From IMG/VR virus record IMGVR_UViG_2913147268_000007: a stretch of 22,262 nucleotides of DNA; one strand, written 5' to 3'. Below, piece by piece: positions 1 to 22,262 of this stretch. The notes below the pieces were generated by a model. It did no database searches and was not told where the DNA came from. It saw only the letters and a list, made by a program, of their open reading frames with translations. Positions within the stretch are counted from its first letter, which is position 1. Each line of letters begins with the position of its first letter. A program made the position numbers and the translations under genes. This stretch comes from a virus (lineage: Duplodnaviria > Heunggongvirae > Uroviricota > Caudoviricetes).

Positions 1-1293
<1,293 letters not shown>

Positions 1294-1413
1294 TACCCAA
1301 TTTTTCTGAATCTAAAAAGCGCCTGCGGGCGCTTTAAGTAGAGGTTTAATCATTTGAAAATAAATGGATTTTATTTTTAAGTGTCCATATAACGTCCATC
1401 TTTGAATGCAAAA

Positions 1414-1448
1414 AGCCCACAGCTTCTATGCTGTGGGCTTTGTTTTTT
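1414..1448 (+). terminator. Rho-independent terminator downstream of serS
   Basis: Perfect 10-bp stem agcccacagc (1414-1423) / gctgtgggct (1430-1439), 6-nt loop, then T-rich tract ttgtttttt. Confidence 0.7.
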
Positions 1449-1470
1449 GGTGTCCTCATGAGTGAGGGAA

Positions 1471-1505
1471 CCAAAAAGAAAACCCGCAGTTTTTACGCTG
1501 CGGGC
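1471..1505 (-). terminator. Rho-independent terminator for the minus-strand hok-like transcript
   Basis: Stem acccgcag / ctgcgggc (about 1482-1505); on the minus strand it is followed by the U-tract ttttcttttt (complement of 1471-1481). It faces the serS terminator. Confidence 0.5.
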
Positions 1506-1598
1506 TTGTTGTTCACGTCAACTGGAAATAGGGTGCCTTTTCGACCTTTACCCTGGCAACCGATTGACGGGGAAGTTGCCTTCCCCGTCGCGGTTTCC

Positions 1599-1739
1599 TT
1601 ACTGCTTACACTGTAAGAACGCCGCAAACTCCGCTCCCCAGAAACTCATCCGTATTTCACACAGCGAACCGTGCAGCATCCAGATGATGAGGATTGCCGT
1701 CACGCAGAATGTGATGGCCGTAAGCGATTTTTGCGACAT
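1599..1739 (-). CDS. Hok/Gef-family type I toxin, 46 aa
   Basis: Hand translation of the minus strand from ATG (complement of 1737-1739) to TAA (complement of 1599-1601): MSQKSLTAITFCVTAILIIWMLHGSLCEIRMSFWGAEFAAFLQCKQ. It has the N-terminal transmembrane stretch plus the SLCEIR and E-AAF-CK motifs of Hok/Gef/HokA-like toxins. AAGGAG lies 8 nt upstream of the ATG. Not in the ORF track because it is under 60 aa. Confidence 0.7.
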   Translation of the reverse strand: MSQKSLTAITFCVTAILIIWMLHGSLCEIRMSFWGAEFAAFLQCKQ

Positions 1740-1842
1740 AGCGCTTGCTCCTTTTTCGGGGAGGCGCTAACCTATCACTTGCTGAGGGTAGATGGTTAGG
1801 GCCTCGGGTTAACGTTAAAGTTGACTCGGGGCCTTTCCACAT
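1657..1842 (-). CDS. mok-like overlapping reading frame (modulator of killing), 61 aa
   Basis: ORF in a different frame that starts upstream of the hok-like ATG, overlaps it and ends inside the toxin ORF, which is the arrangement of mok relative to hok. Positional call only; its sequence is not diagnostic. Confidence 0.35.
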   Translation of the reverse strand: MWKGPESTLTLTRGPNHLPSASDRLAPPRKRSKRYVAKIAYGHHILRDGNPHHLDAARFAV

Positions 1843-1930
1843 CTGGCCTTCGGGTATTCCCTCCGACCATCAGCCGAAAGGCACCCGCACGTAATCTATC
1901 GCTTTTTTGTTACTCCGGCAATTCTGCCTG

Positions 1931-2191
1931 TTAATTCTGAGATAAAGGCAAACTCATCTGATTGTTTCCCCTGTGTGAAGCTGGCAGATCATGCCACGGG
2001 ATACCTTCTGAAGAGTGAACGCCGGAGGCGTGTTTTGATGTGAATTTATGGAAAGCTTCCAGTGTTGAGAAGCATACGCCGCATTCCAGATTGTTACACT
2101 GGTAATACTTTTGCCGCACGGTGTTTGAATCATTTTCCGGACGACTGGTGCGGATACGGGCAGATGCGCCACAAAGCGGACAACGGAACAT
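1931..2191 (-). CDS. ogr: Ogr/Delta-family zinc-finger late-gene transcription activator
   Basis: N-terminus MFRCPLCGASARIRTSR...YYQCNNLECGVCFST matches the Cys4 pattern of P2 Ogr (MFHCPLC...ARTSR...QC.N..C). RBS AAGGGAGG is upstream of the ATG (complement of 2189-2191). The 3' end is uncertain; the ORF is 86 aa against about 72 aa for P2 Ogr. Confidence 0.8.
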   Translation of the reverse strand: MFRCPLCGASARIRTSRPENDSNTVRQKYYQCNNLECGVCFSTLEAFHKFTSKHASGVHSSEGIPWHDLPASHRGNNQMSLPLSQN

Positions 2192-2231
2192 AGCGACCTC
2201 CCTTAACGTGGTGCTGCCTATTCTAAGTTGC

Positions 2232-3341
2232 TCACTCTGTTTCCGCTATCCATTCCGGGATTTTTGCCTCAAGCTCAAGCTGCGTGGTAAAACCGCTGTT
2301 ATCAATGGTGTGCTCGGCTTTTGCAATGATCCAGTCCTGATTATCAATCTCGCTTTTAAATCCTGTTACCGTGCCATGCATTTCGGGGTAGAGTTCTGCA
2401 CGTCCACGCGCCAGCGTGATGGAGAATGATGCGGCTCCGCGTTGTAGTTGCTGCCACTTTGCCGCCGCTGCGCGTCTTGCTGCCTGCTCGTTCTGATAAG
2501 TCTTGCGTAACACAAACACATTGCCTTCCGCGCCTTCCATATAATCACCTTCGCGGCTGCTGCTTTTCTCCTTTTTGGGTTTTGGCGGTTTACGGCGTTT
2601 CACGCTGACTTTTTTCTTTTTCCCGTAATTAAGATCAAGCCAGTAAGCGCGTACCCCCGTATACGCTTCGCGGTCAGCAATGCGGAACTGATGGCGATCG
2701 CCGCTGCTGCGTGTGATGGCAAACGATGGCAACGGCTGGCCCTGTGCGTTCACGCCACCGCCGGGCATGATGAATAACAGATTACCGCTTTTTACCGTGG
2801 TGATTGCGCCCAGCATTTCCGCCATGCGCGTAAGGAAGGACATGTCGCTTTCTTCGGTCTGGTCGGCGTGGTCGATTTCGATATCCATCAGCATTTCGCT
2901 GATTTGCGGTTTCAGACCATACCGATGAGCGATGGCGGATACCACACGCTCAACGGTCACATCATGCCAGGACACCTCACGTTTAACGTTAAATTCATCC
3001 CGAAAATCTGCGCTTCTGGCTGAAACAGTCAGCCTGTCCGGCGGTCCTTCGTGAGCGATTTCATCAACAATGTAAGTGCCTTTTTCTGTCAGCGGTTCTC
3101 CTTTCCAGCCAATGAGAACCGTCAGGCGCGCGCCCCGTGGCGGTAGCTGCAACTGACCATCCGCATCATCCAGCGTGATGGTGAGCTGGTCCGCCTCAAA
3201 TCCCCGGTTGTCGGTCAGTGACAGGCTCATCAGGCGCTCTGCCACGCCTGACAGCGTTTTACCCTCCGCGAGAATATCAAAATCCGGCATTTTCACGGGG
3301 TCTGTGCCCTGACTGAGCAATTGCATGGTGGTGTCGGTCAT
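2232..3341 (-). CDS. D: P2 gpD-like tail protein (late control gene D family)
   Basis: Track ORF 2232..3473 trimmed to the internal ATG at complement 3339-3341 (MTDTTMQLLSQG...), which is preceded by GGGAGGGAG. Size of about 369 aa and sequence character fit phage tail protein D. It sits beside ogr as in P2. Confidence 0.85.
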   Translation of the reverse strand: MTDTTMQLLSQGTDPVKMPDFDILAEGKTLSGVAERLMSLSLTDNRGFEADQLTITLDDADGQLQLPPRGARLTVLIGWKGEPLTEKGTYIVDEIAHEGPPDRLTVSARSADFRDEFNVKREVSWHDVTVERVVSAIAHRYGLKPQISEMLMDIEIDHADQTEESDMSFLTRMAEMLGAITTVKSGNLLFIMPGGGVNAQGQPLPSFAITRSSGDRHQFRIADREAYTGVRAYWLDLNYGKKKKVSVKRRKPPKPKKEKSSSREGDYMEGAEGNVFVLRKTYQNEQAARRAAAAKWQQLQRGAASFSITLARGRAELYPEMHGTVTGFKSEIDNQDWIIAKAEHTIDNSGFTTQLELEAKIPEWIAETE

Positions 3342-3498
3342 CTGCTCCCTCCCTGTGCGGCATGGTCGCATGTGCGTGCGGAGGGGGTTACTGCTTTTTG
3401 TTGTCGCCGTGGCGGGAGAACGGCGCAGGGGTGAGATTACGCGCGTGGTGGGTGATGATTGTTGCCGAATCATTTAACGGATACAAGGGGCTGAAGCT

Positions 3499-4683
3499 AT
3501 GAGTGAAACTCGTTTTCATGGTGCCCGTGTCACGGAAAGTACCGACCTGGTAACAGCGATTAATGATGTTGATTCCAGCGTTATCGGTATCGTGGCAACG
3601 GCGGATGATGCGGATGCGGAGCTGTTCCCGCTGAACAAGCCCACACTGCTGACCCGCGTCAATGACGTGCTGGGAAAATGCGGGACTACGGGGACGCTTT
3701 ATCGTGCGCTTAAGGCTATCGCAGACCAGGTGAGCACAAAAGTGATCGTCGTTCGCGTGGCTGAACACAAAGAAGAAGGCGGTAGGACGCAGGATCAACT
3801 GGTTATCGGTGGTTCTGAATCTGACGGCAGCTATACGGGGATGTATGCGCTGCTTGTTGCAGAGCAGGATGAAAGCATCGGATACCGTCCGCGTATTCTG
3901 GCCGCGCCGGAGCTGGACACGGAGGCGGTGACAAAATCCCTGTGCGTGATTGCGGGTAAACTGCGCGCGTTTGTGTATGCCACATGTCATGGTTGTAACA
4001 CGATGGCTGAGGCGATTACCTACCGCCAGAAATTCAACGAACGTGAGGTGATGCTCTTATGGCCTGACTTCATCGCCTACAACCCGAAAAGTGGCAAAAA
4101 CGAAACGTTCCCCGCGCCTGCTTATGCGTGCGGCCTTCGTGCGTACATTGACCATGAGCAGGGCTGGCACAAATCGCTGTCCAACGTTCCGGTTAAAAAT
4201 GTGCTGGGGATGTCGAGGCATGTGTTCTGGTCGTTACAGGCCGAAGACAGTGATGCCAACAGCCTCAACAACAAAGAAATCACGACCATTATTCGTCGTA
4301 ACGGGTTCCGCTTCTGGGGCAACCGCACACCGGAAACGAACGCCTACATCTTTGAGGTGTATACCCGAACCGCACAGGTGCTGGCTGATTCAATTGCGGA
4401 AGCGCAGTTTGAAACCATCGACAGTCCACTGACGCCTGCGAACGTGAAGGATGTTATCAGTGCCATCAGGGCAAAATTGGATTCGCTGGTTACTGCCGGG
4501 AAACTGATTGGCGCGGAGTGCTGGTATGACGTGGTGGATAACGGCACCACGGATTTACGTCAGGGGCGTGTGCGTATTCGCTACAAATATACGCCCGTTC
4601 CCCCGCTGGAAGACATGGAGCTTTACCAGACGTTTACTGATGAATTCTTTGGTCCCGCATTTGCGGTGCTGGGAGGTGCCTGA
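3499..4683 (+). CDS. FI: Contractile tail sheath protein (P2 FI-like), 394 aa
   Basis: Conserved sheath blocks shared with P2 FI: ADDADAE.FPLNKP, KLRAF.Y, WPDF, IDHEQGWHKSLSNV, IRRNGFRFWGNRT, YTPVPPLE. RBS aagggg upstream. Confidence 0.93.
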   Translation: MSETRFHGARVTESTDLVTAINDVDSSVIGIVATADDADAELFPLNKPTLLTRVNDVLGKCGTTGTLYRALKAIADQVSTKVIVVRVAEHKEEGGRTQDQLVIGGSESDGSYTGMYALLVAEQDESIGYRPRILAAPELDTEAVTKSLCVIAGKLRAFVYATCHGCNTMAEAITYRQKFNEREVMLLWPDFIAYNPKSGKNETFPAPAYACGLRAYIDHEQGWHKSLSNVPVKNVLGMSRHVFWSLQAEDSDANSLNNKEITTIIRRNGFRFWGNRTPETNAYIFEVYTRTAQVLADSIAEAQFETIDSPLTPANVKDVISAIRAKLDSLVTAGKLIGAECWYDVVDNGTTDLRQGRVRIRYKYTPVPPLEDMELYQTFTDEFFGPAFAVLGGA

Positions 4684-5195
4684 TGGCTGTACCAAAACAT
4701 CTTCGCTTTTTTACGTTGTTTGTGGATGGTGAAAACGAAGTGGGTAAAGTGACATCCGTCACGCCGCCCAAACTGACGCGCAAAACCGACAGCTATCGTG
4801 GTGGTGGCATGATGGGAGCAGTAAGTATTGATCTCGGTCTGGACGACTCCGCGCTTGATGCGAGCTTTGTCATGGGGGGAGCTGTTCGTGCACTGTTCCT
4901 TAAGTATGGCGGCACGATTGACGGCACGCTGCTGCGTTTTGCGGGTGAATATTACACCGATGCAGAAAGCGATCTGTATGAAATCGAGATGCGCGGGCGT
5001 GTGACGGAAATTGATATGGGGGAGGCCAAACAGGGCGAAGCCACATCACACACTTACGCTGTCAAAAACACCTACTACAAGCTGAGCGTTAACGATCGCC
5101 CGCTGTGGGAAATCGACCTGTTGAACCACATCTACCGGAAGGACGGCAAGGACATTGTGCCTGACCGCATTCGTTCCGCGCTTGGGCTTGGCTGA
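4683..5195 (+). CDS. FII: Tail tube protein (P2 FII-like), 170 aa
   Basis: ATG overlaps the sheath stop (TGATG). PKLTRK, YRGGGM, LGLDD, RFAG.Y and MRGR motifs are typical of FII tube proteins. Confidence 0.9.
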   Translation: MAVPKHLRFFTLFVDGENEVGKVTSVTPPKLTRKTDSYRGGGMMGAVSIDLGLDDSALDASFVMGGAVRALFLKYGGTIDGTLLRFAGEYYTDAESDLYEIEMRGRVTEIDMGEAKQGEATSHTYAVKNTYYKLSVNDRPLWEIDLLNHIYRKDGKDIVPDRIRSALGLG

Positions 5196-5250
5196 TAAGT
5201 AATATGCAGGCGGCGCAGTGCGTCGCCTCTGACTGAAAAGGAGACAACTG

Positions 5251-5625
5251 ATGAAAGATATCGATACTGAAACCCGGAATAACACCGTAGCGGATGATGT
5301 GACGTCAGGTGAGGATATGGCTGTCGAACGTGGTGTAAAACTTTCCCGGCCAATTGAGCGTGGTGCCGAAAAAATCACATATGTGGAGATCACCGGGGCT
5401 ATTGAGCAGGCGGGATCCCTGCGTGGTCTGTCGCTGTCTGATGTGCTGAATCTGAAAGCGGATACCATGTTCACGCTGTTGCCTCGCGTGACCTCGCCAC
5501 GACTGGATGAAGTGATGATTAAAAAAATGTCGTCACGCGATTTTATTCAGTTGTGCGCTGTGGCTGTAAATTTTATGAGCGAGCCAGACTCTGGCGCGAA
5601 GAGCGTGCAGGAGACGGCAGCGTAA
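5251..5625 (+). CDS. E: Tail assembly chaperone E (zero-frame product)
   Basis: 124-aa ORF in the position between tube and tape measure that gpE occupies in P2 and lambda G occupies in lambda; acidic N-terminus. Confidence 0.8.
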   Translation: MKDIDTETRNNTVADDVTSGEDMAVERGVKLSRPIERGAEKITYVEITGAIEQAGSLRGLSLSDVLNLKADTMFTLLPRVTSPRLDEVMIKKMSSRDFIQLCAVAVNFMSEPDSGAKSVQETAA

Positions 5626-5789
5626 TCACCCTGGTGTGCTTTGAGCACATCGAAGATCTGGTGGCGGATATTGCCGCCATTTTCAACTGGTCGCCCGCCG
5701 AAATCTTCATGATGACGCCCGGCGAAGTGGTTAGCTGGCGTGAGCGGGCGGCACTTCGCAGCGGGAATGCAGATAATGAAGACTCTTGA
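5251..5789 (+). CDS. E': E+E' fusion chaperone made by programmed -1 ribosomal frameshift
   Basis: The -1 frame is open from 5523 to 5789 and overlaps the tape-measure start. A canonical X_XXY_YYZ heptamer A_AAT_TTT lies at 5568-5574 with the zero-frame codons AAT (Asn) and TTT (Phe). The predicted product is about 179 aa. Confidence 0.6.
5568..5574 (+). promoter_or_regulatory. Candidate -1 frameshift slippery heptamer A_AAT_TTT
   Basis: Fits X_XXY_YYZ in the E reading frame. An alternative slip site is the A7 run at 5521-5527, but a -1 frame stop (TAA 5520-5522) makes tandem slippage there less canonical. Confidence 0.5.
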
Positions 5790-8583
5790 CATCCGGGTCG
5801 CTTTCAGCGCCGTTGACAGGCTGACCCGGCCTGCCGAAAACGCCCGCCGCCTGATGGGGCAGTTTGGTGACTCCATTCAGCGAACGCAGGGGGCGATCAA
5901 AAATCTCGAGCGTCAGGCGCGTTCATTTGAGCGCGCCCGCGACGCTGTCAGTAAAGCGGATGCGGGTATCGTGAAAGCACGACGCCAGCTTAACGCCCTT
6001 AATCAGTTACAACGCACGGGTACAGTGCTCAGCGAAAAACAACAAAAGCTGATGCAGCAGTTAAGCACCCGGCTTGAACGCCTGAATGAATCGCGCACAC
6101 GGGAAATTCAGAAAATGCGGGAGCTTGGCGGAGAACTGAAACGCCACGGCATTTCCCTGACAGGCAGCGATAACACCATCCAGCAGGCCATCAGACGCAC
6201 CGAACAATACAACAACCAGCTTGAACGCGAACGGCAGGCGCTTGCGCGTGTAACGCAGGCTCGTGAGCGGTATTCGCGCGCGCAGGAAACCGCGGGAAAA
6301 CTGAAAACAGGTGGTGCGCTGGCAATTGGTGCGGCAGCGGCGGGCGGCTATGCTGCCGGGCGTTTTTTGCAGCCCGCGATCGGGTTCGGCAAAGAGATGT
6401 CCCGCGTTCAGGCGCTGACGCGAATCGACAAAAACAGCCCGCAGTTTAAGGCGCTGCGTGAGCAGGCGTTAAAACTTGGCTCTGAAACACAGTTTACTGC
6501 GAGTGATGCCGCCAGTGGGCAGAGCTTTCTGGCAATGGCTGGTTTTACTCCGCAGGCCATTCAGGCCGCATTGCCCGGTGTTCTTAATATGGCGCTGGCA
6601 GGTGGCGTCGAACTCGGCGAGACGGCTGATATAGGCTCCAATATCCTCACACAGTTCAACCTGACAGCCGATCAAATGGACCGGGTTGGCGATACGCTGA
6701 CAGCGGCATTCACCCGGACCAATACTGATTTACGCGCGCTGGGCGAAACCATGAAGTATACCGGTCCGGTTGCCGCAAAACTTGGTATCAGTCTTGAAGA
6801 AGCGGCAGCCATGGCCGGGATGCTTGCCAATAATGGTCTTCGTGGAAGCGATGCTGGTACGGCCATGCGCGCAAGTCTGTCCCGCCTTGCATCACCGCCA
6901 AAAGCTGCGGCTGATGCGCTGAAAGAGCTGGGGGTGTCAGTTGCTGACGCCAGAGGCAAAATGCGCCCGATGGAGGATGTGCTGCTTGATCTCTATAAGG
7001 CGACACAAAAATACGGACAGGTGGACCAGGTTTCCTTCTTCAAGGACATCGCCGGAGAAGAGGCGTTCGTTGGTTTGCAGACGCTTGTTGCGGCGGCTGG
7101 TTCAGGAGAGCTGCAAAAACTGACCAGAGAATTGCAGGGGGCAAGGGGAGAGGCCGATCGCGTTGCAAAAGTAATGGCCGATAATCTTGATGGGGACCTG
7201 AAAAATCTCGACAGCGCATGGGAAGGTCTTCGTATTCGCATCAGTGATCTGGTTGACGGTCCGCTGCGTTCTGTCACGCAGTGGCTCACGCGGGTGCTTG
7301 AAAAAATCACCTCGCTGGCGCAGGCCCATCCGGTACTGACGCGCCAGCTACTGATAGCAGGCGGTGCGTTGCTGGCAATGACTGCAACGGTTGGCTCGTT
7401 GTCGCTGGCTATTGGTGTGCTTGCTGGCCCGCTGGCAAAACTGCGTCTTGGCTTTTCCCTCCTGACCGGTTCAATGAATGCTGTCAGACTCCTGCCAGCA
7501 CTATGGGGAATGGTGACGGGTTCCGTTTCGTTACTGGGGGGCGCTATCGGGGCGTTGTTCAGTCCGGTCGGCCTTATCGTGGCTGCGCTTGCCGGAGCTG
7601 CCGTTCTCATCTGGAAATACTGGGATCCCATCAGGGCATTTTTTGCCGGGGTGTTCAGCGGGATTATGGAAAGGCTGACCCCGTTGCGCGAAACCTTTGA
7701 ACGGTTTGGTCCTGTTTTTGACGCAATCGGGAGTGGGATCAGCCAGGTGTTTAACTGGTTTAAATCGCTGCTGTCTCCGATGGAGTCCAGCAAGGAAACT
7801 CTGGATAAATGTACCAGTGCTGGCGAGATATTCGGTAACGTTCTTGGCGGTGCGTTACAACTTGTTCTGACACCTGCAAAAATGTTGCTGGATACGCTGG
7901 CGTGGATACTTGAAAAGCTTGGTGTGCTTCCGGATGAAGCGGAAAGGGCGCGCAAGAAAATCGAAGACGCACAGCGTGCGGCCATTCTTCAGGACAAGGT
8001 TGCCTTGCTTCAGGGGGACCTGGCGAAAATCAATCCGCCGAAGCCTGTGGAAAATGGCAATGGCACCGGAGGTGATAACCCCAAAGACAATAAACCGCTC
8101 ACAGACAGCAATACCGGTACGCTGCGCAGACTCAGCAAAATTGCTGATAACACAGGTAAGCTGGTTGAGGAGACGAAAAAACGCATTGGCCCCGGCGATA
8201 TTGTCTTTAAAAACCTGCCCCGAGCACTTGCTGTTCGTGGGGAGTGGCAGGAGCGGAAGATTGCGCAGGTCAGTAAGCCTGCCCCCGCAATTAATATCAC
8301 ACCCGTGGTCCCGGCTCCGCTGCCTCCGGCGCTGGTCCCTGTTGTTGCGGCCAGCTCCCGCCCGGTGGCGGAGGCTATACGATCTCCAGTGGCATCAGTT
8401 CCTGTAACTTCCCGTAACCGGGAGCCTGTTGCCTCCGGATTTGGTGGTGAAATTCATGTTCATCTGCATAACGTTGTTACGCAGAATCCCCGCGAACTGG
8501 CGAAACTGGTCGGTGAAATGGTCAGGGCAGAAATGGAACGGCGCGCCCGTGCCGGGCGTGGCAGTTTTTACGATAAAGATTGA
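5767..8583 (+). CDS. T: Tail tape measure protein (P2 gpT-like)
   Basis: An ORF of about 940 aa following E/E', with a coiled-coil-rich N-terminus, Gly/Ala-rich hydrophobic segments in the middle and a C-terminal region. The start is uncertain among GTG 5740, ATG 5767 and ATG 5776. Confidence 0.9.
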   Translation: MQIMKTLDIRVAFSAVDRLTRPAENARRLMGQFGDSIQRTQGAIKNLERQARSFERARDAVSKADAGIVKARRQLNALNQLQRTGTVLSEKQQKLMQQLSTRLERLNESRTREIQKMRELGGELKRHGISLTGSDNTIQQAIRRTEQYNNQLERERQALARVTQARERYSRAQETAGKLKTGGALAIGAAAAGGYAAGRFLQPAIGFGKEMSRVQALTRIDKNSPQFKALREQALKLGSETQFTASDAASGQSFLAMAGFTPQAIQAALPGVLNMALAGGVELGETADIGSNILTQFNLTADQMDRVGDTLTAAFTRTNTDLRALGETMKYTGPVAAKLGISLEEAAAMAGMLANNGLRGSDAGTAMRASLSRLASPPKAAADALKELGVSVADARGKMRPMEDVLLDLYKATQKYGQVDQVSFFKDIAGEEAFVGLQTLVAAAGSGELQKLTRELQGARGEADRVAKVMADNLDGDLKNLDSAWEGLRIRISDLVDGPLRSVTQWLTRVLEKITSLAQAHPVLTRQLLIAGGALLAMTATVGSLSLAIGVLAGPLAKLRLGFSLLTGSMNAVRLLPALWGMVTGSVSLLGGAIGALFSPVGLIVAALAGAAVLIWKYWDPIRAFFAGVFSGIMERLTPLRETFERFGPVFDAIGSGISQVFNWFKSLLSPMESSKETLDKCTSAGEIFGNVLGGALQLVLTPAKMLLDTLAWILEKLGVLPDEAERARKKIEDAQRAAILQDKVALLQGDLAKINPPKPVENGNGTGGDNPKDNKPLTDSNTGTLRRLSKIADNTGKLVEETKKRIGPGDIVFKNLPRALAVRGEWQERKIAQVSKPAPAINITPVVPAPLPPALVPVVAASSRPVAEAIRSPVASVPVTSRNREPVASGFGGEIHVHLHNVVTQNPRELAKLVGEMVRAEMERRARAGRGSFYDKD

Positions 8584-8589
8584 GGAGTC

Positions 8590-9084
8590 ATGGCCATGAT
8601 GATGATCTACGGCATGTTTGTTTTTGAGCTGCGCACGCTGCCGCATCAGCAGTTACAGCAAAACAAAAGCTGGCGGCATGTGAAAAATGAACGCGTTAAC
8701 CGTTCAGCAAGCTGGCAGTATATCGGTGCAGGTGATGATCGCATCGTTCTTTCTGGTGTGCTTTATCCTGAAATTACAGGTGGCGAAGTGTCGCTGTCGC
8801 TGCTGACCACGCAGGCGTATACAGGACGACCCTGGCCTTTGATTGATGGCGTCGGGCAGATTTACGGCATGTATGTCCTGACTGAAACGAATACGACCCG
8901 CTCCGAGTTTGATCGCTACGGTAAGGCGAAAAAGATAGAATTTTCACTGACTCTTGAACGCTGTGATGAGGATTTGCGGGAGCGCCTGCAATCCTCATCG
9001 TTCAGTGATATGCTGTCCGGCTTCAAAGATAAGGTGACATCATCTCTTAACAGCGCGGCCAGTTCAGTTAAAGGGCTGTTCTGA
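8590..9084 (+). CDS. U: Tail protein U (P2 gpU-like), 164 aa
   Basis: GMFVFELRTLPHQQLQ...SWRHV.N.RVNRS...LSGVLYPEITGG closely parallels P2 gpU. RBS gaggag upstream. Confidence 0.88.
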   Translation: MAMMMIYGMFVFELRTLPHQQLQQNKSWRHVKNERVNRSASWQYIGAGDDRIVLSGVLYPEITGGEVSLSLLTTQAYTGRPWPLIDGVGQIYGMYVLTETNTTRSEFDRYGKAKKIEFSLTLERCDEDLRERLQSSSFSDMLSGFKDKVTSSLNSAASSVKGLF

Positions 9085-9094
9085 TTTAACACAA

Positions 9095-9122
9095 AAACCG
9101 CTAATGGTCAGATTAGCGGTTT
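9095..9122. terminator. Bidirectional hairpin between convergent U and invertase genes
   Basis: Perfect 11-bp inverted repeat aaaccgctaat / attagcggttt with a 6-nt loop, followed by tcattttcc. The invertase stop codon (complement of 9113-9115) lies inside the hairpin. Confidence 0.55.
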
Positions 9123-9712
9123 TCATTTTCCTGAGTCTGCCCGGTTGTTTCTTCAGTCTGTATATCGCCTACAGGGTGATAACGATAAATCGTCGATGTG
9201 CCAATGCCGTAAATTATTGCCAGTTGTTTTCTGTCGTGCCCGTTTTTGATTAGCCTTGCTATTTGCTCATGCTGTTCTTTTGTCAGCTTCGGTCGACGTC
9301 CGCCTGTGCGCCCCCTTGCGCGCGCTGCCGCCAGCCCGGCCAGTGTACGTTCAACAATTAATTCACGTTCCATTTCAGCCAGGGCACCCATCACGTGGAA
9401 GAAAAAACGCCCCATTGGAGAAGATGTGTCTATGCTGTCGGTCAGACTGCGAAAATTAATCCCTCGCTCCCGTAGTTCCCCGACGAGAGAAATCAGATGT
9501 TTCATGCTTCGCCCGAGGCGATCCAGTTTCCAGACAACCAGCGTGTCACCTTTTTGAAGGCGCTTTAAAGCGCGTTTTAATCCCGGTCGGTCTGTCTTTG
9601 TCCCGCTTAATTTATCTTCAAATATTTGTTCACATCCTGCACAAACAAGAGCGTTTCGTTGCAGGTCTGTATTCTGGTCATTTGTTGATACCCTTACATA
9701 GCCAATCAGCAC
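9113..9712 (-). CDS. Serine recombinase, DNA invertase of the Hin/Gin/Cin/Pin family
   Basis: N-terminus (V)LIGYVRVSTNDQNTDLQRNAL carries the catalytic serine; C-terminal HTH GRRPKLTKEQHEQIARLIKNGHDRKQLAIIYGIGTSTIYRY matches the Hin DNA-binding domain. The likely start is GTG at complement 9710-9712, with GGGAGA upstream; the track ORF begins at TTG 9730. Confidence 0.92.
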   Translation of the reverse strand: MLIGYVRVSTNDQNTDLQRNALVCAGCEQIFEDKLSGTKTDRPGLKRALKRLQKGDTLVVWKLDRLGRSMKHLISLVGELRERGINFRSLTDSIDTSSPMGRFFFHVMGALAEMERELIVERTLAGLAAARARGRTGGRRPKLTKEQHEQIARLIKNGHDRKQLAIIYGIGTSTIYRYHPVGDIQTEETTGQTQENENR

Positions 9713-9766
9713 ACTGAATCTCCCGTCCAAAAGCGCAAATCATGCCATGCAGGCCAGAAACGGCCA

Positions 9767-9792
9767 TTATTTAAAACCTCGGTTTACGAGAA
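9767..9792. promoter_or_regulatory. gix/hix-like invertase crossover site
   Basis: ttatttaaaacc tc ggtttacgagaa is an imperfect 12-2-12 dyad around the AAACC..GGTTT core typical of hix/gix/cix sites. It lies about 55 bp from the invertase start. Confidence 0.7.
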
Positions 9793-10410
9793 CTCGGCAC
9801 AAGCGGGGAGAAAATACCGTTACTCAGTACAGCGAATACCTGGACTAATCGACAAACATTCAGCGGTGGCCTTTCTGGTGAACTATCCGGCAATGCTTCT
9901 ACAGCTGCAAAATTAAAAACTGCCAGGAAAATAAGCAATGTGGCTTTTGATGGTTCCTCCGATATCACATTAAAAGCAAGTCATGTTGGTGCGTTTGCCT
10001 TAGGGAAAACAGGAAGCACCGTTGCGAATGATAAAGCAGTTGGATGGAACTGGAGTAGCGGAGCCTATAACGCAACTATTAGTGGTGCATCAACGTTAAT
10101 TATTCATTTTTATATGGGAGAAGGAAGTTGTCCTGCAGCTCAGTTTCGGATTAATTATAAAAATGGCGGTATTTTTTATCGTTCAGCCCGTGATGGTTAT
10201 GGTTTTGAAGCCGACTGGTCCGAATTTTACACCACCACCAGAAAACCTTCAGCAGGAGATGTTGGTGCACTGCCGTTATCTGGTGGTCAACTGAATGGTG
10301 CACTGGGTATCGGAACATCCAGTGCTCTTGGCGGTAATTCGATTGTATTGGGTGATAATGACACGGGCTTTAAACAAAATGGCGATGGTAATCTGGATGT
10401 TTATGCTAAT
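9778..10410 (+). other. Silent promoterless tail-fibre C-terminal cassette, 3' end lost in N-run
   Basis: The frame opens exactly at the crossover site, with an in-frame TAA at 9772-9774 immediately upstream. It encodes LGLRELGTSGEKIPLLSTANTWTNRQTF..., identical at the start to the expressed fibre cassette at 15261 onward and diverging toward the C-terminus. Confidence 0.7.
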
Positions 10411-10420
10411 NNNNNNNNNN
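10411..10420. other. Assembly gap (10 N)
   Basis: Literal run of n. Confidence 1.
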
Positions 10421-10501
10421 TTAACTGATATCACTAAAAATGCCGCGTACGGCGTCGATATCGGCAGCCTGGTGCTGGAAATCAATAATCCCGCAGCATA
10501 A
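10421..10501 (+). other. 3' end fragment of an unidentified upstream gene
   Basis: Open frame reading ...LTDITKNAAYGVDIGSLVLEINNPAA* from the gap edge. By P2 synteny the gene upstream of R would be a lysis gene, but the sequence is not diagnostic. Confidence 0.3.
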
Positions 10502-10524
10502 GGAAGAGCAGGAGAGCAAAACAG

Positions 10525-10992
10525 ATGCTTAAGACAAACAGTCTGCGAGAGTCCATGCTTCATGGGTGTCGGTGGTGCCAGGCTAATCCCGAGAAATTCA
10601 CCATTTTCGTGGAGAGCGGCAACATTGAAACGACCGGAGAAGCGCCCTCGTTTGTTTACCGCTATCAGATGGTGATGTTTGTCATGGATTACGCCGGAGA
10701 GCTGGACGACCTCACGCTGCCGCTGCTGGCGTGGTTATCCGAAAATCAGCCACAGTTGTTGCTCAATCCGGAGCGTAATCAGGACATCAAATTTTCTGCC
10801 GTTATCAATGACGATGACAGCGCCGATCTCCTGTTTACGCTCCCCCTGCGGGAACGCGTTCGCATCACGCGCAACAGTCAGGGCACACCGCAGGCAGAAC
10901 ACCTGCCGGAGCCAAAACCCCGTCTGCCTTCTTCCGAAGGCGACTGGTCGCATGTATTCCAGGATGTGACGTGGGGTGAAAGCGATGGATAA
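10525..10992 (+). CDS. R: Tail completion protein R-like, 155 aa
   Basis: MLKTNSLRE... and LPLLAWLSENQP parallel P2 gpR (MLKPDSLRR..., VPVLAWLRENQP). Same length as P2 R; RBS aggag upstream. Confidence 0.75.
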   Translation: MLKTNSLRESMLHGCRWCQANPEKFTIFVESGNIETTGEAPSFVYRYQMVMFVMDYAGELDDLTLPLLAWLSENQPQLLLNPERNQDIKFSAVINDDDSADLLFTLPLRERVRITRNSQGTPQAEHLPEPKPRLPSSEGDWSHVFQDVTWGESDG

Positions 10993-11620
10993 GGCATTCA
11001 CCCGCGTGGATGAAACCTTTGAGGCTATCCGCGACAGCCTGAATCAGCAGGCCATCAATAACATCGCCAGAAAGCTGGCACAGGATTTACGTCGCGCCCA
11101 GCAGGCACGTATCCGGTCACAAAAAGCGCCGGACGGGACCGAATGGACACCACGCAGACGCCGCGTAACCCGGATACAGGAGCGCATTCGCTTTATCTGG
11201 AATAACGAAGCACGCACGCTGAAAAACTGGCATCACGACACAGGGAAATACGGGCGAACCATTACCGGGTGGGATGAGGATAAAAACAATATCCGCACGT
11301 TTTACCGGGATGACATCGACCGTTTTCTGGAAATACGCACCCGGCGCATCAACCAGGACAGCACAAAGCGCGTCCCCATGTTCGTAAAACTGCGCACCGC
11401 CCGCTACCTGAAAGCCCGTGCAGATGCCTCCGGTGTGACGGTGGGTTACAGCGGCGTGGCCGCACGTATTGCACGCGTTCATCAGTTCGGTGAGCGCGAT
11501 CAGGTTGCGCCGGGCATTTTCACCGATTACCCGGTACGTGAGCTGTTGGGTATCAGCCAGGCAGATGAGCGCCTGATTTATAACACGGTGCTGGGCCGGA
11601 TTGCGGAGGCTGTACGGTGA
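10985..11620 (+). CDS. S: Tail completion / virion morphogenesis protein S-like
   Basis: Assigned by its position between R and V and its basic, Arg-rich character. The start is ambiguous between GTG 10976 and ATG 10985 and overlaps the R stop. Confidence 0.6.
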   Translation: MDKAFTRVDETFEAIRDSLNQQAINNIARKLAQDLRRAQQARIRSQKAPDGTEWTPRRRRVTRIQERIRFIWNNEARTLKNWHHDTGKYGRTITGWDEDKNNIRTFYRDDIDRFLEIRTRRINQDSTKRVPMFVKLRTARYLKARADASGVTVGYSGVAARIARVHQFGERDQVAPGIFTDYPVRELLGISQADERLIYNTVLGRIAEAVR

Positions 11621-12198
11621 GCGCAGAACTCATGCGACTGCTGAGCAACATCATCCGCACCGGGATCATCTCTGAAGTTGATGAGAAGTCCTGGCGCGTG
11701 CGCGTTCGCAGCGGCGAACTGGAAACAGGCTGGTTGCGCTGGAACACCACGCGCGCGGGAGCCTTCAATGTGTGGCTGCCGCCATCACCAGGCGAACAGG
11801 TGGTAATTGCCTGCATTGGCGGCAACCCGGAAACCGCCATGATAATTGGCAGCCTGTGGAGTGATGCCAGTCCGGCCCCCGGCAAAAGCCTGAAAGAAAT
11901 CGTGGTCAGCGCGCCGGATGGCGCGGTGTTCCGCTACGACGCAGACGCTGGCGCACTGAGCGCCAGCGGCATGAAAACAGCCACCCTGCAGGCATCCGTC
12001 AGCGTGACACTGGATACGCCCGTCGTGGAATGCACAAACCTTCTGAGAACGGCGACGCTTGACGTCACAAAAGAGGGAAAGATGAGCGGCAATATCACGC
12101 ACAGCGGCGGCAATTTCACCTCAAACGGCATTACCGTGCATACGCATAAGCACGGTGGCGTTAAAGGTGGCAGCGATTCGACAGGAGGCCCGCAGTGA
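11617..12198 (+). CDS. V: Baseplate spike protein V, 193 aa
   Basis: IRTGIISEVD near the N-terminus and C-terminal NGITVHTHKHGG..GGSDSTGG match P2 gpV (IRTGII..., NGKVLHTHKHPGDSGGTTG). GTG start overlaps the S stop (GTGA). Confidence 0.88.
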   Translation: MSAELMRLLSNIIRTGIISEVDEKSWRVRVRSGELETGWLRWNTTRAGAFNVWLPPSPGEQVVIACIGGNPETAMIIGSLWSDASPAPGKSLKEIVVSAPDGAVFRYDADAGALSASGMKTATLQASVSVTLDTPVVECTNLLRTATLDVTKEGKMSGNITHSGGNFTSNGITVHTHKHGGVKGGSDSTGGPQ

Positions 12199-12545
12199 CA
12201 ACCCGCTACACAGGAATGAACCCGGACGGGACGGGAAACCTGAACGATATGGAGCACCTGAAACAGTCAGTCAGGGACATCCTGATCACCCCGCTGGCAA
12301 GCCGGGTTATGCGACGGGAATATGGCAGCCTTGTGCCTGATTTGATTGACGAACCCATGAATAACACCACGCGTCTGCAATGCATGAGTGCTGCCGTGAT
12401 TGCGCTGACACGATGGGAACCCCGCATTGCCCTGGACGCCATCGACGTTGTCTGGAAGGCAGGAGGCCGCGCCGGGGTGACGCTGTCGGGCACTGTCATG
12501 CAGACCATGCAGAATGTTGAATTAACCATCACGCTGAGAGAGTAA
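12195..12545 (+). CDS. W: Baseplate protein W (GPW/gp25 family), 116 aa
   Basis: MTTRYTGMN...ITPLASRVMRREYGSL...WEPRI parallels P2 gpW (MTARYLGMN...RTPVGSRVMRRDYGSL...WEPRV). GTG start overlaps the V stop. Confidence 0.88.
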   Translation: MTTRYTGMNPDGTGNLNDMEHLKQSVRDILITPLASRVMRREYGSLVPDLIDEPMNNTTRLQCMSAAVIALTRWEPRIALDAIDVVWKAGGRAGVTLSGTVMQTMQNVELTITLRE

Positions 12546-12548
12546 ATC

Positions 12549-13445
12549 ATGCCTGCTGTTGATCTTTCCCAGTTACCGGAACCCGCCATCATCGCGGAGC
12601 CTGATTTTGAGGCAATTCTGGCTGACACAAAGGCCATGATGATTGCGTCCTATCCTGCCGAACAGCGTGAAGCCGTCTCCGCCGCGCTGGAGCTGGAATC
12701 AGAACCCCTGAACGTTATCGCTCAAACCATGTCGTTTCGTGAAATGCTGTTACGCCAGCGGGTTAACGAGGGCGCACGCGCCTGCATGTTAAGCCACGGT
12801 TCAGGGACAAACCTGGACAACCTCGCGGGCAATATGAACACAAAGCGCCTGGTTATCACTCCGGCAACGGATACCACCGACGCGGTGATGGAGAGCGACA
12901 CCTCGCTGAGACTGCGGGCGCAGCGGGCGTATGACGGCCTGAGTGTTGCTGGCCCGTCAGGTGCATACGAGTATTTTGCACGCAGCGCCAGCGGTCTGGT
13001 GCGTGATGCGCGGGCCATCAGCCCGTCTCCGGCCTGTGTGACGGTTTCCATTCTGTCCACTGAAGGCGACGGCACAGCAACGGAGGCGTTGCTTAATACC
13101 GTTCGCGCCGTTCTGAATGCAGAGGATACCCGCCCGGTGGCCGACCGACTGACCGTACAGAGCGCCAGCATCGTGACATGGCGGCTGAATGCAAAACTGT
13201 ACTTTTACCCCGGCCCGGAATCCGAACCTATTCTGGCTGCGGCTGAATCGTCGTTCAGGAAGTGGCTGGCTGAGCAGGGGCTTATTGGTCAGGACGTGGC
13301 GTTGTCAGCCATTGCTGCCGCACTTCATGTGCACGGCGTGCAACGCGTGGAGATAATCGAACCCACACAGAATATGGCCATCAGCGACATACAGGCGGCG
13401 CGCTGTGAGTCATTCACCATCAGCGAAGGTGGGCGTAATGAGTAA
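12549..13445 (+). CDS. J: Baseplate protein J, 298 aa
   Basis: Size, position after W and sequence character fit P2 gpJ (about 302 aa). Confidence 0.85.
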   Translation: MPAVDLSQLPEPAIIAEPDFEAILADTKAMMIASYPAEQREAVSAALELESEPLNVIAQTMSFREMLLRQRVNEGARACMLSHGSGTNLDNLAGNMNTKRLVITPATDTTDAVMESDTSLRLRAQRAYDGLSVAGPSGAYEYFARSASGLVRDARAISPSPACVTVSILSTEGDGTATEALLNTVRAVLNAEDTRPVADRLTVQSASIVTWRLNAKLYFYPGPESEPILAAAESSFRKWLAEQGLIGQDVALSAIAAALHVHGVQRVEIIEPTQNMAISDIQAARCESFTISEGGRNE

Positions 13446-13968
13446 TTCACTGTTACCGCCATCAGCCAGCAATTTCATGCGTTGCGCCGAAGCTGTCGGA
13501 GCGCGCATTACAGACATCCCGGTAGACCTCAACACGCTGTGGTCACCGGACACCTGCCCGGTGCATCTGCTGCCTTATCTCGCCTGGGCATTTTCCGTTG
13601 ACCGCTGGGATCGCAACTGGCCGGAAGAGACAAAGCGACAGGTGATTCGTGATGCATGGCTGATACACCGACACAAAGGGACCATCAGCGCACTGCGCCG
13701 GGCCATTGAGCCGCTGGGATACCTCATTCGCGTGTCTGAGTGGTGGGAGTTCGGCGGAGAACCGGGAACATTTACCGTTGAAGTCGGCACGCTGGACAGT
13801 GGCGTGACGGAGGAAATGTATCTGGAAATGGAGCGGTTGATTGCTGATGCCCGCCCGGTCAGCCGCCACATGACAGGGCTGAATATCATTCAGGAGATTC
13901 AGGGAGATATTTTCGCGGCGGCAGCAACTTACGACGGCGAAGTCATTACCATTTATCCGGACGATTAA
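13438..13968 (+). CDS. I: Baseplate protein I, about 176 aa
   Basis: ATG at 13438 overlaps the J stop (ATGAGTAA). The length equals P2 gpI and it sits immediately upstream of the tail fibre gene. Confidence 0.85.
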   Translation: MSNSLLPPSASNFMRCAEAVGARITDIPVDLNTLWSPDTCPVHLLPYLAWAFSVDRWDRNWPEETKRQVIRDAWLIHRHKGTISALRRAIEPLGYLIRVSEWWEFGGEPGTFTVEVGTLDSGVTEEMYLEMERLIADARPVSRHMTGLNIIQEIQGDIFAAAATYDGEVITIYPDD

Positions 13969-13970
13969 GC

Positions 13971-15970
13971 ATGAGTACCACAACACGTAAATTTAAAACC
14001 GTTATCACCGATACGGGTGCCAAAAAATTAGCTCAGGCAGCCGCGCCAGATGGTAAGCCTGTCCGCCTGACTCATATGGCCGTGGGCGACGGTGGCGGCA
14101 CGTTGCCCACACCAGACAGTAAGCAGACCCGTCTGGTGCATGAGGTGTGGCGACATACTGTTAATCGCGTCATCCTGGACGCAACACATCAGAACCGCAT
14201 TATTGCGGAGCTGGTTATTCCTCCTGAAACGGGCGGATTCTGGATCCGGGAAATTGGTGTATTTGATGAGCACGGCGATTTAATCGCGGTGGGCAATACT
14301 GCCGAAAGTTACAAGCCAGCCGTTGCCGAAGGGTCCGGTCGTGCACAAACATTTCGCACCATTCTGACCGTATCCAGCACTGCCACCGTGGTGCTTACCG
14401 TGGATAACACCATGGTGATGGCCACAGTGGATTACGTGGATGACAAACTGAAAGAGCATGAACAGTCACGACGTCACCCGGACGCCTCGCTGACCGCAAA
14501 AGGCTTTGTTCAACTCAGTAGCGCCACTAACAGCGTGTCTGAAACGCAGGCTGCAACGCCGAAAGCAGTAAAGGCCGCGTATGACCTTGCTAACGGTAAA
14601 TATACTGCGCAGGATGCCAGCACGACGCGAAAAGGCCTTGTCCAGCTCAGTAGCGCCACCAACAGCACGTCTGAAACGCAGGCTGCAACGCCGAAAGCAG
14701 TAAAGGCCGCGTATGACCTTGCTAACGCAAAATATACCGCTCAGGACGCCACGACGGCACAAAAAGGGATAGTCCAGCTCAGTAGTGCCACCAACAGCAC
14801 GTCTGAAACACTGGCCGCGACATCGAAAGCTGTTAAGGCGGTAATGGATGAAACGAACAAGAAAGCGCCCTTAAATAGTCCTGCACTGACCGGAACGCCA
14901 ACAANNNNNNNNNNNNNNNNNNNNNNNNNNNNNNNNNNNNNNNNNNNNNNNNNNNNNNNNNNNNNNNNNTCGTTATGGCTGCGATTGCCGCCCTTGTAGA
15001 TTCGTCACCTGATGCACTGAACACGCTGAACGAGCTGGCTGCGGCGCTGGGCAACGACCCGAATTTTGCGACCACCATGACTAACGCGCTTGCGGGTAAG
15101 CAACCGAAAGATGCCACCCTGACGGCGCTGGCCGGACTTACTACTGCGGCAGGCAAGTTTCCGTATTTTACGGGGAATGATGTCGCCAGCCTGGCAACCC
15201 TGACAAAAGTCGGGCGGGATATTCTTGCGAAATCGACCGTTGCTGCCGTTATCGAATACCTCGGTTTACGAGAACTCGGCACAAGCGGGGAGAAAATACC
15301 GTTACTCAGTACAGCGAATACCTGGACCAATCGACAAACATTCAGCGGTGGCCTTTCTGGGGAACTGTCCGGCAATGCCGCTACTGCAACAAAGCTGAAA
15401 ACAGCACGAAAAATTGCTGGAGTTGGTTTTGATGGTTCTAGCGATATTTCAATTAGTGCCAAAAATGTCAATGCATTTGCACTCCGACAAACAGGTAATA
15501 CTGTTAATGGTGATACATCCGTTGGATGGAATTGGGATAGTGGTGCATATAACGCCATGATTGGTGGTGCATCTGCATTAATTCTTCACTTTAATATAAA
15601 TGCTGGTAGCTGTCCTGCCGTACAATTCCGTGTGAATTATAAAAATGGTGGCATTTCCTACAGGTCGGCTCGTGATGGTTATGGGTTTGAATTAGGTTGG
15701 TCAGATTTCTATACCACGACACGAAAACCTTCAGCGGGAGATGTTGGTGCATATACGCGGACAGAATGTAACTCAAGGTTTATTACAGGTATTCGCCTTG
15801 GCGGTCTGTCATCTGTTCAGACATGGAATGGTCCCGGCTGGTCTGACAGGTCAGGTTATGTCGTTACGGGTTCAGTTAACGGAAACCGTGATGAATTAAT
15901 TGATACAACACAGGCAAGGCCAATTCAGTATTGCATTAATGGGACGTGGTATAACGCGGGGAGTATTTAA
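13971..15970 (+). CDS. H: Tail fibre protein (gpH-like), interrupted by a 65-N gap at 14905-14969
   Basis: The N-terminal domain, the stretch ...PALTGTPT [gap] ...YVMAAIAALVDSSPDALNTLNELAAALGNDP..., and the EYLGL junction all parallel P2 gpH. The C-terminus ends with the conserved ..INGTWYNAGSI tip motif. The reading frame across the gap cannot be verified. Confidence 0.85.
14499..14870 (+). repeat. Three tandem 132-nt (44-aa) repeats in the tail fibre shaft
   Basis: Repeated unit KG(F/L/I)VQLSSATNS.SET.AAT.KAVKA.... The repeats also create the spurious antisense ORF 14466..14762. Confidence 0.8.
14905..14969. other. Assembly gap (65 N) inside the tail fibre gene
   Basis: Literal run of n. 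Confidence 1.
15250..15275. promoter_or_regulatory. In-frame gix-like crossover site inside the tail fibre gene
   Basis: ttatcgaatacc tc ggtttacgagaa; its right half is identical to the site at 9767-9792. It encodes IEYLGLRE at the constant/variable boundary. Confidence 0.65.
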
Positions 15971-15972
15971 CG

Positions 15973-16506
15973 ATGATGCACTTAAAAAACATTACTGCTG
16001 GCAACCCTAAAACAAAAGAGCAATACCAGCTAACAAAGCAATTTAACATCAAATGGCTTTATTCAGCTGATGGAAAAAACTGGTATGAGGAACAAAAGAA
16101 TTTCCAGCCAGACACTTTGAAAATGGTCTATGACCATAACGGCGTTATTATTTGTATTGAAAAGGATGTTTCAGCAATTAATCCGGAAGGCGCAAGCGTC
16201 GTTGAATTACCTGATATTACAGCAAATCGCCGGGCTGATATTTCGGGGAAATGGATGTTCAAAGATGGCGTAGTGGTAAAGCGAACTTATACCGAGGAAG
16301 AGCAGAGGCAACAAGCGGAAAATGAAAAGCAGAGCCTGTTGCAACTTGTCAGGGATAAAACTCAGCTATGGGACTCACAGCTACGGCTGGGCATCATTTC
16401 CGACGAGAATAAACAAAAATTAACCGAGTGGATGCTCTATGCGCAGAAAGTCGAATCCACAGACACCTCCAGCCTGCCAGTAACATTTCCCGAACAACCT
16501 GAATGA
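15973..16506 (+). CDS. G: Tail fibre assembly chaperone (Tfa, gpG-like / Mu U-like), 177 aa
   Basis: Starts 2 nt after the fibre stop. [14 protein letters not shown]...[20 protein letters not shown]... is the typical Tfa pattern. Confidence 0.9.
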   Translation: MMHLKNITAGNPKTKEQYQLTKQFNIKWLYSADGKNWYEEQKNFQPDTLKMVYDHNGVIICIEKDVSAINPEGASVVELPDITANRRADISGKWMFKDGVVVKRTYTEEEQRQQAENEKQSLLQLVRDKTQLWDSQLRLGIISDENKQKLTEWMLYAQKVESTDTSSLPVTFPEQPE

Positions 16507-16510
16507 GACA

Positions 16511-16539
16511 AGGCCCGATAACGGGCCTTAATTTTTATT
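16511..16539. terminator. Bidirectional hairpin terminator between convergent tfa genes
   Basis: Stem aggcccg / cgggcct with loop ataa, then taatttttatt. Confidence 0.6.
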
Positions 16540-16939
16540 CAGGCTTTTGTGGCCATTCAGGATTTGCCGTATCCACACGGTTGACCAGAACACTGTAGCG
16601 TTCCCATGCTTCCAGTCGTGTGCGTTCCTCGTCTGTTGCCATATTCAGCCTGACAGCGCGTTCCAGCGGCTGGATGACTGATTCAGCTTCGGAAAGCAAT
16701 GCGGCCTTTTGTGATTCGGCCTGTTGTTGCTGTTCGTCAGCCGTATAAATCCGTTTAACCACAGCTCCGTCCTTAAACATCCACTTACCGGAATCATCGG
16801 TCCGACGATTGGCCGTTATATCGGGAACCTCGACGACGCTAAAACCTTCGGGATTAAGCGTGGAGGCATCTCTGGTGATGGCGACAATAATATTATTTTC
16901 ATCGTAAACAATCTTTATGGTGTCTGGCTGAAAGTTTTT
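16535..16939 (-). CDS. Tail fibre assembly chaperone, second type; N-terminus lost in N-run
   Basis: ...[46 protein letters not shown]...PEWPQKPE. Convergent with the tfa at 15973 and of a different C-terminal type. Confidence 0.85.
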
Positions 16940-16949
16940 NNNNNNNNNN
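16940..16949. other. Assembly gap (10 N)
   Basis: Literal run of n. Confidence 1.
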
Positions 16950-17240
16950 TACGTCCATGTTATGCGCTTTGTTCCCGGAAGCATTCAAAGTAATAAGACC
17001 ATAAATATTACGGGGCGTGTTAATCCCTCGGATTACGGTAACTTTGATTCCCGTTATGTGAAAGATGTTCGACTTGGTTCNNNNNNNNNNAACGTCCATG
17101 TTATGCGCTTTGTCTCCGGAAGCATTCAAAGTAATAAAACCATAAATATTACAGGGCGTGTTAACCCCTCGGATTACGGTAACTTTGATTCCCGTTATGT
17201 GAAAGATGTTCGACTTGGTTCACAGCAATATTATGGAGTG
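16950..17240 (+). repeat. Two near-identical 141-bp copies separated only by a 10-N gap
   Basis: 16950-17090 and 17101-17240 differ at about 5 positions and end at the same point, so this is probably an alternate-allele or collapsed-repeat contig. Confidence 0.8.
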
Positions 17241-17405
17241 AACAACTGGCAAACATGGAATTTCCAGTGCCCTTCAGGTCATGTATTGTCTGGTATTAAT
17301 GTTCAGGATACAGGGTCTAACTCTGCCGATAATATAGCGGGCGTTTATTACAGACCCGTTCAAAAGTATATAAATGGCACCTGGTATAATGTAGCGAGCG
17401 TTTAA
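16950..17405 (+). CDS. Tail fibre C-terminal variable cassette, 5' partial; contains a 10-N gap
   Basis: Encodes ...[35 protein letters not shown]...[17 protein letters not shown] with the conserved fibre-tip ending. There is no start, constant region or crossover site on this block. Confidence 0.75.
17091..17100. other. Assembly gap (10 N)
   Basis: Literal run of n. Confidence 1.
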
Positions 17406-17406
17406 T

Positions 17407-17940
17407 ATGATGCACTTAAAGAACATAAAAGCGGGTAATGCTAAAACACTGGAACAGTATGAGTTAACAAAGAAACACGGAGTTATCTGGCTTTACTCTG
17501 AGGACGGAAAAAACTGGTATGAGGAAGTGAAAAACTTTCAGCCAGACACCATAAAGATTGTTTACGATGAAAATAATATTATTGTTGCCATAACCAAAGA
17601 TGCCTCCACACTTAACCCTGAAGGTTATAGCGTCGTTGAGATTCCTGATATTACCGCCAACCGGCGTGCTGACGACTCAGGTAAATGGATGTTTAAAGAT
17701 GGCGCAGTCATTAAACGTGTATATACCGAAGAAGAGTTGCGCCTACAGACGGAAAACCAGAAAAAAATATTATTACAGCAGGCCAGAGAAAAAACGCAGT
17801 TCTGGCAAACACAGCTTACTTTGGGGATTATCACTGATTCAGACAGACAGCAACTGATGAACTGGATGCGATACGTGCAACAGGTTGAGACAACTGATAC
17901 CTCGGTTCTTCCTGTAACATTCCCGGAACCACCAGAATAA
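17407..17940 (+). CDS. Tail fibre assembly chaperone, 177 aa
   Basis: [30 protein letters not shown]...; starts 1 nt after the upstream fibre cassette stop. Confidence 0.9.
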
Positions 17941-17943
17941 GAA

Positions 17944-17970
17944 AAGGCCCGTACGGGCCTTAATTTGTTG
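17944..17970. terminator. Bidirectional hairpin terminator between convergent tfa genes
   Basis: Stem aggcccg / cgggcct with loop tac, then taatttgttgtt. Confidence 0.6.
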
Positions 17971-18498
17971 TTATTCTGGTTTCTGTGGCCATTCAGGCTT
18001 TGCAGTATCCACACGGCTGACCATAACGCTGTAGCGTTCCCATGATTCCAGTCGTGTGCGTTCCTCATCAGTTGCCATATTCAGTCTGACAGCACGTTCC
18101 AGCGGTTGAATCACAGACTCCGCTTCGGAAAGCAAAGCGGCTTTTTGTAACTCTGCCTGCTGTTGCAGTTCCTGTTTTGTATATTCCCGCTTTACTACTT
18201 TACCATCCAGAAACTTCCAGTTTCCCGAGATATCGGCGCGACGGTTGGCTGTTATATTCGGTAACTCAACAACACTTAACCCGTCAGGGTTAAGTGTTGA
18301 TACGTCTTTCTCAATACAACGAATAATCCCCTTCTGGTCATAAGCTATTTTTAAAGTATCATCCTGAAAGTTTTTTAATTCGTCATACCAGTTTTTACCG
18401 TCTTCTGTATATAGCCAGATAACGCCAGCTTTTTTCGTAAGCTGATACTGCTCAATGGTTTTGGGGTTTCCGGCGGTAATATTTTTCAGATGTTGCAT
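17971..18498 (-). CDS. Tail fibre assembly chaperone, 175 aa
   Basis: [23 protein letters not shown]...[11 protein letters not shown] caGGAGaatat is upstream of the ATG (complement of 18496-18498). Cognate to the minus-strand fibre cassette upstream of it. Confidence 0.9.
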
Positions 18499-18513
18499 AT
18501 ATTCTCCTGATGG

Positions 18514-19888
18514 CTATGCCTGTTCAACGTTATACCAGTTACCAGAAATGTATTTTTGTAGTGGTCGTGACACCATCCAGTCATCTCCATCAACCTCACC
18601 AATAATTTGCAATCCTGTTGTCACATGACCATTACCTGGTTCGCAAAGTCCTCCGCGATATAATGTGTCAGAACGTCTGCCTCCCAGACGCACATTTCTG
18701 ATAAAAGAACTATTCAGGTAATCATTTAAGTTTGACCCCCAGCACCCACCAAATATATTTCCATCGGTGTTATAACGGACGCCACCCGCAATAAGAGCAC
18801 CCGGTGAAATAAAGGATTTATCGTTCGGGTTAAACTGCCATAAAGCATCATTACCGCCATCGCCACGCATATGAATACATGGAACCGGAAATCCATACTG
18901 TTCTGTCAGTAAATACCCAAAGCTGACCGCGCCGGGATAGCCCTGTCCATTGCGAATGGACAAGCCCTTAACTATCGGCACGTAAAGACCACCAGGAGTG
19001 GGATTCCAGGCAAACTGCGTCTGAACAAAAGGCGCGGTGGCATTATTCAACTGGTCTGCAAATGCGCCACTTCCATCAGGAATTATTCCCTGATGAATAT
19101 ATGCAACCCGCTTATAAAAATCAGCAGATGCGGGTTGAAGCCCAAATGCCAGTTGTCCATTTGAATAGAATAAAAGGACACCGTCGCCGCCCTGTTTAAT
19201 ACCAGTGTCGTTATCTCCGAGAGTAATGGAATTACCGCCCAGTGCGTTATCTGTACCAAGCGCCAGCCCACCATCAATTTTGGCCCCGTGGCTGACAGAT
19301 ATAGCACCTGTTCTCAGATTTATAGCGAATGGCCTTAATGGGCCGATATCACCGTTTTCGCCTTGTCCTTCAGCCGTCGGAATGAAATGAAGAAAATCTT
19401 CTGAACGACGGAAAATAAGACCGAAGGCATCATTGAAAATTCGCAGCGCATTCACCGTGCCAATTTTCAGTTCTCCGGTCATTTTATCGCCGGAACGCTG
19501 AACGGCGTTACCAGCCTTGTTTACCGTTTCCTGTAAACCGAGGTATTCGATAACGGCGGCAACGGTCGATTTCGCAAGAATATCCCGCCCAACTTTTGTC
19601 AGGGTTGCCAGACTGGCAACATCATTCCCCGTAAAATACGGAAACCTGTCTGCCGCAGTAGCAAGCCCGGCCAGCGCCGTCAGGGTGGCATCTTTCGGTT
19701 GCTTACCCGCAAGCGCGCTAGTCATGGTGGTCGCAAAATTCGGGTCGTTGCCCAACGCCGCAGCCAGCTCGTTCAGCGTATTCAGTGCGTCAGGCGACGA
19801 GTCCACGAGGGCAGCGATCGCAGCCATAACATAAGCCGTGCTTGCGATTTGGGTATTATTCGTTCCCTGTCGCGCAGTTGGTGTTGTT
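18514..19888 (-). CDS. Tail fibre gene in reverse orientation (constant-region copy plus distinct C-terminal cassette), 5' partial at N-run
   Basis: Encodes ...TTPTARQGTNNTQIASTAYVMAAIAALVDSS...AVIEYLGL followed by a unique 340-aa C-terminus ending ..ISGNWYNVEQA*. The constant part is about 94% identical at DNA level to 14970-15275. Confidence 0.8.
19528..19553. promoter_or_regulatory. gix-like crossover site, inverted relative to 15250-15275
   Basis: ttcctgtaaacc ga ggtattcgataa is a near-perfect match to the gix-type 26-bp dyad pattern and lies in-frame at the EYLGL junction of the minus-strand fibre. Confidence 0.65.
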
Positions 19889-19898
19889 NNNNNNNNNN
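19889..19898. other. Assembly gap (10 N)
   Basis: Literal run of n. Confidence 1.
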
Positions 19899-19917
19899 TT
19901 TGGACGGGAGATTCAGC

Positions 19918-20100
19918 GTGCTGATTGGCTATGTAAGGGTATCAACAAATGACCAGAATACAGATCTGCAACGAAACGCTCTTGTTTGTGCAGGATATGA
20001 ACAAATATTTGAAGATAAATTAAGCGGAACAAGGACAGGCCGACCTGGATTAAAACGTGCTTTAAAGCGCCTTCAAAAAGGTGACGCACTGGTTGTCTGA
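19918..20100 (+). pseudogene. Truncated second copy of the invertase gene (N-terminal 60 codons)
   Basis: GTG-LIGYVRVSTNDQNTDLQRNALVCAGYEQIFEDKLSGTRTGRPGLKRALKRLQKGDALVV then TGA. About 94% identical to the 5' end of the invertase at 9113..9712 and diverges or stops where the full copy continues WKLDRLGRS. Confidence 0.8.
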
Positions 20101-20159
20101 AAACTGGACTGACTGGTTCACTGTATGCGGCATCTTGTCGTGCTGGTGGTGGAAGCCTA

Positions 20160-20245
20160 GAAAAAGTATCGGGTGTTACTGAACCGTGTTGATACATCAA
20201 CTGCACCTGATATTGAGTGGCCTACGAACCCTGTCAGGGAGTAAT
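20160..20245 (+). pseudogene. Degenerate 3' remnant of a tail-fibre-assembly gene
   Basis: About 90% identical to the 3' end of the tfa fragment at 21207-21293 (..[18 protein letters not shown]) but frameshifted. Confidence 0.6.
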
Positions 20246-20297
20246 CATTGGGATTATGCCGCAGCACGTCTTAAGCAAGAACGTGCTGCGGTTGGAT
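20165..20297 (+). repeat. Direct repeat copy 1 (tfa 3' end plus hairpin)
   Basis: About 135 bp, roughly 90% identical to 21207-21345. Includes the hairpin ccgcagcacgt...acgtgctgcgg. Confidence 0.7.
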
Positions 20298-20298
20298 G

Positions 20299-20955
20299 CT
20301 ATTTTTTCCCTGAAGCGGAAAACATTACTACAGTACCTTGAACCTTGGTTTTAACATTCTCGAAATGCTCTGAGAGTATATGTGTTAAGCCTTCTTCGGA
20401 ATCTTTTGTGTTTGAAAAGATGCCTTTCTGATTGTAAATGCGCATCAGTTTTTGACCGAAGCTATTGTGCACAACTCCATCGCCAAGAATTGTGGCTCCG
20501 TATAGAGTTCCATCGTCAGTTAAGGCCTGCGCCGCATTGCGTATTACACAGCTTTTTGTAGATATATTTCCAGGCAGGCAGTGAAGAAGGTAAAACATGG
20601 AAATGGAATCAAATTGACCATGTAACGCCGCGGGATAAGGTTCAAAAACATCATGGCTAATTTTATGTTTAATTTTTGATTCCCCAGCCCTTGTAGATGC
20701 CGCGTTCAGGCTAGCTTCGTTCAAATCCATTAAAGATATCAGACTACTCTCAGGTACGTGAGTAAGGTAAAACCCAGTTCCAACGCCAATATCCAGATGG
20801 TTGTTACCTAAATGTTCCAGAAAGTGTGGAAGAAGGTGTTCCTTTGTAGGACATCCCCATGCAAGCCGATTTGATACTCCCAAAACCCACCAGTCATAAA
20901 GCTTTAGGGTAAGTGGTGTGTAAATTTTAGCCCCATCATCTGTGTTTTTTTTCAT
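20299..20955 (-). CDS. Class I SAM-dependent methyltransferase, about 218 aa
   Basis: Glycine-rich SAM-binding motif I LDIGVGTGFYL and downstream Rossmann-fold blocks. No DPPY/NPPF-type DNA methyltransferase motif. The start is probably the ATG at complement 20953-20955 (GGTGA upstream) rather than the track start at 20967. Visibly AT-rich compared with the flanking phage genes. Confidence 0.75.
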   Translation of the reverse strand: MKKNTDDGAKIYTPLTLKLYDWWVLGVSNRLAWGCPTKEHLLPHFLEHLGNNHLDIGVGTGFYLTHVPESSLISLMDLNEASLNAASTRAGESKIKHKISHDVFEPYPAALHGQFDSISMFYLLHCLPGNISTKSCVIRNAAQALTDDGTLYGATILGDGVVHNSFGQKLMRIYNQKGIFSNTKDSEEGLTHILSEHFENVKTKVQGTVVMFSASGKK

Positions 20956-21023
20956 TGATTTCACCATGTTATAGTTTTATTTGTGAATTAAATCAATTAT
21001 GGCGATGAATTACAAGGGGTTAA

Positions 21024-21293
21024 ATGCTGCCGCAGCATAGCGATATTGAAATAGCCTGGTATGCTTCGATACAGCAGGAGCCGAATGGCTGGAAGACCGT
21101 CACCACACAGTTCTACATCCAGGAATTCAGTGAGTATATTGCGCCACTGCAGGATGCTGTAGATCTGGAAATCGCAACGGAGGAAGAAAGATCGTTGCTG
21201 GAGGCATGGAATAAATATCGGGTATTGTTGAATCGTGTTGATACATCAACTGCACCTGATATTGAGTGGCCTGCAAATCCTGTCAGGGAGTAA
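21024..21293 (+). CDS. C-terminal fragment of a tail fibre assembly protein, 89 aa, possibly a pseudogene
   Basis: ...[31 protein letters not shown], the conserved Tfa C-terminus. It lacks the N-terminal MxHLKNI...PDITANRR half. Confidence 0.6.
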
Positions 21294-21345
21294 TCATTGG
21301 GATTATGCCGCAGACACGTCGTATGCAGGAACGTGCTGCGGTTAG
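21207..21345 (+). repeat. Direct repeat copy 2 (tfa 3' end plus hairpin)
   Basis: Partner of 20165-20297. The hairpin ccgcagacacgtc...gaacgtgctgcgg follows the stop. Confidence 0.7.
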
Positions 21346-21407
21346 TTTGTGAGCTTTCGATAGTGGTTGTTATTTTTGCCCTTATTTGTTCCGGAGGCCA
21401 TGGTTCA

Positions 21408-21578
21408 ATGGTCCGTCTGCCCCCTGTGGTGATGTCAGCAAAATCAGCCACTGCGCGAACCACAATAGCCCGGGAAGATGCTGAAGATCACCAGGTAAAG
21501 CTGTCAGCGCAGAAACTGGAAGAACTGCTCGCATCAATGGTTAAGGATGAGGTTGATCGCAATGATGGGATTTATTGA
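21408..21578 (+). CDS. Hypothetical small protein, about 56 aa
   Basis: ATG at 21408 with GGAGG 10 nt upstream; MVRLPPVVMSAKSATARTTIAREDAEDHQVKLSAQKLEELLASMVKDEVDRNDGIY. No family recognised. Confidence 0.3.
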   Translation: MVRLPPVVMSAKSATARTTIAREDAEDHQVKLSAQKLEELLASMVKDEVDRNDGIY

Positions 21579-21673
21579 CGTCAGCGAGAGCAGAAGGAAG
21601 AACTGAATAACCTGAATGATTTACGCTCAATCAGAGCGATGGCGATTAGCGGCAATCACGCTCGATAAAATTA

Positions 21674-21699
21674 ACCCCGGTGATCATCCGGGGTTTTGC
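21674..21699. terminator. Bidirectional hairpin terminator
   Basis: ccccgg tgatcat ccgggg followed by ttttgc, placed between the small + ORF and the convergent Rha gene. Confidence 0.5.
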
Positions 21700-21704
21700 A
21701 TTCA

Positions 21705-22262
21705 TTAAAACCGCATCAACCTTTCCACCAATTGTTCTTTACGGGCAACGATCCACCCATGTTGCTCCAGATAAAATTTAAACCGTTCCAGCGTGCATAC
21801 CATCGCATCGGCGGGGACTTTTTCTGTGAACTCGACCTGACCGTGTTTATCGAAGTGGATCAGTAATGCGCATCCATTATTTGGGGCGGGGGAGTTTTGT
21901 GCTGCAGGAGGACGTTTGTGGAGTTCTTCTTCCATTGCGTTAAATTTTTCAATGTAAGCTTCTTTTAGTCTGGCTGCTTTTTTGCCAGTAAATCCCATTA
22001 CGAGGAACATGAAGCCGTCTTTTGTGATCAGGTAGCATCGTGATTCACGTTCTGCGCCGTTGCCAATTTCGACAGTCTGAACATCGGCCGAAAAGTTGGC
22101 TGATGTAAATTCGGGAGAGCAGTCGAGTGTGTCAATCTTAGCTAAAACGTGTTTATGTTGTTTATCGAAGTAGTCGGCAACAGCTTGAGAGGTGGTAACC
22201 AGGCGACCATCTTTGAAAAAGACTTTTGGTGACTCGTTAGAAAAAGTTATAGCTGTATTCAT
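21705..22262 (-). CDS. Rha-family phage regulatory protein (antirepressor-like)
   Basis: N-terminal region MNTAITFSNESPKVFFKDGRLVTTSQAVADYFDKQHKHVLAKIDTL...CYLITKDGFMFLVMGFTGKKAA...YIEKFNAMEE is the Rha-domain pattern. The ATG sits exactly at the window edge, so the true start cannot be confirmed. Confidence 0.75.
   Translation of the reverse strand: MNTAITFSNESPKVFFKDGRLVTTSQAVADYFDKQHKHVLAKIDTLDCSPEFTSANFSADVQTVEIGNGAERESRCYLITKDGFMFLVMGFTGKKAARLKEAYIEKFNAMEEELHKRPPAAQNSPAPNNGCALLIHFDKHGQVEFTEKVPADAMVCTLERFKFYLEQHGWIVARKEQLVERLMRF

Follow-up and report, generated by a model that had tools for sequence, protein, structure and literature searches.

The hok/sok system (parB) of plasmid R1 and its IncF relatives encodes a small membrane toxin of the Hok/Gef family, which carries the motifs SLCEIR and AAF. 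In the model for R1 (PMC9841398) the hok mRNA is closed by pairing of its tac and fbi elements and can adopt an alternative tac/ucb stem; translation of mok up to the hok Shine-Dalgarno (SD) sequence is mandatory. The hok SD is buried in this mRNA, the leader ORF overlaps hok and the terminator lies after fbi. A second relevant system is hokW-sokW from the Stx2 phage Sp5/933W, which is a prophage-borne type I toxin-antitoxin (TA) system of the hok family (Takada et al. 2021, PMC8621323). This system is toxic by experiment, it is neutralised by its antisense RNA and it is switched on upon prophage induction (PMC8621323).

We analyzed a DNA stretch of 22,262 nucleotides from a virus of the Caudoviricetes (IMG/VR record IMGVR_UViG_2913147268_000007), called the window in the following. 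Apart from the requirement for mok translation, the R1 features mentioned above recur near its left end, those of the RNA as predictions; the carrier is a phage in the window and a plasmid in the case of R1. In our judgment it is very probable (roughly 0.8) that positions 1470-1921 form a hok/sok-type type I TA cassette, and that this cassette is the last, att-proximal gene of the P2-like (P88-like, Xuanwuvirus-type) prophage Phi1 of E. coli ST131, which sits in the serS terminator. A first-pass annotation, made from the sequence alone, had drawn the locus at 1599-1842; the toxin ORF is located inside this interval, but the functional locus is larger and extends from about 1470 to 1921.

The hok-like toxin gene occupies positions 1599-1739 on the minus strand. 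Its translation of 46 aa, MSQKSLTAITFCVTAILIIWMLHGSLCEIRMSFWGAEFAAFLQCKQ, has an N-terminal transmembrane helix, with L6 to L22 as the hydrophobic stretch, and contains SLCEIR as well as AEFAAFLQCKQ. The SD sequence AAGGAG (1753-1748) is located 8 nt 5' of the hok ATG. In a profile search the peptide matched PF01848 (HOK_GEF) with 29.9 bits (E=4.1e-7), which is above the gathering score of 22; residues 7-44 of the peptide aligned with positions 5-42 of the 42 positions in the profile. It also matched phrog_251, which is labeled 'MokW-like host killing', with E=1.3e-22. These matches and the SD sequence bear out the first-pass annotation, which had recognized a 46-aa minus-strand ORF with a ribosome binding site and the Hok hallmarks, and had named a profile search against the Hok/Gef family as a check. 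The best match in NCBIfam was NF007290 (HokA equivalog) with 34 bits relative to a cut-off of 89, while NF007279 (Hok subfamily) gave 21.6 bits relative to a cut-off of 73. Because both scores are far under the cut-offs, the peptide is in the Hok superfamily but in neither of these two groups.

When the peptide was aligned with R1 Hok and with Hok proteins encoded by chromosomes, E28 and E37 were invariant and L26, C27, A39 and A40 nearly so. R1 Hok differs from the window protein in its length (52 versus 46 aa), and the two are 39% identical over 31 aa; the R1 Hok sequence used as query was 100% identical to annotated plasmid genes. The chromosomal HokA and the window protein have in common a second Cys in the C-terminal part (AAFL.CK), and the window protein is about 41% identical to the presumed HokA sequence. 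The score of 34 versus 89 indicates, however, that the window gene is not a HokA orthologue; its genomic context is also another one. RefSeq lists the protein from exactly the same locus in ST131 as WP_000078916.1, with the PGAP name 'Hok/Gef family protein'; hence the locus is an ordinary, already-annotated member of the Hok family. PADLOC contained no model that matched the hok cassette. A literature search on hok in connection with P2-like phages, ogr and EC958 Phi1 found no description of the window locus, and no experimental work on the 46-aa Hok clade was found in the literature.

The comparative analysis was done with 37 distinct homologous loci, which are 70-100% identical to the window. 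The hok ORF is intact in all of them except for one pseudogene on an E. albertii plasmid (L096). The variable sites among the homologous loci are distributed over codon positions 1, 2 and 3 as 2, 1 and 14, and the dN/dS values across relatives are between 0 and 0.13. Between the window gene and locus L053, for example, there are 8 synonymous and 0 non-synonymous differences. Judged from these substitution patterns, the hok frame is under purifying selection, and by its sequence the 46-aa ORF is a true Hok/Gef-family toxin gene and not a chance ORF.

The genes at the left end of the window are arranged in the order serS (1-1293, plus strand), hok, an ogr/Delta zinc-finger gene (1931-2191, minus strand) and P2-type tail genes. 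From serS through hok to ogr the sequence shows 100% identity to genomes of E. coli ST131, e.g. EC958 and JJ1886. The prophage is EC958 Phi1, which is about 38.8 kb long, reaches from serS to dmsA and has its integrase gene at the far end. In K-12 and most E. coli genomes serS and dmsA are separated by a spacer of 238 bp without hok. When attL, attR and the empty K-12 site were aligned with one another, a 20-bp core, AAAGCGCCTGCGGGCGCTTT, was seen at both ends of the prophage and once in K-12. At attL (1316-1335, plus strand) this core is the intrinsic terminator of serS and the last host DNA. Identity to the empty K-12 site stops at 1335, which places the junction at 1335/1336. From there it is 264 bp to the hok stop codon and about 135 bp to the predicted end of the hok transcript, so that both are within prophage DNA. 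The same hok-ogr pair was found beside the att site at ihfA in another strain.

These data do not agree with two suggestions of the first-pass annotation. The exact host/prophage junction is 264 bp away from hok and not at the locus, which is not a pre-existing insertion target either: the comparison with the region downstream of serS in prophage-free genomes, which the annotation itself had proposed, showed that the empty K-12 site has no cassette, and hok-ogr is present at ihfA and in phage P88. The comparison of sequences identifies hok as a terminal, att-proximal accessory gene of the prophage, i.e. as cargo of a P2-like phage rather than a host gene.

Several other observations concern the architecture of this prophage. 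Integration regenerates the serS terminator at attL, and a second copy is located before dmsA next to the integrase gene (attR; L099, about 38,830). The attL arm contains a strong terminator-like hairpin on the plus strand (1412-1441), and the hairpin of the hok terminator (1480-1507) was likewise rated as a terminator for the plus strand; with these hairpins, the latter on both strands, the prophage end should therefore be insulated from serS read-through both ways. Beyond the window, EC958 Phi1 encodes ParM and a 'plasmid partitioning/stability' protein (L099 28485-29763). The presence of these genes hints that Phi1 may also persist as a plasmid; if this is the case, a killing module would be more meaningful. 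A sister prophage at ihfA in E. coli 2012C-4606 carries a 1.5-kb PIN-domain gene between ogr and gpD (L006 3469-4971), an insertion that suggests a second cargo slot beside that of hok. A recombinase (DNA invertase) gene at about 9113-9730 is flanked by oppositely oriented tail-fibre and assembly genes; this is the invertible tail-fibre segment of EC958 Phi1, which has been described before (PMC4134206).

Reading the sequence upstream of hok revealed a candidate promoter on the minus strand (1893-1921), with TTGCCG as -35 (1921-1916), a 17-nt spacer and TAGATT as -10 (1898-1893). The -10 is kept as TAGATT or TAGAAT in the alignment (A4), while the -35 is outside of the cassette that is common to Stx phages. 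The hexamers scored 8/12, which is under the threshold of the scan. A consensus sigma-70 scan of positions 1250-2300 called no promoter, neither for hok nor for the Sok-like RNA described below; both proposed promoters are based on conservation and on the analogy to the R1 type. The hok transcript is predicted to start at about 1886 with a tac-like 5' end (1872-1886, minus strand; GGGUGCCUUUCGGCU). Its full-length 3' end is expected at about 1472-1478 in the intrinsic terminator (1470-1507, minus strand), which the terminator scan detected as a stem (1507-1480) followed by a U-tract. This agrees with the first-pass annotation, which had a terminator on the same strand at 1471-1505. The terminator forms a stem of 10 bp in the minimum free energy (MFE) fold; this part of the cassette varies between genomic contexts (alignment A4).

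The predicted hok mRNA (1886-1474, minus strand, 413 nt) folds with -172.6 kcal/mol (z=-6.8). In the MFE structure its 5' end, 1886-1872, is paired with a fbi-like element (1531-1546, minus strand; GGUCGAAAAGGCACCC). Across the 37 loci 90.8% of the cells in this tac-fbi helix are paired, as opposed to 34-62% when the partner is slid. Most of the variation in the helix is from G-C to G-U, and only one double compensatory change occurred in the 37 loci, so that the helix is supported mainly by conservation and G-U changes. Over the whole structure 35 pairs have compensatory changes versus 17.3 in shuffles, and 0 of 500 shuffles reached 35; this count refers to a structure that was derived from the window sequence itself and to sequences that are related to one another. 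A scan of viral contigs returned only proteins with 100% identity, many of them on contigs ending 3 nt after hok, and a scan of genomes returned 7 loci, 3 of which are on implausible taxa. With so few divergent loci the divergence available for covariation is therefore limited.

A different pairing was obtained for the 5' end in the RNAalifold consensus of the 37 loci, where it binds to a ucb-like box (1828-1837, minus strand; GAAAGGCCCC). This box would take over the pairing with the 5' end when fbi is lost, in parallel to the tac/ucb switch of R1. The same tac-ucb stem forms when the RNA is folded after truncation of its 3' end or when its first 65 nt are folded (-35.1 kcal/mol, 94% of the ensemble), and the region that is complementary to the antisense RNA is predicted to open upon removal of fbi. 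The hok SD is sequestered in a predicted hairpin (1739-1769, minus strand) by pairing of GGAG (1751-1748) with CUCC (1763-1760); the A of the hok start codon is also paired. The helices of this hairpin (helices 6 and 7) are 97-99% paired across homologues, with alternation between G-C and G-U. A stem-loop in the 3'-UTR (1566-1589, minus strand; helix 16), GACGGGGAAG-GCAA-CUUCCCCGUC, is 98.8% paired and shows compensatory changes in 5 of its 10 pairs. It is likely the protective 3' end of the processed mRNA, for which the terminal stem of R1 serves as a model (PMC9841398).

At the gathering threshold Rfam produced no match in the whole window. Under this threshold the model RF01794 (sok) matched positions 1726-1886 on the minus strand, albeit with only 42.8 bits (E=5e-8) relative to a gathering score of 59; model position 1 falls on 1886, where the match begins. 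RF01794 gave 87.2 bits with a canonical IncFII hok locus, again on the hok strand. The leader in the window hence differs from that of the plasmid locus in its score (43 versus 87 bits), while the match is placed alike in both, namely from the 5' end of the mRNA to the start of hok. Although named sok, RF01794 describes the leader of hok, on the strand that codes for hok. The leader structure, which the first-pass annotation had proposed as a check, is thus predicted to include a conserved long-range pairing of the tac/fbi type between the 5' and 3' ends, together with the RF01794 match below the gathering score.

On the plus strand we found a candidate promoter for a Sok-like antisense RNA (1745-1773). 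It consists of a -35 TTGCTC (1745-1750), a 17-nt spacer and a -10 TAACCT (1768-1773); among 25 distinct loci no variation was seen in the -10 and almost none in the -35. The R1-type plasmid locus has the matching layout TTGCGC-N17-TATCCT, and as in R1 the -35 overlaps the hok SD region. The RNA predicted from this promoter (about 1780-1838, plus strand) has a variable single-stranded 5' part (about 1780-1797), which is followed by a 16-bp terminator hairpin (1798-1835) and by UUUCC. It folds with -33.7 kcal/mol (z=-5.3), and its hairpin is 88.5% paired across homologues. The hairpin includes conserved G-U and U-G pairs. On the hok strand the corresponding positions would form A-C mismatches; this strand specificity argues for selection on the plus-strand RNA. 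A plus-strand Sok-like promoter, for which the first-pass annotation had proposed a search, is therefore indicated by the conserved hexamers and the conserved hairpin, although the consensus scan did not call it. The antisense gene is a candidate whose transcription is presumed from this conservation. With the Hok family match, the predicted leader pairing and the Sok-like hairpin, the core of the first-pass annotation withstands the refutation that it had set for itself.

The leader of the hok mRNA contains a mok-like ORF (1657-1842, minus strand) of 61 codons in frame +1 relative to hok. It is preceded by an SD-like GAAGG (1851-1847), 5 nt upstream of its ATG, continues across the hok SD and start codon in the window allele and ends 83 nt inside hok. 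The start codon ATG1842 is conserved in 34 of the 37 loci; the ORF that begins with it (at -103) reaches hok in only 6 of the 37. A through-reading ORF starts from another ATG at -130 in 12 loci and from only a GTG at -28 in a single locus. No ORF with an ATG, GTG or TTG start crosses the hok SD in 18 of the 37 loci, including P88, 933W and IncI1 plasmids; these 18 include one in which the upstream leader is masked as N. A 1-nt indel in the loop of the Sok hairpin switches the mok-like frame among relatives. The window thus represents the minority of alleles in which the leader ORF from ATG-103 reads through hok. With Sok as the reference, the start of this ORF lies about 45-50 nt upstream of the place at which R1 mok begins: in the window it is upstream of the complement of the Sok hairpin, whereas in R1 it is opposite the Sok 5' end. 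The overlapping ORF that the first-pass annotation had assigned to the mok position does exist, but its start is shifted in comparison to R1 and it is not conserved in the clade. On inspection by eye the mok ATG of an IncFII plasmid hok locus (L100 330-400) seems to be in frame with hok; this allele is one nucleotide shorter than R1. Canonical loci may hence also differ in their mok frame.

The cassette is frequent. Copies of it were detected in 1575 of 5426 complete E. coli genomes (29%), with up to 8 copies per genome. It is also carried by the packaged phage P88 and other Xuanwuvirus genomes with 90-94% identity, by Stx phages, in which it adjoins lom (about 83% nucleotide identity), and by IncI1 and other plasmids. 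The 46-aa protein is identical in ST131 genomes, and the identity values for Escherichia, Shigella, Salmonella and Klebsiella range from 59 to 98%. The members of this 46-aa clade (WP_000078916.1, phrog_251), whether in P88-like/Xuanwuvirus phages, Stx phages or IncI1 plasmids, have the same RNA cassette as the window. The homology with Stx phages sets in at fbi (about 1531) and is lost at about 1907, shortly upstream of the hok -10 (the 933W copy is L003 1501-1875). Because these limits correspond to fbi and the hok -10, the conserved unit coincides with the functional RNA. The copies in P2-like phages, Stx phages and IncI1 plasmids (L094/L098) differ in their terminators and flanks; together with the boundaries at fbi and -10 this indicates that the mobile segment matches the functional mRNA in its extent. 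Hok loci with 98% identity were also seen on contigs of a Planococcaceae MAG and a Vagococcus sp., and one with 72% identity on Xanthomonas pisi (L087, L088, L091). These copies are probably enterobacterial contamination or the result of mis-binning.

The 'MokW-like' label of phrog_251 on the window protein originates from hokW-sokW. We considered whether the window locus is this published system, and rejected it. HokW has 51 aa, starts with MKQQKAM and is RelF/HokD-like; it is not orthologous to the 46-aa protein, which is 33% identical over 33 aa to RelF/HokD, used here as a stand-in for HokW. The two genes are located at different sites of the same phage genome: in 933W HokW is encoded at 58463-58615 (NC_000924.1), and the relative of the 46-aa gene is at 45491-45865 next to lom (AF125520; 83% nucleotide identity). 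Stx phages hence hold two loci of the hok family, the characterised hokW/mokW and the 46-aa one, which has no CDS annotation in AF125520.

The strongest competitor to a complete hok/sok-type cassette retains toxin and antisense RNA but assumes that hok translation in the 46-aa clade is uncoupled from mok, with the 61-codon ORF being incidental. The antisense RNA and refolding of the mRNA would then control hok directly, or via a short leader ORF that does not reach hok. The 18 of 37 loci without an ORF across the hok SD, with P88, 933W and IncI1 plasmids among them, fit this scenario; so do the differing start codons of the through-reading ORFs (-103 and -130), the 1-nt loop indel that flips the frame, and the 2/1/14 distribution of variable sites, which is what selection on the hok frame only would produce. 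Translation of mok up to the hok SD is nevertheless required in R1 (PMC9841398), and the hok SD is likewise buried in a conserved hairpin here. The retention of ATG1842 and GAAGG in 34 of 37 loci also speaks for the coupled system, even though both are within structured RNA too. On balance we regard uncoupling as unlikely. A further alternative would be that the prophage passively carries a decaying, silent hok relic, as is the case for most chromosomal hok loci of K-12. One could cite for this the scores under the curated Rfam and NCBIfam cut-offs, the weak promoter hexamers, the variable mok-like ORF and the clear pseudogene in the E. albertii plasmid L096. Yet L096 is the only one of the 37 loci in which the ORF is not intact, nearly all substitutions are synonymous, and the RNA helices as well as the antisense -10 are conserved in phage, plasmid and chromosomal contexts. 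With the cassette in 29% of the complete E. coli genomes, a relic is quite improbable.

The position next to serS is the only point in favor of a host-encoded hok gene, which would serve as the phage insertion target or mark it. The comparison with the empty site refutes this reading: the 238-bp serS-dmsA spacer of K-12 and most E. coli has no hok, the host identity stops at 1335 with the serS terminator as att core, and the cassette accompanies ogr at ihfA and in packaged phage genomes. We give it practically no weight and retain the phage-borne hok/sok-type cassette as the preferred reading.

The mechanism of this cassette can be proposed by homology with R1 hok/sok. A weak constitutive promoter would generate a stable hok mRNA of about 413 nt. 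Pairing of tac (1886-1872) with fbi (1531-1546) would close this molecule, with the result that the leader start and the hok SD in hairpin 1769-1739 are unavailable. Slow trimming of the 3' end up to the stem-loop 1566-1589 would remove fbi, upon which the 5' end would shift to the box at 1837-1828 and the leader would be freed. A short unstable antisense RNA from the plus strand (about 1780-1838) would base-pair with the part of the leader ORF that comprises codons 2-21, thereby blocking translation and presumably triggering cleavage by RNase III. Antisense synthesis could stop by loss of the element, by transcription shut-off through an infecting phage or by prophage induction. In the absence of antisense RNA, leader translation would run through the hok SD hairpin and the 46-aa Hok would be made. 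The protein should then insert in the inner membrane, causing the membrane potential to collapse. Possible biological roles are addiction to the prophage, abortive infection or help with lysis, as shown for hokW-sokW. Post-segregational killing, which the first-pass annotation had proposed as a way of stabilising the adjacent element, is only one of several possible roles.

The patchy occurrence of the mok-like ORF, compared with the mandatory mok of R1, is the sole mildly unusual feature of the locus and is of specialist interest. Half of the clade has no through-reading ORF while the peptide is under purifying selection; for this reason we put forward, as a tentative and rather doubtful idea, that the 46-aa clade is a mok-independent variant of hok/sok. 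Its cassette, reaching from fbi to the -10, would be mobile among P2-like phages, Stx phages and IncI1 plasmids, and would have a role in the phage life cycle, e.g. in lysis timing or phage exclusion, and not in addiction. As far as nomenclature is concerned, the 'MokW-like' label on the 46-aa clade is misleading, since the characterised hokW-sokW is a different gene. For the biology of ST131, the analysis implies that the first gene inside Phi1 is a membrane-toxin module, which is probably active. Modules of this kind can influence whether a prophage is retained, whether other phages are excluded or how lysis proceeds, and they make it more complicated to delete a prophage.

Follow-up and report, generated by a model that had tools for sequence, protein, structure and literature searches.

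Phage P88 (Xuanwuvirus P88, NC_026014) carries hok, ogr and D, then FI to U, an invertase, fibre cassettes, H to R, lysis genes and head genes, and is mitomycin-inducible and plaque-forming, with a 55 nm head and a contractile tail (PMC5285337). Its listed relatives are P884B11, Citrobacter phiSM and Escherichia phages 520873, 503458 and 500465-2, and phiSM is an active temperate phage (PMC6456863). In the more distant Peduovirus P2 (NC_001895), the FI-U genes are not inverted, and in Klebsiella phage Kp4880-3/3LV2017 (Reginaelenavirus, Peduoviridae) they are inverted relative to both R-H and D-ogr. The G segment of Mu and D108 with its Gin, along with P1 Cin, e14 Pin and Salmonella Hin, has a serine invertase beside a segment with inverted 26-bp sites matching TTCNNGTAAACCGAGGTNTTNNATAA, and this segment holds oppositely oriented alternatives for the fibre C-terminus and its chaperone. 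Furthermore, P2-derived tailocins such as carotovoricin Er and xenorhabdicin consist of P2-type contractile tail genes, some with invertase-switched fibres, in loci without head, packaging or integration genes.

The window analysed here, a stretch of 22,262 nucleotides, is a scaffold of six pieces with five N runs between them. It very probably covers the right arm of a P88-type phage of the P2 family, temperate and complete, in a misjoined draft scaffold. The preliminary description read ogr and D as minus-strand genes, FI-FII-E-T-U as plus-strand genes and then an invertase followed by R-S-V-W-J-I-H-G, and these gene calls are right by both Pfam and P2 orthology. Pfam families were found for the complete P2-type tail set (R, S, V, W, J, I, H, G, FI, FII, E, T, U, D) and Ogr, and each of these genes and ogr has a full-length P2 orthologue by tblastn at 25-64% amino acid identity. 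Two stretches, of 8334 and 4332 bp, have 93.1% and 97.1% nucleotide identity to P88, and the tail gene products are 93-99.7% identical to those of P88, except E at 72%. At genus level, the ICTV criterion is about 70% nucleotide identity across the genome. The parts of the window compared lie above this value and the remainder was judged through closed ST131 loci of P88 layout, which would place the prophage in the genus Xuanwuvirus (Peduoviridae). The host chromosome would be that of an ST131-type E. coli. The layout of the genus was also found, with ogr-D diverging from FI-U, the invertase and cassettes between U and H, and the strand of R-H taken from closed genomes.

Once corrected, the locus has the same content, order and strands as P88. 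However, P88 is without the DUF6645 gene that the ST131 prophage has as an extra between the lysis genes and R, and the fibre cassettes of the two differ. Compared with P2, FI-U is inverted and would be the sole inverted part, D lies off the F operon and diverges from FI, the Z/fun region is replaced by a Gin-type invertase and invertible fibre cassettes, and S and V are adjacent without the intervening orf30. That P2-type structural genes are combined here with a fibre and invertase layout of Mu type, one of the readings first suggested for this DNA, proved essentially correct in view of the gin-U'-S' region of D108, about 93% identical in nucleotides, and of the 26-bp gix-like sites. Whereas the segment of Mu lies in a Mu-type tail module, here it lies in a P2-type one, and the constant part of the fibre is like that of P2 H (64% amino acid identity). 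Kp4880-3 differs in genus and host, at 45-70% amino acid identity, and an invertase homologue was not detected in the 23 kb of it that were compared. The FI-U inversion is an old trait that at least two genera of Peduoviridae have in common, Xuanwuvirus and Reginaelenavirus, and it implies expression of D separately from the F operon.

Left end of the prophage and the FI-U block

The serS gene (1-1293, plus strand; Pfam) is followed by its 20-bp terminator hairpin, AAAGCGCCTGCGGGCGCTTT (1316..1335), the attL core and left end of the prophage, and the same 20-mer is found again after the integrase in closed strain 4/1-1. When the empty site serS-core-dmsA was rebuilt, it gave a match at 100% identity, and 5075 of the 5426 closed E. 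coli genomes that served for all junction and site counts have it intact. A tyrosine integrase would insert the prophage at this terminator, between serS and dmsA. The prophage end also holds a hok/gef-family toxin gene (1599..1739, minus), annotated in identical closed loci and 97.8% identical in amino acids to the MokW-like gene of P88; a scan of Rfam for Sok or other RNAs gave no match at the gathering threshold.

The late-gene activator gene ogr (1931..2191, minus; Pfam Ogr_Delta, E = 5e-14) encodes a zinc finger protein that is 98.8% identical to that of P88 and 36% identical to P2 Ogr. D (2232..3341, minus; Pfam Phage_GPD) encodes the gpD tail/baseplate hub protein, with 97% amino acid identity to P88 and 48% to P2 D. 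A frameshift in D, suspected from a short PGAP call in strain 4/1-1, was rejected, as the ORF is intact and identical. D and FI are separated by a divergent spacer of 157 bp (3342..3498). This junction and that between U and the invertase are contiguous and base-identical in two closed chromosomes, so the inversion of FI-U relative to P2, as first described, is real. The D/FI junction is present in 1357 of the 5426 closed genomes (a quarter), and also in phage P88 and Klebsiella Reginaelenavirus. The ST131 prophage sits at serS-dmsA, and this site is unoccupied in most of the 1357 genomes.

It appears that D was detached from the F operon and set back to back with FI, and that the spacer retains a P2-pF-like candidate activator site, from which Ogr would presumably drive both directions. 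This candidate, GTTGT-N14-AAC (3400-3421), lies 99 nt before the FI ATG, a P2-like distance. When the spacer was aligned with P88, Kp4880-3 and the late promoters of P2, a perfect TGT-N12-ACA was seen at the aligned place in Kp4880-3, where the motif is conserved, but the D/FI spacer of the window has no perfect match to this canonical Ogr site. The relaxed motif has three matches window-wide against 0.87 expected, and because this count is not significant the site is treated as a candidate only. Matches in a sigma-70 promoter scan of 1250-3600 were no more than chance. D may thus have a separate promoter under Ogr control.

All genes of the FI-U block lie on the plus strand. The tail sheath gene FI (3499..4683; Pfam sheath domains), with 97.5% amino acid identity to P88 and 46% to P2 FI, is followed by the tail tube gene FII (4683..5195; Pfam Phage_tube, E = 2e-45). 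The tail assembly chaperones E and E' (5251..5789) match Pfam Phage_TAC_7 weakly, and a GpE-family ORF is annotated in the closed loci; the two overlap in the -1 frame at 5553-5625, with AAATTTT (5568-5574) as a candidate slippery heptamer read from the sequence. The tape measure gene T (5776..8583; Pfam PhageMin_Tail, E = 1.6e-56) has 93.6% amino acid identity to P88, and the tail protein gpU (8596..9084; Pfam Phage_P2_GpU, E = 5.5e-39) 99.4%.

Gene content in closed ST131 chromosomes

Positions 1-9700 of the window are base-identical to the closed E. coli ST131 strains 4993 and 4/1-1, and in closed ST131 chromosomes the prophage measures about 38.7 kb from serS to dmsA. Lysis, head (capsid, scaffold), terminase, portal, replication endonuclease, cox, repressor and integrase genes are contiguous with R in the closed loci. 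Likewise, the P2-type genes Q, P, O, N, M and L and int/C/cox, which are outside the window, are contiguous with the tail genes in closed ST131 chromosomes identical to the window. Examination of the 22 kb confirmed the earlier remark that they contain no head, terminase, portal or integrase gene; their absence would come from the draft scaffold, with these genes lying outside its pieces. That this genome has head, packaging and integrase genes we infer from closed genomes identical over the shared parts. The true order would begin with serS, att, hok, ogr and D (minus) and FI, FII, E, E', T and U (plus), continue through the invertase (minus), the invertible fibre cassettes and H, I, J, W, V, S and R (minus), and end with the DUF6645 gene, lysis genes, X, L, M, N and O, then P and Q, then replication genes, cox, C and int, before dmsA. 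The locus is a common, already known prophage, and its gene order, inducibility and fibre switching have been described for the P88 type.

Completeness of gene content may not extend to activity in every strain. In closed strain 4/1-1 the small terminase gene gpM is interrupted by an internal stop, and strain 4993 has an IS1 within the early region, and therefore some ST131 copies may yield no viable phage. These lesions could point to a degraded, non-inducible P88-like remnant, that is, a cryptic prophage whose tail module looks intact. However, each of the 16 genes for tail, regulator and invertase functions in the window has its full length, inversion of the fibre segment still occurs from strain to strain and no sign of decay is seen within the window, which makes such a remnant unlikely, although it deserves some weight. 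A degraded prophage, as proposed in the preliminary description, finds no support in the gene set of the closed genomes.

The same gene set bears on the proposal of a tail-only or bacteriocin locus, a phage-tail-like bacteriocin (tailocin) from a P2-type phage that kept tail, fibre, invertase and regulator and lost head, packaging and integration. Such an element would account for a tail gene set that is complete and intact in a window without head, terminase, portal or integrase genes, and carotovoricin also has invertase-switched fibres. However, closed genomes identical over 1-9700 and over 4.5 kb of R-H carry the full phage set contiguous with R, unlike P2-derived tailocins, and the window itself still has the 3' end of the gene found before R in the closed prophages. 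P88, which shares this layout, is complete and has headed virions. The tailocin reading was rejected on the complete phage gene set of the closed identical loci and is very improbable. The two observations that the preliminary description had itself named as counting against its reading, a full head module with normal phage production and a scaffolding artefact, were both made, through closed genomes and phage P88 (PMC5285337).

The R-to-H block and the scaffold joins

The block at 10421..16939 consists of two pieces, reverse-complemented in the scaffold, whose products are 95-99.7% identical in amino acids to P88. It opens at the start of piece 2 with 81 bp of the DUF6645 gene 3' end (10421-10501), followed by R (10525-10992), S (10985-11620), V (11632-12198), W (12195-12545), J (12549-13445), I (13438-13968), the fibre gene H (13971-15970, with a 65-N gap at 14905-14969) and a fibre assembly gene (15973-16506), all on the plus strand as scaffolded. 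A second assembly gene, which is cut, lies on the minus strand as scaffolded (16535-16939), and all of these genes were assigned with Pfam.

N runs bound this block, at 10411-10420 on the left and 16940-16949 on the right, and the orientation of R-H is for this reason without contiguous-sequence support. In the closed locus of strain 4993 (L001), 10421-14904 corresponds to 36331-31848 on the opposite strand at 100% over 4484 bp, and 14970-16939 to 31796-29827, again on the opposite strand, at 100% over 1970 bp. The R-to-H block converges on the invertase in the closed chromosomes and lies on the strand opposite to FI-U. Moreover, window positions 9763-10410 equal 12544-11897 of closed locus L005 and 16950-17080 equal 11896-11766 of the same locus, so that piece 4 runs straight on from piece 1, and none of the 5426 closed E. 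coli genomes has the scaffold join of 10410 to 10421. The placement of R-S-V-W-J-I-H on the plus strand after the invertase, given in the preliminary description, thus fails against the closed genomes and appears from these alignments to be a scaffolding artefact. The odd gene order noted there stands in one part, the divergence of D and FI, which is normal for the phage genus, whereas the placement of R-H is an assembly error.

The misjoin very probably arose through fibre and invertase repeats common to this prophage and a second one. Positions 17091..22262 (plus) are foreign, comprising fibre cassettes and other parts of a lambdoid prophage beside trpA/ompW, and match JJ1886 at 1.489 Mb, as well as other ST131 genomes, with 99.9% identity; this prophage lies about 0.5 Mb away from the P88-like one. 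A true strain-specific rearrangement, such as an invertase-mediated inversion of 0.5 Mb between gix sites of the two prophages that brought R-H onto the FI-U strand, was rejected as highly unlikely: the two prophages of one chromosome do have gix sites in common and a cassette that is 99% identical, and a preprint reports fibre-segment exchanges between ST131 prophages (bioRxiv 10.1101/2022.05.07.487787), but N runs enclose the R-H block, piece 3 links the constant part of H to the P88-type cassette as in strain 4993 and not to that of the other prophage, piece 1 ends mid-cassette with its exact continuation in piece 4, and the join is absent from the closed genomes. As a caution, invertible tail-fibre cassettes that are repeated among prophages break short-read assemblies, and scaffolders that flip or misjoin such pieces can create spurious 'tail-only' or rearranged elements.

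Invertible fibre segments in the two prophages

The invertase of the P88-like prophage is a Gin/Pin-type serine DNA invertase (9113..9712, minus; Pfam Resolvase PF00239, E = 1.5e-50; HTH_7 PF02796, E = 4.4e-13), with 98.9% amino acid identity to the P88 invertase and about 93% nucleotide identity to D108 gin. A pattern search of the window for gix-like sites gave three matches against 0 expected by chance. One 26-bp crossover site adjoins the invertase (9767..9792, minus) and is also seen in the closed loci, and another lies inside H at the constant/variable boundary (15249..15274, minus). These two sites are inverted in closed loci L001 and L005 and in P88 but direct in the window, because the R-H block is flipped there. 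A silent alternative cassette for the fibre C-terminus (9793..10410, plus; Pfam gp37_C) continues in piece 4 (16950-17080). The constant part of H is joined to cassette A in the window and in strain 4993 and to cassette B in 4/1-1, and the fibre segment has opposite orientations in these two strains. Inversion of the fibre segment in the 'Entero_P88' prophage of ST131 isolates has also been reported (bioRxiv 10.1101/2022.05.07.487787). The converging ends of H and U would flank the Gin-type invertase and a G-segment-like cassette, and recombination between the two 26-bp sites would give fibre protein H another C-terminus and another chaperone and so change the host range.

In the lambdoid prophage, a gix site is located at 19528-19553, the fibre segment has the orientation opposite to that in JJ1886, and of the prophage's own recombinase only a remnant is left, about 60 aa long. 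We consider the chances about even that this prophage near trp is acted on in trans by the Gin-type invertase encoded in the P88-like one. If true, a single invertase could alter host range in several resident prophages at once and permit the exchange of cassettes between them. The lambdoid part of the window also encodes a methyltransferase (20299-20967, minus) and Rha (21705-22262, minus).

The complete prophage at serS

Pfam scans of the window bore out the gene calls of the preliminary description. serS (1-1293, plus strand) is followed by ogr (1931-2191) and D (2232-3341) on the minus strand, FI (3499-4683) and FII, E, T and U (to 9084) on the plus strand, a resolvase-family invertase (9113-9712, minus), a plus-strand fibre C-terminal fragment (9940-10410) and, past the first gap, R, S, V, W, J and I (plus, to 13968). 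H and several fibre-assembly and fibre C-terminal cassettes come after I, and a methyltransferase and a Rha regulator lie at the window end. Full-length P2 counterparts exist for all of the tail genes, at 25-64% amino acid identity. A -1 frame overlap between E and E' lies at 5553-5625, where a canonical-looking slippery heptamer, A_AAT_TTT (5568-5574), differs from the P2 slippery site GGTTTTTTG; E' is a separate small gene in the PGAP annotation.

A megablast search of 5426 closed E. coli genomes and of deposited phages placed the locus as a P88-type prophage of E. coli ST131, with Escherichia phage P88 (Xuanwuvirus, Peduoviridae), P884B11 and Citrobacter phage phiSM as close relatives. In closed genomes the element runs from serS and a 20-bp att core through hok, ogr and D (minus), FI, FII, E, E', T and U (plus), the invertase (minus), invertible fibre cassettes, H, I, J, W, V, S and R (minus) and a DUF6645 gene to spanin, endolysin and holin, X, L, M, N and O, P and Q, parM and partition genes, a replication endonuclease, cox, repressor and integrase, the second att core and dmsA, and P88 has the same layout. 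The att core, AAAGCGCCTGCGGGCGCTTT (1316-1335), is the palindromic serS terminator hairpin and recurs past int (39973-39992 of L005, the locus from closed strain 4/1-1). The rebuilt empty site was matched at 100% identity, so that the prophage boundaries are exact and the element measures ~38.7 kb. A hok/gef-family toxin gene (1599-1739, minus), also present in P88, occupies the extreme prophage end; Rfam detected no Sok or hok-mRNA family there at the gathering threshold.

It had been proposed that the locus could be a tail-only element. By the tests set out with that proposal, it is refuted by the contiguous head, packaging, lysis and integrase genes of the closed genomes, by the plaque-forming P88 particles obtained after mitomycin C, whose icosahedral head measures 55 nm and whose contractile tail measures 137 nm (PMC5285337), and by the spontaneous release of the temperate phage phiSM (PMC6456863). 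The present isolate would likewise carry head and integrase genes outside the window, because the closed genomes are identical to the window in the sequence that both contain and because R is preceded by 81 bp from the 3' end of the DUF6645 gene (10421-10501). Some ST131 copies may be defective, given an internal stop in gpM of strain 4/1-1 (L005 21193-21993) and an IS1 in the early region of the strain 4993 prophage. Separately, the TEM description of phiSM is that of a siphovirus whose tail is non-contractile (PMC6456863), and the deposited Shae_phiSM genome (GenBank OR565851) matches the sheath/tube/D module of the window at 94% nucleotide identity; phiSM and phiNP may have had their morphologies swapped.

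Scaffold structure and the R-to-H placement

Five N runs (10411-10420, 14905-14969, 16940-16949, 17081-17090 and 19889-19898) make the 22,262-base window a scaffold of six pieces, whose order and orientation across the gaps are unestablished by the sequence. Positions 1-9700 match closed strains 4993 and 4/1-1 base for base. Pieces 2 (10421-14904) and 3 (14970-16939) are 100% identical to the opposite strand of L001, the strain 4993 locus, at 36331-31848 and 31796-29827 respectively, and piece 4 (16950-17080) exactly continues the end of piece 1 (L005 11897 to 11896). Pieces 5 and 6 (17091-22262) match, at 99.9% identity, the fibre end of a different, lambdoid prophage, which in ST131 chromosomes lies next to trpA/ompW and ~0.5 Mb away from serS. 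It follows that the true order runs from piece 1 to piece 4, then, over ~308 bp, to reverse-complemented piece 3 and, over ~51 bp, to reverse-complemented piece 2 and onwards.

The described order of P2-type tail genes is accurate for the scaffold, but the placement of R to H is a mis-join. Three further, independent observations support this reading. In none of the closed E. coli genomes (0/5426) was a query across the join 10410|10421 covered as one place. The gix-like 26-mers at 9767-9792 and 15249-15274 (0 expected by chance) are direct in the window and inverted in strains 4993 and 4/1-1 and in P88; a Gin/Hin-type invertase needs inverted crossover sites. Furthermore, the contig breaks sit at near-identical sequence common to both prophages: the trp-side prophage matches 9763-10410 at 99.2% identity, and at their starts pieces 4 and 5 are 95%-identical alternatives. 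The locus is a known phage type viewed through a mis-scaffolded draft. A 132-bp tandem duplication of Phage_fiber_2 repeats (14498-14761, 88% identity) lies inside H, close to the 65-N gap at 14905-14969, and probably contributed to the contig break there.

The FI-U inversion and the D/FI spacer

The divergent D/FI junction is the real part of the non-P2 order. Relative to P2, only FI-FII-E-E'-T-U is inverted in the P88-type prophage; D and ogr still point the same way as R-H, and D is therefore detached from the F operon, diverging from FI over 157 bp. Of the 5426 closed genomes, 1357 have the junction and, as the empty serS site is intact in 5075, most P88-like prophages must lie elsewhere. 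The junction also turns up in eight or more deposited phages and in Klebsiella phage Kp4880-3 (Reginaelenavirus; 45-70% amino acid identity), and the P2 order is retained in Kapieceevirus, another Klebsiella genus. This spread makes the inversion an old lineage trait and not a local event. No invertase was detected in 23 kb of Kp4880-3, so the inversion is older than, or independent of, gain of the invertase cassette.

GTTGT-N14-AAC at 3400-3421 lies 99 nt upstream of the FI start, roughly as far away as the pF activator site is in P2, and at the aligned position the Kp4880-3 spacer holds a perfect TGT-N12-ACA. The window D/FI spacer has no perfect TGT-N12-ACA, and the count of the relaxed motif is not significant. 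Judged from sequence, pF would have been retained, and D may have gained, or may share, a candidate Ogr-dependent promoter, like P2 pP/pO. In many ST131 genomes PGAP shortens D to a 'VgrG/Pvc8 family' protein (L005 2232-3085), although strain 4/1-1 has an intact D ORF, the same as in strain 4993.

Fibre switching in the two prophages

The suggestion that P2-type structural genes are combined with a fibre and invertase layout of the Mu type proved a fair description of the known genus. The invertase is 98.9% identical in amino acids to that of P88, and the invertase-fibre region is ~93% identical in nucleotides to gin-U'-S' of the Mu-like phage D108. Between the gix sites, alternative H C-termini and Caudo_TAP chaperones lie in opposite orientations, and the constant part of H is joined to one cassette in the window and strain 4993 and to the other in strain 4/1-1. 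Inversions of the 'Entero_P88' fibre segment have been reported in ST131 isolates (bioRxiv 10.1101/2022.05.07.487787). The invertible region of strain 4993 (L001 27823-30793) holds four fibre-assembly genes as two identical, palindromic pairs, compared to two genes in strain 4/1-1 (L005 9778-11580); the extra pair may stem from an unequal inversion that duplicated the genes, or from the assembly itself.

In the trp-side prophage, the fibre segment in piece 5 (17091-19888) is in the opposite orientation to JJ1886 (L004, the locus of that prophage, 11357-14697), and the recombinase is only a remnant of ~60 aa. This points to an invertase encoded elsewhere acting in trans, for which the P88-like Gin homologue may be a candidate. 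At the lambdoid prophage end (20299-20967, minus, and 21024-21578), a class I SAM-dependent methyltransferase gene lies amid fibre-assembly gene fragments, and Rha and ash genes come next. The methyltransferase gene has the look of a moron that entered fibre cassettes already in decay.

Follow-up and report, generated by a model that had tools for sequence, protein, structure and literature searches.

The stretch from 9767 to 10410 is almost certainly the invertase-proximal end of an invertible tail-fibre segment in Phi1, a P88-like (Xuanwuvirus) P2-type prophage at serS. We analysed it within a window of 22,262 nt, an E. coli ST131 draft scaffold that consists of six contigs and carries two prophages, Phi1 at serS and Phi4 at trp. 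The original prediction, a silent fibre cassette that can be expressed only by recombination with a site in the fibre gene, is supported as essentially right, with the corrections given below. Forde et al. 2014 (PMC4134206) had described the locus together with its sites and switching, making this a known case, real but ordinary. It adds little to invertase-driven fibre switching, a textbook host-range mechanism in Mu, P1 and e14.

As reference we used E. coli O25b:H4-ST131 strain EC958, whose finished chromosome (locus L001) places the stretch in its genomic setting. There the prophage runs through ogr and gpD (−), then sheath, tube, E, E', tape measure and gpU (+), to a convergent recombinase (−). 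Beyond the recombinase lie the incomplete fibre (+), two opposed assembly genes, the full fibre (−) and baseplate genes I, J, W and V. This order differs from that of P2: the sheath-to-gpU block (3499–9084, +, in the window) is inverted relative to the baseplate/fibre operon and converges on the invertase.

Crossover sites and the two orientations

The site beside the invertase has one partner, inside the fibre gene. The 26-bp gix-type sequence TTATTTAAAACCTCGGTTTACGAGAA lies at 9767–9792 (+), as originally predicted, and is identical to Mu gixR at 22 of 26 positions. Searching the window found it again at 15249–15274 (+) with 3 mismatches, where 0 such matches are expected by chance. Two candidate partners had been proposed for alignment with the 9767 region: the copy at 15249–15274 is the true recombination partner, and the one at 19528–19553 belongs to Phi4 near trp, whose sites lie ~530 kb from those of Phi1 in EC958. 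The Phi1 loci of EC958 and JJ2434 contain two sites only. In Table 3 of Forde et al. 2014 (PMC4134206) the site at 9767–9792 is Phi1_3prime, given as gccaTTATTTAAAACCTC GGTTTACGAGAA, and that at 15249–15274 is Phi1_5prime, given as gccgTTATCGAATACCTC GGTTTACGAGAA. The 26-bp sequences of the window, gccaTTATTTAAAACCTCGGTTTACGAGAA and gccgTTATCGAATACCTCGGTTTACGAGAA, are identical to those of EC958 Phi1. In both copies the central dinucleotide TC (9779–9780 and 15261–15262) forms positions 2–3 of a CTC leucine codon, so the reading frame is preserved across the crossover, as had been claimed.

In the chromosome the two sites face each other. Both lie on the + strand of the window, as direct repeats 5.5 kb apart, because the contigs are mis-ordered and flipped in the scaffold. 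In EC958 and JJ2434 they are inverted repeats ~2.77 kb (2773 bp) apart. A partner in the fibre gene was correctly foreseen, and its direct orientation in the window is a scaffolding artefact. Forde et al. 2014 (PLoS One 9:e104400; PMC4134206) placed the sites within a 508-bp imperfect inverted repeat of 77% identity flanking a 2773-bp invertible segment, and found ~50% of PacBio reads in each orientation in one EC958 culture.

Complete genomes carry both orientations. We joined 9113–9780 to 15263–15970 as a synthetic flipped junction of 1376 nt, and searched complete genomes with 8590–10410 (1821 nt) as the window-state query. The flipped junction, which the original prediction had suggested seeking in inverted orientation, occurs in many complete ST131 genomes at the corresponding map position, 100% identical throughout its 1376 nt. 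Places covering at least 80% of the query were found in 283 genomes for the flipped junction and in 261 for the window state. Complete genomes match the window-state query along its entire length (100%) at 99.8–99.9% identity; the best place reaches at least 99% identity in 194 records.

The window itself displays a single orientation, spread over separate and mis-oriented contigs; EC958 and JJ2434 exemplify the two states. A 2782-nt block (L001 15174–17955) that covers the segment and both sites is inverted between them at 99.7% identity, and the outer half-sites are unmoved, TTATTTAAAACC beside the invertase and TTATCGAATACC in the fibre gene. The assembly genes WP_001554335.1 and WP_000972134.1 have swapped strands in JJ2434, and its fibre has 740 residues against 661 in EC958. 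That fibre keeps the same 425-residue constant part and continues in frame, after ...AAVIEY, with the exact EC958 cassette sequence, which bears out the predicted expression through recombination with the fibre-gene site. In the annotation of both strains each cassette is followed by its own assembly gene, in a mirror-image layout. Pfam detects Caudo_TAP domains.

The in-frame TAA described beside the cassette is real, and its role is probably incidental. It lies at 9772–9774 in the outer half-site, immediately 5' of the cassette frame and in frame with it; the fibre-side half-site has GAA there, one G-to-T change away. By analogy with Mu the stop appears unnecessary for silencing, because Mu carries CAA at the same codon and works in the same way; there the parked S' frame remains open further upstream. 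The invertase-proximal half-site with TAA reads TTATYTAAAACC and its Mu counterpart TTATCCAAAACC. We scanned IMG/VR for the shared core AANACCTCGGTTTACNNGAA (loci L005–L124), counting a site as invertase-adjacent if an invertase lay within 450 nt. TAA occupied the codon in 55 of 67 invertase-adjacent sites and in 2 of ~74 others, which mostly had GAA. These sequences are mostly near-identical enterobacterial prophages, 38 of which share one 30-mer, so TAA reads as a common variant of the invertase-proximal half-site and not as a product of independent selection.

On the opposite strand, the TAA region holds a −10-like AAATAAT/GATAAT ~55 nt upstream of the invertase start. We speculate that this element may constrain the TAA bases. 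It is unlikely that the TAA is itself selected, as an insulator against upstream read-through or as a by-product of the −10-like element, or else that the Phi1 invertase inverts Phi4 or recombines the sites of both prophages.

Invertase, parked cassette and expressed fibre

The enzyme next to the site is a Gin-type serine DNA invertase of 199 aa (9113–9712, −; RefSeq WP_000905061.1), annotated in EC958 as 'recombinase family protein'. It starts at a GTG at 9712, and the ORF finder lengthens it to a TTG at 9730. Pfam detects Resolvase (1.5e-50) and HTH_7 (4.4e-13), a catalytic and a C-terminal helix-turn-helix domain. Residues 1–183 match the Mu Gin structures 4m6f and 3uj3 at E = 3e-100, in agreement with the original prediction of an adjacent invertase in a switch setting. 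Residues 1–103 differ from Mu Gin by a single K/R exchange; the N-terminal motif MLIGYVRVSTNDQ with catalytic Ser9 is the same in both, and the wild-type Met114 is kept. The catalytic role of Ser9 is described in PMC3575834, as is the Fis-independent Gin mutant M114V. The Q..RL residues of helix 1 of the DNA-binding domain, which McLean et al. 2013 (PMC3798978) name as invertase-specific, are present as 'heQiaRLi'.

The 5' part of the invertase gene is nearly that of Mu gin, with 148 of the first 150 nt and 243 of the first 250 nt identical. The recombinational enhancer is said to lie inside gin, reportedly located there by Kahmann et al. in 1985. From the sequence, switching in Phi1 may depend on Fis and on an enhancer in this 5' region. 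Between gpU and the invertase, a strong hairpin followed by a T-run (9094–9123) is likely a bidirectional terminator.

The adjacent invertase is presumably the acting enzyme. A real switch catalysed mainly by another chromosomal invertase, for instance that of Phi2, has only a small chance of being the true account. Such an enzyme is available, since ST131 carries other invertases (Phi2, according to PMC4134206), and the Phi4 segment inverts despite the truncation of its own invertase, which points to action in trans in this strain background. Against this, the gene next to the Phi1 site is intact and encodes a catalytic domain nearly the same as that of Mu Gin; its place is the canonical one, and both the site and the 5' region resemble those of Mu.

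The silent cassette, Hv', is an intact coding sequence that lacks a beginning. Its start-less frame (9775–10410, +) stays open for 212 codons up to the assembly gap, and the full EC958 cassette encodes 316 residues and a stop; an open frame running from the crossover core and encoding a fibre C-terminus had been predicted correctly. Nucleotide identity to the expressed fibre is exact over 70 nt (9776–9845). The proteins share 40 consecutive identical residues, which upholds the identity noted earlier and extends its length from 27, and 134 of 212 residues overall. The first codon, outside the crossover, encodes N where the expressed fibre has Y. Across Phi1, the two cassettes share the 508-bp imperfect repeat at 77%, and in its distal part Hv' shares ~85% identity with fibre genes annotated in P2-like phage isolates.

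Hv' has neither a start nor a constant domain, as originally proposed. Its earliest in-frame start-type codon is a GTG at 9940, and the sole Pfam hit is to a gp37_C-like domain (gp37_C 6.6e-08). Only the true fibre gene, at 13971–14904, has the Phage_fiber_2 repeats and an N-terminal tail-collar domain. A simple scan found no sigma-70 promoter on either strand of 9000–10410 (1.9 expected by chance); it is insensitive, having likewise missed the invertase promoter. The P2 Ogr box TGT-N12-ACA gave two matches in the window, fewer than expected by chance; neither lies close to the cassette or precedes the late genes.

It is very improbable that Hv' is a decaying pseudogene fragment no longer part of any switch. 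EC958 annotates it as 'tail fiber protein, incomplete, missing N-terminus', PGAP flags it as a pseudogene in both EC958 and JJ2434, and Phi1 may be a defective prophage. Decay is contradicted by a frame intact for 316 codons, by both orientations occurring among near-identical genomes and within one culture, and by JJ2434, in which the cassette completes an intact 740-aa fibre frame accompanied by its own chaperone gene. What automated annotation labels a pseudogene in the parked state is a functional alternative allele.

The cassette also holds the sole base substitutions between its 10.4-kb contig and EC958. All three (10076, 10081 and 10122) are nonsynonymous (T/N, S/G and E/D) and cluster in a 47-nt stretch of the gp37_C-like part. 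This cluster could stem from diversifying selection, from gene conversion by a paralogous cassette or from consensus mixing in the short-read assembly. Elsewhere on the contig, the tape-measure gene differs from EC958 by a one-base deletion and a one-base insertion 4 nt apart (7851–7855), a compensated frameshift that alters one or two codons.

The expressed fibre gene H spans 13971–15970 (+), is interrupted by 65 Ns at 14905–14969 and is 100% identical to EC958 H (661 aa). Its N-terminal part matches Phage_tail_fib (2.6e-54) and Phage_fiber_2 (2.9e-62). The constant part reaches the core at 15261–15262, and 15263–15970 is the current variable part. The assembly gene of the expressed cassette follows at 15973–16506 (+; Caudo_TAP 3.6e-37; WP_000972134.1 in EC958 and JJ2434). 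For the silent cassette, the 3' 405 nt of the chaperone gene lie at 16535–16939 (−), on a contig that the scaffold shows in reverse; in EC958 this gene is L001 16138–16665, tail fiber assembly protein WP_001554335.1. Within the constant part of H, 14498–14761 is a 132-nt tandem duplication of 88% identity corresponding to the Phage_fiber_2 repeats. The 65-N gap represents 51 nt in EC958 and falls within the tandem fibre repeats.

The sites, frames, inverted arrangement, two orientation states and enzyme family, each documented here or in the literature, suggest the following model, and nothing observed contradicts it. The chromosomal order is invertase (−), site, [Hv'(+), tfa'(+), tfa(−), Hv(−)], site, H constant part (−) and baseplate genes, tfa standing for a tail-fibre assembly gene. 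H would be transcribed with the phage late operon, and only the variable 3' cassette abutting its constant region would be translated. Likewise, only the chaperone gene of the abutting cassette would be co-expressed, and after a flip the matching chaperone would become co-transcribed. The parked cassette, facing the invertase, would go untranslated because it appears to lack a promoter, ribosome-binding site, start codon and the 425-residue constant part, and it is probably transcriptionally silent as well.

Inversion itself would follow the scheme of Gin, Hin and Cin. By that analogy, dimers of the Gin-type invertase (9113–9712) would bind both 26-bp sites, assemble with Fis on the enhancer, cut at the central TC by means of Ser9, turn the strands by 180 degrees and rejoin them, flipping the 2773-bp segment. 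This would bring the other cassette in frame behind the constant part (...AAVIEY|LGLRELGTSG...), yielding a fibre with a different receptor-binding tip. The tip swap presumably alters host range.

Comparison with Mu, P88 and other invertible segments

Phi1 in EC958 is the same locus, with the same invertase and 2773-bp segment. The window is 99.95–100% identical to it, differing by the three nonsynonymous changes in the silent cassette, by the tape-measure indel pair and in being a fragmented draft.

A close mechanistic parallel is the G segment of Mu with Gin (S/U, S'/U'). Both have a constant 5' part, a gix site, two opposed cassette-chaperone pairs, a second gix site and the invertase. The frame crosses the site in the same way, as ...FIQNLGLQE in Mu and ...VIEYLGLRE in Phi1, with TC at the same codon positions; the Mu site lies in the S gene, and its annotated G-segment boundary falls within the same CTC codon. 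The invertases are near-identical over the first ~120 residues and have diverged in the C-terminal DNA-binding domain. Intergenic DNA between site and gin is also highly similar. Unlike Mu, Phi1 is of P2 type (Peduoviridae), its cassettes are unrelated to those of Mu beyond the site, it has TAA where Mu has CAA, and its two cassettes share the 508-bp imperfect repeat (77%).

Escherichia phage P88 (Xuanwuvirus, Peduoviridae) has the same gene order, from gpD through sheath, tube, E, tape measure and gpU to a convergent invertase and invertible cassettes. P88 is an isolated phage, with 96.6% identity through gpU and the invertase. Homology ends at query position 1198, equivalent to window 9787 and inside the crossover site, and the cassettes of P88 are different.

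Related switches include the P1 C segment with Cin, the e14 P segment with Pin, Salmonella Hin and p15B Min, all driven by Fis/enhancer-dependent serine invertases whose 26-bp sites have a 2-bp core. Cin, Pin and Min swap fibre C-termini, whereas Hin switches a promoter and not a coding 3' end. Min of p15B, as generally known, acts on several sites and many cassettes, against two sites in Phi1. We rejected an R64-type shufflon (Rci tyrosine recombinase, more than two 19-bp sfx sites), since the recombinase is of serine type and Phi1 has only two sites.

Scaffold structure and the Phi4 prophage

Mapping on EC958 resolved how the window was put together. Five runs of N (10411–10420, 14905–14969, 16940–16949, 17081–17090 and 19889–19898) separate its six contigs. 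Contig A (1–10410) equals L001 5412–15821 in forward orientation at 99.95% identity. Contigs B (10421–14904; L001 22765–18282) and C (14970–16939; L001 18230–16261) are reversed, and contig D, of 131 nt (16950–17080, +; L001 15822–15952), is forward and misplaced; all three are 100% identical. In EC958, D directly continues the end of A at 10410, and the silent-cassette frame goes on in it. Contigs E (17091–19888) and F (19899–22262) belong to the Phi4 prophage next to trp, on the basis of their match to JJ1886 (locus L003). Read against EC958, the true Phi1 order is A, D, ~308 missing nt, the reverse of C and the reverse of B. The joins across N gaps are no real adjacencies; that of A to B has no counterpart in EC958, where the joined ends lie 6.9 kb apart on opposite strands.

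An assembly chimera, in which the invertase-site-cassette junction or the shared 70 nt is a short-read repeat artefact, has a negligible probability. The original prediction had itself raised this possibility for 9730–9800, and the window, with its five N runs and two interleaved, mis-oriented prophages, invites it. That junction and all of 8590–10410 are nonetheless contiguous in PacBio-finished EC958 and in the complete genomes that match the window-state query over its full length, and contig A runs on to 10410, the point from which the sequence resembles the Phi4 cassette. Equally negligible is excision between direct repeats 5.5 kb apart instead of inversion, an idea prompted by two + strand sites in window coordinates and countered by contigs B and C being reversed relative to A in every complete genome examined, with inverted sites 2.8 kb apart, and by the false A-to-B join.

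The contig breaks are located where the Phi1 and Phi4 cassettes are 94–96% similar. Invertible prophage segments and repeats between prophages break up short-read assemblies. The resulting scaffolds can interleave two prophages and reverse some contigs, so that inverted sites look direct, and they call for caution.

Phi4 contributes the third site and a dead invertase. The site at 19528–19553 is Phi4_5prime (...TTATCGAATACCTC GGTTTACAGGAA) in Table 3 of Forde et al. 2014 (PMC4134206), who reported that the Phi4 invertase is truncated and proposed that Phi4 inverts in trans. In the window, the invertase remnant at 19918–20100 stops after ~60 codons. The Phi4 segment (17091–19888) has the opposite orientation to that in JJ1886, with 17091–19559 matching L003 4001–6469 and 19533–19888 matching L003 3377–3022 in reverse. 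Inversion of a segment whose own invertase is truncated implies action in trans. The inner half-sites, GAGAA and AGGAA, trade places when the orientation changes, so the crossover must fall within the 12 nt ACCTCGGTTTAC.

Recombination between the two prophages was considered and rejected. We joined the invertase side of Phi1 to the Phi4 cassette Hv_b and found this artificial junction in none of 5426 complete genomes. The best full-context matches were the native Phi4 arrangement, at 76% coverage, and one Phi4-like locus at 86%.

Downstream of the dead Phi4 invertase, two assembly-gene fragments (20147–20293 and 21196–21343) form direct repeats of ~89% identity and enclose a class I SAM-dependent methyltransferase gene (20299–20967, −). 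A Rha-family regulator lies at the end of the window. The duplicated fragments look like debris of earlier cassette turnover.

Follow-up and report, generated by a model that had tools for sequence, protein, structure and literature searches.

An apparent multi-cassette tail-fibre switch is very probably a scaffold artefact uniting two Mu G-type switches of two Escherichia coli prophages

We analyzed a 22,262-nucleotide viral scaffold (Caudoviricetes; IMG/VR record IMGVR_UViG_2913147268_000007), hereafter the window, in which the initial annotation described a single tail-fibre gene served by four or five interchangeable C-terminal cassettes. This apparent four-to-five-cassette switch is very probably (about 93%) an artefact of draft assembly, a chimeric scaffold that juxtaposes two independent switches of the Mu G / P1 C type, carried by separate prophages in an ST131-like E. 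coli genome. The recognition of Mu G-like invertible host-range switches holds, with crossover sites, cognate assembly genes and a Gin-family invertase all present.

The scaffold joins contigs of two prophages

The window consists of six contigs (A to F) separated by N-runs at positions 10411-10420, 14905-14969, 16940-16949, 17081-17090 and 19889-19898. We mapped these contigs to near-identical finished relatives, on which the argument rests. Contigs A, B, C and D match a P2-like prophage of EC958 at 99.95-100%, with A and D reversed; this prophage is of the P88 type (Xuanwuvirus) and adjoins serS. Contigs E and F match a lambdoid prophage of JJ1886 that adjoins the trp operon at 99.9-100%. 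Positions 13971-17080 thus derive from the P2-like prophage and positions 17091-19888 from the lambdoid prophage. In finished ST131 genomes (JJ1887, AR_0058 and Ec55), the serS and trp loci lie about 0.52 Mb apart, and in annotated finished genomes each locus reads fibre, tfa, tfa, fibre', recombinase.

Relative to the 33-kb P2-like locus of EC958 (L001), contig A corresponds to positions 28775 down to 18366 (99.95% identity), contigs B and C are 100% identical with C ending at 17926, and the 131-bp contig D (16950-17080) corresponds to positions 18365 down to 18235 (100% identity). Contig D therefore directly continues contig A, whose end at 10410 is L001 18366, but in the scaffold the two are separated by 6.5 kb, and D faces the wrong way with respect to contig C. 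Relative to the 23-kb lambdoid locus of JJ1886 (L002), contig E from 17091 to 19559 corresponds to positions 9001-11469 (99.9% identity).

Most contig ends fall at the borders of sequence common to both prophages, a pattern typical of repeat-induced fragmentation. A cassette of about 648 bp is common to both prophages with 99.2% identity and is collapsed in this assembly, so that short contigs alone leave the joins between flanks and cassette copies in this strain ambiguous. The repeats of the window have the same double origin: the 141-nt 'tandem repeat' at 16937-17218 is one cassette's two prophage copies lying side by side over an N-run, and the 303-nt inverted repeat (14972-15274 versus 19528-19830, 93% complementary) is formed by the homologous constant parts of the two prophages.

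We also considered a real rearrangement between the prophages of this isolate, for example an inversion of about 0.5 Mb through the near-identical cassettes or the gix sites that united parts of both switches. A path from contig A to contig E is compatible with the contigs, since the end of A (L001 18366) and the start of E (L002 9001) fall on corresponding positions in the shared cassette; contig A bases 10076, 10081 and 10122 match the lambdoid copy and not EC958; and fibre-gene 'translocation' among ST131 prophages has been reported in a preprint (bioRxiv 10.1101/2022.05.07.487787). Such an inversion, however, would yield the paths A-E and B-C-D'-F, unlike the observed order, and a collapsed repeat consensus explains the mixed bases equally well. 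Moreover, neither the P2-like constant part joined to cassette B nor the lambdoid constant part joined to cassette 1 (cassettes as listed below) is found at 99% identity or above in complete genomes, the best chimeric candidates (98.3% and 97.9%) being close to the level of parental or unrelated junctions. We therefore give this rearrangement scarcely any credence.

Each prophage has two crossover sites

Three gix-like 26-mers are found in the window, at 15249-15274 (minus strand), 19528-19553 (plus strand) and 9767-9792 (minus strand), where none is expected by chance as estimated from 100 shuffles. They come from contigs of two prophages. Each finished locus has exactly two sites, inverted relative to each other: 16236-16261 (minus) and 18984-19009 (plus) in the 33 kb of L001, and 8357-8382 (minus) and 11438-11463 (plus) in the 23 kb of L002. 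Allowing up to 6 substitutions, no further gix-like site was found in either locus. The in-frame site at the EYLGL motif had been placed at 15250-15275, within one base of our position. The inverted copy assigned as its partner, at 19528-19553, is present but is part of stf in the lambdoid prophage; the 15249 site is in fact paired with the one at 9767-9792 beside the invertase.

The cassettes follow the same division. Only three distinct types are present, with tips ending in ..IQYCINGTWYNAGSI, in a 15-residue sequence (letters not shown) and in ..LQKYISGNWYNVEQA, and these are split over the two distant prophages instead of providing four or five cassettes on one fibre. The four tail-fibre-assembly genes in convergent pairs were correctly recognized and all belong to the Caudo_TAP family (PF02413). 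The layout is that of Mu G, with two fibre C-termini on opposite strands, each with its own chaperone, and one site in frame in the fibre gene. With exactly two crossover sites, two cassettes and as many chaperone genes apiece, both prophages carry a standard Mu G / P1 C-type switch.

The initial annotation had instead proposed true tandem units behind one fibre gene, with four or five cassettes as in multiple-inversion systems; p15B Min would be the counterpart. Within 10 kb, the scaffold does contain three gix-like sites and four tfa genes, and the constant-part ends of both fibre genes are 93-94% identical, so that fusions between them would stay in frame. However, the contigs are joined by N-runs throughout, contig D lies reversed and apart from contig A, and the tfa2 gene is cut and lacks a start codon. 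Contigs E and F match, at 99.9-100% identity, a lambdoid prophage from another part of the chromosome, in which, as at the P2-like locus, only two sites exist. None of 5,426 complete E. coli genomes (0/5,426) carries at least 80% of positions 13000-20300 in one place, and no chimeric junction between constant part and cassette occurs at 99% identity or above in any complete genome. A tandem arrangement has next to no likelihood, and with the cassettes sitting in separate prophages at different loci in finished genomes, it is effectively refuted. More generally, draft scaffolds joined by N-runs over invertible, repeat-sharing prophage regions can mimic novel multi-cassette systems.

A Gin-type switch in the P2-like prophage

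The P2-like switch occupies positions 13971-17080 together with 9113-10410 and comprises the following features:

9113-9712, minus strand: intact Gin-family serine DNA invertase of 199 aa (WP_000905061.1 in EC958)
9767-9792, minus strand: gix-like site on the invertase side, TTCTCGTAAACCGAGGTTTTAAATAA (L001 18984-19009)
9778-10410, plus strand: N-terminal part of cassette 2, from the mapping of contig A
13971-15262, plus strand: constant part of tail-fibre gene H, on contigs B and C
15249-15274, minus strand: gix-like site in H, TTCTCGTAAACCGAGGTATTCGATAA, in frame over ..IEYLGL..
15263-15970, plus strand: cassette 1, Mu S' (G-) type, expressed in the window's state
15973-16506, plus strand: tfa1, chaperone for cassette 1 (Caudo_TAP, PF02413; 97% identical to Mu U')
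16510-16539: terminator-like hairpin between the convergent tfa genes, with the G+C-rich, T-run-bearing hairpin located at 16510-16529
16535-16939, minus strand: 3' two-thirds of tfa2 (Mu U type; Caudo_TAP, PF02413), cut by an N-run and without a start codon
16950-17080, plus strand: contig D, a 131-bp piece of cassette 2, misplaced and reversed relative to contig C

The invertase carries the Pfam domains Resolvase (PF00239) and HTH_7 (PF02796), matches the Mu Gin structures 4m6f and 3uj3 with E = 3e-100 and is almost identical to Gin over residues 1-130. It also carries the motif ..EQIARL.., whose Gln, Arg and Leu residues are said to be conserved in Fis-dependent invertases (PMC3798978). In the finished genome, the invertase-side site is inverted relative to the site in the fibre gene. 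The EC958 orthologue of H has the Pfam domains Phage_tail_fib and Phage_fiber_2; in the window, the constant part is broken by a 65-N run at 14905-14969 that stands in for 51 bp.

Cassette 1 shares 88% amino acid identity with the variable part of Mu S' over 165 residues and has an identical tip, and full-length EC958 tfa2 is 90% identical to Mu U. The sequence at 9778-10410 is indeed a cassette beside the invertase, as had been described, but rather than a fifth cassette it is the second one of the P2-like switch and the true partner of cassette 1. It is silent in the orientation of the window; in AR_0055, which carries the same P2-like prophage with the segment flipped relative to EC958, it is fused to the constant part of H.

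A second switch with a truncated invertase

The lambdoid switch spans positions 17091-20100 of the window:

17091-17405, plus strand: tip of cassette A, from the mapping of contig E to JJ1886 (L002)
17407-17940, plus strand: tfaA, chaperone for cassette A (Caudo_TAP, PF02413; WP_000972097.1 in JJ1886)
17944-17961: bidirectional terminator-like hairpin, G+C-rich with T-runs on both strands
17971-18498, minus strand: tfaB, chaperone for cassette B (Caudo_TAP, PF02413; 78% identical to Mu U)
18514-19539, minus strand: cassette B, fused in frame to the stf constant part (ORF 18514-19827)
19528-19553, plus strand: hybrid gix-like site, TTCCTGTAAACC-GA-GGTATTCGATAA, an inversion product
19540-19888, minus strand: end of the stf (side-tail-fibre) constant part, 100% identical to L002 8377 down to 8022
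19918-20100, plus strand: truncated invertase pseudogene of 60 codons, followed by a TGA replacing Trp61

The ORF at 18514-19827 reads constant part, EYLGL, cassette B. The stretch of L002 matching its constant part falls inside the gene for a 'prophage tail fiber N-terminal domain', while identity to the P2-like H gene is only 94%. Cassette A has 98% protein identity to cassette 2 of the P2-like prophage (9778-10410 plus 16950-17080). A bidirectional hairpin had been described between the genes of each convergent pair; both hairpins are G+C-rich with T-runs, but only that of the lambdoid switch has T-runs on both strands.

The junction between stf and cassette B in the window is reversed compared with JJ1886 and represents the flipped state. 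The site at 19528-19553 records the event as an exact reciprocal hybrid: its left half equals that of the JJ1886 site next to the invertase and its right half that of the one in the fibre gene, with strand exchange at the central GA dinucleotide. The gin-like 5' stretch is preserved in the lambdoid invertase gene, whose homology ends after about 20108; downstream of codon 61 the gene is replaced by tfa remnants and a methyltransferase gene, and in JJ1886 it is annotated as an incomplete recombinase. Given this truncation, an invertase acting in trans is probably needed for inversion.

Each segment occurs in both orientations

Both junction types of both switches are found in nature, each in about 100-240 complete genomes. 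For the P2-like switch, the two types are represented by 117 and 106 records at 99% identity or above in complete genomes. For the lambdoid switch, 242 genomes share the window's orientation and at least 68, probably 120-160, that of JJ1886. From these genome comparisons, both switches evidently do flip. PCR has confirmed reversible inversion of the fibre genes of a P88-like and a BP-4795-like prophage in ST131 isolates (bioRxiv 10.1101/2022.05.07.487787), so inversion of these genes is known biology; what the two ST131 prophages, one P88-like and one lambdoid, carry is textbook host-range switching of the Mu G type.

The truncation at codon 61, with tfa remnants and a methyltransferase gene behind it, would also suit a lambdoid switch that is a frozen relic, its orientation differences being an old inherited polymorphism. 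This is very unlikely: each state is found, at 99-100% identity, in roughly 120-240 genomes, the related isolates 4/0 and 4/1-1 differ in state, and PCR detects mixed orientations inside single ST131 isolates (bioRxiv 10.1101/2022.05.07.487787). In addition, neither the two sites nor the gin-like 5' stretch is disrupted, and the same genome encodes an intact Gin-like invertase.

Model of switching

The P2-like switch runs from the H constant part through a gix-like site to cassette 1 and tfa1, then, on the other strand, to tfa2 and cassette 2, and on to another site and the intact Gin-like invertase. The lambdoid switch is ordered in the same manner: the stf constant part and a site precede cassette A and tfaA, which are followed by tfaB and cassette B in opposite orientation, another site and the truncated invertase. 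At both 26-bp sites, the serine invertase makes its cut at the central dinucleotide, and the intervening segment is inverted, so that the constant part is continued by one of two fibre C-termini together with the matching chaperone gene. The particle's host range changes accordingly, the two tips presumably differing in receptor specificity.

As in Mu, inversion may be helped by an enhancer that binds Fis and lies in the 5' part of the invertase gene. Over their first ~200 nt, both invertase genes almost match the 5' end of Mu gin; an enhancer inside the gin gene is reported by Kahmann 1985, as cited in PMC3798978. With its own invertase lost, the lambdoid switch would most likely be acted on in trans, either by the invertase of the P2-like prophage or by some other one in the same cell.

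A broader form of this model, which we regard as improbable, is that the two or three prophages of the lineage form one recombination network, in which one intact Gin-like invertase drives the orphan switch in trans and occasionally recombines sites or near-identical cassettes between prophages. A given tail might then, over time, acquire receptor-binding tips beyond its own two, and large chromosomal inversions could arise. Chimeric-junction products of recombination between prophages were not found in the 5,426 genomes. Hints of such exchange are the 99.2%-identical shared cassette, the mixed bases at 10076-10122 and the 'translocation' reported for ST131 fibre genes.

Relation to known inversion systems

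The likeness to p15B Min and the R64 shufflon is superficial and lies in the many cassettes of the scaffold. Multiple-inversion systems have several crossover sites in one contiguous segment, and the R64 shufflon uses the tyrosine recombinase Rci. Where p15B Min would have three or more sites in one contiguous region, each finished locus has two, served by a serine invertase; more than two C-termini on one constant part appeared neither in the complete-genome junction searches nor in the layout search of 5,426 genomes. Likewise, the recombinase is a serine invertase and not an Rci acting on sfx repeats.

The closest architecture is that of Mu G with Gin (also D108 and SfMu), namely constant part, gix, Sv-U, opposite-strand U'-Sv', gix and invertase. 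The P2-like segment has 89-93% DNA identity to Mu G, P1 C, D108 and P7; for the cassette/tfa core, identity is 89-91% to Mu G (with D108 and SfMu) and 90-93% to the C segment of P1 and P7. This segment, with Cin, is also a two-state fibre switch of the same invertase family. In P1, the C segment contains long inverted repeats and the prophage is a plasmid. Unlike the transposable phage Mu, the carriers here are a P2-like myovirus prophage and a lambdoid prophage with constant parts of the P2 gpH and lambda Stf types, and most of the length of cassettes 2/A and B is unlike Mu Sv. Compared with Mu gix, TTCCTGTAAACCGAGGTTTTGGATAA (taken from AF083977), the sites show 1-4 mismatches.

Escherichia phage 503458 (Xuanwuvirus) matches the whole P2-like switch and invertase at 96.4% over 85% of the length, a coverage explained by a partly different cassette 2, the one difference worth mentioning. 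Its gene order is as here, including the FI-to-U block on the opposite strand, and the P2-like prophage is a member of this Xuanwuvirus (P88-like Peduoviridae) group, which also includes P88.

For the lambdoid switch, e14 P with Pin and the stf-tfa-pin modules of Rac and Qin offer the parallel of lambdoid or defective prophages in which a Pin-like invertase goes with paired tfa genes and alternative C-termini of stf. Invertases of the Gin/Pin family act on each other's sites in trans. Unlike in these modules, the lambdoid invertase here is a 60-codon stump while the segment is still found both ways round; with both states in hundreds of genomes, it would be a natural illustration of action in trans between co-resident prophages.

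Contigs from two prophages are joined in the scaffold

Five runs of N (10411-10420; 14905-14969, 65 N; 16940-16949; 17081-17090; 19889-19898) split the window into six contigs, A to F, joined as a scaffold. The region 13971-19888, read in the initial annotation as Mu-G-like invertible fibre units in tandem, spans three of these N-joins and abuts a fourth at its right end. We fetched two loci from finished E. coli genomes, the P2-like prophage of EC958 at serS (L001) and the lambdoid prophage of JJ1886 at trp (L002), and mapped the contigs onto them.

Placement of the contigs on finished genomes
Contig A, 1-10410, reversed: P2-like prophage, L001 28775->18366, 99.95%
Contig B, 10421-14904, forward: L001 11422-15905, 100%
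Contig C, 14970-16939, forward: L001 15957-17926, 100%
Contig D, 16950-17080, reversed: L001 18365->18235, directly continuing A, 100%
Contig E (17091-19888), part 17091-19559, forward: lambdoid prophage, L002 9001-11469, 99.9%
Contig E, part 19533-19888, reversed: L002 8377->8022, 100%
Contig F, 19899-22262, forward: L002 11499-13862, 99.9%

Outside a cassette (an alternative fibre C-terminus) shared by the two prophages, contig A differs from EC958 over 10.4 kb only at four consecutive bases (7852-7855) in the tape-measure gene. In a megablast search, none of 5,426 complete E. coli genomes held 80% or more of 13000-20300 at a single locus. In ST131 genomes 56% of this region was matched, at 99.7%, and 16950-22262 fell at the other locus of these genomes at 99.8%. 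The two prophage loci lie ~0.52 Mb apart in JJ1887, AR_0058 and Ec55. The tandem multi-cassette architecture is thus an artefact of scaffolding: its contigs map to two prophages, and none of the genomes searched has the layout. Cassettes lying in separate prophages at different loci, here serS and trp, is the very outcome that had been set beforehand as refuting it.

Assembly breaks at sequence common to both prophages

Most contig ends coincide with the edges of sequence that the two prophages have in common, which is the hallmark of a short-read assembly fragmented by repeats.

Stretches shared between the prophages
Ends of the constant parts of the fibre genes: last ~356 bp, 94% identical
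Cassette and tail-fibre-assembly chaperone gene (tfa): 1.28 kb, 96% identical overall
Starts of the invertase genes: first ~210-266 bp, ~95% identical

The 65-N run stands for just 51 bp of EC958, where similarity to the lambdoid fibre gene stf starts. The N-joins are no evidence of adjacency and are biologically incoherent as well; at one of them tfa2 is truncated and lacks its start, and contig D, the continuation of contig A, sits 6.5 kb away from it and in reverse orientation to contig C. An apparent 141-nt tandem repeat (16937-17218) is the two prophages' copies of one cassette placed side by side. The window also contains a 303-nt inverted repeat (14972-15274 and 19528-19830, 93% complementary) and, within the fibre gene, 132-nt tandem repeats (14498-14761, 88% identical) that correspond to Phage_fiber_2 repeats.

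Two two-cassette switches

The individual features described previously are real: the 26-bp gix-like crossover sites, including the one in frame in the fibre gene, the hairpins, four ORFs for Caudo_TAP tail-fibre-assembly proteins, and the ..Q(K)YI.G.WYN.. ending common to the cassette tips.

Crossover sites and hairpins in the window
9767-9792 (-): gix-like 26-mer, 0 expected by chance
15249-15274 (-): gix-like 26-mer overlapping the fibre-gene codons for ..IEYLGL.., 0 expected by chance
19528-19553 (+): gix-like 26-mer, 0 expected by chance
16510-16529 and 17944-17961: terminator-like hairpins

In finished genomes there are exactly two gix-like sites at each locus, inverted relative to each other. 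No additional site that could support partial inversions was found inside the segments within 6 substitutions of Mu gix. The P2-like order is fibre gene H (constant part and cassette 1), tfa1, tfa2 (-), cassette 2 (-) and invertase; the lambdoid order is stf (constant part and cassette A), tfaA, tfaB (-), cassette B (-) and a truncated invertase. Cassettes 2 and A are 98% identical in protein, and the window therefore holds three cassette types, not the four or five proposed. The supposed fifth cassette (9778-10410) turns out to be the N-terminal portion of cassette 2, which is the true partner of cassette 1. Once the artefact is removed, there remain two known switches of Mu-G type, carried by prophages of known types.

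The P2-like segment shares 89-93% DNA identity with the segments of Mu (G), D108, P1 and P7; Mu U' is matched at 97% by tfa1 and Mu U at 90% by tfa2, and cassette 1 belongs to the Mu S' type. The intact invertase (9113-9712, -; domains Resolvase and HTH_7) is a Gin homologue that matches Gin structures at E = 3e-100, with residues 1-130 nearly identical to Mu Gin. It appears mosaic, as these Gin-like residues are followed by a diverging C-terminal DNA-binding domain (..GHDRKQLAIIYGIGTSTIYRYHP..), which presumably resembles Hin more.

The P2-like prophage is a member of the Xuanwuvirus (P88-like) group. Escherichia phage 503458 (Xuanwuvirus) matches the switch at 96.4% and has the same gene order. 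H-tfa and D-ogr lie on one strand of the real prophage and the FI-to-U tail block (3499-9084; sheath, tube, gpE, tape measure, gpU) on the other, as seen against gpD (2232-3473, -) and the invertase (9113-9712, -). Canonical P2 differs in the orientation of this block. We considered the block as a product of the invertase and dropped the idea, the order being normal for Xuanwuvirus phages; because phage 503458 likewise carries it on the opposite strand, the orientation characterises the group as a whole and does not stem from a local inversion. The gpD ORF encodes 413 aa, of which Pfam Phage_GPD spans residues 135-393 only, leaving the N-terminal ~134 residues outside the match; at this place in EC958, RefSeq has only a 266-aa product and a small pseudogene. 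The window opens with serS (1-1293, +), marking the attachment region, and the annotation of EC958 places a Hok/Gef-family toxin gene (1599-1739, -) at the end of the prophage, between ogr and serS.

Both orientations and a possible mechanism

Contig E carries the lambdoid switch in the state opposite to JJ1886, with cassette B joined in frame to the stf constant part. Its site at 19528-19553 reads TTCCTGTAAACC-GA-GGTATTCGATAA: the left half is the invertase-side site of JJ1886 and the right half its fibre-gene site, joined at the central GA. Such a hybrid is the expected product of strand exchange by a serine invertase. The window state was found in 242 complete genomes and the JJ1886 state in at least 68 (probably 120-160). 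For the P2-like switch, the junction of the constant part with cassette 1 was present at 99% or more in 117 records and that with cassette 2 in 106; AR_0055 has the same P2-like prophage, identical in its protein accessions, with a flipped segment. Direct observation covers the pairs of sites, the point of exchange, the alternative fusions and the natural occurrence of both states. NZ_CP023849 (strain 4/0), NZ_CP023844 (4/1-1) and NZ_CP023826 (4/4) also differ in which way the lambdoid or the P2-like switch points; if these isolates, which seem from their names to form a series, are closely related, flipping may occur over short times. For ST131 isolates, a preprint reports reversible inversion, confirmed by PCR, in the fibre genes of the P88-like and BP-4795-like prophages, with an invertase encoded only by the P88-like and a third prophage (bioRxiv 10.1101/2022.05.07.487787).

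From the biology of the family, the invertase would act on the two sites in concert with a Fis-bound enhancer, a model based on the Hin/Gin invertasome, the Mu enhancer lying inside the invertase gene (PMC3798978). In both prophages the first ~200 nt of the invertase gene are almost the same as the 5' end of Mu gin. In the lambdoid copy, TGA replaces the Trp61 codon (20098-20100) and homology ends after ~20108; this copy cannot make an enzyme but retains the gin-like stretch in cis. Lambdoid inversion would most likely be catalysed in trans by the invertase of the P2-like prophage or by another resident one.

Exchange between the prophages

Recombination of sites or cassettes between the prophages could let one tail draw on more than two tips. 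We built two chimeric junctions (P2-like constant part with cassette B, lambdoid constant part with cassette 1) and compared them with every complete genome; over their full length they were matched at best at 98.3% and 97.9%, and no match reached 99%. These values are near the level for parental or unrelated junctions and so give no evidence of cassette exchange, which we regard as very improbable. The shared sequence itself is uneven: the first 648 bp of cassettes 2 and A (9763-10410 and L002 8353-9000) are 99.2% identical and the remainder of the shared stretch only ~94-96%, and contig A bases 10076, 10081 and 10122 are those of the lambdoid copy, not of EC958. This pattern suggests either that gene conversion took place recently from one prophage to the other or that the assembly collapsed a repeat into one consensus.

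Within 19918-21343, the lambdoid invertase stump gives way to remnants of tfa 3' ends, seen as 148-nt direct repeats (20147-20293 and 21196-21343, 88.5% identical). Between these repeats lies a class I SAM methyltransferase gene (20299-20967, -), which looks like a moron inserted into decayed tfa copies.

What the first reader, a model, noticed from the sequence alone, without database searches (positions are those of the whole stretch)
20101..21350. AT-rich methyltransferase cargo gene bracketed by 135-bp direct repeats derived from tfa 3' ends
The class I SAM methyltransferase gene (20299..20955, minus) is visibly more AT-rich than the surrounding phage genes. It is flanked by two direct copies (20165-20297 and 21207-21345) of the last 80 nt of a tail-fibre-assembly gene plus its terminator hairpin. 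This looks like a moron inserted by recombination at the fibre module end. It has motif I LDIGVGTGF but no DNA-methyltransferase catalytic motif, so its substrate is unknown; candidates include small-molecule, RNA or protein methylation.
Basis: partly seen in the sequence, partly recalled or inferred. Interest (0 to 1): 0.5.

Follow-up and report, generated by a model that had tools for sequence, protein, structure and literature searches.

The report
Intact ybcY prophage methyltransferase cargo gene
This is the intact form of ybcY, a long-annotated methyltransferase gene of unknown substrate that lambda-like prophages carry just after their tail-fibre genes in about 70% of E. coli genomes; the repeats around it are the ends of two tail-fibre-chaperone genes, so the locus is ordinary.

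Summary
A 218-aa class I SAM methyltransferase (20299-20955, minus) lies between two direct copies (20147-20293 and 21196-21343, about 89% identical) of a tail-fibre-assembly (tfa) 3' end plus hairpin.

It is not new. The 1.1-kb module is 97% identical to tfaD-ybcY-tfaX of the K-12 DLP12 prophage, where ybcY is a pseudogene. The gene occurs in 3832 of 5426 complete E. coli genomes and in plaque-forming lambdoid phages.

The repeats are not insertion scars:
- The left copy is the donor cassette's tfa end. A deletion cut it and fused it to a dead pin invertase.
- The right copy is tfaX joined to the resident prophage's own tfa end.
- A sister prophage at the same ompW site lacks the cassette, which supports gain or loss by homologous recombination within tfa.

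The gene is only moderately AT-rich: 41% GC against 51% for the window, about the same as nearby tfa genes. It carries the sigma-70 promoter hexamers reported for the H-NS-bound K-12 spacer.

Profile and fold searches place it among small-molecule methyltransferases. It has no DNA-methyltransferase motifs and no specific family assignment, so the substrate remains unknown.

The window is a scaffold of contigs joined by N runs, so the "neighbouring" P2-like genes may not be physically adjacent.

The parts
19918..20137 (+). Pseudogene of a Pin/Gin-type serine DNA invertase: the N-terminal ~60 codons, then in-frame stops at 20101 and 20113 and decay. It is fused to the tfa remnant at a GGAA microhomology near 20138.
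   Evidence: RefSeq annotation of the identical ST131 sequence reads 'recombinase family protein, missing C-terminus'. Alignment with the window's intact invertase 9113-9730.
20138..20244 (+). Remnant of the last ~35 codons of a tail-fibre-assembly gene (DLP12 tfaD / PhiR26_1 type), with stop TAA at 20242-20244. This is the coding part of the left repeat copy (20147-20293).
20258..20292 (.). Hairpin 'type A' (GCCGCAGCACGT...ACGTGCTGCGG). It lies 6 nt beyond the methyltransferase stop and 13 nt beyond the tfa stop, between the two convergent genes.
   Evidence: Folds at -28.6 kcal/mol, z = -4.0 on the plus strand and z = -4.5 on the minus strand. Present next to the methyltransferase stop in 80 of 80 IMG/VR loci. 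Identical in type to K-12 tfaD and PhiR26_1.
20299..20955 (-). ybcY: a 218-aa class I SAM-dependent methyltransferase (RefSeq WP_000240999.1 is called from ATG 20967, giving 222 aa).
20968..21023 (-). Promoter region of ybcY in the divergent ybcY-tfaX spacer. It holds TTGATT-17-TATAAC (20996-20968) and an overlapping TTAACC-16-CATAAT (21023-20996).
   Evidence: Exact hexamers found once in the window, with 0.01 expected by chance. The same hexamers are listed for the RpoD-holoenzyme-bound, H-NS-bound ybcY<>tfaX spacer of K-12 (PMC3946193). The second candidate comes from the consensus scan.
21024..21293 (+). 89-aa TfaX-like ORF, a hybrid. Its 5' part (to about 21248-21270) belongs to the ybcY cassette. 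Its 3' part is the resident prophage's tfa end.
   Evidence: phrog_2341, E = 4e-61. Pfam Caudo_TAP positions 75-130 of 131. Similarity to K-12, ev243 and PhiR26_1 stops at 21248-21270. From about 21265 it matches the tfa end of the cassette-free prophage of strain NMBU-W13E19.
21196..21343 (+). Right repeat copy: a tfa 3' end plus hairpin 'type B' (21307-21342).
   Evidence: The terminator-like site at 21324-21340 is followed by GTTAGTTTGT.
21390..21668 (+). Fragment of a DUF4376 gene with an internal stop. It is part of the resident prophage's right arm.
   Evidence: RefSeq annotation of identical sequence. phrog_1141/7703 hits.
21705..22262 (-). Rha-family regulator. In complete genomes ash and the truncated ompW (the prophage end) follow just beyond the window.
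   Evidence: Pfam Phage_pRha, E = 3e-27. Annotation.

Best explanation
The locus is the intact allele of ybcY, a cargo ('moron') gene of lambda-like prophages. It sits in the accessory region that follows the side-tail-fibre genes stf-tfa and lies close to the prophage end.

Enzyme. It encodes a cytoplasmic class I SAM-dependent methyltransferase of an uncharacterised subfamily. Its fold and profile neighbours are all small-molecule or lipid O-/N-/C-methyltransferases. I infer that it methylates a metabolite, lipid head group or xenobiotic of the lysogen, not DNA.

Expression. The gene is transcribed against the late operon from its own sigma-70 promoter in the AT-rich ybcY-tfaX spacer, which binds H-NS. 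The hairpin between the convergent tfa and ybcY ends would terminate or stabilise both transcripts.

Origin of the repeats. They are the conserved 3' ends of two tfa paralogues: the tfa upstream of the cassette and the short tfaX beyond it. That conserved stretch acts as a portable homology arm, so recombination within it moves the cassette between prophages and can delete it.

History of this lineage, inferred from relatives:
1. The right crossover joined tfaX to the resident ompW-site prophage's tfa end.
2. A later deletion removed most of the left tfa and fused its last ~105 nt to a decayed pin invertase gene.

Shown: identity with ybcY, the architecture, the hybrid right copy, the cassette-free sister prophage, the promoter hexamers and the fold class. 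Inferred: promoter use in this strain, terminator function, the recombination route and the substrate class.
For: Identity with the known locus:
- Window 20147-21270 is 97% identical to K-12 DLP12 tfaD'-ybcY-tfaX.
- Phage PhiR26_1 annotates the protein as YbcY.

Distribution:
- The gene is in 3832 of 5426 complete E. coli genomes, at 99% identity or more in 3461 records.
- The module with both tfa flanks is at least 80% covered in 3423 genomes.
- It occurs in isolated lambdoid phages ev243, 2G7b, Kati, Turner and the PhiR series.

Presence/absence at one site (the ompW prophage):
- Strain NMBU-W13E19 has stf-tfa-DUF4376'-rha-ash-ompW', with no cassette.
- O104:H4 2011C-3493 has stf-tfa(full)-MT-tfa'-DUF4376' with the identical protein.
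- ST131 and this window add the pin' fusion.

Mosaic repeats:
- The left copy and its hairpin match the K-12/PhiR26 type. The right copy from about 21265 matches the NMBU resident type.

Cargo hot spot:
- O157:H7 carries a catalase/yciEFG-like block between tfa and the methyltransferase.
- A 56%-identical homologue in Providencia sits between antiterminator Q, an NleF-like gene and the holin.

Promoter:
-.

Fold and profile:
- AF2 pLDDT 90.
- Foldseek top hits are PE N-methyltransferase, juvenile-hormone acid methyltransferase (JHAMT), phosphoethanolamine methyltransferase and natural-product methyltransferases.
- A family profile against PDB finds ToxA, JHAMT, NodS, CysG/BelI, UbiG and PmtA.
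- No DNA-methyltransferase motifs.

Likely functional:
- Motifs are invariant across 64 homologues down to 33% identity.
- The family has 197 clusters (at 50% identity) with E < 1e-30.
Against: - Chromosomal homologues have no conserved neighbour that would hint at a pathway. The recurring alpha/beta-hydrolase neighbours are unrelated to one another.
- Promoter activity is known only from in-vitro RpoD binding in K-12. With TTGATT-17-TATAAC the transcript would be almost leaderless.
- The hairpins lack a canonical U tract on the ybcY strand, and the left one was not called a terminator by the scan.
- No literature reports a phenotype. A K-12 ybcY mutant was unremarkable in one assay, but that allele is a pseudogene anyway.
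- The direction of events (gain versus loss of the cassette at the ompW prophage) is not resolved.
Confidence: 0.8

Rival explanations
1. The methyltransferase modifies nucleic acid, either DNA or phage/host RNA. It would serve as an anti-restriction or epigenetic function placed next to an invertase, like mom next to gin in phage Mu.
For: - In this window the gene lies about 200 nt from a pin-type invertase remnant.
- The family's median pI is 8.8.
Against: - The adjacency to pin is secondary. In O104:H4, K-12, ev243 and PhiR26_1 an intact tfa and no invertase precedes the gene.
- There is no (D/N/S)PP(Y/F/W) or PCQ motif and no target-recognition or RNA-binding domain in 218 aa. The pI of this protein is 6.9.
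- The best profile and fold matches are small-molecule enzymes.
- The only PADLOC hit is insignificant, E = 0.003.
- Homologues are stand-alone chromosomal genes without restriction partners.
Confidence: 0.08
2. The repeats mark a discrete mobile cassette. They would be target-site duplications or attachment sites made when the methyltransferase gene was inserted by a site-specific or transpositional mechanism.
For: - Direct repeats bracket a single AT-richer gene.
- A hairpin lies at each repeat end.
- The core unit of hairpin, methyltransferase and tfaX 5' part recurs with different left flanks.
Against: - The repeats are protein-coding tfa ends of two different lineages, 89% identical, with different hairpin loops.
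- With an intact left tfa the homology runs to 227 nt or more.
- K-12's own tfaX end is only 79% like the tfa end.
- No integrase or transposase lies within the unit.
- The left repeat boundary at 20147 is a deletion scar.
- Of 65 evaluable IMG/VR loci, 18 lack the tfa core on at least one side.
Confidence: 0.05
3. The gene is a decaying passenger with no current function, as in K-12 where ybcY is a pseudogene. Its conservation would reflect only the recent spread of lambdoid prophages.
For: - It is a pseudogene in K-12.
- The local context is heavily degraded: pin', tfa', tfaX hybrid, DUF4376' with an internal stop, and IS-disrupted lom in ST131.
- It is bound by the silencer H-NS in K-12.
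- E. coli copies are 99% identical or more, so they say little about selection.
Against: - The ORF is intact here, and RefSeq annotates it as an ordinary protein-coding gene, not a pseudogene, in the non-K-12 genomes sampled.
- The family keeps invariant catalytic-site motifs down to 33% identity across Enterobacterales, Hahella and Acidobacteria.
- The gene has been captured independently at another moron site in Providencia prophages.
- The structure prediction is confident.
Confidence: 0.07

Closest known systems
ybcY (b0562) with tfaD and tfaX in the cryptic lambdoid prophage DLP12 of E. coli K-12
   Same: - Same gene order and orientation: tfa(+) - ybcY(-) - tfaX(+).
- 97% nucleotide identity over 20147-21270.
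- Same promoter hexamers.
- Same hairpin after tfa.

   Different: - The K-12 allele is a pseudogene; this one is intact.
- K-12 has a full tfaD and its own diverged tfaX end, followed by appY-ompT.
- Here the left tfa is cut to about 105 nt and fused to pin'. The tfaX end is replaced by the resident prophage's tfa end, followed by DUF4376'-rha-ash-ompW'.
The same cassette in plaque-forming lambdoid phages (ev243, 2G7b, PhiR26_1, Kati, Turner) and in the ompW prophage of O104:H4 2011C-3493
   Same: - Protein 98.6-99.5% identical in the phages. The ompW prophage of O104:H4 encodes the identical protein, WP_000240999.1.
- Position after stf-tfa.
- Opposite strand to the late genes.
- Hairpin at the stop codon.

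   Different: - Those genomes keep an intact tfa on the left.
- Downstream cargo differs: alpha/beta hydrolase, ompT and int. Kati has an intact invertase between tfa and the methyltransferase.
Lambda-type morons and lysogenic-conversion genes of the accessory region (lom, bor, ompT in DLP12-like phages)
   Same: - A single gene with its own promoter and a flanking hairpin.
- Compositionally AT-shifted.
- Present or absent among otherwise homologous prophages.
- Located at a known cargo hot spot.

   Different: Known examples encode envelope proteins with defined phenotypes. This one is a cytoplasmic enzyme with no known phenotype.
Small-molecule class I methyltransferases: PmtA-type phosphatidylethanolamine N-methyltransferase (8ys9), JHAMT, PfPMT, ToxA, NodS, BelI/CysG, UbiG
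   Same: - Rossmann-like 7-strand fold with N-terminal helical lid.
- Similar size, about 200-260 aa.
- Motif I and the acidic loop.

   Different: - Only 10-21% identity.
- No single family stands out.
- No curated family model reaches its cut-off; the best NCBIfam scores are 17 bits against cut-offs of 175-180.
- The family's own conserved motifs (YDWWVL, LLHCLPG, YNxKGIFxN) are not those of any characterised enzyme I could match.

Membership tests
Class I (Rossmann-fold) SAM-dependent methyltransferases | Glycine-rich motif I (E/DxGxGxG) at the end of strand 1 | tested here: met
   HLDIGVGTG at residues 53-61 of the 218-aa protein. G57 and G61 are invariant and G59 nearly invariant in 64 homologues. 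Pfam Methyltransf_12, 37.6 bits against a cut-off of 30.
Class I (Rossmann-fold) SAM-dependent methyltransferases | Acidic residue at the end of strand 2 that binds the ribose, and a seven-stranded sheet with the last strand antiparallel | tested here: met
Class I (Rossmann-fold) SAM-dependent methyltransferases | Binds SAM and transfers a methyl group | not testable with these tools
   Needs purified protein.
YbcY / phrog_2132 family of lambdoid prophage methyltransferases | Full-length match to the family profile and orthology with K-12 ybcY | tested here: met
   phrog_2132, E = 7.9e-157, positions 1-218 of 218. 97% nt identity and conserved synteny with K-12 tfaD-ybcY-tfaX.
DNA methyltransferases (N6-A/N4-C and C5) | Catalytic motif (D/N/S)PP(Y/F/W), or PCQ plus ENV, together with a target-recognition domain | tested here: not met
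   Regex search finds no [DNS]PP[YFWH] and no PC[QK]. An isolated ENV tripeptide at 199-201 lies outside any C5 context. There are no DNA-methyltransferase Pfam or NCBIfam hits.
PmtA-type phospholipid N-methyltransferase | Significant, specific sequence or structure match that separates it from other class I methyltransferases | tested here: inconclusive
Phage moron (independent cargo transcription unit) | Own promoter and terminator, independent of the flanking phage operon | tested here: inconclusive
   Promoter hexamers are identical to those reported for the RpoD-bound K-12 spacer. A stable hairpin lies at the stop codon in 80 of 80 loci. There is no transcript evidence for this strain and no canonical U tract on the gene's strand.
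Phage moron (independent cargo transcription unit) | Present in some and absent from other, otherwise homologous prophages; base composition differs | tested here: met
   The ompW-site prophage occurs with the cassette and without it. GC is 41.2% against 51.1% for the window. The gene is also AT-shifted against its flanks in E. hormaechei and Providencia.
Tail fibre assembly protein (Pfam Caudo_TAP, PF02413), for the flanking repeats | Match to the family profile | tested here: met
   The right ORF 21024-21293 matches profile positions 75-130 of 131, E = 6e-25. The left copy aligns to the last ~35 codons of K-12 tfaD and PhiR26_1 tfa. Both are partial genes.

The most novel reading that the evidence does not exclude
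YbcY may be a real lysogenic-conversion enzyme. On this reading it is a prophage-spread small-molecule or lipid methyltransferase, independently captured at two different moron hot spots: after tfa in E. coli and between Q and the lysis genes in Providencia. It would alter a host metabolite or envelope lipid, or detoxify a xenobiotic, and so give lysogens a fitness or phage-resistance advantage. That would explain why about 70% of E. coli genomes keep an intact copy.
Probability: 0.3. Interest if true: 0.5.

Novelty: already known. Interest (0 to 1): 0.2.

Why it matters
As a sequence feature it matters little. The gene, its neighbours and its promoter region are already annotated in K-12, and the same module is present in thousands of genomes.

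Two modest points remain useful:
- The comparison of three versions of the same ompW-site prophage gives a clean example of how the conserved 3' end of tfa serves as a homology arm. That arm swaps or deletes cargo downstream of the fibre genes.
- ybcY is one of the most widespread intact prophage cargo enzymes of E. coli and has no known substrate or phenotype. It is a cheap and reasonable target for biochemical de-orphaning.

Tried and rejected
- Gene-neighbourhood inference. Chromosomal homologues in Salmonella, Enterobacter, Yersinia, Erwinia and Hahella are stand-alone genes in unrelated contexts.
- A methyltransferase plus esterase gene pair. An alpha/beta hydrolase appeared near the methyltransferase in phages, Enterobacter and Erwinia, but these belong to different families with no similarity (E = 0.82).
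- Domain fusions. Relatives fused to cytochrome P450 or RCC1 repeats exist. They point only to small-molecule chemistry in distant organisms.
- Names of distant clusters are all generic.
- Defence-system models. The only hit was an insignificant mad2 match.
- BFVD viral fold search found nothing closer than 16% identity.
- The afdb50 fold library was not available.
- Literature. 12 papers hold the string 'ybcY' (several are unrelated, non-gene matches). None of those I opened reports a function. No paper links tfaX with a methyltransferase function, and no paper held all four moron/methyltransferase/tfa/prophage search terms.
- Exact empty site. A search for pin'-tfa end-DUF4376' found none. 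It did uncover the cassette-free sister prophage.
- I first read the window's mixture of P2-like and lambdoid sequence as a large chromosomal inversion. I rejected that after finding the five N runs and the duplicated contig ends.
Full report
**1. What is in the sequence**

The repeat finder and a pairwise alignment confirm two direct copies, 20147-20293 and 21196-21343. They are about 148 nt long and 89-90% identical, with one single-base indel.

Each copy consists of the end of a tail-fibre-assembly (tfa) reading frame followed by a G+C-rich hairpin. The left frame stops at TAA 20242-20244, and the right ORF 21024-21293 matches Pfam Caudo_TAP positions 75-130 of 131. The left hairpin (20258-20292) is very stable at -28.6 kcal/mol, z = -4.0. 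The right one (21307-21342) is weaker, z = -1.8.

Between the copies, on the minus strand, is an intact ORF. It is 222 aa from ATG 20967 or 218 aa from ATG 20955. The 218-aa form is the one supported by homologues and by the PHROG profile, which both begin at residue 5.

**2. Base composition**

The gene has GC 41.2% and GC3 36.1%, against 51.1% for the whole window and 53-60% for the contractile-tail genes. The tfa genes and fibre tips a few kb to the left are 41.2-43.8%. The sequences immediately flanking the gene are 47-49%.

So "AT-rich" is true against the genome but not against the fibre-chaperone genes.

The spacer upstream of the orthologous K-12 gene is one of the H-NS-bound, RpoD-holoenzyme-bound intergenic regions in genomic SELEX (PMC3946193).

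**3. The window is a scaffold**

There are five N runs: 10411-10420, 14905-14969, 16940-16949, 17081-17090 and 19889-19898. Sequence on either side of most of them is not contiguous in complete genomes, and contig ends are duplicated: 16950-17080 resembles 17091-17221.

Mapping to the complete ST131 genome 4/1-1 gives three pieces:
- Positions 1 to about 17080 come from serS and the P2-like prophage next to it.
- Positions 17091-19888 are the reverse complement of the tail-fibre region of a lambdoid prophage at ompW/trp.
- Positions 19899-22262 are the right arm of that lambdoid prophage.

In strain 4/1-1 the two prophages lie about 530 kb apart. The piece carrying the finding is thus its own contig, and the P2-like "neighbours" should not be used as its context.

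**4. Identity of the locus**

The 1.1-kb stretch 20147-21270 is 97% identical to tfaD'-ybcY-tfaX of the cryptic prophage DLP12 in E. coli K-12 MG1655, where ybcY is annotated as a pseudogene. One phage record labels the protein YbcY.

How common it is:
- The gene occurs in 3832 of 5426 complete E. coli genomes, at 99% identity or more in 3461 records, with up to four copies per genome.
- The module with both tfa flanks is at least 80% covered in 3423 genomes.
- The precise pin'-tfa'-MT arrangement of this window is in 821 genomes. The best-matching ones listed are mostly O25b:H4 / ST131.
- Isolated lambdoid phages (ev243, 2G7b, PhiR26_1, Kati, Turner and others) carry it, after stf-tfa and co-oriented with int, ompT and an alpha/beta hydrolase on the strand opposite to the late genes.
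- In 80 IMG/VR prophage contigs it lies within about 0.3-4 kb of the contig end. The hairpin abuts its stop codon in all 80, and a tfa core is found on both sides in 47 of 65 evaluable loci.

**5. What the repeats are**

Three versions of the same ompW-site prophage tell the story:
- Strain NMBU-W13E19 has gpJ-lom-stf-tfa(full)-DUF4376'-rha-ash-ompW', with no methyltransferase.
- O104:H4 2011C-3493 has stf-tfa(full)-MT-tfa'-DUF4376'-ompW', with the identical protein WP_000240999.1.
- ST131 and this window have, in place of the full tfa, an invertible fibre segment, a decayed pin invertase and only the last ~105 nt of tfa before the methyltransferase.

A five-way alignment shows that the left copy and its hairpin are of the K-12 tfaD / PhiR26_1 type. 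From about 21265 onward, the right copy is base-for-base the resident type seen in the cassette-free NMBU prophage, including a different hairpin loop and a bulged A.

Similarity to K-12, ev243 and PhiR26_1 ends at 21248-21270. That is therefore the right-hand crossover, inside the most conserved part of tfa.

With an intact left tfa the homology between the two copies would extend to at least 227 nt. The left boundary at 20147 is simply a deletion scar. Alignment with the window's intact invertase shows the pin' frame running, with two in-frame stops, to about 20137, where it meets tfa at a GGAA microhomology.

The repeats are therefore paralogous tfa ends of different ancestry, not duplications made by an insertion. 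They do provide the homology by which the cassette can be gained, exchanged or deleted. Which of the ompW prophage versions is ancestral is not resolved.

**6. Evidence that it is a cargo unit**

- The exact hexamers TTGATT-17-TATAAC, listed for ybcY in the K-12 SELEX study, occur once in the window at 20996-20968 on the minus strand, with 0.01 expected by chance.
- They abut ATG 20967. This again favours ATG 20955 as the start and implies a very short leader.
- An overlapping TTAACC-16-CATAAT (21023-20996) would give a 34-nt leader containing a GGTGA Shine-Dalgarno-like sequence.
- The region after tfa is a cargo hot spot. O157:H7 ATCC 43890 has a manganese-catalase/yciEFG-like block between tfa and the methyltransferase, and DLP12 has appY-ompT beyond tfaX.
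- A 56%-identical homologue in Providencia alcalifaciens prophages sits at the other classical moron site, between antiterminator Q (next to an NleF-like gene) and the holin.
- Its GC is native-looking in Erwinia, Hahella, Salmonella and Yersinia chromosomes. It is AT-shifted by about 10 points in E. hormaechei, in the Providencia prophage and here.

**7. What the enzyme is**

Sequence searches:
- Pfam gives only generic Methyltransf_12/23/25/11 matches.
- The best NCBIfam scores are 17 bits against cut-offs of 175-180.
- PHROGs places it in phrog_2132, "unknown function".
- The family is broad: 1322 representative clusters at E < 1e-3 and 197 at E < 1e-30.

Conserved features: its own motifs are YDWWVL, HLDxGxGTG, LLHCLPG and YNxKGIFxN. 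Y20, H53, D77, S117, H125, G153 and D185 are invariant down to 33% identity.

Structure: AlphaFold2 gives a confident model (pLDDT 90) of a seven-stranded Rossmann-like methyltransferase with an N-terminal helical lid.
- Foldseek against the PDB ranks a phosphatidylethanolamine N-methyltransferase first (E = 5.6e-12, TM 0.61-0.67). Juvenile-hormone acid methyltransferase (JHAMT), phosphoethanolamine methyltransferase and many natural-product methyltransferases follow.
- A family profile against PDB sequences finds ToxA, JHAMT, NodS, CysG/BelI, UbiG and PmtA at E from 4e-6 to 2e-4.

All are at 10-21% identity and none stands out. There are no DNA-methyltransferase motifs and no extra domain, and the pI is 6.9. 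The defence-system library gives nothing significant.

I conclude that it is a small-molecule-type methyltransferase with an undetermined substrate. Membership in any characterised family is not claimed.

**8. Attempts to get at the substrate that failed**

- Neighbourhoods of chromosomal homologues are unrelated to one another.
- The recurring hydrolase neighbours are not homologous.
- Fusions to P450 or RCC1 in distant relatives are uninformative for E. coli.
- Source names are generic.
- Viral structure matches are remote.
- None of the ybcY papers I opened reports a function.

**9. Verdict**

But the object is the long-annotated ybcY module of lambdoid prophages, extremely common in E. coli. 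The repeats are paralogous gene ends, not insertion signatures, and the AT-richness is unremarkable for this part of a phage genome.

Novelty is nil at the level of the feature. The remaining interest is that a very widespread, apparently functional prophage enzyme still has no known substrate.

Noticed in passing
window 10411-10420, 14905-14969, 16940-16949, 17081-17090, 19889-19898: Five N runs. The flanking sequences map to non-adjacent places, and to two different prophages about 530 kb apart, in complete ST131 genomes. Contig ends are duplicated (16950-17080 resembles 17091-17221). The window is a concatenation of short-read contigs, so adjacency across the N runs is unreliable.
   Followed up: yes
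window 9113-9730 (-), with sites at 9775-9787 (+), 15257-15269 (+) and 19533-19545 (-): An intact Pin/Gin-type serine invertase in the P2-like prophage next to serS. Three copies of a crossover-like core, (A/T)ACCTCGGTTTAC, are present: one upstream of the invertase and two inside tail-fibre genes. Several tfa genes lie in alternating orientation. This looks like an invertible host-range switch. The segment order differs from strain 4/1-1, though part of that difference may be scaffolding.
   Followed up: partly
window 19918-20137: A second invertase copy is a pseudogene. It is 95% identical to the intact one over its first ~210 nt. It then has in-frame stops at 20101 and 20113 and is fused to the tfa 3' end at a GGAA microhomology.
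   Followed up: yes
window 1-9084: serS is followed by a P2-like prophage remnant: Hok/Gef, ogr, truncated gpD, then sheath, tube, E/E', tape measure and gpU. The tail genes lie before the baseplate genes, unlike the canonical P2 order. That is consistent with past inversions through the invertase sites.
   Followed up: partly
L019/L020 5001-5669 (Providencia alcalifaciens prophage): A 56%-identical YbcY homologue (GC 28.6%) sits between antiterminator Q plus an NleF-like caspase-inhibitor effector gene and the holin. This is the position occupied by Stx genes in Stx phages.
   Followed up: no
L022 1337-3550 (O157:H7 ATCC 43890 prophage): A manganese-catalase / ferritin-like x2 / general-stress-protein block (a paralogue of yciGFE-katN) is inserted between tfa and the methyltransferase cassette in an O157:H7 lambdoid prophage.
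   Followed up: no
window 20186-20341 (+): RefSeq annotates a 45-aa 'hypothetical protein' (WP_001309429.1; 20217-20354 in window coordinates) that spans the hairpin and overlaps the methyltransferase 3' end on the opposite strand. It is most likely an annotation artefact.
   Followed up: no
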